Part shown: one piece after another, positions 1 to 64,000 of the stretch
How the letters are laid out: each line of letters begins with the position of its first letter
Position numbering within the stretch: the first letter of the stretch is position 1
DNA from: a virus
Virus record (IMG/VR): IMGVR_UViG_3300042288_001089
Span: 4,072 to 68,071 of that record
Direction: 5' to 3' (one strand)
Length of the DNA: 64,000 nt
Made by a program: the position numbers and the translations under genes
Notes under the pieces: generated by a model
Database searches by the model: none
What the model was told of the DNA's origin: nothing
Seen by the model: the letters and a program-made list of their open reading frames with translations, nothing else

Positions 1-172
1 GGTACCCACGTTTGTGATGGAAGGAACCGCCCCAGATACAACATCACCTATCTGTATGGTAACAGCTGCTGCAGGTACAATATTCCAGACAGAACCGTTC
101 CACTCCCAAGTGTTGTTATTGAAAGTCGCCTGCTGGCCAATAGATGGATTGTCTGGGAAGTTTATAGCCATA

Positions 173-3064
173 TCAGTTATTTGCTACTATTATCCAATTA
201 GTTCCGTTAGACCTTACACGAACATACTTCCACTGAGCTGTCATGGTATAGGTAGCTGCTCCGTCGATTGTCTCTGCCCCCGAACCGTCAACGATAACTG
301 AGTTTGCAGCCACCACCTTCTTGATGGTGTACTCCTTGCCCTTTATCTTGGCAGCAGTCGGTAGGTTGATGGTCACGTTACCGGAAGTGCTGTCAACCTC
401 TACGGTGTCATCAAACGGTACCAGAGTGTAGTTGGCAGACTTTGATATCACGCCGTTAAGGAATGCAGGATCCTCAGCCCACTCAGCCTGACGTGTGTCA
501 GTCTGTGAAGCGGCGTCTATGTATCCTGACTTGGTGACGATGTAAGCCTTTGTTTCCCCATTCTCGCTCATGGTTATCCTTCCACCTTTCTGAACAAGCA
601 GATATCCCAAGTTAAGGATGTTGTAGCTTGAAGAGATGGAGGAGATATTCTTTATGTATCCGTTGTTACTGAAGTAAACTCCGGTAGCGGTAGTGTCAAA
701 GTTTGTACTGCAAGTAAACTGCTTGGTGGTATTGTTCCAAGAGTCTATCGAGAATGCCTCTATTCCGTCCGGAGATGTGACGTTGCCCACATTCTGGATG
801 AAGATATTGTCCTTGCCGGCGAAATAGTCAGGACGTCCGATGTCTATCCTTACATTGCTGATTACATTACTACCCGCTGTAACATCACCCAAGAAAGAGA
901 GGAACTGAAGTGTTCTATACACATATACCCTGTAGTTTCCGTCAGGCATTGAACCGGTTATGTAAGAAACCTTGAAGGTGCTTGCACCAATGTTCGTCAC
1001 AATACCAACACCGGCAATCGTAAGGTTGGTGTTATAGAACGCAACCACTGAAGGAGGTGTAGACCTGAGCCATGCAAGGCTAGAGGAAGGTGCAGTGATT
1101 GTAACCTCACGGTTTCCATCTGTAGAAACCGCAATAGAAACTGCAGACCCGCCATTCACCCTAAGATCCTGCAGGAAATAAGCTTGGTTTATGGAGCTCC
1201 TTGGACTGTGAGATATTTCTATACCACTTACAAGATTCCCTTCCTGCCGAATAATGTTCTTACCGTCAGCGTAGAAGTACCAGCCATTTTCAGGAAGTAC
1301 ACTCTGAGGGTTTAGTGCTCCAAGGTTTATCAGACCAGATCCAACATAGCAGTTGTCAAGCATCGTGTTCCCACGGTATCCAGTTTGTGACACTTCGAAT
1401 CCGTCAATCTGAATGGGGGGAACAGTAAACCTACACTTGTCAAATGCAAATCTTCCGTTGAATACTATCGGATGGTATATTCCATCTCCGGTGTAATATC
1501 TAAATAAGCAGTTTTTGAAACCACAAACACCTGTTGCCAGTATATCATAAGAAGCTGAAGCATATGTTCCACCTGCGGGATATACGAAATCAAATACACT
1601 GTCAGAGATAGAGCTACCCATGGTAAAGTTAATATCCCCAATCCTTCCAAGGGACTCTGCGTACACGCTAGAGATCTTCATCGGGAAGTACCCGGTCTCA
1701 GATCGAGAACAGAGGGTATGATTTTTACCAGCAATGTTAACATTCTCTATCACCCAGTGGCCAACCTGACTTACGGAAGGGTAAGAAGATGCGCCGTACT
1801 TATTGAACACAAGTATCGTGTGAGTGTCTCCCCAGCAGCTGAGGAAGGACGCACGGTTCATCTTCTCCTGATCCTGACACCCGGCGATACAACCCTTCAC
1901 ATTTGCAAACTGTATCCTGTTGAACTCAAGAAGCTCTGCGTTTTTGGTTGTTCCGTTCGGTGAGGTTATGATCCCTATAATAAAATTTGTTATTACACAC
2001 TCATCAACCACGATACCGGTCGATCCATTATCGGGATCAATTACAATTATAAGATCACCAGTGGATGGATCTATATCATCATTCCCACGATAATATGTTG
2101 AAAGGCTTACGCCATATGCGTCAGTTCCCTGATAACCACCATCTGATGGTATGGTTGTACTGCTGTGAGAAAAAGGATCTATCACAATACCCGCATACGG
2201 GCTGAATGGCTGGTTGCGGCATCCACTATCACTGTAATTTTCCCAAGAAGTTGAAAAAAATACATCATTTGAAAGGTCTGGAGGTGCGTATGCCCCCTCA
2301 ATTTTAAGATTCATTATCCTACACCCCTTACCCCTTTGTATGCCAAGAGCAAAAGAATTAGTAAACGTAGCCCTTATAGTTGACCCGCCATACGGACCCG
2401 CTGCCTCATAGAAAGATGTTTCTCCTATTAAGTTTACAGTATACGTTTGATAAAATGTCCCATTCCAGTTATGTGCTATAATTGGTTTTGCTATTACATA
2501 TATACCTTCAGGGAAATATACATTGTGAAGCTTTTGATAATTTCTTATCAGCGTGTCTATCGTTTTCTGAATAGGAACTTCATCGGTAGTTCCACTATTA
2601 CCATTATCGCCCTTTGCCCCAAACCACTTAACACTGAAATATCTATTTGAAACTCCTACAGGGTTTATTGTCATTGATGTTGAGAATATCTGCCTGTTGA
2701 ACTCAGCATCTATAACACAGCCATTGACAGTTCCAGACCCGATGAATGCTCCATTAGATCTGAACGTAAGCTTCTTCCCCTGACAGTTAAGTGTTCCAGA
2801 TATGGTAATGTTTCCATTATCTATCACAACCTCTGAAACTCCAGAGTTTAAAAATATTGTGTTCAGCCTATAGGTCATGTCCGAGCCCGGGAGTACACCC
2901 CCGAGCCGGGCAAGGTATGGTCCCTTGTCGTCCGCAATCCTCCACTTGTCAGTGCCGCTTGCAAAGACAAATACGTCATCAGCTGCAGTTCCGGAACTAA
3001 CCTGACGATAAAGACCGGAGCTGTCAAATGCGACCCCTAATGTTTGAGATGTATTGATTGCCAT
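173..3064 (-). CDS. Tail spike/fibre protein, pectin-lyase-like beta-helix (putative depolymerase)
   Basis: 963 aa; SVKWFGAKGD...IQKTID...VYFPEGIY beta-helix entry motif; C-terminal VTINLPTAA...IDGAATYTM fibre module; tail gene context. Confidence 0.75.
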   Translation of the reverse strand: MAINTSQTLGVAFDSSGLYRQVSSGTAADDVFVFASGTDKWRIADDKGPYLARLGGVLPGSDMTYRLNTIFLNSGVSEVVIDNGNITISGTLNCQGKKLTFRSNGAFIGSGTVNGCVIDAEFNRQIFSTSMTINPVGVSNRYFSVKWFGAKGDNGNSGTTDEVPIQKTIDTLIRNYQKLHNVYFPEGIYVIAKPIIAHNWNGTFYQTYTVNLIGETSFYEAAGPYGGSTIRATFTNSFALGIQRGKGCRIMNLKIEGAYAPPDLSNDVFFSTSWENYSDSGCRNQPFSPYAGIVIDPFSHSSTTIPSDGGYQGTDAYGVSLSTYYRGNDDIDPSTGDLIIVIDPDNGSTGIVVDECVITNFIIGIITSPNGTTKNAELLEFNRIQFANVKGCIAGCQDQEKMNRASFLSCWGDTHTILVFNKYGASSYPSVSQVGHWVIENVNIAGKNHTLCSRSETGYFPMKISSVYAESLGRIGDINFTMGSSISDSVFDFVYPAGGTYASASYDILATGVCGFKNCLFRYYTGDGIYHPIVFNGRFAFDKCRFTVPPIQIDGFEVSQTGYRGNTMLDNCYVGSGLINLGALNPQSVLPENGWYFYADGKNIIRQEGNLVSGIEISHSPRSSINQAYFLQDLRVNGGSAVSIAVSTDGNREVTITAPSSSLAWLRSTPPSVVAFYNTNLTIAGVGIVTNIGASTFKVSYITGSMPDGNYRVYVYRTLQFLSFLGDVTAGSNVISNVRIDIGRPDYFAGKDNIFIQNVGNVTSPDGIEAFSIDSWNNTTKQFTCSTNFDTTATGVYFSNNGYIKNISSISSSYNILNLGYLLVQKGGRITMSENGETKAYIVTKSGYIDAASQTDTRQAEWAEDPAFLNGVISKSANYTLVPFDDTVEVDSTSGNVTINLPTAAKIKGKEYTIKKVVAANSVIVDGSGAETIDGAATYTMTAQWKYVRVRSNGTNWIIVANN

Positions 3065-3067
3065 ATT

Positions 3068-3694
3068 TTATGAGAATAAAGTTCCACCTAATGTTGCACC
3101 GGTAGCAGCTCCTGTAGCAGACAACACACCACCGGTTAATGAAAGACCAGCACCTATCGTAAGTTCCTGAGGGGATCCGGAGCTTCCGGCTGAACGACCC
3201 AAGACCCTTGCGTCTGTCATGTTCTGCATCTTAGCATATGTGACAGCACCCGGATCGATAGACCAAGAGGCGCCGCCTCCTGAAACACTTATGTCCCCCT
3301 TGTCGCCATCTGTTACGCCACTAGACGTAGATGACAGAACGCCTCCAGAAAGAGAAAGTCCAGAACCTATGGTTATCTCCTGAGGAGAACCCGCTCCGGC
3401 CGCACTGCGACCAAGGAGCCTGCTGTTCGTGACATTCTGCATCTTGGCATAGGTAACACTTGCCGGGTCGATGGTCCACACGACCCCGCCACCAGAGACA
3501 GATATGTCACCCTTGTCTCCGTCCGATACACCACCGGCAGAGAAGAATGACAGCTGGGACCAAGTGCTGGTTCCGTTACCTATCTTTATACTCCCTGTGG
3601 TTTTGTCTATGCCGATCTCTCCATCGGCCAGTACCGGATTTGCTGTAGCCCACTCCGTAGATGTCCCACGGCGTAGTTGAATTATGTTAGGCAT
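3068..3694 (-). CDS. Tail fibre protein with two ~71-aa internal repeats
   Basis: Likely start [15 protein letters not shown] (common phage fibre N-terminal motif), overlapping the upstream stop; duplicated GV(S/T)[13 protein letters not shown]...VTYAKMQN unit. Confidence 0.7.
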
Positions 3695-5096
3695 TTCCTG
3701 CGTCGATTTTTTGTATTTGTAGATAAACACTATTAGGCACACCACCATCAAAAGTGATGCCGTCAATAGTTTGAATAAGTCCAGAGTTTGCATCTTGTAC
3801 CCAAAAGTTATCGTAGTAAATATACGAAGTACCTGTAATACTGTTGTACCACTGAAGACCTATGTACGGGTTGGCCGGCGGAGTGTCAGAGACAATCGTC
3901 TTACCCGGCAGACCCTGAGCACCGGCAGGTCCGGTGGCACCGGTGTCACCCTTTATGGCCTTCTTCCCAGACAGAACAACAACACGGTACTGCCCATTGG
4001 ATGGTGCTGATGCGAAACTCACCTGAACAGTGTTGGCAGTCAATACCGCCACCTCTGCCAGAACCTGTATTCCAGAAGAAACCTCGTACACCTGAACAAC
4101 CACGCACACATCATTGAGGTTGTGGGTTACAACAAACGATAACAGCGAACCATTCCCTAGCGTTGTGCAGTAAGATATCTCGCCAGTAAAAGGATCAATC
4201 TCATACTGTGTAAAATCATAGGGCGGTATTGCAGCATTTGTGTGAACACAAGGTATAGTCTGGCCTGAATTAAGAACAAATAGTAAATCTTCATATACAT
4301 CTAAAACTCCCTGCTGACCTATCCCACCAACAAGAAGAAGGCGGAGCATGTCTACCAAATGCGTGAACAGGGTCTGAGCTTTCTCAAACTCAGGGAAGTC
4401 CCCATTGCATTCAATGTACAGGTTGCGAAATGTCTCAAGCTGCTGGACAAGATCACCTATCGGCTTCGGGGTACATGCATCTGCAGTCTCGGTTTTCGAC
4501 AAGGATTCCAGAACCGTAAGCCAAGAGTTCGTCTGGCTTGTGTATGTCAGCGTTGAGGTGAGGCTTATCGTATAAAGAGCATCGTAGTAGTTCTCGTTGA
4601 ATTCCAAGTTCAGTGATACCCCCGAACTGGAAAGATTACCGGTAGGAATACTAGAGCCAACCCAAGCCCTTATGGGAGTGGTGTTGTTGTATCCAGATAC
4701 TTGATAGTTTGTTCCATCACTGTATGAAAGTACAGGAGTGAAGATGTCAAAGTTCTTGACAAGGCTTAATGACACAGGACTGTACTGGAACGCAAACGTT
4801 CTGGTAAACTCTGTGGCAAAATATCCAGATGCGGTGACCGTAAACTTTATGACATAGTTCCCGCACTGTGGTCCACCTATACTGTCCGGGCTTAGATTGA
4901 ATTGAAACGTACCACCCGGTGAAGTTATGTCCGGAGTATCCAAACTACTTGACCTGACATATCCATCTGGCTGAGTAATCGTGAAAACGCCGATCATGCC
5001 AGAAGGTGCTCCGACAGTAGTGTCTGTCAGAATCATCTTTGGCGCACCGGTCAAGTCGAACCGGACGTTAAAAGACACATTACCGATCGATGGCAT
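3687..5096 (-). CDS. Virion structural protein with a short collagen-like segment
   Basis: 469 aa; [16 protein letters not shown] repeat; VTHNLN fibre motif. Confidence 0.6.
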
Positions 5097-5100
5097 GTCA

Positions 5101-5108
5101 CAAATTTA
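5101..5108 (-). promoter_or_regulatory. Bacteroidota -7 promoter element TAAATTTG
   Basis: Matches TAnnTTTG; 4 nt upstream of the ATG at 5096 and just after a terminator. Confidence 0.55.
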
Positions 5109-5127
5109 GTCAATATTTATGACAGAT

Positions 5128-5158
5128 AAACAAATCCCCCGCCTAGAAAGGCAGGGGA
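5128..5158 (-). terminator. Intrinsic terminator
   Basis: TCCCCTGCCT-TTCT-AGGCGGGGGA hairpin followed by TTTGTTT on the minus strand. Confidence 0.7.
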
Positions 5159-5183
5159 GTTCAAACAACCAAACTAAGAGAGA

Positions 5184-6017
5184 CTATTTTTTAGACTTAG
5201 ACTGAATAGTCTGATATACCTTTTCTCCTTTGGCACTGCTAACGCAATACGCCAGCAGCTCTTCTACATTGTCACCTCCGGTTGTTCTTGATACGGTAAG
5301 GATAACCTCACCACCGGGCCAGCTGAACCTAGACTGCTCAGAGTCGAACAGGATAACACCCTTATTCAGAGCCCTATTAATTGTGGCCTTCATGACTGCC
5401 TGCTTGTTGTTGATGAGTTCCAAGAACTCTGCAGGCGCATTGTCCGCCATTGTTTCCAAATTGTTTCTCAGGATGTCGATCTTCTGAGTGTCGTCCTGAC
5501 CAAGTGCTGCAGTGTAGTTTCTTACATCTTCAGTGCTCAGGTCTGCGGCTGCATTCAATGCCTCCCTCTTCAGGTTCCTAGTCTTCCTCTCAACCTCTGA
5601 CTTCTTGGACTCATCGACCATCTCAAAGATCAGCTCCTTTGTTGTGTCCCTGTCAGGGTTTGACCCGTTGTGATTGCAGAGGGAAAGATAAGCGTGTATC
5701 TCCTGATCGGCACCACGACCACCGATGCATGTTATTGTTCCGGCGGACTGGATGGTAAAATAAAGATCATGGAACGTGTGGTTGCCTTCAGAGTCAACAG
5801 ACTTCACGGCAGCGATGTCCACATACTCCTCCGCCTTCTGGTCATAGATCTGATCCATGGGCGGCACCTGACGGACGGCAGGGTATGCCTTCTTGCCGGG
5901 ATCCATCGGGTGGTTTGGAAGATCGGTCAGCCTGTATACCACCTGCTCTCCAATCTTCAACTTTGTTTTTTCTACAATCTCTTTGGATAGGTTGTTAAAC
6001 CTTTCTGTTTTTCTCAT
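5184..6017 (-). CDS. Conserved head-module protein downstream of the major capsid gene
   Basis: 277 aa; position matches the crAss-like capsid gene neighbourhood. Confidence 0.55.
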   Translation of the reverse strand: MRKTERFNNLSKEIVEKTKLKIGEQVVYRLTDLPNHPMDPGKKAYPAVRQVPPMDQIYDQKAEEYVDIAAVKSVDSEGNHTFHDLYFTIQSAGTITCIGGRGADQEIHAYLSLCNHNGSNPDRDTTKELIFEMVDESKKSEVERKTRNLKREALNAAADLSTEDVRNYTAALGQDDTQKIDILRNNLETMADNAPAEFLELINNKQAVMKATINRALNKGVILFDSEQSRFSWPGGEVILTVSRTTGGDNVEELLAYCVSSAKGEKVYQTIQSKSKK

Positions 6018-6031
6018 CTTATTTGGGTTTT

Positions 6032-6062
6032 AAAAAAGGGGGGAGCGTTATTGCACCCCCCC
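6032..6062 (-). terminator. Intrinsic terminator after the major capsid gene
   Basis: GGGGGGGTGC-AATAAC-GCTCCCCCC hairpin plus T6 on the minus strand. Confidence 0.8.
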
Positions 6063-6080
6063 GTAAGAACATATTACAAT

Positions 6081-7388
6081 TTATTTCAATTTGAAACTCC
6101 ACTGGGCACCGAGAAGTTCCAGACCCTGAATTGATTCGTAGTGAATCTCAAGGACAGAACGCTCGTTGGTAGGCACAGGAGCCAGACCGCCGAGAAGGAT
6201 CTCACGATATTTGAAATCGGTTCCACCTTCTGCAAGGTAGCGAACCTGCATCATGTCGACCATCTGACCGTCAACGGTCTTGATCTTCGTTGCAGGAACA
6301 CCGTATGCAGCATCTTTGGCGTTGTAACCACCGGTGAAGTTGACGATGTTCTTGTGGTCAAGAATCGGCAGGTACTTCTTGTAGTAGGTGCGGCCATAGA
6401 TTTTGATGGTGTCGATTCCGAGCTCGATCTGCTTGCCGGAGATTTGGAACCTTGCACCCTGAGAGAGCAGAGCACTGTTACCGAGGTTATTGAACAGGTC
6501 ATCCCACAGGATGTTCTGAGCAGTACCTACGAACAGGAAGTACTCTTGAGGAGCACGGTTCTTATTCAGCAGCTGAGTCAGAGCCTTGATGTCAGCCAGA
6601 GCTACAGTACCAGAAGTCAACAGACTCAGGTCGCTACCCAGAGTGGTAACATACTGGTCAAGACCCATGGTGGTCTGTACGGGCTTGCTTTCAGCGTCAA
6701 CCAGAACCGGAGATGCGTCAGCAAACTTCGTGGTGCTCTTCTTGCCGAAGAACATGGCAGCAGAGATGTCAGAGCGGAACTTCAGAAGAGATTCGTGCTG
6801 GCCCTTGTACATGTAGAAAGGCTTGCCTTGGAATTCAACTTCCACCTTGGAGGCCTTCTGCACGTCAGTGATCTCGAACTTACCTTTGAAGATCTGGACT
6901 TGGTTGGAGTACTTCGTCACACCCCACCTCTTAGCGGCCGGAGAAAGAGAACCTTCGCCGTTTGCGTTAGAGAAGAAGGAGATCTTGTCAGCGGCAGTTA
7001 CAGTCAGGTTAGTTCCGTCAACGCTGTGAACGACAATGTTAGTCGTTGAAGCCTTGCTCTTAACCAGACCAACCTTACCGTTGGTGAAGAGAACCAGTTC
7101 GCCCGGCGTTACATAAGCGTAGGCGGTGGCGTCGATCGTTGCAGTTACAGCAGTAGTTCCAGAACCAGTTACAGCAGTAACGGTAGCGAGAACATACAGC
7201 TCTTCGTTTACGAAGTGATGGTACTCAGGAACAGAAGTAACGGTGCTACGACCGGTGAGTTCCATGATGTCAATGAAAGAGGATTCCTCGTTTGTGATAT
7301 CGAGTACCTTGTTCAGGATTTCCCTCTGATCGAGAAAGTCGATAGAGGAAACGTAGGTCTTATTAAGTTGACCAAGTGTTCCGGGCAT
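6081..7388 (-). CDS. Major capsid protein (HK97 fold, crAss-like)
   Basis: 435 aa; strong codon bias; NQVQIFK and TTMGL motifs; position after portal and scaffold; followed by a terminator. Confidence 0.8.
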   Translation of the reverse strand: MPGTLGQLNKTYVSSIDFLDQREILNKVLDITNEESSFIDIMELTGRSTVTSVPEYHHFVNEELYVLATVTAVTGSGTTAVTATIDATAYAYVTPGELVLFTNGKVGLVKSKASTTNIVVHSVDGTNLTVTAADKISFFSNANGEGSLSPAAKRWGVTKYSNQVQIFKGKFEITDVQKASKVEVEFQGKPFYMYKGQHESLLKFRSDISAAMFFGKKSTTKFADASPVLVDAESKPVQTTMGLDQYVTTLGSDLSLLTSGTVALADIKALTQLLNKNRAPQEYFLFVGTAQNILWDDLFNNLGNSALLSQGARFQISGKQIELGIDTIKIYGRTYYKKYLPILDHKNIVNFTGGYNAKDAAYGVPATKIKTVDGQMVDMMQVRYLAEGGTDFKYREILLGGLAPVPTNERSVLEIHYESIQGLELLGAQWSFKLK

Positions 7389-7404
7389 TGTGTTAGGTTT
7401 TTAA

Positions 7405-8361
7405 TTATTTCTGAATTCCCCTCGATGCAAACGCCTGAAGAAGACCTGACCTAAAATCGCCAGATGTTTCTGTAGGCACATCACCAGAGGAGGTATTACT
7501 AGGGTTTTTGATCTCCTTTGTAATCTCCTGACGTCCTAGGGTTTTTCCGTAGTTGATGAGTGAACGCTCAAACAGCTCCGGGTTCTGAGAATAAGCTGCG
7601 GTCTTATACCAACGCTCATAATTCAGTTCCCCATTTTCGTCAGCAAACTGACCAAAGAATCGATCGTTATCAAGAGTCATGTCCAACAGCGTATCCGCCT
7701 GAGGTATCTCGTAGTTGAACTCTCCGTCAGCAGTCTTGATAGAAAGCTTCTTGCTTTCCAGAAGATTCTTGGTGAGAGAATTACTACGAACACCCTCTTC
7801 GAACTTTTTCATAAGTTCAATGGCCTGTTCCTGATCATTTGAAGTTTCCGGTTCCGGGGCCGAAAAGTTCTTTTGCCAGTCCAAATACTTGGATCGGAGT
7901 TTGTTCGCCTCAGTCCTGAGCAGTTCTTTGCCCAAGCTTGAATCGTCCTCACCCCATTCATCGGCGTCGATCTTGAACCTGTCAATCACCTGCTGCTTGT
8001 AGAGCCTTTCGAAGGCACTATCACTCAGCTCACTGTACTGCTCACGGAGATCTCTTCTCATGATCTCCTCGTCAGACATCTTGGTGAAGTCGACAGTTTT
8101 AGCCTGCAGATATGGTGTCAGATCACCTGTCTTTTCATAGAACTCGACGGCTCCCTTTATGAAGTCGTCTTTAAAATTATATGTCTTCTCAACGTCTGCC
8201 GGTTTCTCAACTTGTTTCACCTCTTGAGGTGCTTCTGTTGGTGCCTCTGCTGGTGCTTTTACTGGTGTTTCTACTGGTGCCTCTGTTTGTGCAACCGGTT
8301 GTGCTTCTCCAGCAACTTTGAAGTCATCCAGACTCGCCGTTGAAAAATCAAATTCTGCCAT
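7405..8361 (-). CDS. Putative scaffolding protein
   Basis: 318 aa, acidic, E/P/A-rich N-terminus; between portal and capsid genes. Confidence 0.6.
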   Translation of the reverse strand: MAEFDFSTASLDDFKVAGEAQPVAQTEAPVETPVKAPAEAPTEAPQEVKQVEKPADVEKTYNFKDDFIKGAVEFYEKTGDLTPYLQAKTVDFTKMSDEEIMRRDLREQYSELSDSAFERLYKQQVIDRFKIDADEWGEDDSSLGKELLRTEANKLRSKYLDWQKNFSAPEPETSNDQEQAIELMKKFEEGVRSNSLTKNLLESKKLSIKTADGEFNYEIPQADTLLDMTLDNDRFFGQFADENGELNYERWYKTAAYSQNPELFERSLINYGKTLGRQEITKEIKNPSNTSSGDVPTETSGDFRSGLLQAFASRGIQK

Positions 8362-8398
8362 AGATTGGTTATTTTGTTACAAAGTTTGTTAAGAGTTT

Positions 8399-10765
8399 TT
8401 ACATAACCTGAGATTCAGGACCAAGTGGCTCTTCGGTCATGGGTTCCGGGGGGGTCATGGGTGGCTGTTCCGCAGGCAACGAGGGCTCATCTTCCTCAAA
8501 AATACCCTTGTTCAATTTTGCCACGCTCTTTTTACCCTTGTTCTCAACCTCCTTGGTGGTGACCTTACCTGTCTGCCTCATCTCTTCAAGCTGCAATTCG
8601 AACTGGTACTTCATCTCGAGAAGCTTTGCCTCCAGTTCTTTCTCAACCTGAATGAGTTGTGACTTCACCTGACCCTCCACCTGCATGGTCTGCTGCTTGG
8701 CCTGCTCTGAAGCCATGGCTGACTCCTGCTGAACCTGAGAGTTCATCTGCTGCATACGCATTGCCTTCTCCTCTTCCTCCTCCCTGCGCTTCTTTATTTT
8801 GTACGCCAGCAACTGCTGTGCCACCTTTAAGTTGTCGGTGTTCTGTATGATAATCCCATCTTCGATATCAAGCAATCCGTTTGCCTGAGAGCCCTGTACC
8901 TGCTGCATCAGGAGCATCCTCTGCTCATCTGTTGGTTTGTCCTCCAAGAAGATTCCAAACTCATGCAGTGACAGGTTGGGGGATACTTGGAAGAATCTCA
9001 TGGTGTTACCCCCGAGCGACCTCGCATAGCCCTCCACCTTCCCGGTAGATACAACATCCTGAAGCCTTATAATGATGGCGTTTGACACCGACTCGAGCAG
9101 CTTCTTCTCTCCGCTTATGATCCCGGAGAGAGAGTTGTTGGTACCCTCAGATGCAAGCTTTGCAACCGTTGTGAGAGTCCTTGGATCCGGTGTGGATCCG
9201 TCAGTCATCTCGTTCATGCCGGTTATATCCCTGAGCATCTGTATGTGATTCTGTATAAGCTGCCAGTAGCTTAGAGCATCCCTTCCAAGACCGTTCTCAA
9301 GTTCTTCTATTGGCTTGATGTTAGACGCCCTTCCCTGAGAGTCAAGCTTGCGATACACAAGTGTACCGGTCTTGTTGTACAGGTCAAGGACTTTTAGCGG
9401 AGTCATCTTTGTTCCCCCCGAACCGAGCGGGATGTCCTCCAGTGCGCCCATCTCAATCATGATACCCTTCGGCCTCGACTGGTTGATTACGTTCTGAAGG
9501 CGGTACCATGCTATCTGAATGGCGTCTGCAATGGGGATCAGTTGCTCCATCATACCATATGCCCTCATGTCCCAGAACTCAGGGGCATACAGGTGGTAGC
9601 TCATCTCTGTATCCATCAGGCTGGACTTTGCACGCTTCATGTCTGTGCAAAGACCGTAGTCATACATGTATGGAGTGTCAATTATCCACTTGCACTTGTA
9701 TACCACCTTGTAGGCCACCCGATCGAATTTTTCCTTTCTCTTATTGCGATCATCAAATTTTGCTCGGGCATATATAAGATTTCCCCTCCTGTCCACACGC
9801 TGCTCATATACCAGCTGATTAACGGAGAAGAATTCCAAGTCGAGTACACGAAGTCTGAATTTGTCATAGCCTTTGTTGTATACAGAAAGAGATGACGGCC
9901 ATTCCCTTGGGTTGCCAAACTTTCCTATTACGTTCTTTGCTATCTGCTCATACTCCTCTTCAGAGAACTGATTGCCGGCAGCCTGCTTCAGATCGGCGAT
10001 GGTTATCTCTACAACCTCACCAATATAGGCAGCGTCTCTGAAATCATTTGTCTTACAGTGGTTTATGATTATATTCCTAGGGTTTACGGTCCTGATCTTT
10101 ATGGCACCGTTCGAGTCTATTGACTCCTTATAGCCGGCGACCCCAAAGTCAAACAGATCCTCACGGATCTTCTCCCTCATCTTCTCGATCTGGTTCTGCT
10201 CAAGCACAAGCTTTATACCCTGCTCGGCTTCTATCGCCATGTGATGCTTGAAGGTGTACTTCATCTGCATCTCAAGCTCTTCCAGATCCCTTGCTTCCTG
10301 AGGACCCATTTGAAGAACCGGCGAGTCAAGAAGTTCCGGATTGATTTTTTTCGCCTCCTCCCTAAGAAGTATCTTGGCCTTTGCCTCGGCAAAATAGTTT
10401 TCGGTGTCATCGTTGGCCATGGCATCTATCGGAGTGGCTACAATATTGTAGTCAACCTTCGCCAGCTTTCCAAGGGCAATCCTCCTGAACTTTGGCACGA
10501 TCGGTATCACCGACCAGTCTATATTCAGCCAGCTCTCCTTTGTCTGCTCGTCAATACCCATGAGAGGCCTGTACTTGTTTATGCTCTGGTTTCCCATGGC
10601 ATACTGCTTGTTGACCTCGTACCGGAATCTTGAATGGTAGAATATTTCCCTAGGAGTGTCGTTCTCAAAGGATGACCAAGCAGCCTTTGCAAATTGCATG
10701 ATCCACTCCCTGTTCTTTTCCCTTGGATCCAGCAGGTGGCTGGGGAAGTCGTGTATTAATCCCAT
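8399..10765 (-). CDS. Portal protein (crAss-like)
   Basis: 788 aa; LNIDWSVIPIVPKF motif; C-terminal Q/E coiled coil; adjacent to terminase. Confidence 0.85.
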   Translation of the reverse strand: MGLIHDFPSHLLDPREKNREWIMQFAKAAWSSFENDTPREIFYHSRFRYEVNKQYAMGNQSINKYRPLMGIDEQTKESWLNIDWSVIPIVPKFRRIALGKLAKVDYNIVATPIDAMANDDTENYFAEAKAKILLREEAKKINPELLDSPVLQMGPQEARDLEELEMQMKYTFKHHMAIEAEQGIKLVLEQNQIEKMREKIREDLFDFGVAGYKESIDSNGAIKIRTVNPRNIIINHCKTNDFRDAAYIGEVVEITIADLKQAAGNQFSEEEYEQIAKNVIGKFGNPREWPSSLSVYNKGYDKFRLRVLDLEFFSVNQLVYEQRVDRRGNLIYARAKFDDRNKRKEKFDRVAYKVVYKCKWIIDTPYMYDYGLCTDMKRAKSSLMDTEMSYHLYAPEFWDMRAYGMMEQLIPIADAIQIAWYRLQNVINQSRPKGIMIEMGALEDIPLGSGGTKMTPLKVLDLYNKTGTLVYRKLDSQGRASNIKPIEELENGLGRDALSYWQLIQNHIQMLRDITGMNEMTDGSTPDPRTLTTVAKLASEGTNNSLSGIISGEKKLLESVSNAIIIRLQDVVSTGKVEGYARSLGGNTMRFFQVSPNLSLHEFGIFLEDKPTDEQRMLLMQQVQGSQANGLLDIEDGIIIQNTDNLKVAQQLLAYKIKKRREEEEEKAMRMQQMNSQVQQESAMASEQAKQQTMQVEGQVKSQLIQVEKELEAKLLEMKYQFELQLEEMRQTGKVTTKEVENKGKKSVAKLNKGIFEEDEPSLPAEQPPMTPPEPMTEEPLGPESQVM

Positions 10766-10773
10766 CTCGGAAT

Positions 10774-13700
10774 TTATATTTTATAGAGTTTGAAATAATC
10801 CGTTGCTTCTTTTATCTCTCCCATATCACGCTTAGAAACCTTCACTTGGTCGGCTATCAGTGCGTAACCTGCGGCCATGGCTATGTCAAACTTAGTCGTG
10901 TTTGATATGTCAAAGTCCAGCCAGTCCTGAATCAGATCCTTGAAATACACAACCTCTATGTAGTTGTTTATGTAATCCTCGGTCAGTTCAGCTATCTGCT
11001 GGTGCGTCTTTGGACTTGCAGCAATACCCGGCTGGTTTCTTTCCGGTAGCCAAGTCAGGAAGTTCCCATAGTTTCGGTCGTTGAAATAGTTCAACATACC
11101 TATCTTGTTGTTCTCGAACAGCAAACTACAACCATAGTATACCGCCATCTTCAGCATGTCCTCATAGAAGATGACCACGCTGTCTGGCCGGTGAACATAC
11201 TTCGCAACAAATGCGTAGTTGTACTTGTCCCCCGAGGCGGCAGAATACTTCTGTAGAACTATCCCGGCACCGTTCGACCTCCTCCCATCTTCTGTGGTGT
11301 TGTGGTCTATCGGGTCTACTCCGATCACAAACTTGGTATTGTTGTTGGGATAGAAAAGTTCGCCCCTCTTCAATACCTTGTTGCTATCCATCTCATCATC
11401 GAATAGTTTTACCACTTCCCACTTGCCATTCCTTGACGGCTCCCAGATGACACGACTATCCTTTTGTCCACCTTCCCACACAAAGTTACCTCTTGTTGTT
11501 ATATTATCCTTCCAACTGAGCCTATCTAACCTTTCGTTCAGCTTCATGGCGTCATAAAGACACTTGTTGCCGTCTATCCTGAACGCCTCTTCCCAGCTTA
11601 ATGGTTCCTTTCTGATGACCGAGCTGAGAGATCTTGGGTCATTTGCAAGAAGTTTCCTCTCCTCAAGTATCTCGTTCAGTGCCATCTCCCTGTTTGCTAT
11701 ACCATACTTGTCGTAGTACCTTGTCTGGTCTGCCGAACAGAAGTACCTGTACAGGCCACTGGGAGTTCTCTTGCCGGTCTTGTTTGTGTGGTCCGACTTG
11801 TCCCATATGGTCTTAAACGCCTGACCGCCCTGTTCCATATCTTCGACCGTTGTAGTAAGGAGCGACTTGCCTATGATCCTTCCCTCGTCATCTAGGTGGC
11901 AGTATCTGGTAACAAGGTACCTGTCCCAAACATTTATGTCTGCAGTCTTCCCCACCTCATCTCCTAAGTACCTCTGAAGCTTCTGACCGTCATATGATAT
12001 CGCCTCGGATGTCTTCCAGTCTATCATTGACTCAAGCTCTTCGTCATCTTTTATTGACTCCGCCTTTTTACCTTTCACCGTTGTTCGGTAGAACCTAAGC
12101 TCAGATGTTGGTGTCAGACCCTTTGACTGGTCATATACCGGTATGAAGAAATCTGGGAGTTTCTTGAATGGTTGAATGATTGCCTTACGGAATACTTCTT
12201 TTGCATCCGATCCGGTCTTTGATTGTACCCCCGATCTGGAATTATTAGCCCGGGAAGTATATTCATAAAGGAACACACCTCCACGATAGGTATTATGAAC
12301 CACAGTTCCATCCGCCAGTAGGAATAGATGGTTGTCATCAACGGCAAAACCATAGTACTCCCCAATCCCAACATCTTCAATCTTAAAACCAAACCTCATG
12401 GAGTTTACCCTGTGCTTAACATTTAATGCTTTTTTTCTATCTATTCTGCACGGTATCCTGTGTATGTTTCCATAAATGGAAACCCTATAAACATCACACC
12501 TATAAACAGACCCGTCAGCCCTTTTCATGCTCGCCACCTTTTTGATAATGCTGGTGTAAAAGCCTAAACTTCTTGACAGTTCAACAATGCCATCAGCAAG
12601 TTCTTTTCTTTTCTGGGTAATCTCATAGCATGTTTGGAATCCCCTTATTATTGATAGGTGACCATCCGTATCTATCAAGCCTGCCAACAAGTCCAGCCTA
12701 TTCTTTTCGCTGTCTATTAGATACTCGGATGGGATGTGCTTATTGTTTATCACATTGCAATCCCTCAACCCTTGGCGGTATATATTAACACCCTTCTGCT
12801 CTTTTTTTACTATAGCGTATGTGACTTCATCCCGATCAACCACAGAATAATTAATTGATTCCGCATACCTTTCTATCTCATCCCTAACTTCCGGGTCAAC
12901 ACCAGTTATGTTCCCAAAAGTTTTGCATCCATCTCCAAGATAAACGCCCATGATATAAGGAGGGATTGAATGGGAAACCTCTTCAAAATTTTTACCCCAT
13001 CCAGTCCTATACATGACAAGGTGATCCTTCTCCCACTGCTTAAGAAGAAGATAGTCTTTTACAGAAATATTAACAGTTGAGTCTTTCTCCCATCCATAGA
13101 TAGAATGTTTAGCAGCCCCATTCCATATGAGGGTTAGTATATGAGATTCGTTACAAGAAAATGGATCGCCCTTTCTTGGGATAATTTTATACATCCTTTC
13201 AGACCCAGATGTAGAACCATAAACCAGTCTAGGTGTGGAATCATCACCCATAACAAACTCCCCGTCTACAATATCTTGAACCATCTTTATAGATCCATCG
13301 TACATCCTGATCGGGGTATCTTTTGCAAAGCATTTCCCTTGCCTCCTTTTGGTTATCTCAACCATTCCAAAACACTCGGGATCATCTATACAATACTGAA
13401 GGAAATAGAAATATCTCCTGTCCGTGTCCCTGTATTTTGGCAGGCCAGTATCAAGGTGCCAGTAATTTAGGTAGAAGTAATGAAGACCGGTTATGTATGT
13501 GTCAACGCCATTGTTCTTAAACCAGAAACCATTCAGCCGGCGGTCCCATTCCTGCTGCCTGAACTGCTCAAGCACCGGGTCAAAATATTCATTATCCTCA
13601 GACTGCTTCTTTATTTCCTTCTCTCTTAGTTTTTTGTAATCCTTTGGAAGCTTTGTATATTCCCAGTACTGCTCAGATTTTTGGGGCAGGCGTACATAGA

Positions 13701-13815
13701 CACCACGCTTCTCAATGCTGCCAGTGATGATGTTATAAACATACCCGGCCGGCGGGATGTTACATATCAAACCCTGCACATCTTCTGTGGTTCCCTTATC
13801 TATTGGATTGAACAT
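10774..13815 (-). CDS. terL: Terminase large subunit, interrupted by an intein
   Basis: ITGLHYFYLNY, KRRQGK|T Walker A, DEVGK Walker B, VIGVDP nuclease motif. Confidence 0.92.
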   Translation of the reverse strand: MFNPIDKGTTEDVQGLICNIPPAGYVYNIITGSIEKRGVYVRLPQKSEQYWEYTKLPKDYKKLREKEIKKQSEDNEYFDPVLEQFRQQEWDRRLNGFWFKNNGVDTYITGLHYFYLNYWHLDTGLPKYRDTDRRYFYFLQYCIDDPECFGMVEITKRRQGKCFAKDTPIRMYDGSIKMVQDIVDGEFVMGDDSTPRLVYGSTSGSERMYKIIPRKGDPFSCNESHILTLIWNGAAKHSIYGWEKDSTVNISVKDYLLLKQWEKDHLVMYRTGWGKNFEEVSHSIPPYIMGVYLGDGCKTFGNITGVDPEVRDEIERYAESINYSVVDRDEVTYAIVKKEQKGVNIYRQGLRDCNVINNKHIPSEYLIDSEKNRLDLLAGLIDTDGHLSIIRGFQTCYEITQKRKELADGIVELSRSLGFYTSIIKKVASMKRADGSVYRCDVYRVSIYGNIHRIPCRIDRKKALNVKHRVNSMRFGFKIEDVGIGEYYGFAVDDNHLFLLADGTVVHNTYRGGVFLYEYTSRANNSRSGVQSKTGSDAKEVFRKAIIQPFKKLPDFFIPVYDQSKGLTPTSELRFYRTTVKGKKAESIKDDEELESMIDWKTSEAISYDGQKLQRYLGDEVGKTADINVWDRYLVTRYCHLDDEGRIIGKSLLTTTVEDMEQGGQAFKTIWDKSDHTNKTGKRTPSGLYRYFCSADQTRYYDKYGIANREMALNEILEERKLLANDPRSLSSVIRKEPLSWEEAFRIDGNKCLYDAMKLNERLDRLSWKDNITTRGNFVWEGGQKDSRVIWEPSRNGKWEVVKLFDDEMDSNKVLKRGELFYPNNNTKFVIGVDPIDHNTTEDGRRSNGAGIVLQKYSAASGDKYNYAFVAKYVHRPDSVVIFYEDMLKMAVYYGCSLLFENNKIGMLNYFNDRNYGNFLTWLPERNQPGIAASPKTHQQIAELTEDYINNYIEVVYFKDLIQDWLDFDISNTTKFDIAMAAGYALIADQVKVSKRDMGEIKEATDYFKLYKI
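12292..13332 (-). mobile_element. Intein with LAGLIDADG homing endonuclease (347 aa)
   Basis: Begins CFAKDTPIRMYDG, ends GTVVHN followed by Thr; motifs GVYLGDG and LLAGLIDTDG. Confidence 0.93.
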
Positions 13816-14428
13816 TTGCTATCTCCTCCGGCCTGAGCCTCTTTCTTATTGTTATTGCGTTATCAAGATCTTCATCTCCGCCGCTTAGTTCATTGTAATA
13901 CTTCTGAAGTCTCTGGTATATCTCATCCTGAGAGGTCATGATCTGGGTCTTGATATTGATCGCCTGCAGAATGTCCTTGTCCCTGCTGCCATCTACCGGC
14001 ATCATAACCCTGCGGTTGTACTCAAAGAATGCCTGCTCATTTGATACTATCATGGTCCACACCCAGTTATTCTGGTACTGCAGATATAACATGATCATGT
14101 CTATGAGTTCATTGTATGGCTCGTACTCGTCCTCTACCTTGATCTTAAAATCAAACAGACAGCTAACATCCTCCAGATCGTAGCCGGCCAGATCGGCAGC
14201 AAACTTTTTCCTCTTCCCAAGTTCTGGATAATGCTTTCTGAGTGGACTATTTATGTCGTACATCAGCAGGATGTACCTGACCATCTTGTCAATTCTTTCC
14301 TTTACTTTCTGATCCTTGGAGTCAAACTTTGGCTTTACTATCTCATAGAGCTTGGGATACACCGCAAAGATGTTCTTCTTGACAAGTGGGTCAAACTCCA
14401 TTTTCTTATACTCTCTTTCGTCAATCAT
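13796..14428 (-). CDS. Putative terminase small subunit
   Basis: 210 aa helical protein overlapping the terL start; positional inference. Confidence 0.45.
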   Translation of the reverse strand: MIDEREYKKMEFDPLVKKNIFAVYPKLYEIVKPKFDSKDQKVKERIDKMVRYILLMYDINSPLRKHYPELGKRKKFAADLAGYDLEDVSCLFDFKIKVEDEYEPYNELIDMIMLYLQYQNNWVWTMIVSNEQAFFEYNRRVMMPVDGSRDKDILQAINIKTQIMTSQDEIYQRLQKYYNELSGGDEDLDNAITIRKRLRPEEIANVQSNR

Positions 14429-15402
14429 TTTAGTTCATGTTTCTTAACTTTCTCATATACCTTCAGTCTTTTTTCTGAGTAGTCTCTTAGGTTATAGTTC
14501 GCCACGCAAAAATCGTACAGATTGTTTGCGGACTTTGTCCGGTACTTCTTGTCTTCAACCAGCTTCCTCACCTGCTCCACAAACTCAGACTCGCCACTGA
14601 AATGATTCACCGGCATTAGCATGTATGGATCCACATAGGATACAACCGCCGGCATTTTAAGCGCAGCAAACTCCAAGACCTTTAGGTTGGACTTCATCCG
14701 GTTGAACTTTGTGTTCTTACTTGGTAAAATACCTATGTCCCCGTCATACTCTGACATGTACTCCTCGGATCCCTTCCATGGCCGGAAGCTGTATGGTATC
14801 ACCCCCCCGGTCAGGTTCTTGACAAGTGGCTCATAGAACGGGCTTTCGTGGTGGCCGGCGATTACATACTCAACCCCCAGATCCGAAAGCTTCTTGTGAG
14901 TGTTCGATATTATCCCGGTATTTGAATAGTTCATTACCGTTGATGCATAAAGAAGCTTCCTTGAAAATTCACGTTTTGTGAACTTGAACTGCCCATGCCC
15001 ATAGTCAATGGCATTGGGTATTATGTACACATTACTATTTGGTATAATATCAGCTAGGTCTTTGTGTGTGACCGTGACGGCGTCAGCCATCATCAGGTGC
15101 TCCCTTATCTGGAGGGACACATTACTCCTGCGCCACCATTCATAAAGTGGGTGATCAGGGTTCACCTCCCACCAATCGTCTGTGTCAACAATAATCTTGA
15201 ACCCGTACTTCTTTCTGAGCCCATCCAAGAATCTTGCAGAAAGCTTTGTGTGCCGGTTATAGTGCAGGACGTCACACCACCTAACATCATCCTCGGATAT
15301 GTTGGCCACCGTCCTAACCTCTGCGTCAAGAAGATTGTTCGGCATGTACACCCTGTGGTAGGACGAACCGTCAAGACCCTTTATGTACGAAAGTATTTTC
15401 AT
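14425..15402 (-). CDS. Glycosyltransferase (GT-B fold)
   Basis: YHRVYMP, DTDDWW, ADAVTVT, IPNAID, FNRMKSNLKVLE motifs. Confidence 0.8.
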   Translation of the reverse strand: MKILSYIKGLDGSSYHRVYMPNNLLDAEVRTVANISEDDVRWCDVLHYNRHTKLSARFLDGLRKKYGFKIIVDTDDWWEVNPDHPLYEWWRRSNVSLQIREHLMMADAVTVTHKDLADIIPNSNVYIIPNAIDYGHGQFKFTKREFSRKLLYASTVMNYSNTGIISNTHKKLSDLGVEYVIAGHHESPFYEPLVKNLTGGVIPYSFRPWKGSEEYMSEYDGDIGILPSKNTKFNRMKSNLKVLEFAALKMPAVVSYVDPYMLMPVNHFSGESEFVEQVRKLVEDKKYRTKSANNLYDFCVANYNLRDYSEKRLKVYEKVKKHELK

Positions 15403-15629
15403 TCTATAGCCTTCTCGAACTCGCCTATGTTCATGAGTATATTATGATCGATCCCAGACTTGGTTGTCAACTTTATGCATGGCTTAACCTGAGATATCAC
15501 ATCGTCATGAAAGTTCAGGTCTGTCTCAATATAAGACTCTATCTGGAACGGATTTATCATCAGGTCAAAAGAAACCACTTCCCCATCAACTGTTATCTCG
15601 TATGCGTTCAGCTTTATAAACCTTCCCAT
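15399..15629 (-). CDS. Hypothetical protein
   Basis: 76 aa, coupled to both neighbours. Confidence 0.55.
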   Translation of the reverse strand: MGRFIKLNAYEITVDGEVVSFDLMINPFQIESYIETDLNFHDDVISQVKPCIKLTTKSGIDHNILMNIGEFEKAIE

Positions 15630-15630
15630 A

Positions 15631-15984
15631 TTAATTGAATTTATCCCACCTTTCCAGATATGTTTGTTTCGGATATATGCACACCTTCATTTCAGAGTAC
15701 GGTATTATGTACCAAGATTTCAACGAGTGTATGTATACTGCGAATATGTCAACATCCCCGGGTTCATACTTCTGGTTTCTCTTCTTCCTGAGGTATATCT
15801 TGTATTCGCTGTTTAACCTCTTTTCATACCAGATGCTTTTTATCTGAACCTTGTGTATATTCCCAGAGTCAACTATCCTGTCATAGGTAGACTGGGAGTT
15901 TACCGGACGGGACACCACAAAGCCCATCTCAATCATCTTAGTATCAAACATCACCTCGGCAAGATCCCCTTTTTCAGAACTCAA
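15631..15984 (-). CDS. PD-(D/E)XK endonuclease
   Basis: KGDLAE...YDRIVD...KVQIKS...DVDIFAVY motif pattern. Confidence 0.75.
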   Translation of the reverse strand: MSSEKGDLAEVMFDTKMIEMGFVVSRPVNSQSTYDRIVDSGNIHKVQIKSIWYEKRLNSEYKIYLRKKRNQKYEPGDVDIFAVYIHSLKSWYIIPYSEMKVCIYPKQTYLERWDKFN

Positions 15985-16468
15985 AGATTTTAGCTTTATC
16001 GAGTGGTAGGTAAGCGTTTACTCTTGTGGCTACACCGCCGTTGCAGGTTTCTTGAGTCTTTGACTTCTTGGTCTTGAACTCAAACAGACGCTGTCCGTTC
16101 ACATCGGTTATCTTCCATATAAGTATGACGTTTTCGGAGATCAGTCTCACTATCAAAAAGAATGGCACACCAAACTGGTATGCCAATTCACCCCCGAACT
16201 TCAGCTTTGTGTACGTCACCAGATAACCCCCGTTCTCGGATAGGTACCTTCTTGTAAGTCTTTTGTCGCCGGCAAATTCTCTGGTTCTTATCTCAGCAAT
16301 CCCGATCATCTTCAGGAGGTCTCCGTCCTTCTTGGCTATCACAACGTCAGCGGTGTGATCCGGCGTTGCGGTGTTTATCAGAACAAATCCCATGCTCTCT
16401 ATAAGAGACTGGGTCTTGTACTGTTCACCCATGAATACTTTCCCCTTCCTCGTTTCGCAGTCCAGCAT
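15974..16468 (-). CDS. Putative restriction-fold nuclease
   Basis: ADVVI...IAEIRTR resembles a PD-(D/E)XK core. Confidence 0.45.
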   Translation of the reverse strand: MLDCETRKGKVFMGEQYKTQSLIESMGFVLINTATPDHTADVVIAKKDGDLLKMIGIAEIRTREFAGDKRLTRRYLSENGGYLVTYTKLKFGGELAYQFGVPFFLIVRLISENVILIWKITDVNGQRLFEFKTKKSKTQETCNGGVATRVNAYLPLDKAKIFEF

Positions 16469-16715
16469 TCTCTCTTCTTTTTTGCTGAAGGGAGTAGATC
16501 ATATCAAGATACCGATGTATCCCGGGCATTCCATCTTTTTCGTATGCCTTTCTCATCCTCCTTTCGTGGTTTATTGGGTGGTTGACTATGTTGGGGAAAT
16601 TCTGCAATTCGCCCTGTTCGTTATAGTCCTCATAAAAGCCGGAGACCGTCTGCTCGTAAACTACGGGCAAACGGTCGGCTATCTGTTTGATGTGTTTGAT
16701 GTCAGACTTGTTCAT
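16425..16715 (-). CDS. Hypothetical protein
   Basis: 96 aa in operon. Confidence 0.55.
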   Translation of the reverse strand: MNKSDIKHIKQIADRLPVVYEQTVSGFYEDYNEQGELQNFPNIVNHPINHERRMRKAYEKDGMPGIHRYLDMIYSLQQKRRENAGLRNEEGESIHG

Positions 16716-17074
16716 TTGAACTTCATCATGTATTTAAGTTTTGTAACCGCCTGCAGCAGATCCGCAGACAGGTTACACAGGGTTTCGTCTTCTATCTCCT
16801 CAGAGGCGTTGTACAGTTCCCGGAACAGAAGTTCGCCGGTAACCACAGTACCTCCGGAGATGTCAAGCACTGCTGCCTCAACCCGGGGAATATACCCGGC
16901 ACCGATACAGTGCTCAATGACCTTGTCATTGAACTCATCCAGAAACTCATAGAACTCTCCAAGTGCCACATGCATTGCGTAGGACTGTGAGACAACCGCA
17001 GTGTTGGCGTGCTCCACCTTTGCAAGTACTGAGAGTGCAAGGAGCTTTCTTACGATCTGAGAAAATTCTTTCAT
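16712..17074 (-). CDS. Ferritin/Dps-like four-helix protein
   Basis: H...SYAMHVALGEFYE...DKVIE...KLKY pattern typical of phage ferritin-like proteins. Confidence 0.6.
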   Translation of the reverse strand: MKEFSQIVRKLLALSVLAKVEHANTAVVSQSYAMHVALGEFYEFLDEFNDKVIEHCIGAGYIPRVEAAVLDISGGTVVTGELLFRELYNASEEIEDETLCNLSADLLQAVTKLKYMMKFK

Positions 17075-17079
17075 TGTTT

Positions 17080-17631
17080 TTAGTTTAGGATTCCAAGAAT
17101 GTTTTCGTTATACATCACATAAAGGTTGTGTCCCTCTATCTTGTTTTCAAACATGCCCCTCTCTTCGAACATCACAACCGATCCGGCGGGGATGGATTCA
17201 TCATTGGAGGCAAACACCCTACCCTGAGTCTTGCGTTTCTTTTTCGCCGTCTCAGGAATTATAAGTGTGCTCTTGACCTCCTCCTCTTCAACCTCTATTA
17301 GGATATGCTCACCGACCGGGATGATCTTCCCACCCCTTACAACCGCAAGGGCTTGGTAGTAGTCTATGACCCAGAGATTATCTCCAAGGAAATTTGTAGT
17401 GTCCTCCACTATCCCATAGTTGAAGTACAGCCTGTCACCGACCTGAACATTACAAACGAAGTCATCTGAAAGGTAGGGATCCCGCTCGGGGGTAGCAACA
17501 ACCTCTGCATAGGGGAATACATTCTCCTGAGGTTTGTAGGAGGTGTCAAGCCAAAGCTTTTCACCGTTGAAGTCTATCTCCTCTTGGTGTGTTTTCTCAA
17601 GTCTAATAATTATCCTTGTAGGGCATTTCAT
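17080..17631 (-). CDS. GroES-like co-chaperonin (two tandem domains)
   Basis: PVGEHILIE...STLIIPETAKKK...GRVFA plus an N-terminal AEVVA...VQVGDRLYF repeat. Confidence 0.7.
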   Translation of the reverse strand: MKCPTRIIIRLEKTHQEEIDFNGEKLWLDTSYKPQENVFPYAEVVATPERDPYLSDDFVCNVQVGDRLYFNYGIVEDTTNFLGDNLWVIDYYQALAVVRGGKIIPVGEHILIEVEEEEVKSTLIIPETAKKKRKTQGRVFASNDESIPAGSVVMFEERGMFENKIEGHNLYVMYNENILGILN

Positions 17632-17643
17632 ATTAGAGATATA

Positions 17644-18102
17644 TTAGAGCTGGAAGTGCATGCCGTCCAACCTCTTAAAGTTACCGCCCCAAACAAAACC
17701 GGCATCTGTAAAGCATTTAACAAACTTTTTAGAAAGCTTTGGGGTTTTGCCCAGACCATTCTCTGCGGCGTTTACATCAATCGCCAGTCCCCAAGAGTGG
17801 GCGGAGATATACTTGGCAGACTCTTCTATCTTGCCGGCATTGACCAGAGTCTGGTACTTTTTCTCGTAACCCCTTATCGGTCTGGTGTTGTAGCAACCAT
17901 CCCAAGTCTTGAGTTCTTTTACTGCGCCGGTTGATATAAGGTTTTTGAATGCCTGAGACAGTGGGGCAATCAGGTCTGGGTGGCAGAAGATCTTTTTTGG
18001 GATGAACCCGATCTCAAGTTCTGCCGGGACGTCCCACACCACCAGCTTCCTTTTGAATGCCGGCGACATGGGGTCTCCGTATTTCTTGTAGTATGCGCTC
18101 AT
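17644..18102 (-). CDS. Endolysin, M15 family zinc peptidase
   Basis: GCYNTR, SAHSWGLAIDVN, WGGNF..DGMHFQ motifs. Confidence 0.88.
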   Translation of the reverse strand: MSAYYKKYGDPMSPAFKRKLVVWDVPAELEIGFIPKKIFCHPDLIAPLSQAFKNLISTGAVKELKTWDGCYNTRPIRGYEKKYQTLVNAGKIEESAKYISAHSWGLAIDVNAAENGLGKTPKLSKKFVKCFTDAGFVWGGNFKRLDGMHFQL

Positions 18103-18350
18103 GATTTAAGTTTCTCCATGTGTTTGGATACAAGCATGTCCTTGTACTGTTTTTTATCGCCGTATTTTACATGACACTCTCTGCAGACCGCCATCAGGTT
18201 TTCTATGTTATTGGCCTCCTTGGATCCTCCCATGCCACGGGCATTGATGTGGTGGATGTCCACCGCAGTTTTTTTACAAACCTCACAGGGAATGAAATCA
18301 TTCTGGTCGTACCCAAAGTGGTCAAGGTAGATCTTTGTGTGCTTCTTCAT
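18099..18350 (-). CDS. HNH endonuclease
   Basis: CEVC...DIHHI...NLMAVCRECH; start MKKHTKIY assumed (ORF extends to 18449). Confidence 0.8.
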   Translation of the reverse strand: MKKHTKIYLDHFGYDQNDFIPCEVCKKTAVDIHHINARGMGGSKEANNIENLMAVCRECHVKYGDKKQYKDMLVSKHMEKLKS

Positions 18351-18445
18351 CTTCTGGTATTCCATCCTGTACTGGTACTGCTGCAACCTTATTCGCCAGT
18401 TCAGGTTGTTGTTGCATGATAACAGTAGAAGTACTACAAGGTATT

Positions 18446-18586
18446 TCATTTCCAGCCCTTCTTTAGTTTGGCAAACTGCTTGGGGCCAACTGTGCTTTTG
18501 CTTTTGGGTTTAGATGTCCCGGCCTTTTTCTTGGCATTGATGTTGTTGACCAGACTGTTCTTTACTCCAAGCTTATTGAGTTTCAT
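18446..18586 (-). CDS. Small basic protein (46 aa)
   Basis: Read manually: MKLNKLGVKNSLVNNINAKKKAGTSKPKSKSTVGPKQFAKLKKGWK. Confidence 0.5.
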   Translation of the reverse strand: MKLNKLGVKNSLVNNINAKKKAGTSKPKSKSTVGPKQFAKLKKGWK

Positions 18587-18863
18587 ATTGAGTAGTTATT
18601 GAGTTTCTTTAAAGAACCACTCATTATAACTACTGCTTAGTGGTTCAGTCTTTCTTCAGCATTGCTTCGCTTAAAAGCGTAGCAGATACACTTGTCGTAA
18701 AAACCCTGCTTGAGCGGACGAGCCCTCCCCCTAGCAAAGCTACCTTTCGGTCAGGGGTTTCGGCCCCTGTCGCTCCTGCTCTCAGCGCTAAACATACCGG
18801 TCTTCCGGTTAAACTTGGCTTGGCTTTTGAATGGTGCCGACCCGAGCAGGTAGAACCATGGAA

Positions 18864-18871
18864 CAAATGTA
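18864..18871 (-). promoter_or_regulatory. -7 promoter element TACATTTG for the leftward late operon
   Basis: TAnnTTTG match in the divergent intergenic region; no clear -33 TTTG. Confidence 0.45.
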
Positions 18872-18935
18872 TGAACAATTTCTTGGATTTGGGAAGGGTG
18901 TGGAAAAGTCGTGTTCGTTCAGTTGTTTTTGTTTG

Positions 18936-18943
18936 TAAATTTG
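18936..18943 (+). promoter_or_regulatory. -7 promoter element TAAATTTG
   Basis: 4 nt before the 5' end of tRNA-like element A. Confidence 0.55.
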
Positions 18944-18947
18944 TTCT

Positions 18948-19080
18948 GTCGGGGGTGGCGGAAATAGACGCTAATAAGGTAAGATTGACTCCAGTTTAGG
19001 CAACTGGTCCTGTTCGTGATGCGCTATGTTAAGTGTCACCAACTTCATTGATCATACAGGTATCGAATCCTGTCCCCGAC
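18948..19080 (+). ncRNA. tRNA-like element A (84-nt insert in place of anticodon/variable arms)
   Basis: Acceptor GTCGGGG/CCCCGAC; D arm TGGCGGAAATAGACGC; T arm ACAGG-TATCGAAT-CCTGT. Confidence 0.8.
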
Positions 19081-19098
19081 AATTTTAAACAACCAAAC

Positions 19099-19563
19099 AT
19101 GAAGATACTAAAAGGCACACACTCCCCGTTCCGTATTCCAAGATTGCTCTTTGGGAAACTTACCATGGAATACGAGGTCACATTCACCGACTCCTGCCGG
19201 TACGAGATTGACACCGACCAGTCGGACATCAACAAGCTTTTCGGGGTGGGGTACTTCCCGCACCATCACAAGAACTCCGTCCGGTTTGGATGGAGGTGGT
19301 ACAATGACCGGCTTGAGGTACTGGCGTACTGGTACCAAAAGGGGGTTAGGAGCAGTAGCTACATCTGCGATGTGGAGCTCAACACGCCAACGGTTTTCAG
19401 GATAGACATCCTCAGGGACGTGCATATACTGACGGTCATGGGGAACCCTGTCAAGACAGACATCTTGGTACCCGGCAGGTGGTTTGGGTATTTCCTCAGG
19501 CCATACTTTGGTGGGAACAGGGTGGCACCTCACAACATCACAATCAAACTAAGGAGACTATAA
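19099..19563 (+). CDS. Hypothetical protein
   Basis: ATG in A-rich context 18 nt after element A; aromatic, beta-rich. Confidence 0.65.
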   Translation: MKILKGTHSPFRIPRLLFGKLTMEYEVTFTDSCRYEIDTDQSDINKLFGVGYFPHHHKNSVRFGWRWYNDRLEVLAYWYQKGVRSSSYICDVELNTPTVFRIDILRDVHILTVMGNPVKTDILVPGRWFGYFLRPYFGGNRVAPHNITIKLRRL

Positions 19564-19871
19564 TGTACAACTACAACGCCAATGTTGTCAAGGTTATTGA
19601 CGGAGACACTGTCCGTCTGGACATAGACCTTGGATTCCGGGTCAGGTGGGTCAGCAACTGCAGGCTGGCATCTATCAACGCTCCCGAGCTCGGTTCGGGG
19701 GGAGAAGAAGCCAGAGACTACCTAAAGACAATCCTCCCAGAAAACTGTAAGGTAGAGATAGTCAGCCGTTCACTGGATAAGTACGGTCGCCCAATAGTGG
19801 ACATCAAGTCCGCTGACGGAACGGTAAACCAGCACCTGATAGACAAGAAACTAGTAAAGCTGTACAAATGA
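19563..19871 (+). CDS. Thermonuclease (SNase-like)
   Basis: VVKVIDGDTV, RLASINAPE, DKYGR motifs. Confidence 0.88.
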   Translation: MYNYNANVVKVIDGDTVRLDIDLGFRVRWVSNCRLASINAPELGSGGEEARDYLKTILPENCKVEIVSRSLDKYGRPIVDIKSADGTVNQHLIDKKLVKLYK

Positions 19872-20530
19872 AGTTGATAGGATACTACGGCGGTGACGAT
19901 ACTCACGCCATGAGCGCATGGACCTCTACCGATCGGGACCCGGATAAGATGTCAAGGATGCCCCAGCTTTTGTATGGTCTGGCTCAGAACGGTCATGAGA
20001 CCCCATTCGAGAAGTCCAGCCTGCACTTCCTGATCACGGTCGATCAGGCCACCCATATCCATCTGCTGAAGCACAGGATCGGGGTTTCGGTCAACGCCGA
20101 GTCTGCCCGGTACAAAGAACTCAAGGAAGATAAGACCTATCTTCCTGAAGACTGGAAAACAATAGAATTATCCGAAGGTCACATCAATCCATTTTTCTAC
20201 GACGATGAAGGGGAAATCAATGACTGGTATGGTGTCCTGAAAGCCTTCACTGAGATGGGTGATCATCTCTACCACCAAGCACTTAAAGACCTAACACCCA
20301 TCCTTGGCCGGCAGAGGGCAAAGGAGTCCGCCCGGTTCTTCAAGACCATGAACAGCGAAATAACCATGGACGTGATGTTCAACTTCCGGTCATTCGTCCA
20401 CTTCTACCGGTTGAGGGCGGATGATCACGCCCAGCTCGAGGTTAGGGAGCTGGCTCGGGGGATGCTGAACCTAATCAAAGAAATACCCGGACAACCATTC
20501 AGACACTCTATAAACGCATTCAAACTATGA
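19868..20530 (+). CDS. thyX: Flavin-dependent thymidylate synthase
   Basis: GHETPFE, HLLKHR...NAESARY, NFRSFVHFYRLR..HAQLEVR. Confidence 0.9.
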   Translation: MKLIGYYGGDDTHAMSAWTSTDRDPDKMSRMPQLLYGLAQNGHETPFEKSSLHFLITVDQATHIHLLKHRIGVSVNAESARYKELKEDKTYLPEDWKTIELSEGHINPFFYDDEGEINDWYGVLKAFTEMGDHLYHQALKDLTPILGRQRAKESARFFKTMNSEITMDVMFNFRSFVHFYRLRADDHAQLEVRELARGMLNLIKEIPGQPFRHSINAFKL

Positions 20531-20730
20531 CACCATACGATAAAGCAAAAGAACTATTCTCAAAGGTATACCCATATGTCAACGATTATTCAGATCCAGA
20601 AACTGCTGCAAAAGAGTTGGCCCTAATTGTATGCGATGAGGTTCTAGGTCAGCTTGTAAGCAGTACAACAGACTACGGTGCTTCGATACTTGCTTGGGAG
20701 CAGGTAAAAAAAGAGGTAAAAAATATCTGA
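20527..20730 (+). CDS. Small protein, MTPxxKAxEL family
   Basis: Shares N- and C-termini with the ORFs at 38884 and 39123. Confidence 0.6.
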   Translation: MTPYDKAKELFSKVYPYVNDYSDPETAAKELALIVCDEVLGQLVSSTTDYGASILAWEQVKKEVKNI

Positions 20731-20733
20731 CAT

Positions 20734-20967
20734 ATGAACAGACTGGTAAGACATGACGGGCTGGTAAGGCAATACAAAAGCTTCATATGGATAAAGTGGA
20801 AAGAGGACAGGAGCTTCAGGTCTAAGCACAAGAAGATCGCCATAGGAAGGTCATTAATGTTTGGCGACTGGCTAACCACCACGGTAACGGAGATCCTAGA
20901 GGAGTCTCCAGAGTACATAAAGTTCAAGACAAAGAACAGCACATACGAACTATTCATAAACAAATAA
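20734..20967 (+). CDS. Hypothetical protein
   Basis: 77 aa; TTTVTEI...KFKTKNSTYEL phage motif. Confidence 0.6.
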   Translation: MNRLVRHDGLVRQYKSFIWIKWKEDRSFRSKHKKIAIGRSLMFGDWLTTTVTEILEESPEYIKFKTKNSTYELFINK

Positions 20968-20968
20968 C

Positions 20969-21223
20969 ATGAAAAAGACACTTTTAGCATTATTCACATT
21001 CACCCTTTCCGGATGCTTAAATAACCCACAGTCTACAGATTATGTTGGAGCGAACAATAAAATTAGGGTTGATTTTCTTTTTGAAAAAGACGGAGTAAGG
21101 GTTTATAGGTTTAATGACGATGGTTACTACCATTATTTTACCACAAACGGAGAGACCATTTCAAGGGTAAGTAAATACCGGGAAGAAAACATAAAACCCC
21201 AACCAGATGAAAACATCAAATAA
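20969..21223 (+). CDS. Putative lipoprotein
   Basis: Signal peptide ending in LSGC lipobox. Confidence 0.6.
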   Translation: MKKTLLALFTFTLSGCLNNPQSTDYVGANNKIRVDFLFEKDGVRVYRFNDDGYYHYFTTNGETISRVSKYREENIKPQPDENIK

Positions 21224-21488
21224 CCATATCGGTGACTCCAACAAAATGGTAACAGCAGTAGACTGGCTTCTGGGCGAAATCAAGAAGCTTGCATTCGACC
21301 CGGCCCATCACCTAGGATTGGGGGATGTGAGGATCACTCAGGGGATGATTGAGGATTGGGAGGAAATAGCCAAACCTATGAATAGAAAACAGATAATTGA
21401 GGCATATGTAGAGGGGTGGGATTGCAATGAACGGGGCGAAGTTAGGTGGATTGGAGATAAATACTACGATCAGACATATGGAAAATAA
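21207..21488 (+). CDS. Small protein, TAVxW family
   Basis: VTAVDWL...QIIEAY...YYDQTYG. Confidence 0.55.
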   Translation: MKTSNNHIGDSNKMVTAVDWLLGEIKKLAFDPAHHLGLGDVRITQGMIEDWEEIAKPMNRKQIIEAYVEGWDCNERGEVRWIGDKYYDQTYGK

Positions 21489-21717
21489 ACAACAGACCGC
21501 AGTATGGTGGTTGGCAGAACAGCTGTTCAAAGACACAGCCCCTACGCTAAGGCAAAGGGCTCTAATTGAAGAGGCCAGAGCAATGCATAAGGAGCAAATA
21601 GAAAACGCTTGGGATAGGGGACAGTATATCGGCGAAAATTTTCCGCAAAGAATTATTGAGCCAGAGTACGAAAACAATTCAGAGGAATACTACAACCAAA
21701 CATATGAAGTCAAATAG
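21478..21717 (+). CDS. Small protein, QQTAV family
   Basis: MENKQQTAVWWL...EQIENAW...EEYYNQTY. Confidence 0.6.
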   Translation: MENKQQTAVWWLAEQLFKDTAPTLRQRALIEEARAMHKEQIENAWDRGQYIGENFPQRIIEPEYENNSEEYYNQTYEVK

Positions 21718-21913
21718 AGAGATACACGAAAGCATAAAGTCCCTAGAGAAGGAACTGGTCGGTGCTAAACGCTGGGTAACGGAGGTTATAAAAAAATACC
21801 GGGCGGATCGGGAGCGGTTCGGGGATGCCGACACTGGTGAGCTAGACGCAGCCACAGACCTAGTAACAGAAATAACAGTCAGGATTAATACCCTGCTCTG
21901 GGTGCTCGAATAA
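21704..21913 (+). CDS. Hypothetical protein
   Basis: Helical 69-aa ORF ending the operon. Confidence 0.5.
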   Translation: MKSNREIHESIKSLEKELVGAKRWVTEVIKKYRADRERFGDADTGELDAATDLVTEITVRINTLLWVLE

Positions 21914-22377
21914 AGCCCATTACGGGCACCGGTCTAAGAACCATACTACGACATTCCCAGACAAAGATCTGCCAGCCACGGGCTTCTAATGAGCTCACAG
22001 AAAGTCGGGGATTACAATCTGGTAGCAAGAGGGGTGGGAAGGAGAGGTAAATGGGGGGGATGTGAGGGTGAGAAGAGGGGGTGTGAGGACGAGAAGGTGG
22101 GGTGAGTGTATATGTATGTGTATGCGTACACGCGCGCGGAGGCGCGGTTCATTAACCGGGTGGGGGTCGAAAATGGGCATCCCGAATCGATTCTGAAGCC
22201 ACCACATAACGGGTCATTATGTGGGGATGAAACTAACAAATTGAAACTGAATGTAATGCATATGGGCAAACCAATTTCGACAGGCAGAAGAAGGGTAAAC
22301 GGGAAAGGGAAATCGGGAATGAAACTGATCCTGATGGGGAGAAATGAAACCCGATCCTGCCCTGCTTATCCGTTCTA

Positions 22378-22767
22378 TTGTGTACGTTTGACGCAAAGCA
22401 ATTACCCCCCCTCCCTCCTCCTCCTTCATCCCCACCTGCCGTGAAACTTAACAAGTACATCTTCCTGCTACCTGCTGCCGTCGATGTGGTATGCAAGCGG
22501 ATGGGGATCTCTCCCCTGTCTCCCTCGGACCTGTTCGTCCTGTACAGCGTTCAATATCTTCCTGCCCCTCCCAGTCAACTGGCGATCCTCCGACATGCCT
22601 CTGAGATGTTTCATCCCATTGCTCCAAGGACCGTGAACGAATGTTGCAGGAGGCTTGTCTCTTCCTCCCTGCTGTGTATCATAGAAGGGCGATATCATCT
22701 CTCTCCTGACGGGCGCATCTTTATCTCTTCTATTCGTCGTTACCTACTGAATAAGCGGCTGTCATAG
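22378..22767 (+). CDS. Putative winged-helix (MarR-like) DNA-binding protein; start uncertain
   Basis: LSPSDLFVL...PRTVNECCRRLV...L..EGRYHLSPDGR pattern. Confidence 0.55.
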   Translation: MCTFDAKQLPPLPPPPSSPPAVKLNKYIFLLPAAVDVVCKRMGISPLSPSDLFVLYSVQYLPAPPSQLAILRHASEMFHPIAPRTVNECCRRLVSSSLLCIIEGRYHLSPDGRIFISSIRRYLLNKRLS

Positions 22768-22826
22768 TTTCCCCCCGAACTGCTCCCCATAGCCTCCACA
22801 CACTATAACCCCCATTTATAGCCATT

Positions 22827-22866
22827 TGCTAACATATTTAGTACGCCAATGCTAAGAATCTTAGTA
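22827..22866. promoter_or_regulatory. Pair of 17-bp quasi-palindromic sites (putative operators)
   Basis: TGCTAACATATTTAGTA (22827) and TGCTAAGAATCTTAGTA (22850). Confidence 0.5.
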
Positions 22867-22991
22867 GCATTCAACCCATCAACAGGTCACATCTTCCATG
22901 CCCTGTGAATTATTTTAAACTTTTTTTGTCCCATGAAACCCTTGTCAGTACTGCATTTCATTAAAATCTGCAACGCTGTTGCAAAAATAAA

Positions 22992-23024
22992 TTTGGATGC
23001 TGTGGAAAAGTCGTCGTATGTTTG
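22992..23024 (+). promoter_or_regulatory. Bacteroidota primary-sigma promoter (early operon)
   Basis: TTTG - 21 nt - TATGTTTG, the full -33/-7 consensus. Confidence 0.8.
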
Positions 23025-23069
23025 TGTGGCAATCGGGTGATACCAACCAAGTCCCTCACCTTGCAATCA

Positions 23070-23081
23070 GTTCTTTCACAT
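23070..23081 (+). promoter_or_regulatory. boxA-like antitermination element
   Basis: GTTCTTTCACAT directly after the first leader hairpin; resembles rrn boxA. Confidence 0.5.
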
Positions 23082-23375
23082 CGTCCCCTGCCCTGTAAGG
23101 CAGCCCGACAAACGGAGCAAAAGCACTCAGCCCGCCCAAAGGCAGGTATGAATAGCGGCATTCCAACCAAGACCCTGCCGCTATCCCCAACACGGCTCTG
23201 ACATAGTCAACCCCACAAGGATGCGAACACGATGTAATATCGTCCCCAACGCATGACCAATTCCTTAGCACTGAGACAGCAAGTAGCGGCCACCATGCAC
23301 CAAGCCACCCGATGAGGTCGATTTATCACCCATCGGTCGGGGGTTCCCCCCCTGAACAGGCCTGCATGGTGGTGA

Positions 23376-23440
23376 CATGGTGTAATGCTACCACGCCGAA
23401 AGGGTGGCGGTCACAAGTCCGCATAAAAGCAGAGTGAATG
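23376..23440 (+). ncRNA. Twister ribozyme (P1 type with P3 stem)
   Basis: U^AA; P2 TGCT/AGCA; P3 CACGCC-GAAA-GGGTG; P4 GCGG/CCGC with loop TCACAAGT; ATAAA linker; GA-GT; both pseudoknots AC:GT; P1 is weak. Confidence 0.82.
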
Positions 23441-23460
23441 AAGTATAAAAACCTATCACC

Positions 23461-23664
23461 ATGACAAACAATTTTGAAGGTACATTCGCATTTGAAACAT
23501 GGCACAATGGCGGACTACAAATGTCTGCCTTTTACGAAGGTATTCATGCCATCAATTTCATCTACATGCATGAGCAAAGCCGCACATTCGCTGACCTGCA
23601 TGTGTACCATAACAAAATCGAGGCTTTAACTGCTTATGAGCAGTTGCAGAGCGAGGTTAACTGA
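23461..23664 (+). CDS. Early hypothetical protein
   Basis: 67 aa between twister and hammerhead. Confidence 0.6.
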   Translation: MTNNFEGTFAFETWHNGGLQMSAFYEGIHAINFIYMHEQSRTFADLHVYHNKIEALTAYEQLQSEVN

Positions 23665-23704
23665 CGAGGACTGATTGCCCGAAACCCCTTCGGGGGTCTT
23701 AACC
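23655..23704 (+). ncRNA. Hammerhead ribozyme, type I
   Basis: Stem I GGTTAA/TTAACC; core CTGACGA; stem II with one mismatch; GAAA; stem III CCCC-TTCG-GGGG; GTC cleavage triplet ending at 23698. Confidence 0.9.
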
Positions 23705-23717
23705 AAATTTTATCGCC

Positions 23718-24029
23718 ATGATGACTATCAACATTGGCCTGAACAATAACCCGTTCAAGTACGAAGAACTCAGTGAGGCTATTGGTTATTCCTTCGGAGG
23801 CCGCTGTCAGTTTAGGTTAGGGCAGTGGGGAGAGACACCCGAGCCGACACTTGTCGCTCTCCTGCCCCGGCCGCTGACCATCGACGAATTAACGCTTCTG
23901 CTCTGCCTGACAAAACAGGAGTGCATCGCTGTTTGGGAAGATGGGGAGGGATATTTGGATTGGCATCCGAATTTTCCTGAGACCTGTCAATTCGATGAGC
24001 GGTTTTTCATACATCACACGGCTGAATGA
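23718..24029 (+). CDS. Early hypothetical protein
   Basis: 103 aa; TINIGL...EPTLV...QECIAVW, reminiscent of phage SAM-lyase-like small proteins (unverified). Confidence 0.55.
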   Translation: MMTINIGLNNNPFKYEELSEAIGYSFGGRCQFRLGQWGETPEPTLVALLPRPLTIDELTLLLCLTKQECIAVWEDGEGYLDWHPNFPETCQFDERFFIHHTAE

Positions 24030-24036
24030 CCCTCCC

Positions 24037-24074
24037 CCACCCGCCGCCGAGCGTGGCCTTTGATGGCAAGGTGG
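24037..24074 (+). ncRNA. T-loop three-way-junction element, copy 1
   Basis: CCACC/GGTGG enclosing CGC-CGA-GCG, TG, GCC-TTTGAT-GGC. Confidence 0.5.
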
Positions 24075-24091
24075 AACTAAATTTTATCACC

Positions 24092-24358
24092 ATGAAACGT
24101 ATCAGCAAACAGGCCAAGGCCATCGCAGATGCCCACATTGAAGCCCGCAAGTCAGGAAACTTTAACGATCCAGTCTGCACCACCAAAGAGGAAGTCATCG
24201 CTGCCCTTCGAGACGGCAAAACGATCGAGGCAGTACTTGATCAAATAGAGATCAAGTTCACCTCCATCCATGCCATCATCCTGTCAAGGGTTCTCTTTCA
24301 TCAGAGCAAAAACTACAGGGCGGGAGTTTACAAAGGTTTCCGCCTCCTGCTCGACTGA
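24092..24358 (+). CDS. Early hypothetical protein
   Basis: ATG in TATCACCATG context. Confidence 0.6.
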   Translation: MKRISKQAKAIADAHIEARKSGNFNDPVCTTKEEVIAALRDGKTIEAVLDQIEIKFTSIHAIILSRVLFHQSKNYRAGVYKGFRLLLD

Positions 24359-24364
24359 TCTTTC

Positions 24365-24403
24365 ACCTGTCGCTTTAGGCGTGGCATTCGATTGCGAACA
24401 GGT
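24365..24403 (+). ncRNA. T-loop three-way-junction element, copy 2
   Basis: ACCTGT/ACAGGT enclosing CGC-TTTAG-GCG, TG, GCA-TTCGAT-TGC. Confidence 0.55.
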
Positions 24404-24418
24404 CCTAAATTTAACACT

Positions 24419-24589
24419 ATGAATCAAGACAGGAAAAATCTCATCATCGTTCTCGCCCTGCTCATTGCAGGACTTATATTTGCAGGACATGCAGACATGG
24501 AGCAATACCCGCAGCATGCCTGCTACGACTCCACGCACAAGACCTGTGACGGAAAGTGTAAATGCGATGGATTTGAATGTACGAAGTGA
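24419..24589 (+). CDS. Small membrane protein with Cys-rich tail
   Basis: N-terminal hydrophobic helix; CDGKCKCDGFEC. Confidence 0.6.
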   Translation: MNQDRKNLIIVLALLIAGLIFAGHADMEQYPQHACYDSTHKTCDGKCKCDGFECTK

Positions 24590-24622
24590 TGGTCGCAGGG
24601 TGGTTCGACTCCACCCGCTTCG
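24582..24622 (+). ncRNA. Mini-tRNA element 1
   Basis: CGAAGT-GATGGTCGCA-GGGTGG-TTCGACT-CCACCC-GCTTCG. Confidence 0.75.
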
Positions 24623-24658
24623 CTAAACTGCGCTCGGCAGTACCCGAGCATTTACACC

Positions 24659-25099
24659 ATGAAGTACGCAATAATTAAGCACGGGACAGCAGAATTTGAT
24701 GTTGTCACCGAAGATGGCGGGGTTGCATCCATCTACCTAAATGGGTATGGATACACTACAATGTATTTTCAGTCAAGAATCGAAAACGGGAACTTTGATG
24801 AAGTAACGGAAGGAAAGGCATACTGCAAGGATTGGTCGGGAAATGAAGAAGACGATGTCATGATTGCTGATGCCTTGAAATGGCTCGACCCGTTCGAGGA
24901 CAAATGGGAGCATGATGACAGCATTTGGCCTCAGATGAATTGGACTGCCCACATCAAGTGGCATGGCGAGAATTACGGCCTCGCCATAATCGACAAAGGC
25001 AATTCGGTCAGGCAGACACCTGTTGTCAAGATAGGGGGCAATATCCTTTTTGACAATACCCTTACTGAACGAGAAAGGCAAATTCTCTTATCCCTGTGA
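24659..25099 (+). CDS. Early hypothetical protein
   Basis: 146 aa. Confidence 0.65.
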   Translation: MKYAIIKHGTAEFDVVTEDGGVASIYLNGYGYTTMYFQSRIENGNFDEVTEGKAYCKDWSGNEEDDVMIADALKWLDPFEDKWEHDDSIWPQMNWTAHIKWHGENYGLAIIDKGNSVRQTPVVKIGGNILFDNTLTERERQILLSL

Positions 25100-25140
25100 G
25101 AGCGATGGTCGCAGGACGGGTTCGACTCCCGTCCGCTCTC
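25098..25140 (+). ncRNA. Mini-tRNA element 2
   Basis: GAGAGC-GATGGTCGCA-GGACGGG-TTCGACT-CCCGTCC-GCTCTC. Confidence 0.78.
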
Positions 25141-25160
25141 CTAATCAAAAACAAATCACC

Positions 25161-25646
25161 ATGAGCAACTTTAATTTTGAAATAATAAAAGAAACCGAAA
25201 AGGCAATTTTTGCAAAAGTTCCTTATTTTGAAAAAACATCTGATAACGTTAAAAAACACAAGCAATTATTTTATGAATGTTGGATACCTAAAGCAGTTAT
25301 TGATAAAGGAATTGCAAAAGAATTTGTTATCGGAAAAAGAAATGAAATAAGATTATCCAACAAATATCAAAGATTGTGCGAAATGCCGGATTGTTGGAAA
25401 ACACTTGGAGAATATGCACCTGTAAAAACAGCACAAAAAGTTCAGGTTATTGATTATGATAAGTTGTCAGAATTGATTAAGTTTTATGAAAATAAATATG
25501 GTGCAAACTTGCGGAGATTGGTCATAGATGGCGAAGGATCTAATGGATATGTAAGTGATGAAGATGAAAAAATAATAAATCAATTAGAATTTCCTGCATT
25601 AACTAAGGCGCATATCCCCAAAAAACATATAACTATTTATTTGTAA
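25161..25646 (+). CDS. Early hypothetical protein (AT-rich)
   Basis: IIKETEKAI...WIPK phage motif; ATG after AAAACAAATCACC. Confidence 0.65.
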   Translation: MSNFNFEIIKETEKAIFAKVPYFEKTSDNVKKHKQLFYECWIPKAVIDKGIAKEFVIGKRNEIRLSNKYQRLCEMPDCWKTLGEYAPVKTAQKVQVIDYDKLSELIKFYENKYGANLRRLVIDGEGSNGYVSDEDEKIINQLEFPALTKAHIPKKHITIYL

Positions 25647-25681
25647 GGGCAAAGAAACAGCCTGTTTTTTAATCCTCCCCC

Positions 25682-25723
25682 GAACTGTGATGGTCTAATG
25701 TGGGTTCGACTCCCACGCAGTTC
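25682..25723 (+). ncRNA. Mini-tRNA element 3
   Basis: GAACTGT-GATGGTCTAAT-GTGGG-TTCGACT-CCCAC-GCAGTTC. Confidence 0.78.
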
Positions 25724-25742
25724 CTCATCAAAACAAATCAAA

Positions 25743-25970
25743 ATGAGCAACACGCACTATGTACTTATCAACGATGACAACGAGGTGGTCGCTGTCATAA
25801 AAAAGCAAAACTTCAAAGGTAGACTTGTGACAGCCATCGAAGATGAAACAGAGCAGGATGTATTGGGGTTGCAATTGGATCAGATTGAATACAATAGTTA
25901 CATGATTAAAGCAAGGATTTCGGGCGGTCAGACATACACCGCCACGCTTAGACAAACTTGGGAATATTAA
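25743..25970 (+). CDS. Early hypothetical protein
   Basis: 75 aa from the ATG after element 3. Confidence 0.6.
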   Translation: MSNTHYVLINDDNEVVAVIKKQNFKGRLVTAIEDETEQDVLGLQLDQIEYNSYMIKARISGGQTYTATLRQTWEY

Positions 25971-25981
25971 AACAAATCACC

Positions 25982-26266
25982 ATGGTAGAATCAAATTACA
26001 TCCATGCCGACAGAGTCCTGTCAAGCATCTACGCTGATGCTGTTGGCAAGTTTATGTCCAAGGCAGAGAATCAACTATGCTTCGATGAAATTTGCGAATA
26101 TGTTCATCGTAAACTACAGCATAGAAAACAAGATGGGTATACTCACTCTTTAGCCATCGTCAAAGAAGTTTGTAAAAAGGTAGGAGAAAACTTTGACGGG
26201 TGCGTGGAGTACTATGCGCCAAATGCTAAATGCTATCGAGATATTTATTTTGCAATCTATAATTGA
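25982..26266 (+). CDS. Early hypothetical protein
   Basis: ATG after AAAACAAATCACC. Confidence 0.6.
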   Translation: MVESNYIHADRVLSSIYADAVGKFMSKAENQLCFDEICEYVHRKLQHRKQDGYTHSLAIVKEVCKKVGENFDGCVEYYAPNAKCYRDIYFAIYN

Positions 26267-26273
26267 ACATCCT

Positions 26274-26360
26274 ATGCAGATTTATATTTTTTTGTGTGCG
26301 GGGATGATAATTGTAGTCATACTTATGATACTCGGAATCATTTATGACGACAGGCAATAA
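26274..26360 (+). CDS. Small membrane peptide (28 aa)
   Basis: Read manually: MQIYIFLCAGMIIVVILMILGIIYDDRQ. Confidence 0.4.
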   Translation: MQIYIFLCAGMIIVVILMILGIIYDDRQ

Positions 26361-26367
26361 TACCCCC

Positions 26368-26411
26368 GAACTGCTATGGTACTCGATCGGGTTCGATTCC
26401 CGATGCAGTTC
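26368..26411 (+). ncRNA. Mini-tRNA element 4
   Basis: GAACTGC-TATGGTACTCG-ATCGGG-TTCGATT-CCCGAT-GCAGTTC. Confidence 0.78.
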
Positions 26412-26430
26412 CTCATCAAAACAACAAACC

Positions 26431-26532
26431 ATGACAGCGACAATTTTCTTCTCAGTGGTGGCGGGAATAGTCTTCTCAGCCTACCTCCTCAGCAAAGGCC
26501 TCTCCACCCCCGAACAAATTAAAAAGTGGTGA
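26431..26532 (+). CDS. Small membrane peptide
   Basis: 33 aa, single hydrophobic helix. Confidence 0.45.
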   Translation: MTATIFFSVVAGIVFSAYLLSKGLSTPEQIKKW

Positions 26533-26678
26533 CATGTGGAAGGACGTCAAACAAATCAGCCTGAGCCACCCAAACGAGGTGGTTCGGGCATACGCCAAAC
26601 ACCTCCTCGCTAAAATGAACAGCGGCAAAAGGAGAGAAGCAAGAAAGGAAATTTTATTCTTCATCAAAAACCATAAAC

Positions 26679-27011
26679 ATGAATGTACATCAATTTCTTA
26701 AGCAAATTGAACAGGACGGGAAAGCAGTTTACTCCATTTCTGAAGGGGTCTTGAATCCCGAAGATGGGTTTATATTCTGCATACCCGACACGTTCGAGAA
26801 ATTCGACGGGTCATATGATTCCCTGCAGAATTACGTTATGAAGCACATCAAGGAACTCGCATCGCCTCAGAGGTACATCCTCGCCTCGAGGATAAACATC
26901 GAGGTGGGAATCAAGATGTCAGAGTCTTCAGCAAGGGAACTCGCATCCATCAACGGAGGAGATTGGGTATACAACTGTCAAGACAAAAAGTATGAACTCA
27001 CTAAAAGTTAA
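26679..27011 (+). CDS. Hypothetical protein
   Basis: 110 aa. Confidence 0.6.
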   Translation: MNVHQFLKQIEQDGKAVYSISEGVLNPEDGFIFCIPDTFEKFDGSYDSLQNYVMKHIKELASPQRYILASRINIEVGIKMSESSARELASINGGDWVYNCQDKKYELTKS

Positions 27012-27015
27012 AACT

Positions 27016-27255
27016 ATGCAAACGTTTATCACGGCCATCGTATTGGTTGTTGTGTCCTTTATCTTTGTCCTTGACAGGTACAAAAAGAACTGGGCATACA
27101 ACCAAATCGAGGAAGACTATCAGAAAACAAAATCCGCCATCAATAAAGTGGACGAGCAGACTGCCACCCGCCTTAAAGATTATTTTTTCGAGAGGTGGAC
27201 AGGTAGAATAAACAGGTGGGTTCTCCTCCAATATATGGCGAATCTTAATAGTTGA
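27016..27255 (+). CDS. Hypothetical membrane-anchored protein
   Basis: N-terminal hydrophobic helix. Confidence 0.55.
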   Translation: MQTFITAIVLVVVSFIFVLDRYKKNWAYNQIEEDYQKTKSAINKVDEQTATRLKDYFFERWTGRINRWVLLQYMANLNS

Positions 27256-27265
27256 CATGGTGATA

Positions 27266-27302
27266 CCCCCCGAACCATTCTTGGTATAGGGGGCTTTTTA
27301 TT
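27266..27302 (+). terminator. Putative intrinsic terminator
   Basis: CCCCC...GGGGG stem followed by CTTTTTATT. Confidence 0.45.
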
Positions 27303-27393
27303 AAAACAAATCAGATGGAAAATATAACATTCAATCAATGGATGGCGCATATCTACAGAGAGTTGGGCCATCCCGAAGAAAAGATAAAAAAAT

Positions 27394-27672
27394 ATGAGCA
27401 AGGTTGCGAAAGTGAAGAAACTATTCATGGATATCGACCAGTCTCTTCGGGGGTTGGACACTATGCCCGCCACGAAGAGAGCCAAGACACTGCACATTCT
27501 GTTGTTGATTAACGAAGAGTTGTGCGATAAAGTAATAGAATTAATTGAAAACAATGAAACACTTCAACGAAATCAGAGAGCATATCCTTCAGACGTACAA
27601 GATAGACATCACGAACAAAACGCGGAGGCAGCCGACGACTTACCTTCGAGGAGCGACAGCGTATATTCTTAG
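27394..27672 (+). CDS. Hypothetical protein
   Basis: 92 aa; overlaps the next ORF. Confidence 0.4.
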   Translation: MSKVAKVKKLFMDIDQSLRGLDTMPATKRAKTLHILLLINEELCDKVIELIENNETLQRNQRAYPSDVQDRHHEQNAEAADDLPSRSDSVYS

Positions 27673-27889
27673 TTCCGTCTACCGATACCCCGATGGACTT
27701 GTTGCAGGGTGGCTCGGGATAGACAGGACATCTGCCCTGTACCATAGGCAGAGCCATGGGAACAAATACCTGTACGACTCATGGTACGCAGACCTGTACG
27801 ATGAGTTATTTAAATTCGTAATTGAAAAAAAGGACGGACATGCAGAAAGCATTAAGAACAGGGTCAGAGAGGTTTTCGAAGGCATATAA
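27554..27889 (+). CDS. DnaA C-terminal (domain IV)-like HTH protein
   Basis: I.NKTRRQPTTYLR...AYIL...VAGWLGIDRTSALY resembles the DnaA DNA-binding domain. Confidence 0.65.
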   Translation: MKHFNEIREHILQTYKIDITNKTRRQPTTYLRGATAYILSSVYRYPDGLVAGWLGIDRTSALYHRQSHGNKYLYDSWYADLYDELFKFVIEKKDGHAESIKNRVREVFEGI

Positions 27890-36653: not shown

Positions 36654-37265
36654 ATGATTATCGGATTATCGGGCTATGCCGGATCGGGCAAAGACACCGC
36701 AGCAGAGATCATTAAATCCATCGACCCCACTTGGGAGGTCAAAAGGTTTTCGGAGAAACTTAAACAGGTGGCAGAGATCCTTACAGGAATCCCCGCCCAT
36801 GCTTTCAACTCTCAGGAGGTGAAGGCGAGTGCACTGTCGCACCACTGGGACAGGTGGGAGTACAAGCCTAAAGCCGGAGGCACCCCCGTCCTCCCGGTCT
36901 ATAGCGGAGAGGTCTCAAGAAAGCCGATGTTCATAAGGGACTTCCTGCAGATACTAGGGACAGATGCCGTCAGGGACAACCTGCATGAAGATGCTTGGGT
37001 CATAGCACTCATGCATGAGTACAGGCCTGATAGCAAGTGGATTATCACAGACGTAAGGTTCTTCAATGAATGTGCCGCCATCAAAGAAAAGGGCGGCATT
37101 ATTGTTAGGGTTGACAGGGGCCGGCCGGTTAATCGCCACCCATCAGAGACTGCTATCGATGACTACCTGTTCGATGAAGTTATCCACAACCATGGTGGGA
37201 TTGATGAATACATAGAGCGAGTTAAGTACTTTTATGAAAAGAAGATTCTTTTTTCATTACAATAA
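36654..37265 (+). CDS. Deoxynucleoside monophosphate kinase
   Basis: IIGLSGYAGSGKDT; RDFLQILGTD; IITDVRF.NE; HPSE. Confidence 0.9.
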   Translation: MIIGLSGYAGSGKDTAAEIIKSIDPTWEVKRFSEKLKQVAEILTGIPAHAFNSQEVKASALSHHWDRWEYKPKAGGTPVLPVYSGEVSRKPMFIRDFLQILGTDAVRDNLHEDAWVIALMHEYRPDSKWIITDVRFFNECAAIKEKGGIIVRVDRGRPVNRHPSETAIDDYLFDEVIHNHGGIDEYIERVKYFYEKKILFSLQ

Positions 37266-37446
37266 GTTTAAGCACGGCATGACAGTTCACTGGAAGAACC
37301 AATGCATACCGGTAGATGACATCTCCTGCGAGGTTCCGGTTGAAACCAAGTGGAACAGCTCTCAGCCAAGGCTTGTCCTTAGGGGCTGGGCCAAGGAGGT
37401 GGAAGTTCAATCTGTTGACGGAAGAAAAATAGCATTCATAAAATGA
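37234..37446 (+). CDS. Hypothetical protein
   Basis: 70 aa. Confidence 0.55.
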   Translation: MKRRFFFHYNKFKHGMTVHWKNQCIPVDDISCEVPVETKWNSSQPRLVLRGWAKEVEVQSVDGRKIAFIK

Positions 37447-37560
37447 AAGAAGAACTCAAAGAGATTGTGGTCCAGTTGTCAAGGGCTATCGAGGAGGGCA
37501 ATGAACTTAAATTAGGGATAGTGATAGGACAAATACTTTCAAGGCTAAAAGAGATCATAA

Positions 37561-37857
37561 ATGAAACTGAATGAATCACAGGCGGAATCCCTTGAGTTGT
37601 TGTACGCCAACCTCAGGAACGCTCAGATGTATGCCGAGGATCTGATGAGATCAAGTCCCATAAAGGACGCCATACACAAGGTGCAGGTGAAGATCGACTG
37701 GTCGGTTAAGTTCTTGGAGAGTGCAATCCCCTCTCACAAAAGGGGGGCAGCTCGGGAGATAGACCACCTGTATTATGACCAGATATCCAGACTCGTAACA
37801 CACATGGACGAAGAAACCAAAAACAAACTTGAAAACTTTATAAACCAACAATTATGA
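37561..37857 (+). CDS. Hypothetical protein
   Basis: 98 aa. Confidence 0.55.
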   Translation: MKLNESQAESLELLYANLRNAQMYAEDLMRSSPIKDAIHKVQVKIDWSVKFLESAIPSHKRGAAREIDHLYYDQISRLVTHMDEETKNKLENFINQQL

Positions 37858-38066
37858 AAAAGTACATTATCTGTCTTGTAATCGCATTTAGCTTAGTAGA
37901 ATCGGCAGCAGCCTGCAGCATGTGCCGGAAATTAGAAAGCGCATGGGACTCCTTTACCGCATGGTTGGAGAAGAAAGCATGCGAGAATGCCCAGTTCCAC
38001 TACAAAAGGATCACCGGCAAAGATGGATTCTGTGAGCATGGCGGGAAGCACAAAGCAAATTATTAA
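37854..38066 (+). CDS. Hypothetical secreted protein
   Basis: Signal peptide followed by CSMC. Confidence 0.5.
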   Translation: MKKYIICLVIAFSLVESAAACSMCRKLESAWDSFTAWLEKKACENAQFHYKRITGKDGFCEHGGKHKANY

Positions 38067-38083
38067 CCGAAATAAATACACTA

Positions 38084-38278
38084 ATGTCACAGCAACCGAT
38101 CATTACTTCCAACGGACATGTAACTGTCAACCACAAGGACGGCACGCTTACCATCCACCGGGATGAGATGTTGGACTTTGTAAAAGATTATATCCGGTAC
38201 TATGCCTCCACAGATGGAGAGAATGTAACCTTTGACAAATCTCCGGAAGAATTCTTTGACGAAATATACGGAGGGTAA
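38084..38278 (+). CDS. Hypothetical protein
   Basis: 64 aa. Confidence 0.5.
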   Translation: MSQQPIITSNGHVTVNHKDGTLTIHRDEMLDFVKDYIRYYASTDGENVTFDKSPEEFFDEIYGG

Positions 38279-38279
38279 T

Positions 38280-38642
38280 ATGGACCTTGTCCCTTACAAG
38301 CAATCGTTGGAACTCAAGAATCTTGGGTTTGACGAGCCTTGTTTCACTTGGTATTGGGATGATATTGGACTCTATAGTGGTCTAGAGTTTGGCAATCATA
38401 ACAAAAATATTAATTATGTTTCAGCACCAACGTTCTCTCAAGCTCTTAGATTCTTTCGTGAGAAGCACAACCTGTATGGGTTCATAACTCCGGCAGAAAA
38501 GAAAGATACAAAGCTTCGGTTTTCATTTCATATTGTAGACAACTGGGATGTCAACGAGATATTCGACACACCTGAAGAAGCTGAAATAGGATGTATCAAA
38601 AAGCTTATTGAACTTGTTAAAAACAAACAAAACGCACAATAA
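38280..38642 (+). CDS. Hypothetical protein (Bacteroidota phage family)
   Basis: VPY.QSLELK.LGFDEPC...SAPT.SQA..FFREK. Confidence 0.6.
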   Translation: MDLVPYKQSLELKNLGFDEPCFTWYWDDIGLYSGLEFGNHNKNINYVSAPTFSQALRFFREKHNLYGFITPAEKKDTKLRFSFHIVDNWDVNEIFDTPEEAEIGCIKKLIELVKNKQNAQ

Positions 38643-38643
38643 A

Positions 38644-38871
38644 ATGAACCTATTTAAATTATTTATTCCGAAAGAAAAAGCACAAGTAGTTACAGAACTT
38701 GAAAGCTGGACGGTTAGTTGGGAAGTTGCTACATCGCTTATGTGGGGGGATTCAAAAGTGTTTAATAAAGTATTTATAAAACAGCCAGACGCTAAAGAGT
38801 TTGAGAAGCAGCTTAAAGAATCTGCATCATTTCTAAATACGCCAATAAGAGTTGAGGTTGTTCGTAATTAA
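38644..38871 (+). CDS. Hypothetical protein
   Basis: 75 aa. Confidence 0.5.
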   Translation: MNLFKLFIPKEKAQVVTELESWTVSWEVATSLMWGDSKVFNKVFIKQPDAKEFEKQLKESASFLNTPIRVEVVRN

Positions 38872-38883
38872 TAAACTAATAAC

Positions 38884-39126
38884 ATGACACCCAAAGAACA
38901 GGCTTACGAACTATATCACGCTATGGGGTTTTCGACTTATACAACAATGAATACGCAAACTGGGGAGAGTGAACCCGTTCACAGGAACCAGTACGCTAAA
39001 GCTTGCGCAATGACAGCTGTTAATTACATAATAGCATCAAACCCTCACAGCAACCCTCTTAACACAGAAGTCCATTCGACCATGGATTATTGGTTTCAAG
39101 TAAAACAAGAAATAGAAAAACTATGA
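38884..39126 (+). CDS. Small protein, MTPKE family
   Basis: MTPKEQAYELY...YAKACA...YWFQVKQEIEKL. Confidence 0.65.
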   Translation: MTPKEQAYELYHAMGFSTYTTMNTQTGESEPVHRNQYAKACAMTAVNYIIASNPHSNPLNTEVHSTMDYWFQVKQEIEKL

Positions 39127-39380
39127 CACCAAAAGAAAAAGCAATAGAATTATATCAAGAATTTATTAATTATGTGCCAGCAGACATAGAATGGGAGCAT
39201 AAATATGCAAAAGAATGTGCATTGATAGCAGTTGATGAGATAATAAACTCAGAACCTCGTAATCCATCCAATGTTGATTGGGATGATTGCGGTGGAACTC
39301 ATGAGTATTATTACGAAGAACAACGAGAAGAAGCTGATAAATATTGGCGAGAAGTTAAACAAGAAATAGAAAAACTATAA
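39123..39380 (+). CDS. Small protein, MTPKE family
   Basis: MTPKEKAIELY...YAKECA...YWREVKQEIEKL. Confidence 0.65.
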   Translation: MTPKEKAIELYQEFINYVPADIEWEHKYAKECALIAVDEIINSEPRNPSNVDWDDCGGTHEYYYEEQREEADKYWREVKQEIEKL

Positions 39381-39390
39381 ACCAAATAAC

Positions 39391-39646
39391 ATGTCAAATA
39401 CAAACCCAAACGATGCTGCATTTGCAAGACCACTTTCAGTTAATGGTATTAATATAACTATTCCTGAAACATATGGACTCACAAAAAGAGAATACTTTGC
39501 GGCAAAAGCATTTCAGGCATTGATAACAAGTGATAACAAGTGATAAAGCGTGGATGTCAACTGATGGGTATGCTCAATTAGCAGTTAAACTTGCAGATGC
39601 ATTAATTGAAGAACTAAACAAAACAGAACAACATGGCACAATGTAA
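39391..39646 (+). pseudogene. Small phage gene frameshifted by a 10-bp tandem duplication
   Basis: GLTKREYFAAKA...; TGATAACAAG x2 at 39521-39540; removing one copy restores ...AVKLADALIEELNK. Confidence 0.7.
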
Positions 39647-39830
39647 ATGTTGTAAAAGAAATCAAGATTTAAGAATGGGTTATTGTTTCGATTGCGTTGA
39701 AGCAGAATCAATTATGGTTGATGGAGTTGATATGTACGATAAACCAATTCCAAAGCAAGAAGACATGTCAACGGCAATGTCCCAACTTCAATATATTTTG
39801 AGAAAATTTGATGTAGTTAAAAACAATTAA
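39633..39830 (+). CDS. Small zinc-binding protein
   Basis: CKCC...CFDC. Confidence 0.5.
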   Translation: MAQCKCCKRNQDLRMGYCFDCVEAESIMVDGVDMYDKPIPKQEDMSTAMSQLQYILRKFDVVKNN

Positions 39831-40018
39831 TATGGCAGAACAAACACCAATAAAAGAAGAAACCACATATTTCATTGAAAACATATCTCACAAGGTGTTA
39901 ATTACGGTTCATCCAGATTTTTTTTCAAGAATCATATCACAATCAAAGAAAAGCAATCAGAATTTTGATTTGGTGGTCAATAAAGAATTACATTAAGATA
40001 CTATTCAAAAGATAAATT

Positions 40019-40264
40019 ATGGCACAACAAACGGCAGTTAAGTTACTATTTAATGAGTTTAAAACATTATCTGATACATCAAGGTTTGCGGGGGATGAAC
40101 AAACGGCAAATTTAATTGACTTTTTGTGTGAAAGAGAAGGCGCCGCTATACAAATGGAGAAGGAGCAGATAATTAAAGCAGCTGCTGACCATTGTTATCC
40201 TACCTGTGAATCGGCAAGAACATATGCAGAACAATACTACAACGAAACATATGGAACAGAATAA
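40019..40264 (+). CDS. Small protein, QQTAV family
   Basis: MAQQTAV...MEKEQII...EQYYNETYG. Confidence 0.6.
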   Translation: MAQQTAVKLLFNEFKTLSDTSRFAGDEQTANLIDFLCEREGAAIQMEKEQIIKAAADHCYPTCESARTYAEQYYNETYGTE

Positions 40265-40296
40265 ACATCATATAACAGACAAAAAAAACATGACAA

Positions 40297-40536
40297 ATGC
40301 CGACATTCGAAACAACGGTTGAAGTTAATTTAGATTTTGAAGTCTTTTGTGGTACTTGTGGTGAAGGATTATGTTTAGAGAGCAGTACGAGAAGCAGCAG
40401 ATACAGGAATCATCCTCAGGTAGAAGTTAATGCCTGTCCTACCTGTATTGCTACCAAACAGGATGAGATAGATGATTTGAAATCACAAATAGATGAGTTA
40501 CAGAAAAAGATAGACGAATTGGCAGAACAATACTAG
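40297..40536 (+). CDS. Zinc-ribbon plus coiled-coil protein
   Basis: CGTCG...CPTC followed by a coiled coil. Confidence 0.55.
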   Translation: MPTFETTVEVNLDFEVFCGTCGEGLCLESSTRSSRYRNHPQVEVNACPTCIATKQDEIDDLKSQIDELQKKIDELAEQY

Positions 40537-40546
40537 AAAGAAACAC

Positions 40547-40834
40547 ATGGAACAGACTAAGCAACAGACTGCAGTAGAATGGTTTTTTGATACATTGGTT
40601 GAAAAGGGGTATATTAAAAAATTGCCCATAGCCGAATATCATGAAGCCAAAGCAATGGAGAATAAACACAGAGACGCATTCCGGGAATTCATAGAATGGA
40701 TAGACCCGGAGTTCGCCGGCATCAAAGCCAAGGCGGAAGAGATACTAAGCAGGGTGGACTCTACTTATACAGCCCACCCTTCTTCACCTTCCCAGTCTTT
40801 ATCCCAATCTTCGTCTGCTTGTCAAAGCCAGTAA
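40547..40834 (+). CDS. Small protein, QQTAV family
   Basis: MEQTKQQTAVEWF...AKAME; overlaps the 3' end of the giant gene. Confidence 0.55.
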   Translation: MEQTKQQTAVEWFFDTLVEKGYIKKLPIAEYHEAKAMENKHRDAFREFIEWIDPEFAGIKAKAEEILSRVDSTYTAHPSSPSQSLSQSSSACQSQ

Positions 40835-43800
40835 CCCGTATTGCACTCCTTTCGTTTATCTGCTCGTCAAGTATTTTGGGATCTGCTCCGGTAAGTATGA
40901 AGTCCTGATACAGCTTGTTGTACCTGCTGATTATGGCCTCCTTCTTTGACTCGGCTTCTTCCTGAGCGGCCTTTATTTCTTCCGGAGTGTACTTCTTATT
41001 GTACTTGATGGCATTGTACTCTCTTGATATTCCATCCATGTCGCTGTACATCCGGCTGAGTGCAAACCCCCAAGCCTCATGCAGGTCAACCTCGTATGGT
41101 CTTGCTCCTATTATAGCCCAAGCTTCAGCGGACTTGTTCTCGTTCTTTATGAGCCTTTCAATCATTGAATAGGTCGATGGCTTAAGTCTGGACCAAGTGT
41201 ATGCTATCGATTTGTCAAACGCATCTGCTGGGCCGTCAGTCTCTAGAACTATATTGTTACCAGTCTTAAGGTTTCTATTCTGCATGAGAGACCACATAGC
41301 ATCAAAGGTCATCTCTGGGCCCAAGAACGGGCTGAATAGTTCCGCAAGTGCTGCAGGTACACCCGGGTCCATGGTCCTTCCGAAGATCCCCTCTCTGCCC
41401 TCAGTGAGTGCGTTCATTGAACTTGGGATAAGACCGTATGGATCTAGGCTTGACAGGTTCAGCACCGTGTACTTGTGTGGGGCGGTCTTTGATGGGATGA
41501 TCAGCAGGTCGCCAGTTCTCATGAATGGTGGCAGTGCCTCTCTAATCGCATTCTTTCTCCTCTCCTCGTCATCATCTCCCATGATGGCACCAAGTATTCC
41601 AGCAGCGGCAAATCCAAATAGTTTTGCAACTCCGATCGTAACTGCACTTCTAAATCCTAAGTATGCGGCTATGCCTGCCATCCTTCTCATACCCACTGCC
41701 CTCATCTCCGGGTCTTTTATGTCTTCATTGGCGATCTTTATTGTGTTCGCCAGTACCCTGAGAGATTCAGCTTGGAACGATATGAAATCACCAAAGATGG
41801 GCGCATTCTTACTCACGAACTTTGCTCCCTCCCATACACGGTCGTATGTTGGCCATGTGTTCTTCACCCTTTCTGATGATTCAAGATCCACTTTTGCCTG
41901 CTGTTCTTCTGTCAAGGAAGAGTATGTACCCCCGAACCGAGCCTTACTCACCAGCTCCCTCTCGTTTATATATCCATATACCTTCCAGAAATCATCACCA
42001 ATCCTGTATGCCTTATTAAAGGCAGGGAATGGATTAATCCTCTTTGTAACTCTTTTCTTCCACATTCCCTCAGAGCTGAGTGCCATGTCAAGTGCTATGT
42101 CATGAACATCCCCACTTGAGAGCATGGAAGCTATCTCCCTTGCACCGACAGACTGTCCCACCAGATTAAGTCTTATAACTTTCTCTGTTATCTCATCTAT
42201 ATCGGACTTGGAGTACTGACCTTTTACATACGCCCAAGAGTCTTTTGCCGCACCAAAACTATTCCCAGTATACACAATACCATTCATAACGGCGAATCCA
42301 AGGTTGGACTCAATGTTCTTCAGCTGTGTTGCCAGTGACAGAACCGTCTTGCCATACCTTACAGCACCAACCATTCTCATCCAAGCATTGGTTAGGTTGT
42401 TGTATGTTGGTTCTACCGCCTGAAGTGATTCGTATATTTCAGGGGTGGTATAGAGTCCCCCGAGCGGGCTCATTGACTCAGTACCGGTAGACGCTATTTG
42501 AACGCTATGGCTTGCGGGTCTCTCAGGATCATTCTTTTCAAAGAACAGGGTACCCATTCCCTTATCCCTTAGGTTGCTGAGGAACTGGCTGGAAGACTTG
42601 AGAGCAGCCTGCTTTGTGACGGTCATCATAAACACAATGCCCGGGTCTGTGTACTCCCCCATCAGTTTCCTGATAGGCTCAGGAATATCCTTGCGCTCTT
42701 TTAAGATGCCGGGGTTTCTCTTGTCAACAGATCCCGCATTGAAGTATGGGTTCCTGTTTTTATTCAGGATGTCCTCCACATCTCTTTGGGCTTTTACTAT
42801 GGCGTCCCTTTCTATCTGCTCAAGAGTAAGCATCCCGGCCTTGTCTGTCGCCATCTGCTTGATGTACTGGTCAGCCAGATACTTGATGGCCTCATTCATC
42901 ACCTCCTTGGAGGGCTTGTAGAAGGAGTCATTAAACATCCTGTAAGACCTATTGACATAGGCTCCTATGTTATTCTGCAGTACGATGGACTGCTCGGGGG
43001 TGACATATCCAGAACCTACCAGATCTTTTGTAAGATTATCTATCTGACCTCTCATCTTGTACACAAACGGTACAATCTCTGCAGGCAGTGCAGCTATGGA
43101 TGGGGGTATGATTGACGGCGATTCTTCTGGGAAATTGGGCTGTGAGGCCAATACAACCTCATTGGGCATGATCTGTGAAACTCCCCTAGCATCCTTCAGT
43201 GCCTTAGAGAAGGTGTCCCAATCAGAAAAATTAATCGATTTAGCTACGATCTTAAGCTGCTCTACCGTCCTTGCCGCCCTAGCTATCTCTATATTCTTTG
43301 CTCCACCGGCAAAGTCCTTCATCGCCAGCACCCAGTCAGGCAGCCCTTTGGCAGGGTCAAACCATTTCTTCTTGAAGTTTTCCGCCCAACTTGCCCTGTC
43401 GGATATCTTATTCTTTTCCAGATACTCCTGTATCCTGTCCATTGGAACCTCAAGGCCGGTAAAGGCCGCATCGATAGGCTTTCCAAACTGGCGGTTCCTG
43501 TATATGTTCTGGAGCTTCGCCCTCTCTACGAGGTTGTTCCTTTGCAGTACGGTCATGGCAGGGAACTGATTCCTTAGCCATCCTTCAGGGTCATCTATCA
43601 GATCCTTTATATCCTGCGGAGACATCTCCGGCATGACAGATGCTATGCCTGTGATCAACTCAAGCTTGTCAGCACCTTCGGATATCTTCCTCATCACATA
43701 CGCAGCCAGCTTGAACTGCTTTGTCTGCTCTGGTCTAGGGCCGGCCGATGCCTGTATCCTGTTATCAGTAGTACTGAATGCGCCAGTATTTTCTGTGGCT

Positions 43801-46800
43801 GATTTGATTTGGTTGGGGTTAAAAGCCACATATACAGACAATCCTTTTGATACTTTTTCTATAACGCCATCTGACCCAATTATAGATGCAACATCAGACA
43901 TCATCTTGCCATAGCTTGTATCTTGCTTATACGATCTTTTGATATTCTGAAGTACTTCTTTATCAGAACCATCAACGCCAAACATATCGTCCACATATTT
44001 CTTAATCAAATCCGACTTAGATAGACCTTCTGATTTTGTGTAAAAGGGAAGATAACTATCGTAAAACCAGTTATTATCACCATTTGAAAACAACTGATAT
44101 GCCTGCTCTTTTGTAATATTATTCGACCTGACAGTTATTACAAGCGGGTTCAACAAGTTAGTAAATACGTTCATTGGATTCCCGTATTCAGAAGCAGCCT
44201 TCTTGTTATCTGTCATGTAAAATCCGGGGCCCTGCTGTGCAAGCCTTGCCTCCCAAGATATCCTGTTGTATTCAAACTGGTCAAATTTTGATTTCGTTCC
44301 ATGATACACCACCATCGGCTCTCCATTCTCATCCACCACCTTACTAGCATTTTCGGGATCATTCTCCCAGTCCCCAAACCAGTTCTTGAATTCAGGTGTT
44401 CTTACTTGCGCCCATTGCCTTTCATTCAGATTGGTAGGCTTGCCATTTGGCGCCTTCATGTAGGTCCCGTTCGCCTTGGCGTCAGATATTATCTTGTCGA
44501 GGTTTCTTCCTCCGGCGGAAGCTTGAATAGATACATCATTCGGAGTCTTTTCGGTAGAGAATTCAGAGGTAGTCGATCCAACTTTTTTTACAAAGTTGTC
44601 AACCACTTCTTTTGAATTTGAAGCAGCAAATCCTTTGAAATTACCGCTATCCCAATACTGAACTACATGCTTAAAATTATCAAGAAGTACATTTTTGTAA
44701 TAATCAATATTAGCCTGATTCTCTTTCATACCAACAAGGACATCATCGGACTTCATAGCCTGCTGCTCCTTAGTGTAGTATATATCTTTGTATGCAGATT
44801 TCTTTTTTTCGTTCTTGTTGTATACTTCTGCGTCTTGGCTAAACTTCTCCTCCGTAACAAAGAGGCCGTTATTCTTTAGGTAATTATCAGCTATCTCTTT
44901 TACAAAATGATCACGCCTATCTGTAATAAACTGAAACACCATTGACTCATGAACAATGTCAGACTTTGATTTTGGTTTGTGTTTTTTATATGTTTTGCCT
45001 TCGTAATCAAAACCTTCATAGAACGCCTCTTCTACAAACTTACTTCCCTCGACAGGCTTTGCCTCATGCACCTCCCTCATGTCTGGGTTTGGATCAAGAT
45101 TTATAGTCTTGATAGATCCGCCGCTAGATTCCGTTATTGCTTTTACAAACCCACCCTCTGAACCGCCAATATCATAAACCAAAGGTTTAGTGGATTCTAT
45201 AAACCTGTTTGGTACGTCATATATTTTTCTTGGCGCATATGACTTATTGGTTGAGTAATAGGCATTATAAACAACCGTCTCCAAGAACAAAGCTTTCTGA
45301 GCCTTCTCTGAATACATTGGAGAGTGAGTATTGTATGCATCAAATTCTCCCTGTGTTGAGAAGGTATTTGATACCATGGCATGGCCAAAAATATCATGCA
45401 CCGCCCTGAACAGATCATTAAACAATACATCATCTCCGTTTATTACTATCCCAGTACTTCTGAATGGAGCGTAATTTTCTGCAGATTCATTTTCGTTTGC
45501 TTCACCAGTTGAAGATCTGCTTCTAAGATAATACAAATGCTTGTTCTCCAAAACATCCTTTCTCATTTCGGATGAGTTTACCCCATAAGGTTCTCCATCC
45601 TTCAGCCATGGTTCAATCTTATATCCAGCATCCACCAATTCCTGATACTGCTTAAGAGTTTCATTCAAGAATGCTTCATAAGACTTTGCCATTTCTGGAT
45701 TCTTCCTATCGTCTTTTGCATTTTTATGATAGTCAGATATTTCCCTAAATAGATTAGCATCAACTTTTGTATACGCCGGGTTAGTCTTTATTTGGTTTGC
45801 CTCTTTGTATTTGTTTTTAATATTTTCCAAGTCAGAATTAACTGCTCTTGGCGGATCTGAAAACATTGACACCAAAGCATTACCAACCTTAACCTGAGTC
45901 TCCCTGAACGTTGGGATAGATGTAGCAATATGAAGATCAAAATTGCCCATGTATTTATCAAACACATTCTTAAAAGATTGCTGGTTGCTATCAAATCCTA
46001 TTACGGGTTTCCATTCTTTTATTGGCTTGTACTTGTCAGAGATCCCTTTTACAACATCACTAAAAAATCCTATAGTCTTGCCGGATTCATTTACATTAAT
46101 ACCTCTTCCTCCTGCTGAGGCCTGCCTGTTCGACTTCAGCCCTTCGAACTTGGGCATCACATTAACAACGTTACCGACTCCCTTGCCGTAAACTTCTACC
46201 GGAAGTTTCTCGGTAGTCTGTGCACGGAGAACCTTCCTTCCACCGATGTACCACTCAGCAACAGTTACAGGGTATCCCTTCTTGGCAGCCACCTGAGTGA
46301 TGAATCCTACCTGCTTGTTGGCATCAAAGGCCACACGGTCACCGTACACCTTCCTGAATTCAACCTCTGCTTCGTCATACAGATTCAGTGGGTCTCTGTT
46401 GAATGGGTACACCTTCTCCATCGGAACCTTTATGGCGTATCCAAACTCTGAAGGTATGCCGGACTCTATTGTTCCGGGTTCAGTATACATCATTGACAAG
46501 CCAACTCCGGGATTCTCCCCCCGACCCGTCACTAGATTGGAGCCAAACCTGTCAGGATCCAGCTTGGAGAATTTACTTCCGCTATAATGGAAGAATACAT
46601 AGTTCCCTTGCCCATCCTCAGTCATCATCTTGTCAAGCTTGGCGGCTTGGACAAGGTTGCGGCCTCCTGCAGAGGCTTGTATAGCACCAGCAGTCGAAGA
46701 TACAGGAGTATATTCAAATGATCCTTCGGCTCCTACCGGCTGACCCTTTACATACATACTTCCTGCAAGCATTTGTGCTGCAGTCTTTGTGTAAGCACCG

Positions 46801-49800
46801 CCCTTAGGCCCAGTCATTTCGACAGGCTTAAACATTTTGTTTATCTCATATGCGCCATCAAGAATGAATGCATTTTTACCGGGGAACTTGGCGTTGAATA
46901 GTGGGTGCTTAACGCCACCTTCTTGGAATTTAGATGCGTACTCTTTTGCCGCATCATCCAGAGATTGCCACTTCTTTTTATTATCTGGGTCTTTTGCCAG
47001 TTCGTTAGATGCGTCAACGATATTCTGTGGCAACCCCTCAACTGATTCAAATCCAGTGACGGCCATTCCCCACATCCCTTCGTTCATATATAGGTCAACC
47101 AACGATGGCTCACCTATTTCACGCATAACTTTCTCTGCATTGATACCAAGCCTATCCATCAATTGCTTGGCGATAAACTTATTCGGCTTCTTAGAAACAT
47201 AACCAATATCTCCTTCAACTCCCTTTACAGAAGCTTTAGGAGTGATACCACCAAGTAGGTTAGATACGAAAGCCCCACGAGCCTTAAAGCTTGCAGGCTT
47301 ATTATCATCCCCTACCTTGTAAGCCATCTCAGAGATCATCTCATCGATGACTTCTGGATTAGACAGGTCTGCCTTTTTATACTTGTTTACAAATTCATTG
47401 TATGCCTTTTCTCCAAATGCATCTTTAAGCAGGACAAGATCCTTACCAAAGAACTCTGACTTAAAATCAGATGACCTTAAAATACTCTTAGGAAGCATTG
47501 AGATACCATCCATTACATACCTGAGTGCATAAGAGTTGCTGAGAATAGATGTAGGTGCTTGGGTTGCTACCATAGTAACACCCTGTTCTGTGCCGAACAC
47601 CTCTGCATTATACTTAACCCATCCTGCTACCTTAGCCAACTGAGTAGTGGCGAATCCTATGTTACTGTCGACATTGTCCTTGATAGACAAGTAAGCAGGT
47701 CCGCCATACATAAATATTTTCTTACCAGACGGAAGGGTTAGTTCACCAACCCTAGTCGGATCAGAATTAATAACAACAGCTTTCCCACCGTAACTATTAT
47801 AAATATCTTCAAGACTTCTTCTTGGGAGATCTTCTACCTCCCTAGACTTATAAACATCAATGCCACGAGATACACTAGCCTGAACAACAATTTCACCACC
47901 GCCAACAACTTCTGGAGATGTAAGATTGTTTACATAATCTTTAACGTTTCCCCTACCTACAATCTCAGCAACATCAGCACCCTTGGTCATCGCCTTGGAT
48001 ATCTCTGTGGCCAGACGCTTAAAGGCGGCGAGATCACTTGTATCTTTAAGCAAAGGTCCTATACCAAACAGCTTGGCTATCTTGTTGATCATCTCAAACA
48101 GGGACTGCTTGAACGATGTGGGTATGTTGCTCAGGTCTACCACCCCGGCAGATATCCTAGCTATTGTATCCACACCAGCCTCATCGTCTTTCTCCTCCTG
48201 AGTCTCATACTGCGGCTGGCCGTCTGCCCATTCCTTGGCTTTAGCAACCCCTTCATTCATTCCTGCAGCCTCTTTCATACCACGCATGAACATATCATAT
48301 AACTTCCTATCGGTGTTCCTTATGATGTTCATTACAGGGTGAACGGCTTCATGCCATACAACCACACCAGCCTCAAGAGCATCTCCCAGCCTTGACTTGT
48401 TTATTACCACTACGCCATTACCGGAATCAAATATGCCTTGCTCAGATTTCATGCCCTGATCAGCAGCCTCCTGATCGTTCTCTACTACAATAAATCGGAT
48501 ACCAAGACTACGAAGTGCCTTTGATGCAACCTCTACAGTACTGGCAACTCTTTGAGCTATCGACCTCTTGGTGACGTCTGTCATTCCAAGTTCCTGACGG
48601 AGCTCTTCTTCTATGACTGATGGAGTAGGGGTGGCTGGTTGAGCTGCCTTCTCTGACTCAACCTGTGAAGGGAGTTTTGCCCTACCCTCGCTGACAGCTT
48701 GATCAATTATTTTCTGAGTATAGGCCTGAGCTTCTTCGTAGGTATTAAACGGAACCTCATTGGCCGGCGCAATATCCTCCCTAACCATGAAGACAACATC
48801 CGGCCTATTCTTTAATGGGGAATCAGGTGCATCCCAACCTATTGGTGCTTGCTTCTCATTGAATGGAACTCTGGCAACAACCTTATACCCGGACTTCTTA
48901 TAGATATCCGTAAGGTATATGTCATAGTTGTCCATGAACAGACCACCCATATCCTTCATCTTGGATATCATGGCCTGTGCAGCACCTTTGGTTTTCACAG
49001 TAGCGTCCTTGACAAGGGATACTATCTCTCCGTTTGGCTTTAAGAGCGATAGGATCTTATTGCCGGCAGCTCTTAAAAACTTACCACCTTGACTGGCGAT
49101 GCTATCATACTTCTCCTGAGTATAAGGAGTGACGGACACGCCTGCAGATCCAAGGCTTGCCATAGCAGACTCCATCTGGGATGCAAAGTTTGTTGCGTCA
49201 GATGTTACCTCTATCTGTTCGGAAGGAAGGGTAGCATCTGTAGAAGCAGCCTGACCTTTGCTTTCATTTTCTAACGCCGCCAGTTCTGCATCATATTTGG
49301 CATTAATGCTTTCTTCCGTATTCTCTATCAGATTCCCATTCGAATCTCTAATTTCTACATTTCTATCAAAGTTGAATGGGCTGTTGAAATTGTCTAACTC
49401 TTCCTTTCTTCTTCTTTCTATGTCAGATTTTCTGGCATCTATTTCCTCTTGGCTGAGGATATTGCGATTGCCAACATTTGTTTCCGTGGCCGTGGCTTGC
49501 CCTTGTATCCCCTCTCCTTGCCCGACTTCTGGTTGTCCAGTTTCAATTCGTGCAGGTTGTACGACACCGCCTTCTGAAAGGCTTTCTTGCTGTTGTTGCT
49601 TGCTGACTTGAGTGGCATATAGTGGGTTTTTATATGAACCATCTGGCAAACCTTCAGAGAATCCTACCCTTTCTTTTGTTTGCTGTAGTTCGTTATTTAA
49701 TGTTTCATCGTTTACTGCTCTTACAAAGTCTGCCGACTTTATTACCTCATCAGCCTTACCAGACTGCTTGAGTTCTTGATATTCAGATACAGACATTACC

Positions 49801-52085
49801 CTCTTGGATCCCTGTCCCCCCGGCAATTCAATTACAATGAACGGCTCCTTATTTTGTATCAGGTTGGATATGCTGTTATTTACTTCTAGCAACTGCTGTT
49901 TGGCTATCTCTTTATTTGCCGGATCCTGTTCGTTTTCTACCTGAGTCTGCAAGTCCTTAGCCCGGCTAGAAAGCACTGACATCATCAACTCCCTGTCTCC
50001 AGATATCCCAGACTCCTCATGCTTTATCTTATTCTGATTAAGCCTGTTAAGTTCTGCGCTATAGTTGTTGTACTCTTTCTGGCTTATCTTACCCGTGTCA
50101 TAGTATTTCCTTACGACCTGCTGTGCAAAGTCTATGCCCTTGTTGTTGAGCATGTCGGTCAGATACTGTATATCTGGCTTTTTTGTGTTTGCGCTTATTG
50201 AACCTATTGCCTTCCCAAGGGCAGACATTCCTGTTGATTGACCTATGGTCGTGACCATTACGTCAACAGCTATTTCTGGGTTCTCTTTTACATACTGCCC
50301 AAACGTACCAGTATACCCACTTTCTTTCGCCTCATTATAGTTCTGTACATATTCTACCGGTATTTCTTCTGCCTGCTCAAGGGCAAATCCTCCTGCAACC
50401 TTAGAAAGCTTATTAGCCTGAAGCAGTTTCATTGTTGACAATCCGCCAAGAAAATAAAACGGAAGTGTTATTTCGTTATTCTCCTTGTACTTTCTTGCCA
50501 CCTTAAATGCTTCCGTAGGGTCACCGGTCTCTTCAAGCTTTTTATTATATATGTCACCAGTGAGCTGCATGCTTTCCATCTGGTAACCAGCTGCACCAGC
50601 TGCTGCTGCTCCAACAGCAGAAGGCAGACCAAGTCCACCGCTGGCTACTGCTAACACAGTAGCGGGTACCATTGTTGGGAGGGATGCTCCTATCGATTGA
50701 CCTGCTCCTGTTATAGCTCTCTTAGTCCATTCAGTCCCGTTCCACTTATACTGTGCCGGCGCAAGTTCTTCCGCTCCCGTCTCTTGATTTCTCAACCACC
50801 TGCTGAAACTATTGTCATAGCCATGCATATTGAGATACCCCCCGAACTGGGAAAGACCGCTCAACAATCCAGATGTAAGAGATTTACCAAGAAGCATTGA
50901 CGCACCAAGTGCTTCATCAACACTCTTCCTTTGTTCGTTCTTTCTTTCATTCAGCCTAAGAGAAGCGTTCTGGTATGCCTTCTGTATTTTTTCCTTTTCG
51001 CTTTGGGGAAGAGAATCGAAAATCCTTTTGTCTGTTATGGAAGCTTCTATCTGTTTTAATTCAGATTCAATCCTAGAATACCTTCTGTTAATCCTAAGGT
51101 TTACATCCCTTACCGCCTTCTGGTATTCCTTGTCTATCTGATTTATAGATGCGTCAAGCTTATTCTTCTCCTGATTGTAAAGTGTGACAGCGGAGTTGTT
51201 GTCTATCAATCCAGACTCTATCTGCTTATTAAGATCCTCGGTGAATTTATTAAAAGACTCAATCTGTTTTGAGCTCAACAGCTTTGCGTTATTAAGAGCT
51301 TTGTCCGCCTCCTTGGATTGCTCATTCTTCAGATCCTCAAGGTTTGATATATTCTGCCTTGAAAGACTATCAAACAGTTGCTGGCCATACTTCTTTGGAT
51401 CAACACCGGTCTTCTGCATCTCTTCTGACAGGTACTTATCAAACTCTGGACGATCCTTTATTTCCTGAGCTCTTTTTTTCATCTCAGCGATCATAGCTGT
51501 TTTAACATATGACCCTGCTCCTGTGCCGGCAGTTACGTTATCTACAAACTCTGTAGCCTTTGCCCTGTCAAAAGTATCTCCCTTGAAGAAGTTTTTGTAG
51601 CCATCATTTTTGAGGGCATCATCTATTGGCTTATATACAAGTTCTGCGTTATCCTTTAACTGCCTGTCCTTTATTTTCTGTGCGCCAGTATATACGTTCT
51701 GTATTTTAGACAGTTCATCCCTTGTTACCTCTGGGCCCATACCCCTAGAAGAGGCTGCGCTTTTTGCAATATTGGATGCATTGTAAAGATCCTGCTCTGC
51801 TTTTTTGGCATTAACAAGTGATGTCTCTAGTGCGCCGTAATCAACCTGCTTGGGAAGCGGTCCTGCCTTTTCCTTACCTATCGATGGGGTTCTTGATTGA
51901 AATCCAAAATATGATTCCGGCTTTACTTCTGATATTCTTCCACCATCTTTTTTTTTACCAAACATCTTCACGAAATCATCTGAGTATTTTGTTACATCCT
52001 CCTCAGATGCACCACCATCCAACATAAGCTTGATGTTATCATCAAGCTCTTTCATCCTTTTGCTATCCAAAATTGATACCGGCAT
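40761..52085 (-). CDS. Giant polyvalent virion/ejected protein (GNAT, zincin, CmoA-like methyltransferase, ART domains)
   Basis: 3774 aa; WHEAVH; YDIGGSEGG...FQF...EEKF; VYHGT...GFYMT...AFNPNQIKSA; located after the tail and internal virion genes. Confidence 0.85.
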   Translation of the reverse strand: MPVSILDSKRMKELDDNIKLMLDGGASEEDVTKYSDDFVKMFGKKKDGGRISEVKPESYFGFQSRTPSIGKEKAGPLPKQVDYGALETSLVNAKKAEQDLYNASNIAKSAASSRGMGPEVTRDELSKIQNVYTGAQKIKDRQLKDNAELVYKPIDDALKNDGYKNFFKGDTFDRAKATEFVDNVTAGTGAGSYVKTAMIAEMKKRAQEIKDRPEFDKYLSEEMQKTGVDPKKYGQQLFDSLSRQNISNLEDLKNEQSKEADKALNNAKLLSSKQIESFNKFTEDLNKQIESGLIDNNSAVTLYNQEKNKLDASINQIDKEYQKAVRDVNLRINRRYSRIESELKQIEASITDKRIFDSLPQSEKEKIQKAYQNASLRLNERKNEQRKSVDEALGASMLLGKSLTSGLLSGLSQFGGYLNMHGYDNSFSRWLRNQETGAEELAPAQYKWNGTEWTKRAITGAGQSIGASLPTMVPATVLAVASGGLGLPSAVGAAAAGAAGYQMESMQLTGDIYNKKLEETGDPTEAFKVARKYKENNEITLPFYFLGGLSTMKLLQANKLSKVAGGFALEQAEEIPVEYVQNYNEAKESGYTGTFGQYVKENPEIAVDVMVTTIGQSTGMSALGKAIGSISANTKKPDIQYLTDMLNNKGIDFAQQVVRKYYDTGKISQKEYNNYSAELNRLNQNKIKHEESGISGDRELMMSVLSSRAKDLQTQVENEQDPANKEIAKQQLLEVNNSISNLIQNKEPFIVIELPGGQGSKRVMSVSEYQELKQSGKADEVIKSADFVRAVNDETLNNELQQTKERVGFSEGLPDGSYKNPLYATQVSKQQQQESLSEGGVVQPARIETGQPEVGQGEGIQGQATATETNVGNRNILSQEEIDARKSDIERRRKEELDNFNSPFNFDRNVEIRDSNGNLIENTEESINAKYDAELAALENESKGQAASTDATLPSEQIEVTSDATNFASQMESAMASLGSAGVSVTPYTQEKYDSIASQGGKFLRAAGNKILSLLKPNGEIVSLVKDATVKTKGAAQAMISKMKDMGGLFMDNYDIYLTDIYKKSGYKVVARVPFNEKQAPIGWDAPDSPLKNRPDVVFMVREDIAPANEVPFNTYEEAQAYTQKIIDQAVSEGRAKLPSQVESEKAAQPATPTPSVIEEELRQELGMTDVTKRSIAQRVASTVEVASKALRSLGIRFIVVENDQEAADQGMKSEQGIFDSGNGVVVINKSRLGDALEAGVVVWHEAVHPVMNIIRNTDRKLYDMFMRGMKEAAGMNEGVAKAKEWADGQPQYETQEEKDDEAGVDTIARISAGVVDLSNIPTSFKQSLFEMINKIAKLFGIGPLLKDTSDLAAFKRLATEISKAMTKGADVAEIVGRGNVKDYVNNLTSPEVVGGGEIVVQASVSRGIDVYKSREVEDLPRRSLEDIYNSYGGKAVVINSDPTRVGELTLPSGKKIFMYGGPAYLSIKDNVDSNIGFATTQLAKVAGWVKYNAEVFGTEQGVTMVATQAPTSILSNSYALRYVMDGISMLPKSILRSSDFKSEFFGKDLVLLKDAFGEKAYNEFVNKYKKADLSNPEVIDEMISEMAYKVGDDNKPASFKARGAFVSNLLGGITPKASVKGVEGDIGYVSKKPNKFIAKQLMDRLGINAEKVMREIGEPSLVDLYMNEGMWGMAVTGFESVEGLPQNIVDASNELAKDPDNKKKWQSLDDAAKEYASKFQEGGVKHPLFNAKFPGKNAFILDGAYEINKMFKPVEMTGPKGGAYTKTAAQMLAGSMYVKGQPVGAEGSFEYTPVSSTAGAIQASAGGRNLVQAAKLDKMMTEDGQGNYVFFHYSGSKFSKLDPDRFGSNLVTGRGENPGVGLSMMYTEPGTIESGIPSEFGYAIKVPMEKVYPFNRDPLNLYDEAEVEFRKVYGDRVAFDANKQVGFITQVAAKKGYPVTVAEWYIGGRKVLRAQTTEKLPVEVYGKGVGNVVNVMPKFEGLKSNRQASAGGRGINVNESGKTIGFFSDVVKGISDKYKPIKEWKPVIGFDSNQQSFKNVFDKYMGNFDLHIATSIPTFRETQVKVGNALVSMFSDPPRAVNSDLENIKNKYKEANQIKTNPAYTKVDANLFREISDYHKNAKDDRKNPEMAKSYEAFLNETLKQYQELVDAGYKIEPWLKDGEPYGVNSSEMRKDVLENKHLYYLRSRSSTGEANENESAENYAPFRSTGIVINGDDVLFNDLFRAVHDIFGHAMVSNTFSTQGEFDAYNTHSPMYSEKAQKALFLETVVYNAYYSTNKSYAPRKIYDVPNRFIESTKPLVYDIGGSEGGFVKAITESSGGSIKTINLDPNPDMREVHEAKPVEGSKFVEEAFYEGFDYEGKTYKKHKPKSKSDIVHESMVFQFITDRRDHFVKEIADNYLKNNGLFVTEEKFSQDAEVYNKNEKKKSAYKDIYYTKEQQAMKSDDVLVGMKENQANIDYYKNVLLDNFKHVVQYWDSGNFKGFAASNSKEVVDNFVKKVGSTTSEFSTEKTPNDVSIQASAGGRNLDKIISDAKANGTYMKAPNGKPTNLNERQWAQVRTPEFKNWFGDWENDPENASKVVDENGEPMVVYHGTKSKFDQFEYNRISWEARLAQQGPGFYMTDNKKAASEYGNPMNVFTNLLNPLVITVRSNNITKEQAYQLFSNGDNNWFYDSYLPFYTKSEGLSKSDLIKKYVDDMFGVDGSDKEVLQNIKRSYKQDTSYGKMMSDVASIIGSDGVIEKVSKGLSVYVAFNPNQIKSATENTGAFSTTDNRIQASAGPRPEQTKQFKLAAYVMRKISEGADKLELITGIASVMPEMSPQDIKDLIDDPEGWLRNQFPAMTVLQRNNLVERAKLQNIYRNRQFGKPIDAAFTGLEVPMDRIQEYLEKNKISDRASWAENFKKKWFDPAKGLPDWVLAMKDFAGGAKNIEIARAARTVEQLKIVAKSINFSDWDTFSKALKDARGVSQIMPNEVVLASQPNFPEESPSIIPPSIAALPAEIVPFVYKMRGQIDNLTKDLVGSGYVTPEQSIVLQNNIGAYVNRSYRMFNDSFYKPSKEVMNEAIKYLADQYIKQMATDKAGMLTLEQIERDAIVKAQRDVEDILNKNRNPYFNAGSVDKRNPGILKERKDIPEPIRKLMGEYTDPGIVFMMTVTKQAALKSSSQFLSNLRDKGMGTLFFEKNDPERPASHSVQIASTGTESMSPLGGLYTTPEIYESLQAVEPTYNNLTNAWMRMVGAVRYGKTVLSLATQLKNIESNLGFAVMNGIVYTGNSFGAAKDSWAYVKGQYSKSDIDEITEKVIRLNLVGQSVGAREIASMLSSGDVHDIALDMALSSEGMWKKRVTKRINPFPAFNKAYRIGDDFWKVYGYINERELVSKARFGGTYSSLTEEQQAKVDLESSERVKNTWPTYDRVWEGAKFVSKNAPIFGDFISFQAESLRVLANTIKIANEDIKDPEMRAVGMRRMAGIAAYLGFRSAVTIGVAKLFGFAAAGILGAIMGDDDEERRKNAIREALPPFMRTGDLLIIPSKTAPHKYTVLNLSSLDPYGLIPSSMNALTEGREGIFGRTMDPGVPAALAELFSPFLGPEMTFDAMWSLMQNRNLKTGNNIVLETDGPADAFDKSIAYTWSRLKPSTYSMIERLIKNENKSAEAWAIIGARPYEVDLHEAWGFALSRMYSDMDGISREYNAIKYNKKYTPEEIKAAQEEAESKKEAIISRYNKLYQDFILTGADPKILDEQINERSAIRVTGFDKQTKIGIKTGKVKKGGLYK

Positions 52086-52095
52086 CAGATATTAT

Positions 52096-53529
52096 TTATT
52101 CAAAGATTGGTTTGCCTGTCTTTGGGTCTATCCCCTTGTATGATCTTTTTGCTGGAGCAGCCGTTTTTTGTTTGCCCTTTGATGCTGCAGCATTTTTGGC
52201 TTTAGTCCCGAGTGGGGCATTTGCCTTTATGTTTGTTCCGACATCAGATAGATAGGTTATTGGCTGGTTCGCCTTTATTACTGTGTTTCCTGCCTCATCA
52301 AGGATGTCGTTGTTGGCAGCGTATATGCCTATCCTGTTGTCAGGTGTTTTCTTAATGTAGATGTTTGATATATTTACATCAACACCTGTGGACTTCTTGG
52401 CGGCATTAATTATAAACTCAGACTCAGTATTCTCAAGCTCATTAACCGGAGCACCCATGCCCGGCCTTACACTACTTGCAAGTGCATATATTTTACCGTA
52501 AGAATCTATGTACGCCTGATCTACAGATTTTGATCCACCCCCCGAACCTCCACCAGATGGCTTCTCCCTATCTACGGTTGATTTGAGTGTGAAGTCTGGC
52601 TCACTGATGTTGTTAAGATAGTTTGTGAGATAAAGCCTCTTGGCAACCTCTACGGTTCCAGCATTATCAGGATCCATATATCCCGGATCCGTTGGCTTTT
52701 TGCCGATATTGTTTTTTATGATAAGGTCATTGGCACCGGCGTTGATTGTCATCTTTGTCCTGAAGTCCATTGGTCCTTCAGAATAATTATAGAACTGGTC
52801 AAACACGTCCTTTGATACAAGTCCATCCGAGTCTACCTTAAGGCTAGGCTTGTATACCCTTAGCCCTGTAGACGGATCTTTGTCCTGCTTCATCTCATAC
52901 CAGAAAGGTATCTTCGCCGTATAGTCAGACACCAGTTTCATGTTGCCGGTGCGGTCAGAACTTATAACTCCAGACTGGGTGAACTTGGGTGACTTGGCGA
53001 TAATATTATTCAGGGTCTTGATTCCTGCCTCCCGGTTTACCACAAGGTCCGGTCTGGTCTCTATCACCTTAGCTACGAATTCATTCCCATTACCAAGGGC
53101 GGAAGGATCGCTTATGTTCCTGAGTATATACTCAGAGGATGCTGCGTATATGTTCTTTGGATTGACGCTAAAGTTTTTGTCAATACCTTTTACGGCCTGA
53201 TCAACTTCTTCCTTGAATTGCTTTATAGACCTGTCAACGTTGGCGATATTGTTTGCATACTGTGCGGCCATCATAGAGAGATCCGCCGTGCTATACTTTT
53301 TAGACCTTATGCTCTCAACAAGACTACCGAGATAAGCATTTGCATAACGATCCCTGACATCAGTGTCGATGTTCTTCATTTGTTCCACCAACTGCATAGG
53401 CAGAGCAGACTGAACCTTTTCATCATCCAGTCTTGCCTTCTGCTGAAGCAACTGCTCCTGCCTCTTGGACCTCGCCAAGCTCATCAGATAAGAACTTGGA
53501 GCCTCACTATATCTTATCGGTGTAGGCAT
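52096..53529 (-). CDS. Putative internal virion/ejection protein
   Basis: 477 aa; position. Confidence 0.55.
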   Translation of the reverse strand: MPTPIRYSEAPSSYLMSLARSKRQEQLLQQKARLDDEKVQSALPMQLVEQMKNIDTDVRDRYANAYLGSLVESIRSKKYSTADLSMMAAQYANNIANVDRSIKQFKEEVDQAVKGIDKNFSVNPKNIYAASSEYILRNISDPSALGNGNEFVAKVIETRPDLVVNREAGIKTLNNIIAKSPKFTQSGVISSDRTGNMKLVSDYTAKIPFWYEMKQDKDPSTGLRVYKPSLKVDSDGLVSKDVFDQFYNYSEGPMDFRTKMTINAGANDLIIKNNIGKKPTDPGYMDPDNAGTVEVAKRLYLTNYLNNISEPDFTLKSTVDREKPSGGGSGGGSKSVDQAYIDSYGKIYALASSVRPGMGAPVNELENTESEFIINAAKKSTGVDVNISNIYIKKTPDNRIGIYAANNDILDEAGNTVIKANQPITYLSDVGTNIKANAPLGTKAKNAAASKGKQKTAAPAKRSYKGIDPKTGKPIFE

Positions 53530-53531
53530 CT

Positions 53532-54236
53532 TTATTGTTTTCTTGTTCTTTCTATTGCCTGAAAGGCATAGTTAGGGTTGATTGCAGGCTGAGCCGACCT
53601 AGCTGTTATAGGCCTCCTGTCTATAGTCTGCATGCCCGGAGGGATTCTGACATCTGGAACCGCACTTGTTGCAGGTGACCCATACTGAGATCCGGCGATC
53701 ATCATGCCGGCAGCATTCTGAAGTCCTCCGACAATACTCTGCCAGCCAGCACTACGCATTTGCTCCTTAAGCTGAACATCCTGCATCCTCTTGCGCTCGT
53801 CCATGTTCCACTTCGCCTGCTCTTCTCCCATCATGGTTCTCTCTGCACCGAAGAGTGTGGCAAGCCTGTTCTGGTACGCCTGCTGCTCCTGTAGGCCTTG
53901 TTGGTACATCGCTTGATTGGTTCCAGCCTGAAGACCTGCAGCGGCTGCAAGAGCCTGTGAGGAGCTTGTGGCTGACCTCTGTACCCCTGCCATACTTCCA
54001 GCCTGTAAGGCAAGTATGCCCCTCTGCTGTGCGGCTGCAAACGGATTCCTAGCATTGAGCTGAGCCTGTGCCAGTCCCTGCATTCTTCTTGCAGACTGGC
54101 TGATCTCGTAAGGTTTGTACTCCGCAGGCTTTATCTTCTTGGCACGGCTTATGTCGGAGATACCCTTCCCGATACCTGCTGCGGCTCCAACACCAGCGGT
54201 TATCAATCCAGCAGTTAATAATCCTCCTAAAGGCAT
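53532..54236 (-). CDS. Putative ejection (pilot) protein
   Basis: A/G/Q-rich with hydrophobic G/A N-terminus MPLGGLLTAG. Confidence 0.6.
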   Translation of the reverse strand: MPLGGLLTAGLITAGVGAAAGIGKGISDISRAKKIKPAEYKPYEISQSARRMQGLAQAQLNARNPFAAAQQRGILALQAGSMAGVQRSATSSSQALAAAAGLQAGTNQAMYQQGLQEQQAYQNRLATLFGAERTMMGEEQAKWNMDERKRMQDVQLKEQMRSAGWQSIVGGLQNAAGMMIAGSQYGSPATSAVPDVRIPPGMQTIDRRPITARSAQPAINPNYAFQAIERTRKQ

Positions 54237-54628
54237 AGTTTTGTTATTGAGTGTCCATCGTAATTTACCTTCCATTCCTCACGCATGCCCATCTTCTTCA
54301 ACCAGTTTATTGCTCTCTCGTTTTTTGTCCATAACAGACAGGAGAATTCTCCCCCGAGCCGGTCACATATCTCGCCAAAGAATTCCTTCAGCCTCTCAGG
54401 GGTTCTGCTATCTATGTGAACCCCGAAACTTATCAGCATCCCCGGCGCATAACAGAAGTATGCATCATCCATTTCCACGAAGTATGTCTCATAAAGAAGA
54501 TCATACTCCATCAGCTTTAACCATATATCATGAGCCACATCGTCAATGCTGCCCACTGTTCTGGTAGGGTCGTAGAGTTTTATGATCTCCTCATCACCCT
54601 CGAATACTCTCTTGATGGCTGATAACAT
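54227..54628 (-). CDS. GNAT-like protein
   Basis: LWTKNERAINWLKKMG; TAAATTTG promoter element at 54632-54639 just upstream. Confidence 0.5.
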   Translation of the reverse strand: MLSAIKRVFEGDEEIIKLYDPTRTVGSIDDVAHDIWLKLMEYDLLYETYFVEMDDAYFCYAPGMLISFGVHIDSRTPERLKEFFGEICDRLGGEFSCLLWTKNERAINWLKKMGMREEWKVNYDGHSITKLCL

Positions 54629-54658
54629 ACACAAATTTAACCATTATTGTACAATTAA

Positions 54659-64000: not shown

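Follow-up and report, generated by a model that had tools for sequence, protein, structure and literature searches.

This locus raises the question of what a long, folded and untranslated leader does at the head of a phage operon, and why it should be cut from the genes behind it. The first-pass annotation had proposed, from 23029 onwards, an antitermination leader and/or a protein-sponge RNA released by a twister ribozyme. The window considered here is the whole 64,000-nucleotide stretch of DNA that was analysed, bases 4072-68071 of a 68,071-base IMG/VR record with direct terminal repeats and a completeness rated at 100%. Sequence comparison leads us to hold, with moderate confidence, that the region is an antitermination leader with a copy of boxA, severed from its operon by a twister and belonging to a family of multi-helix leaders.

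The operon and its leader family

The leader sits inside a 690-base gap (22768-23460) without convincing ORFs. The gene upstream of the gap (22441-22767) encodes 108 aa and has, by eye, the look of a winged-helix regulator. Downstream lies a row of small + strand genes, the first of them a 67-aa ORF at 23461 (23461-23664, + strand). Neither product has a family match, and a protein search with the 103-aa product of a neighbouring gene yielded no relatives. By its sequence, 23029-23383 is the untranslated leader of this rightward small-gene operon. A blastn comparison of the leader region with 50,697 phage records gave no match.

Near-identical DNA was found by a sequencing-run search in lake-water and other freshwater metagenome runs; among the runs listed, none was an RNA run with the phage. 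The contigs from four DNA runs were short and of low depth and hardly differed from the window; they therefore carry no covariation. One DNA-run contig, at depth 4, has a substitution at 23300 and a deletion at 23314. The phage genes include a ThyX-like thymidylate synthase, an integrase and a primase-helicase. On the - strand a 1013-aa protein (10774-13815) carries Hint and LAGLIDADG homing-endonuclease domains, an intein within a phage gene. A 3774-aa polyvalent protein with an ART-PolyVal ADP-ribosyltransferase domain (40761-52085, - strand) and a crAss-type muzzle protein (54659-58246, - strand) place the phage near the crAss-like podoviruses. Primase homologues in genomes, used in an attempt at host assignment, came from mixed phyla at 27-41% identity. 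On sequence grounds a Bacteroidota-type host is likely.

Eight further distinct homologous leaders were found in related uncultured phages, which brings the family to at least nine: the window, L199 (also G002), L197, L198, L200, L201, L202, L221 and L223, with lengths of 286-443 nt. L196 differs from L197 at 6 of 6321 bases and was not counted apart. Relatives identified by their primase-helicase (56-63% identity) mostly do not have the leader region, and among them nhmmer matched G002 only (window 23190-23706, E 2.4e-5 and 4e-7). The relatives beyond G002 were reached by a search with the upstream 108-aa protein and then by a three-block DNA pattern of the leader. This pattern matched 7 viral contigs, all of them family members and two of them new. 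The upstream proteins are only 33-51% identical between family phages. The leaders share colinear exact blocks of 9-16 nt, the window and L200 having a 16-nt exact match. In G002 and L197, and seemingly in L201 and L202 by eye, an extra gene of ~89 aa lies between the regulator-like gene and the leader.

The region had been described as non-coding, with conservation as the point on which its interpretation would turn, and both descriptions hold: homologous leaders with colinear exact blocks occur in eight related phages, and no ORF is conserved among them. The longest stop-free stretches in the L199, L201 and L202 leaders encode 29-40 aa, and peptide similarities between leaders are short (8-29 aa). 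Between L197 and L221 such similarity appears in two frames, as expected of conservation at the DNA level.

Several candidate relatives were discarded. The pattern CACGATGTAA(N)ATCGT gave 102 viral-contig matches, of which only G002 was leader-homologous by nhmmer and blastn; another of these matches, L175, is similar in the hammerhead stretch only. Two near-identical high-GC stretches from a metagenome scan had no blastn match to the window or G002 and were taken as chance. L226, a contig with the label of a Rhodocyclaceae MAG, was the sole genome-contig match to the family pattern and was likewise judged by eye to be due to chance. Against the Rfam 15 covariance models the leader body (23000-23390) had no match at E<=10, and the 8 related loci gave nothing at E<=1 besides ribozymes and one tRNA. 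Judged by these comparisons, this is a conserved structured RNA family that is absent from Rfam.

A promoter is predicted by pattern match at 22992-23024 (+ strand). It has the form TTTG-N21-TATGTTTG, which corresponds to the Bacteroidota-type -33/-7 layout, and its -7 box ends 44 nt ahead of the boxA-like word described below. The strict pattern TTTG-N21-TAnnTTTG precedes the leaders of L200, L221 and L223 and looser forms precede those of L201 and L202; no promoter-like site was found upstream of L199, L197 and L198. Within the window the strict pattern is unenriched (3 matches vs 1.5 expected, with 21 of 100 shuffles reaching 3). The operon is probably read by host RNA polymerase from the promoter ending at 23024, with a predicted transcript start near 23029. 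Just 5' of the predicted -33 box lies an 8-bp hairpin (22967-22985) that scores as terminator-like on the - strand; no - strand gene is nearby. A palindrome with an operator-like look, CGAAAACGTTTTCG, is conserved ~100-150 nt upstream of the leaders in L199, L197, L201 and L221, and by eye it is absent from the window.

Hairpins, loops and the leader body

The leader as a whole folds better than every one of 100 shuffled sequences (z -3.9, or -3.2 when the twister is included). All parts of the fold lie on the + strand. Hairpin 1 is 5'-terminal (23029-23064), and its inner stem of GGTGA (23036-23040) and TCACC (23056-23060) encloses a 15-nt loop, TACCAACCAAGTCCC (23041-23055), which holds CCAACCAAG. 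Hairpin 2 (23152-23184) consists of a perfect 9-bp stem, ATAGCGGCA (23152-23160) with TGCCGCTAT (23176-23184), and the loop TTCCAACCAAGACCC (23161-23175). The two had been reported to combine unrelated stems with a common loop, and a check of the sequence bears this out at these positions, the loops being identical at 13/15 positions. The repeat search scored the pair as a 26-nt direct repeat of 77% identity with a spacing of 120 nt. The exact 13-mer loop pattern has two sites only in the 64 kb, hairpins 1 and 2; with 2 mismatches it has 6 against 5.4 expected, which is the chance level.

The CCAACCAAG loop is confined to this phage (1/9 leaders). Words of the type CCAAC/CCAAG number 7 in the window leader vs 0-2 per relative, the stretch of hairpin 2 is unalignable between relatives in an alignment of seven leaders, and a search of viral contigs with the two-loop pattern gave 0 matches. 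The loops had been put forward as the binding sites of a multi-loop sponge. Because CCAACCAAG is absent from all 8 homologues, this proposal fails for the family on loop conservation, and the loops are, by this comparison, a decoration of one phage lineage and not a family feature. The idea that the loops mimic the CAAG loop of the twister was dropped, as the likeness is partial and G002 has no counterpart. Within the window, the 5' strand of hairpin 1 (23032-23042) is complementary, over 8 nt and twice, to both sides of the GATTTATC hairpin (23306-23331), which may represent an alternative long-range pairing. A word comparable to the hairpin 1 pairing partner is present in 4/9 leaders only.

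Between the two hairpins and the 3' domain the leader body is a succession of small elements. A hairpin of CTGCC/GGCAG (23088-23103) folds in a part that is variable between relatives. The conserved block ACGGAGCAAAAGCAC (23112-23126) matches GGAGTGAAA-type blocks in L199, L197, L201 and L202 by eye. Another block (23193-23217) comprises CGGCTCTG, a hairpin TGAC/GTCA and then CAACCCCACA; it includes an exact 9-mer common to the window and G002, and its hairpin reads TGCC/GGCA in relatives, a change on both sides (by eye). The hairpin at 23221-23254, in which ATGCG/CGCAT enclose ACGAT-GTAAT-ATCGT, appears in the MFE folds and has an 11-nt exact match with G002. By eye the same site holds ATGGG/CCCAT in L197 and GACC/GGTC in L201.

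A third domain opening with CCAAGCC had been noted as well, and it was located in the sequence where it had been placed. It spans 23289-23373 and is closed by a helix of 23289-23299 with 23363-23373, within which 23290-23299 and 23363-23372 form a perfect 10-bp inverted repeat. CCAAGCC (23300-23306) lies directly inside this helix, followed by a hairpin (23309-23336) with the conserved loop GATTTATC at 23320-23327 and by a G5/C6 hairpin (23339-23351). As GATYTATC, the loop is present in 8/9 leaders, and in 7/9 a stem of 5-7 bp closes it, no two of these seven stems having the same sequence. The closing helix was found in 7/7 leaders examined (6-11 bp) with a different sequence each time, and between L201 and L202 it shows a C:G to U:A exchange. 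This set leaves out L198 and L200, which do not have the anchors (the AGTARC stretch and the stretch after the last hairpin). Where a stem of at least 5 bp surrounds the loop, shuffles equalled it in 5-13% of trials in six leaders and in 35% in the seventh, L223; they equalled the closing helix in 0.1-43% of trials, with 19-43% for 4/7 leaders. Thus most of the predicted helices are insignificant singly, and the case is made by their recurrence at homologous places. MAFFT with RNAalifold on the 3' domain returned one small helix only, with the window out of register. Taken across the aligned leaders, the third domain is a family feature, with stems that vary in sequence yet stay paired. Pseudoknot pairing of the GATTTATC loop with a GTGATA word was rejected, a partner of >=6 nt being present in only 4/9 leaders.

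The boxA-like word and the predicted cutting modules

The boxA-like site that had been placed 3' of hairpin 1 is present at 23069-23081 (+ strand). It reads AGTTCTTTCACAT, is the sole exact match to AGTTCTTTSAMA in the window, and follows the end of hairpin 1 after 4 nt. A word of this kind stands near the 5' end in 9/9 leaders, as AGTTCTTT in seven, AGTTCTTC in L198 and TGCTCTTT in L223. L197 and L223 have a second copy further in, that of L223 being GGTTCTTT. The word is the only invariant 7-column block of the seven-leader alignment and the best conserved part of the family. By eye, a hairpin stands just ahead of it in 8/9 leaders, with sequences that are all different; none was seen before the word in L199. 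We also considered the word as the 3' half of a split acceptor stem (GAACTGC ... GCAGTTC) and discarded this, since conservation is limited to AGTTC and the promoter would lie between the two halves.

Copies in leader and spacer are the hallmark of boxA in rRNA operons. Flavobacteriaceae were chosen for comparison because the best primase match in genomes (41% identity) was a MAG of this family, which is weak sequence evidence for the host. Sixteen genomes were searched, and 9 had a 16S gene. An A(A/C)GTTCATTGACATATTG-type word lies 114-178 nt upstream of 16S in 7/9 of these loci; of the two others, one contig reaches just 52 nt upstream of 16S and the other offers a divergent word only. Within the 16S-23S spacer the word is present in 9/9 loci, one spacer having AGTTCTTTGACAT. 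The four genomes with enough upstream sequence show a TATATTTG promoter box, a hairpin (by eye) and then the word. By hand count the phage word is identical to the commonest rRNA word at 11/15 positions and to the L213 spacer variant at 12/15; differences from the commonest rRNA word fall at 3-4 of 15-16 positions. The order of hairpin and then boxA had been likened to that of rRNA operons, and the likeness stands up in the nine leaders and the Flavobacteriaceae operons. It is in this hairpin-boxA order, and in a word kept in 9/9 leaders, that the proposed antitermination role finds its backing from sequence comparison.

All nine leaders end in a module that would cut RNA or mark it for cutting, 10-25 nt before the first start codon: a twister in 2, a hammerhead-like element in 5 and a tRNA-like minihelix in 2. 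In the window a Twister-P1-like ribozyme (Rfam RF03160) lies at 23379-23440 (+ strand) with a predicted cut at 23383/23384. With 47.9 bits (E 2.6e-9 when 1.1 kb was searched) it falls short of the gathering score of 67.2, and accordingly a gathering-threshold Rfam scan of the whole window does not list it. The alignment covers the full length of the model (1-68) with the conserved UAA, CAAG, UAAA and GAG letters. The loop triplet and its partner co-vary by eye, CAC/GUG in the window, CUC/GAG in G002 and CCC/GGG in the model consensus. The G002 twister scores 47.5 bits. When the model was run on L002-L016, which are 15 of the 17 primase relatives in the set L002-L018, G002 was the only clear match, the next having E values of 0.26 and 0.70; a pattern search for the twister subfamily also returned G002 only. 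Type III hammerheads were matched in L197 (44.4 bits, cut-off 48.5) and L223 (26.4 bits, E 0.075), so that every twister and hammerhead of the family scores below the Rfam gathering scores. L221, L200 and L198 have hammerhead cores by eye only and no Rfam match at E<=1; the L198 core is CCGATGA vs CTGATGA (by eye), one conserved position off. The minihelices of L201 and L202 have a 7-bp acceptor-like stem and a T-arm-like hairpin with a TTCGATT loop (z -3.2 and -3.5).

Ribozymes of the twister and type III hammerhead kinds cut at their own 5' edge. A cut there would free the leader with almost none of the ribozyme attached, here as ~355 nt ending at 23383. Twister release of an RNA of that size, part of the original proposal, thus gains from the sub-threshold Rfam match and from the family comparison. 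The same kinds of module also occur between ordinary genes, and the junction module may accordingly open a series of marks that punctuate the operon as a whole and not be peculiar to the leader. At 23655-23704 (+ strand) a type I hammerhead-like element (core by eye, RAGATH-1-hammerhead match of 17.3 bits, E 0.66) holds the stop codon of the 67-aa gene inside its CUGA core. Counterparts follow the first gene in G002, L197 and L223 with stems II and III changed (by eye), and the one in L223 matches Hammerhead_1 with 23.5 bits at 4961-5010.

Further observations concern the spread of such elements. The 67-aa gene is bracketed by two ribozyme-like elements, the twister and the hammerhead-like one, and the gene in the same position in G002 is not homologous to it. 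The stretch 23655-23704 occurs in two copies in L175, an otherwise unrelated viral contig. Contigs in two sequencing runs, unlike the window on both sides, match it with 7 differences where listed. Intergenic tRNA-like minihelices lie at 26364-26412 in the window, at ~4240-4300 in L201 and at ~3985-4040 and ~4345-4400 in L202. Their plan is CCCC, GAACTGC, a T-arm-like hairpin with GGTTCGATTCC and then GCAGTTC, and from this plan they look like RNase P-type processing signals. The decamer CCCCGA(A/G)CTG has 8 copies in the window (4620, 22773, 25678, 26364, 50840, 55772, 59840 as a variant, and 62431) against ~0.1 expected by our own estimate, always on the + strand, even inside regions of - strand genes. 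One copy stands just after the stop codon of the 108-aa gene, and a decamer follows the upstream gene in L197, L199, L200, L201, L202 and L223 too (by eye; a variant in L200 and L223). T-loop-like GGTTCGAATCC words at 35168-35178 and 35646-35656 flank a tRNA-Leu(AAG) found by ARAGORN (35197-35283); they may be further tRNA-like elements or degraded tRNAs.

Mechanism, alternatives and known systems

In the mechanism we favour, the 5' hairpin and the single-stranded boxA-like word would copy the promoter-hairpin-boxA layout of host rRNA operons. The word would load NusB/NusE (S10) and other Nus factors on the polymerase, and the leader and the punctuated operon behind it would then resist Rho-dependent and intrinsic termination. 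To judge by the sub-threshold Rfam match and the family comparison, the twister would cut at 23383/23384. The cut would free a leader RNA of ~355 nt that ends in a 2',3'-cyclic phosphate and leave an mRNA with a 5'-OH and a folded ribozyme at its start, ~20 nt ahead of the ATG. The conserved folded body of the leader may serve a separate function.

Lambda-type antitermination needs an RNA tether between boxA and the polymerase. A cut between the two removes this tether, which counts against antitermination here, and we know of no demonstration of Nus-dependent antitermination in Bacteroidota. The freed leader could instead act mainly in trans as a stable RNA, a decoy or sponge in which the CCAACCAAG loops bind a protein or boxA titrates NusB/NusE and starves host rRNA transcription. 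We consider this unlikely, if well worth weighing: the leader is predicted to be cut free in all 9 phages by three kinds of module, its folded body is conserved, the 5' hairpin and the cyclic phosphate end should stabilise it, and the two window loops agree at 13/15 positions on unrelated stems. However, the loop motif is in 1/9 leaders, no complementary or protein partner was found, and cutting modules also stand between ordinary genes, so a cut at the leader need not imply action in trans. The family may even represent a new class of large structured RNA (~290-440 nt), transcribed under a copied rRNA-operon antitermination signal, excised by a twister, a hammerhead or an RNase P-type minihelix, and acting in trans; this seems to us quite unlikely. 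If it were true, the freed boxA-bearing RNA could titrate NusB/S10 from the host rRNA operons and serve as a host-shutoff device.

Control of first-gene translation was weighed on account of two 10-nt arms, 90% complementary, that bracket the twister (23373-23466, + strand). The leader tail at 23373-23382 could pair with 23457-23466, over the start codon (ATG, 23461-23463), and twister cleavage would free or lock this pairing. Yet the pairing is weak by eye in G002, which also bears a twister, no such arrangement was seen in the relatives with hammerhead or tRNA-like modules, and 270 nt of conserved folded RNA and the boxA-like word would be left unexplained, which makes this account very unlikely. 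We find it hardly credible that the repeats and palindromes act in DNA, as a replication origin or operator sites, or that the region encodes small proteins. A 690-nt gene-free gap with repeats, and the palindrome CGAAAACGTTTTCG upstream of the leader in four relatives, would suit such an account, but the stems change and stay complementary around fixed loops, as fits RNA and not protein-binding DNA. Moreover, the elements are specific to one strand and have ribozymes at their end, the leaders share no conserved ORF, and the palindrome is by eye absent from the window itself.

It has long been a puzzle what purpose twister and hammerhead ribozymes serve in bacteria and phages. Three unrelated cutting devices at one junction of homologous leaders suggest that the cut itself, the separation of leader and mRNA, is selected, and the homologous leaders offer a concrete system in which this can be tested. 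A literature search that covered the text of papers found no conserved structured leader family with an rRNA-operon-type boxA and no link of a twister to an antitermination leader. The same search found no exchange of twister, hammerhead and tRNA-like element at one junction; the supplements of ribozyme surveys may list such loci.

The CsrB/RsmZ sponges resemble this one phage in that a motif recurs in two of its loops, and partly in a third, although the stems are unrelated. Unlike those RNAs, it has two full copies only, the motif is in 0/8 homologues, and there is no known cognate protein. The early transcript of the haloviruses HF1 and HF2 has a hammerhead 13 nt ahead of its first ORF, with a mapped 5' end <=3 nt from the cleavage site; hammerheads also flank genes in prophages, and more ribozymes lie between genes (Perreault et al. 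2011, PMC3088659, in the parts drawn on here). The leaders share with this arrangement a predicted self-cleaving ribozyme 13-25 nt ahead of the first early ORF. A conserved structured leader, a boxA and an exchange of twister, hammerhead and tRNA-like modules are not described in those parts of the paper (PMC3088659).

Bacterial rRNA leaders (boxB-boxA-boxC), on which a NusB/NusE/NusA/NusG antitermination complex acts, have the same order of promoter, hairpin and boxA in a structured untranslated RNA that is later cut out. The parallel extends to the two copies of the word, which Flavobacteriaceae have in leader and spacer and which L197 and L223 also have. Unlike rRNA operons, the phage operon continues into protein genes. 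The lambda nut sites likewise have a boxA beside a hairpin early in early transcripts. In nut sites boxA is ahead of the hairpin, and in rRNA operon leaders the hairpin comes first. The phage leaders, unlike lambda nut, have the hairpin first, and its sequence varies from phage to phage; no N-like protein was identified.

The closest known counterpart is the early leader of T7, a long untranslated RNA with which the early operon begins and which is read from the host promoters A1-A3. The T7 leader is cut before gene 0.3, at what we take to be the RNase III site R0.3. For the leader in the window, sequence and comparison predict three traits of this kind: a promoter of host type, a boxA within a long leader that is not translated, and an endonucleolytic cut between leader and first gene. 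In the T7 record an exact boxA, GCTCTTTAACAA, is found at 813-824, between A3 (750) and gene 0.3 (925). Unlike in T7, the cut would be made by the RNA itself, through a twister, or in relatives through a predicted hammerhead or tRNA-like signal, the leader body belongs to a conserved family of multi-helix RNAs, and its boxA is of the Flavobacteriaceae rRNA type. Phages that probably infect Bacteroidota-type hosts appear to copy the rRNA leader of their host, as T7 and lambda do in E. coli.

What the first reader, a model, noticed from the sequence alone, without database searches (positions are those of the whole stretch)
23376..26431. Nearly every gene boundary in the early operon carries a cleavage-type RNA element, of four different classes
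Seen in order: twister, ORF, hammerhead, ORF, T-loop junction, ORF, T-loop junction, ORF, mini-tRNA, ORF, mini-tRNA, ORF, mini-tRNA, three ORFs, mini-tRNA, ORF. Most end 13-20 nt before an ATG in a shared A/C-rich context such as AAAACAAATCACCATG. Known: twister and hammerhead self-cleave. Inference: the elements are interchangeable processing signals that cut the early transcript into monocistronic mRNAs, analogous to RNase III sites in T7 or mitochondrial tRNA punctuation. The two unknown classes are therefore candidate RNase P/Z substrates or new ribozymes.
Basis: partly seen in the sequence, partly recalled or inferred. Interest (0 to 1): 0.9.

Follow-up and report, generated by a model that had tools for sequence, protein, structure and literature searches.

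The report
Ribozymes and tRNA mimics punctuate operon
In this lake-water phage, eight of ten gene boundaries in one operon carry a small structured RNA, either a self-cleaving ribozyme or a stripped-down tRNA look-alike, which probably cut the long transcript into single-gene messages.

Summary
- a twister-P1 ribozyme (23379-23440)
- a type I hammerhead (23655-23704)
- two copies of a 41-nt three-way junction (24035-24076, 24364-24404)
- four 42-45-nt "mini-tRNAs" (24582-24623, 25098-25141, 25682-25724, 26368-26412)

My own covariance models find only these copies in the 64 kb.

Both unknown classes are real, widespread phage RNA families with strong covariation and no Rfam match. Both are anticodon-less tRNA mimics. 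Each has a 7-bp acceptor-like stem, a tiny D-like hairpin, a T-like arm, 12 nt from T-loop to stem end, and a discriminator-like C. The junction class also has a covarying G19:C56-like tertiary pair.

In other phages all three non-twister classes sit just after a stop codon and about 15-30 nt before an ATG. They co-occur on one strand in the same small-ORF operons.

My best reading is mixed operon punctuation. The ribozymes cut themselves, and the tRNA mimics recruit host RNase Z and/or RNase P.

No RNA-end data exist, so cleavage is inferred. The "new ribozyme" alternative is not supported.

The parts
22992..23024 (+). Candidate promoter of the operon (TTTG .. TAtgTTTG), at the start of a 690-nt non-coding stretch
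   Evidence: Pattern search. There are 3 matches in the window against 1.5 expected, so the count is not significant; only the position is suggestive. The consensus used is recalled (Bacteroidota type).
23289..23374 (+). Very stable three-way structure directly upstream of the twister. Its role is unknown.
   Evidence: Fold of 23285-23380 gives -46.1 kcal/mol, z -3.68; 0 of 200 shuffles fold as well.
23379..23440 (+). Twister ribozyme, type P1. The expected cut is between U23383 and A23384; that position is recalled from the family, not tested.
   Evidence: cmscan gives 47.9 bits, E 9.4e-9, below the gathering score of 67.2. A syntenic twister in L085 scores 47.5 bits.
23461..23664 (+). ORF1, 67 aa. 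Its stop codon UGA is part of the hammerhead core CUGA.
   Evidence: No Pfam or PHROG match.
23655..23704 (+). Type I hammerhead ribozyme. The cut after C23698 would leave a 19-nt leader before ORF2.
   Evidence: Descriptor finds 1 in the window and 1 site in 200 shuffles. Model R3 gives 58 bits, E 1.6e-13. Rfam gives only 13.4 bits.
23718..24029 (+). ORF2, 103 aa
   Evidence: tblastn finds homologues in L116, L135, L180, L216 and L262.
24035..24076 (+). tRNA mimic, class B (three-way junction), copy 1
   Evidence: Model R2 gives 33.2 bits, E 4.6e-8; this copy is not in the seed.
24092..24358 (+). ORF3, 88 aa
   Evidence: Homologues in L262 and L172.
24364..24404 (+). tRNA mimic, class B (three-way junction), copy 2
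   Evidence: Model R2 gives 62.5 bits; this copy is a seed member.
24419..24589 (+). ORF4, 56 aa, with a hydrophobic N-terminus. Its stop codon lies inside the acceptor 5' strand of mini-tRNA 1.
24582..24623 (+). tRNA mimic, class A (mini-tRNA), copy 1
   Evidence: Model R1 gives 23.8 bits, E 1e-5.
24632..24649 (+). Extra hairpin in the 35-nt spacer before ORF5
   Evidence: -10.4 kcal/mol, z -3.0; 3 of 200 shuffles fold as well.
24659..25099 (+). ORF5, 146 aa. Its stop codon overlaps the first bases of mini-tRNA 2.
25098..25141 (+). tRNA mimic, class A, copy 2
   Evidence: Model R1 gives 43 bits, E 1e-12.
25161..25646 (+). ORF6, 161 aa
   Evidence: Weak PHROG 4156 match, E 4.7e-4.
25682..25724 (+). 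tRNA mimic, class A, copy 3
   Evidence: Model R1 gives 38.6 bits, E 4.2e-11.
25743..26360 (+). ORF7 (25743-25970), ORF8 (25982-26266) and ORF9 (26273-26360), joined by 11-nt and 6-nt gaps with no element
26368..26412 (+). tRNA mimic, class A, copy 4
   Evidence: Model R1 gives 57.3 bits; this copy is a seed member. A near-identical element lies in L085.
26431..26532 (+). ORF10, 33 aa, hydrophobic

Best explanation
The operon is one long transcript whose gene boundaries are marked by small RNA modules. Each module ends about 15-20 nt before the next start codon. I propose that the modules cut the transcript into single-gene mRNAs with short, unstructured, A/C-rich leaders.

Two modules are self-cleaving.
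- The twister cuts at its own 5' edge and removes the roughly 350-nt leader.
- The type I hammerhead cuts at its 3' edge. It stays on the upstream mRNA, whose stop codon lies inside the ribozyme core.

The other six modules are anticodon-less tRNA mimics of two families. Both families present the parts of a tRNA that the end-processing enzymes read:
- a 7-bp acceptor-like stem stacked on a T-like arm, with 12-13 nt from the T-loop to the end of the stem
- a D-loop/T-loop elbow
- an unpaired C in the discriminator position, usually followed by U/A-A and never by CCA in this window

I propose that host RNase Z cuts after that C. This would create the downstream mRNA's 5' end, just as the hammerhead does. 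RNase P may additionally cut at the 5' edge and release the mimic.

Shown here: the structures, their family-wide covariation, their placement relative to ORFs, and their co-occurrence. Inferred: every cleavage event, the enzymes involved, and the benefit. The benefit could be defined leaders for Shine-Dalgarno-independent translation, or structured 3' ends that stabilise the upstream mRNAs.
For: **1. Reality and uniqueness of the elements.** Models R1, R2 and R3 find 4, 2 and 1 strong matches in the 64 kb, all on the + strand between 23655 and 26412. No other match scores better than E 0.098, 1.7 and 3 respectively.

**2. Class A structure (mini-tRNA).**
- There are 75 matches, 68 of them distinct, in the window plus 99 loci.
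- 94.6% of cells pair, against 54.2% in shuffles.
- 14 of 15 pairs show compensatory change.
- The covariation score is 0.882, against 0.169 shuffled and at most 0.133 slid.
- The 2-bp D-like hairpin N-A[UGG]U-N' covaries: AU 17, CG 15, UA 13, GC 12, and 1 unpaired.

**3. Class B structure (three-way junction).**
- There are 34 matches, 24 of them distinct.
- 96.2% of cells pair, against 70.7% in shuffles.
- 10 of 13 pairs show compensatory change, reached by 1 of 500 shuffles.
- A tertiary pair joins the last base of the P2 loop to the third base of the UUYGAU loop. It is GC in 17 and AU in 4, with 0 unpaired, like tRNA G19:C56.
- Flanking U..A is present in 21 of 21, and G.R in 20 of 21.
- The T-like loop is 12 nt from the end of P1 in 20 of 21.
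- The first base after P1 is C in about 80%.

**4. Placement relative to ORFs.** Share of elements with an ORF start 5-40 nt downstream:

| Class | Observed | Random positions in the same loci |
|---|---|---|
| A | 35 of 79 | 7.7% |
| B | 17 of 31 | 10.3% |
| Hammerhead (within 40 nt) | 87 of 113 | not computed |

- For the hammerhead, an upstream stop codon lies at the element's edge in 92 of 113.
- For class B, the upstream stop codon lies 1-25 nt before P1 in 26 of 26.

**5. Co-occurrence with hammerheads.**
- In 100 loci fetched through a hammerhead pattern (912 kb), R1 finds 6 matches and R2 finds 3.
- In 100 essentially random viral loci (858 kb), R1 finds 0 full-length matches and R2 finds 0.
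- My hammerhead descriptor finds 0 in 117 such control loci.
- All 6 loci with a class A element have it on the hammerhead's strand.
- Mixed operons are laid out:
  - L116: B, HH, HH, A
  - L262: B, HH, HH, HH, B
  - L190: HH, A, B, B
  - L265: B, HH
  - L263: A, B

**6. Synteny.** The relative L085 has twister, ORF, hammerhead, and later a class A element, in the same order. Its hammerhead stems II and III carry compensatory changes.

**7. Precedent.** Plant mitochondrial t-elements are tRNA-like structures found through the GGTTCRANYCC motif. Their ends coincide with mRNA 5' and 3' ends, and these are attributed to RNase Z and RNase P (PMC1920247, passages read). Tandem hammerheads cleave prophage polycistronic RNAs in vitro (PMC3088659, passages read).

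**8. No phage-encoded enzyme.** No RNA-processing enzyme was recognised among the phage proteins scanned: 8 and 10. This fits the use of host enzymes.
Against: - No transcript end has been observed. No RNA run holds the stretch.
- Twister and hammerhead both score below Rfam's gathering scores. The hammerhead's stem II has an A.C mismatch, so activity is not assured.
- Folding energies of the single sequences are ordinary, with z from -0.2 to -2.9.
- In 11 of 35 class A elements with a nearby upstream ORF, the stop codon ends inside the model match. About 5 of these overlap by 7 nt or more, including copy 1 of this window. An RNase P cut there would create non-stop mRNAs.
- Class A is not generally tied to hammerheads. 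There is 1 hammerhead in 109 class-A-pattern loci, 0.97 Mb.
- Only 44% of class A elements lie just before an ORF.
- The co-occurrence counts come from related, non-independent loci.
- Class B has a 6-nt T-like loop and a G.R mismatch in its T-like stem. Whether RNase P or RNase Z accepts it is unknown.
- The host is unknown, so it is also unknown whether the host has RNase Z.
- R3's seed loci were fetched with 14 bases taken from the window's own hammerhead, and were picked by a pairing descriptor. Part of its score and of the covariation is therefore by construction.
- The alignments used for the covariation counts were fitted to the models.
Confidence: 0.55

Rival explanations
1. The tRNA mimics are not cleavage signals but translation elements. 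A tRNA-shaped module held at a fixed distance upstream of the AUG docks on the ribosome, or keeps the leader open. This would drive initiation on internal cistrons that have no Shine-Dalgarno sequence.
For: - Spacing to the ATG is tight: 14-19 nt for 5 of 6 mimics in the window.
- The leaders have no purine-rich Shine-Dalgarno sequence. They share ..AAAACAAAUCACC AUG.
- Type I hammerheads a few nt upstream of ORFs are reported to serve translation in RNA viruses (PMC13725137, passages read).
Against: - The hammerhead in the equivalent position is by nature a cleavage element.
- Across families the spacing is broad, with a mode of 20-29 nt and a tail.
- No ribosome-binding role is known for acceptor/T-arm mimics in bacteria (my knowledge).
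- This reading is compatible with the main one rather than exclusive of it.
Confidence: 0.12
2. The released or embedded mimics are early-expressed decoys or sponges for host factors that act on the acceptor end or elbow of tRNAs. Candidates are defence toxins that modify tRNA 3' ends, CCA-adding enzyme, and T-loop modification enzymes. Their position between genes would then be incidental packaging.
For: - They sit among small genes of unknown function, as anti-defence genes often do. 0 of 9 have a Pfam match.
- They keep precisely the acceptor/T/elbow half of a tRNA.
- Class A is common in phages without nearby hammerheads.
- The same phage also carries a tRNA-Leu and four tRNA-like elements, at 35099-36439.
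Against: - A decoy role does not explain the strong placement immediately before ORF starts.
- It does not explain the sharing of that slot with ribozymes.
- It does not explain the lack of an encoded CCA.
- No defence target is identified.
Confidence: 0.1
3. One or both unknown classes, class B above all, are new self-cleaving ribozymes, as the first reader suggested as an alternative.
For: - Class B has about 18 near-invariant bases in 41 nt.
- It is found beside hammerheads, which is the context in which pistol, hatchet and twister-sister were discovered (that account is my recollection; PMC5737381, passages read, says only that bacterial self-cleaving ribozymes lie near certain gene classes and that this was used to find more).
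- It has no Rfam match at E up to 10.
Against: - The conserved bases are accounted for by tRNA mimicry: a T-like loop, a G19:C56-like covarying pair, the 12-nt rule and a discriminator-like C.
- There is no conserved unpaired junction that would form a catalytic pocket beyond these.
Confidence: 0.07
4. The elements are mainly DNA-level features: recombination linkers between gene cassettes, remnants of tRNA-derived attachment sites next to the integrase, or selfish mobile repeats.
For: - Contigs of related phages in four runs of one study match only the element cores, or start and stop exactly at element edges.
- An integrase gene lies 1.4 kb downstream.
- The elements are conserved while the flanking ORFs differ.
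Against: - Compensatory base changes in every helix, and in a tertiary pair, show selection on RNA structure.
- The copies have different stem sequences.
- All copies are on the coding strand.
- Mosaic breakpoints are expected at any conserved module.
Confidence: 0.05

Closest known systems
Tandem hammerhead and twister ribozymes in prophage and phage polycistronic RNAs (Perreault et al. 2011, PMC3088659; review PMC6765202)
   Same: - Type I hammerheads and twisters sit between small genes of phage regions, several per transcript.
- Cleavage of about 2-kb polycistronic transcripts was shown in vitro (passage read).
- Processing of polycistronic mRNAs has been suggested as their role (passage read).
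   Different: - Here the same slots in one operon are also filled by two non-ribozyme tRNA-mimic families.
- The review says the purpose of such ribozymes is still undefined.
t-elements of plant mitochondria, and the tRNA punctuation model of mitochondrial transcripts (Forner et al. 2007, PMC1920247)
   Same: - Non-canonical tRNA-like structures carrying the T-arm motif lie at mRNA ends.
- RNase Z is proposed to make the 5' ends of downstream mRNAs and RNase P the 3' ends (passages read).
- Real tRNAs serve the same role.
   Different: - The setting is an organelle, not a phage.
- t-elements are degenerate cloverleaves. Here there are two compact, sequence-defined families of 41-45 nt with a minimal D-like hairpin and no anticodon arm.
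- Here they are mixed with ribozymes.
RNase III sites between the early genes of phage T7 (recalled, no call)
   Same: The phage's early polycistronic mRNA is cut at structured intercistronic signals by a host enzyme, leaving structured 3' ends.
   Different: T7 uses long imperfect hairpins for a double-strand-specific nuclease. Here there is no such hairpin; the signals are tRNA mimics and ribozymes.
tRNA-like domain of tmRNA, and mascRNA of MALAT1
   Same: - Each has an acceptor stem plus T arm with a D-loop analogue and no anticodon arm.
- mascRNA is cut out by RNase P and RNase Z, which defines the end of a long RNA (recalled).
- There are weak partial cmscan matches: tmRNA T arm 14.4 bits, mascRNA 16.7 bits.
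   Different: Both scores are far below the gathering scores of 47 and 42.5. There is no tag reading frame and there are no pseudoknots. The organisms and context differ.
[quoted passage not shown]
   Same: The ribozyme fills a short intergenic region, with the cut site a few nt upstream of the next start codon (passage read).
   Different: Those are eukaryotic RNA viruses, and no tRNA mimics are involved.

Membership tests
Twister ribozyme, type P1 (Rfam RF03160) | Covariance-model score at or above the curated gathering score (67.2 bits) | tested here: not met
   47.9 bits, E 9.4e-9, full-length match to model positions 1-68.
Twister ribozyme, type P1 (Rfam RF03160) | Conserved core (UAA cleavage region, CAAG..CCG, UAAA, GAG) and conservation in relatives | tested here: met
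   The alignment shows the core with lineage-specific changes (ACC for GCC, GAGUG for GAGGG). L085 has the same variant at the same junction, 47.5 bits.
Twister ribozyme, type P1 (Rfam RF03160) | Self-cleavage | not testable with these tools
   Needs in vitro transcription.
Hammerhead ribozyme, type I | Core CUGANGA .. GAAA .. UH with three helices, stem I open | tested here: met
   Read. The descriptor finds 1 site in the window and 1 in total in 200 shuffles. Stem II has one A.C mismatch.
Hammerhead ribozyme, type I | Match to a curated Rfam hammerhead model at its gathering score | tested here: not met
   Only RAGATH-1-hammerhead matches, at 13.4 bits against 56.3, E 4.2. Relatives also score low: L116 gets 30.5 bits against 34.
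Hammerhead ribozyme, type I | Match to a model of the phage subfamily, and covariation of its helices | tested here: met
   R3 gives 58 bits, E 1.6e-13. In the seed, 11 of 16 pairs show compensatory change. This is partly by construction, as noted in the Against line.
Transfer RNA | Cloverleaf with an anticodon arm; detection by ARAGORN or Rfam RF00005 | tested here: not met
   ARAGORN and Rfam call only tRNA-Leu at 35197-35283. The mimics have 9-13 nt (class A) or one 3-bp hairpin (class B) where the D, anticodon and variable arms would be.
tRNA-like substrates of RNase P / RNase Z (t-element kind) | Acceptor stem stacked on a T arm of about 12 bp, with a T-loop | tested here: met
   Class A has 7 + 5-6 bp and loop UUCGANU. 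Class B has 7 bp + U-A, G.R and 3 bp, with 12 nt from loop to stem end in 20 of 21, but a 6-nt loop.
tRNA-like substrates of RNase P / RNase Z (t-element kind) | D-loop/T-loop elbow | tested here: met
   Class A has an invariant UGG loop closed by a covarying pair. Class B has a covarying G:C / A:U pair between the two loops, 21 of 21 paired.
tRNA-like substrates of RNase P / RNase Z (t-element kind) | Transcript ends at the edges of the element; cleavage by the enzymes | not testable with these tools
   No RNA holder is listed. The runs laid were contigs and probably DNA.
tmRNA / mascRNA | Family covariance model at its gathering score | tested here: not met
   tmRNA scores 14.4 bits against 47, T arm only. 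mascRNA-menRNA scores 16.7 bits against 42.5.
Other known self-cleaving classes (pistol, hatchet, twister-sister, HDV-like, hairpin) for class B | Any Rfam match at E up to 10 | tested here: not met
   cmscan of 24020-24430 returns only two CRISPR-repeat chance matches.

The most novel reading that the evidence does not exclude
Phages of Shine-Dalgarno-poor hosts run a general mixed punctuation system. Self-cleaving ribozymes and two previously undescribed families of anticodon-less tRNA mimics are functionally equivalent cassettes. Each sets an mRNA 5' end about 18-20 nt before a start codon. The mimics do this by hijacking host RNase Z and/or RNase P. If true, this would give bacterial and phage hammerhead and twister ribozymes a concrete biological job, and would add two new RNA classes to the known substrates of the tRNA-processing enzymes.
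Probability: 0.4. Interest if true: 0.85.

Novelty: new variant of a known kind. Interest (0 to 1): 0.78.

Why it matters
What hammerhead and twister ribozymes do in bacteria and phages is still an open question. The 2019 review read here says that additional work is needed to define their purpose.

This operon contains a natural comparison. In the same operon, and in several other phages, the slot held by a ribozyme is elsewhere held by a tRNA mimic, and the obvious partners of a tRNA mimic are RNase Z and RNase P. That makes "operon punctuation" directly testable with a handful of constructs.

The operon also yields two compact (41-45 nt), well-covarying RNA families that have no Rfam match. 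I found no paper on them in ten full-text searches. One family shows how far a tRNA can be reduced while keeping an elbow pair.

Such modules could also serve as tools for cutting synthetic operons in hosts where ribozymes or Csy4-type sites are not wanted.

Tried and rejected
- **RNA evidence.** No RNA holder is listed for 22900-26700. The four runs labelled RNA-Seq come from one study. They are contigs and probably DNA, and they show no starts or ends. Nothing can be said about expression.
- **blastn of the region against GenBank phages** found no match.
- **The search for related loci** with the integrase-like protein and with ORF5 found no relatives in viral contigs.
- **Twister pattern scan.** Of 119 pattern matches, only 1 (L085) is followed by the rest of a twister. 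The others are chance, and I reused them as random control loci.
- **Class B pattern in 185,579 prokaryote genomes.** Of 88 stretches, only 3 have at least 6 of 7 P1 pairs. One of those (L451) looks like chance. L471, from a Rikenellaceae genome, is a perfect copy before an ATG. The class is therefore essentially viral.
- **Weinberg et al. 2015 (PMC4509812)** is not held. Its supplement lists further ribozyme-associated motifs that I could not see. A motif like class A or B could be described there without having reached Rfam.
- **Literature searches** found no paper on phage mini-tRNAs or this junction.
- **attP remnants** were considered and rejected, because the 5' strand and the D-like hairpin covary.
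- **Pfam/PHROGs on nine small proteins (ORF1-8 and the 110-aa ORF at 26679-27011)** gave no useful match.

Full report
**Setting**

The window is 64 kb of a 68,071-bp single-contig virus record. The near-identical DNA is held by lake-water metagenome runs.

It is a tailed phage. The following genes were recognised:
- portal and large terminase
- primase/helicase
- ERF and YqaJ recombination proteins
- ThyX
- dNMP kinase
- a tyrosine integrase

A 690-nt non-coding stretch begins at about 22770. It holds one promoter-like match at 22992-23024. The count of such matches is not significant, so only the position is suggestive. A run of small + strand ORFs follows. Nine of these small ORFs (ORF1-8 and the ORF at 26679-27011) have no Pfam family, and only one has a weak PHROG match. 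"Early operon" is therefore plausible from position, but it is not shown.

**Checking the observation**

*Twister.*
- It is a full-length match to Rfam twister-P1 at 23379-23440, with 47.9 bits and E 9.4e-9. It is below the curated threshold of 67.2.

*Hammerhead.*
- It is missed by Rfam's type I model and gets only 13.4 bits from RAGATH-1-hammerhead.
- The sequence nevertheless shows the whole core and three helices.
- A descriptor with those rules finds one site in the window and one in total in 200 dinucleotide shuffles.
- A model built from 18 phage hammerheads of the same subfamily scores it at 58 bits, E 1.6e-13, with nothing else below E 3.
- Part of that score is by construction, because the seed loci were fetched with 14 bases of the window's own stem I and core.
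- The stop codon of ORF1 is the UGA inside the core CUGA.
- The cut after C23698 would leave a 19-nt leader.

*The two "T-loop junctions" and four "mini-tRNAs".*
- Models R2 and R1 pick out these copies alone. Each model's seed holds one window copy. The other copies score E 4.6e-8 (R2) and E 1e-12, 4e-11 and 1e-5 (R1).

*Boundaries.*
- Eight of the ten boundaries between 23376 and 26431 are occupied.
- The two empty ones are gaps of 11 and 6 nt.

**What the unknown classes are**

I scanned IMG/VR with short patterns taken from the window.

*Class A (mini-tRNA).*
- Among 102 matches with a fully paired T stem, 50 also had at least 6 of 7 acceptor pairs at the expected place. By my own estimate, well under one would be expected by chance.
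- R1 then aligned 75 matches, 68 of them distinct.
- 94.6% of cells pair, against 54% in shuffles.
- 14 of 15 pairs show compensatory changes.
- The covariation score is 0.88, against 0.17 shuffled and at most 0.13 with slid partners.
- The "linker" is not unstructured. It is a 2-bp hairpin N-A[UGG]U-N' whose closing pair covaries almost evenly: AU 17, CG 15, UA 13, GC 12.
- The layout is therefore acceptor stem, minimal D arm with the GG of a D loop, 3-6 nt of spacer, T arm with UUCGANU, acceptor 3' strand, and a C in 52 of 68.

*Class B (three-way junction).*
- The pattern gave 47 stretches. About half show the full architecture and the rest are chance hits in GC-rich coding DNA.
- R2 aligned 34 matches, 24 of them distinct.
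- 96.2% of cells pair, against 70.7% in shuffles.
- 10 of 13 pairs are compensatory.
- Three further features make it a tRNA mimic as well:
  - The last base of the P2 loop and the third base of the UUYGAU loop form G:C in 17 and A:U in 4, and are never unpaired. This is the behaviour of the G19:C56 elbow pair.
  - The bases flanking the 3-bp P3 are an invariant U..A plus G.R. This extends P3 to five layers, so the T-like loop is 12 nt from the end of P1 in 20 of 21, as in a 5+7 tRNA minihelix.
  - The first base after P1 is C in about 80%, followed by U/A and A, the same context as in class A.

*Database status.*
- Neither class matches any Rfam family at E up to 10.
- Ten full-text searches found no description of either class.
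- Weinberg et al. 2015 and its supplement could not be read. A similar motif could be listed there.

**Where the elements sit**

Across all fetched loci, the elements lie just after a stop codon and shortly before an ATG.

| Class | ORF start close downstream | Random positions in the same loci | Upstream stop codon |
|---|---|---|---|
| Hammerhead | 87 of 113 within 40 nt, mostly 10-19 nt | not computed | at the element's edge in 92 of 113 |
| Class A | 35 of 79 at 5-40 nt | 7.7% | ends inside the model match in 11 of 35 |
| Class B | 17 of 31 at 5-40 nt | 10.3% | 1-25 nt before P1 in 26 of 26 |

For class A, about five of the 11 overlaps are clear, including copy 1 in the window.

**Do the classes stand in for each other?**

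*Co-occurrence.*
- In 100 loci fetched through the hammerhead pattern (912 kb), R1 finds 6 matches and R2 finds 3.
- In 100 loci that are in effect random viral DNA (858 kb), R1 finds no full-length match and R2 finds none.
- The hammerhead descriptor finds none in 117 such loci.
- All six class A elements lie on the hammerhead's strand.

*Mixed operons.* lay these out:
- L116: B, HH, HH, A
- L262: B, HH, HH, HH, B
- L190: HH, A, B, B
- L265: B, HH
- L263: A, B

Whole-record searches of five records were run. In the four that hold my elements, the strong matches lie within a few kb of each other.

*Synteny and variation.*
- The 68.8-kb relative behind L085 keeps twister, ORF, hammerhead, and later a class A element almost identical to copy 4. 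The ORFs between them show no evident similarity by eye.
- Homologues of ORF2 are preceded by a hammerhead in L135, by a different pseudoknot-like sequence in L180, and by a small hydrophobic ORF in L116 and L262.
- A homologue of ORF3 follows another ORF directly.

*Limits.*
- The association is lineage-limited. Class A is common in phages with no hammerhead nearby, with 1 in 0.97 Mb.
- The loci are related to each other, so the counts are not independent events.

**Mechanism**

The hammerhead fixes the logic of the slot. It cuts at its own 3' edge, stays on the upstream mRNA together with that gene's stop codon, and frees a short leader.

The mimics offer the acceptor/T stack and the elbow, which are what RNase Z and RNase P measure. 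They also offer a discriminator-like C that is not followed by CCA. I therefore think the selected cut is the RNase Z cut after that C. It reproduces the hammerhead's outcome, and it tolerates stop codons inside the acceptor 5' strand. RNase P may also release the mimic.

Two points fit this reading:
- The phage's own tRNA-Leu, and the tRNA of L085, also lack an encoded CCA. This is the setting in which RNase Z works (recalled).
- Plant mitochondrial t-elements are the closest tested analogue.

All of this is inference. No ends were seen, the host is unknown, and both ribozymes are sub-threshold variants.

**A second punctuated stretch**

A second stretch of the same phage, 35099-36439, alternates ORFs with a tRNA-Leu and four tRNA-like elements. 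Three of these are tRNA-Leu copies whose middle is replaced or expanded. tRNA-type punctuation is therefore not confined to the first operon.

**Verdict**

It is sharpened to two ribozymes plus two families of anticodon-less tRNA mimics.
- The finding is new as a variant of known kinds (ribozyme arrays, tRNA punctuation), and it is directly testable.

Noticed in passing
window 35099-36439 (+): This is a second punctuated stretch. It begins with an odd tRNA-like element (35099-35192) and tRNA-Leu(aag) (35197-35283). Three further copies of the tRNA-Leu acceptor/D/T frame follow at 35541-35668, 35851-35989 and 36287-36439. In these the anticodon/variable region is replaced or expanded to very roughly 65-110 nt. 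An ORF lies between successive elements (starts 35306, 35687, 36021), and a terminator-like hairpin follows the last element. ARAGORN and Rfam call only the one tRNA.
   Followed up: partly
window 23289-23374 (+): A very stable three-way structure (-46.1 kcal/mol, z -3.68) lies directly upstream of the twister, inside the long leader. No similar sequence was obvious upstream of the twister in L085.
   Followed up: partly
window 25671-25681 and 26360-26367; L085, L190, L237: A C-run box ((U)ACCCCC) directly precedes several class A and class B elements in this phage lineage. In L085 it also stands before a real tRNA-Trp, and at one place without any element.
   Followed up: no
window 23441-27314, 20 nt before each ATG: Start codons are preceded by a shared A/C-rich leader (..AAAACAAAUCACC AUG) with no purine-rich Shine-Dalgarno sequence. 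This holds also at boundaries without an element (25971-25981).
   Followed up: partly
window 24586-24623, 25699, 26390-26405: Contigs of related phages in four wastewater runs of one study match only the element cores, or begin exactly at an element edge with unlike sequence beyond. The runs are labelled RNA-Seq but are probably DNA. One contig that is 99% identical over ORF5 has a different sequence with a T-loop-like hairpin in place of mini-tRNA 1. This suggests mosaic exchange at the modules.
   Followed up: partly
L180, about 100-60 nt upstream of the ORF2 homologue (match at 4887): In the slot before an ORF2 homologue there is a short hairpin whose loop can pair with the sequence just downstream (GGAG..GAGCG..CUCC..CGCUC). 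This could be a further punctuation class.
   Followed up: no
L190 720-777 (+): A type III hammerhead (Rfam 42 bits against 48.5) lies in the same operon as a type I hammerhead, one class A element and two class B elements.
   Followed up: no
L471 6846-6886 (+), Rikenellaceae genome: This is the only clear class B copy found in 185,579 prokaryote genomes. It has a perfect 7-bp P1 and is followed by a short leader and an ATG. It is presumably a prophage in a Bacteroidota host.
   Followed up: partly
L266 177-830, L237, L238, L263: Class B elements occur in arrays of two or three, with successive copies roughly 270 to 1,300 nt apart (the three in L266 are about 270 and 340 nt apart).
   Followed up: no
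window 40761-52085 (-): A single 3,774-aa ORF lies among the structural genes.
   Followed up: no
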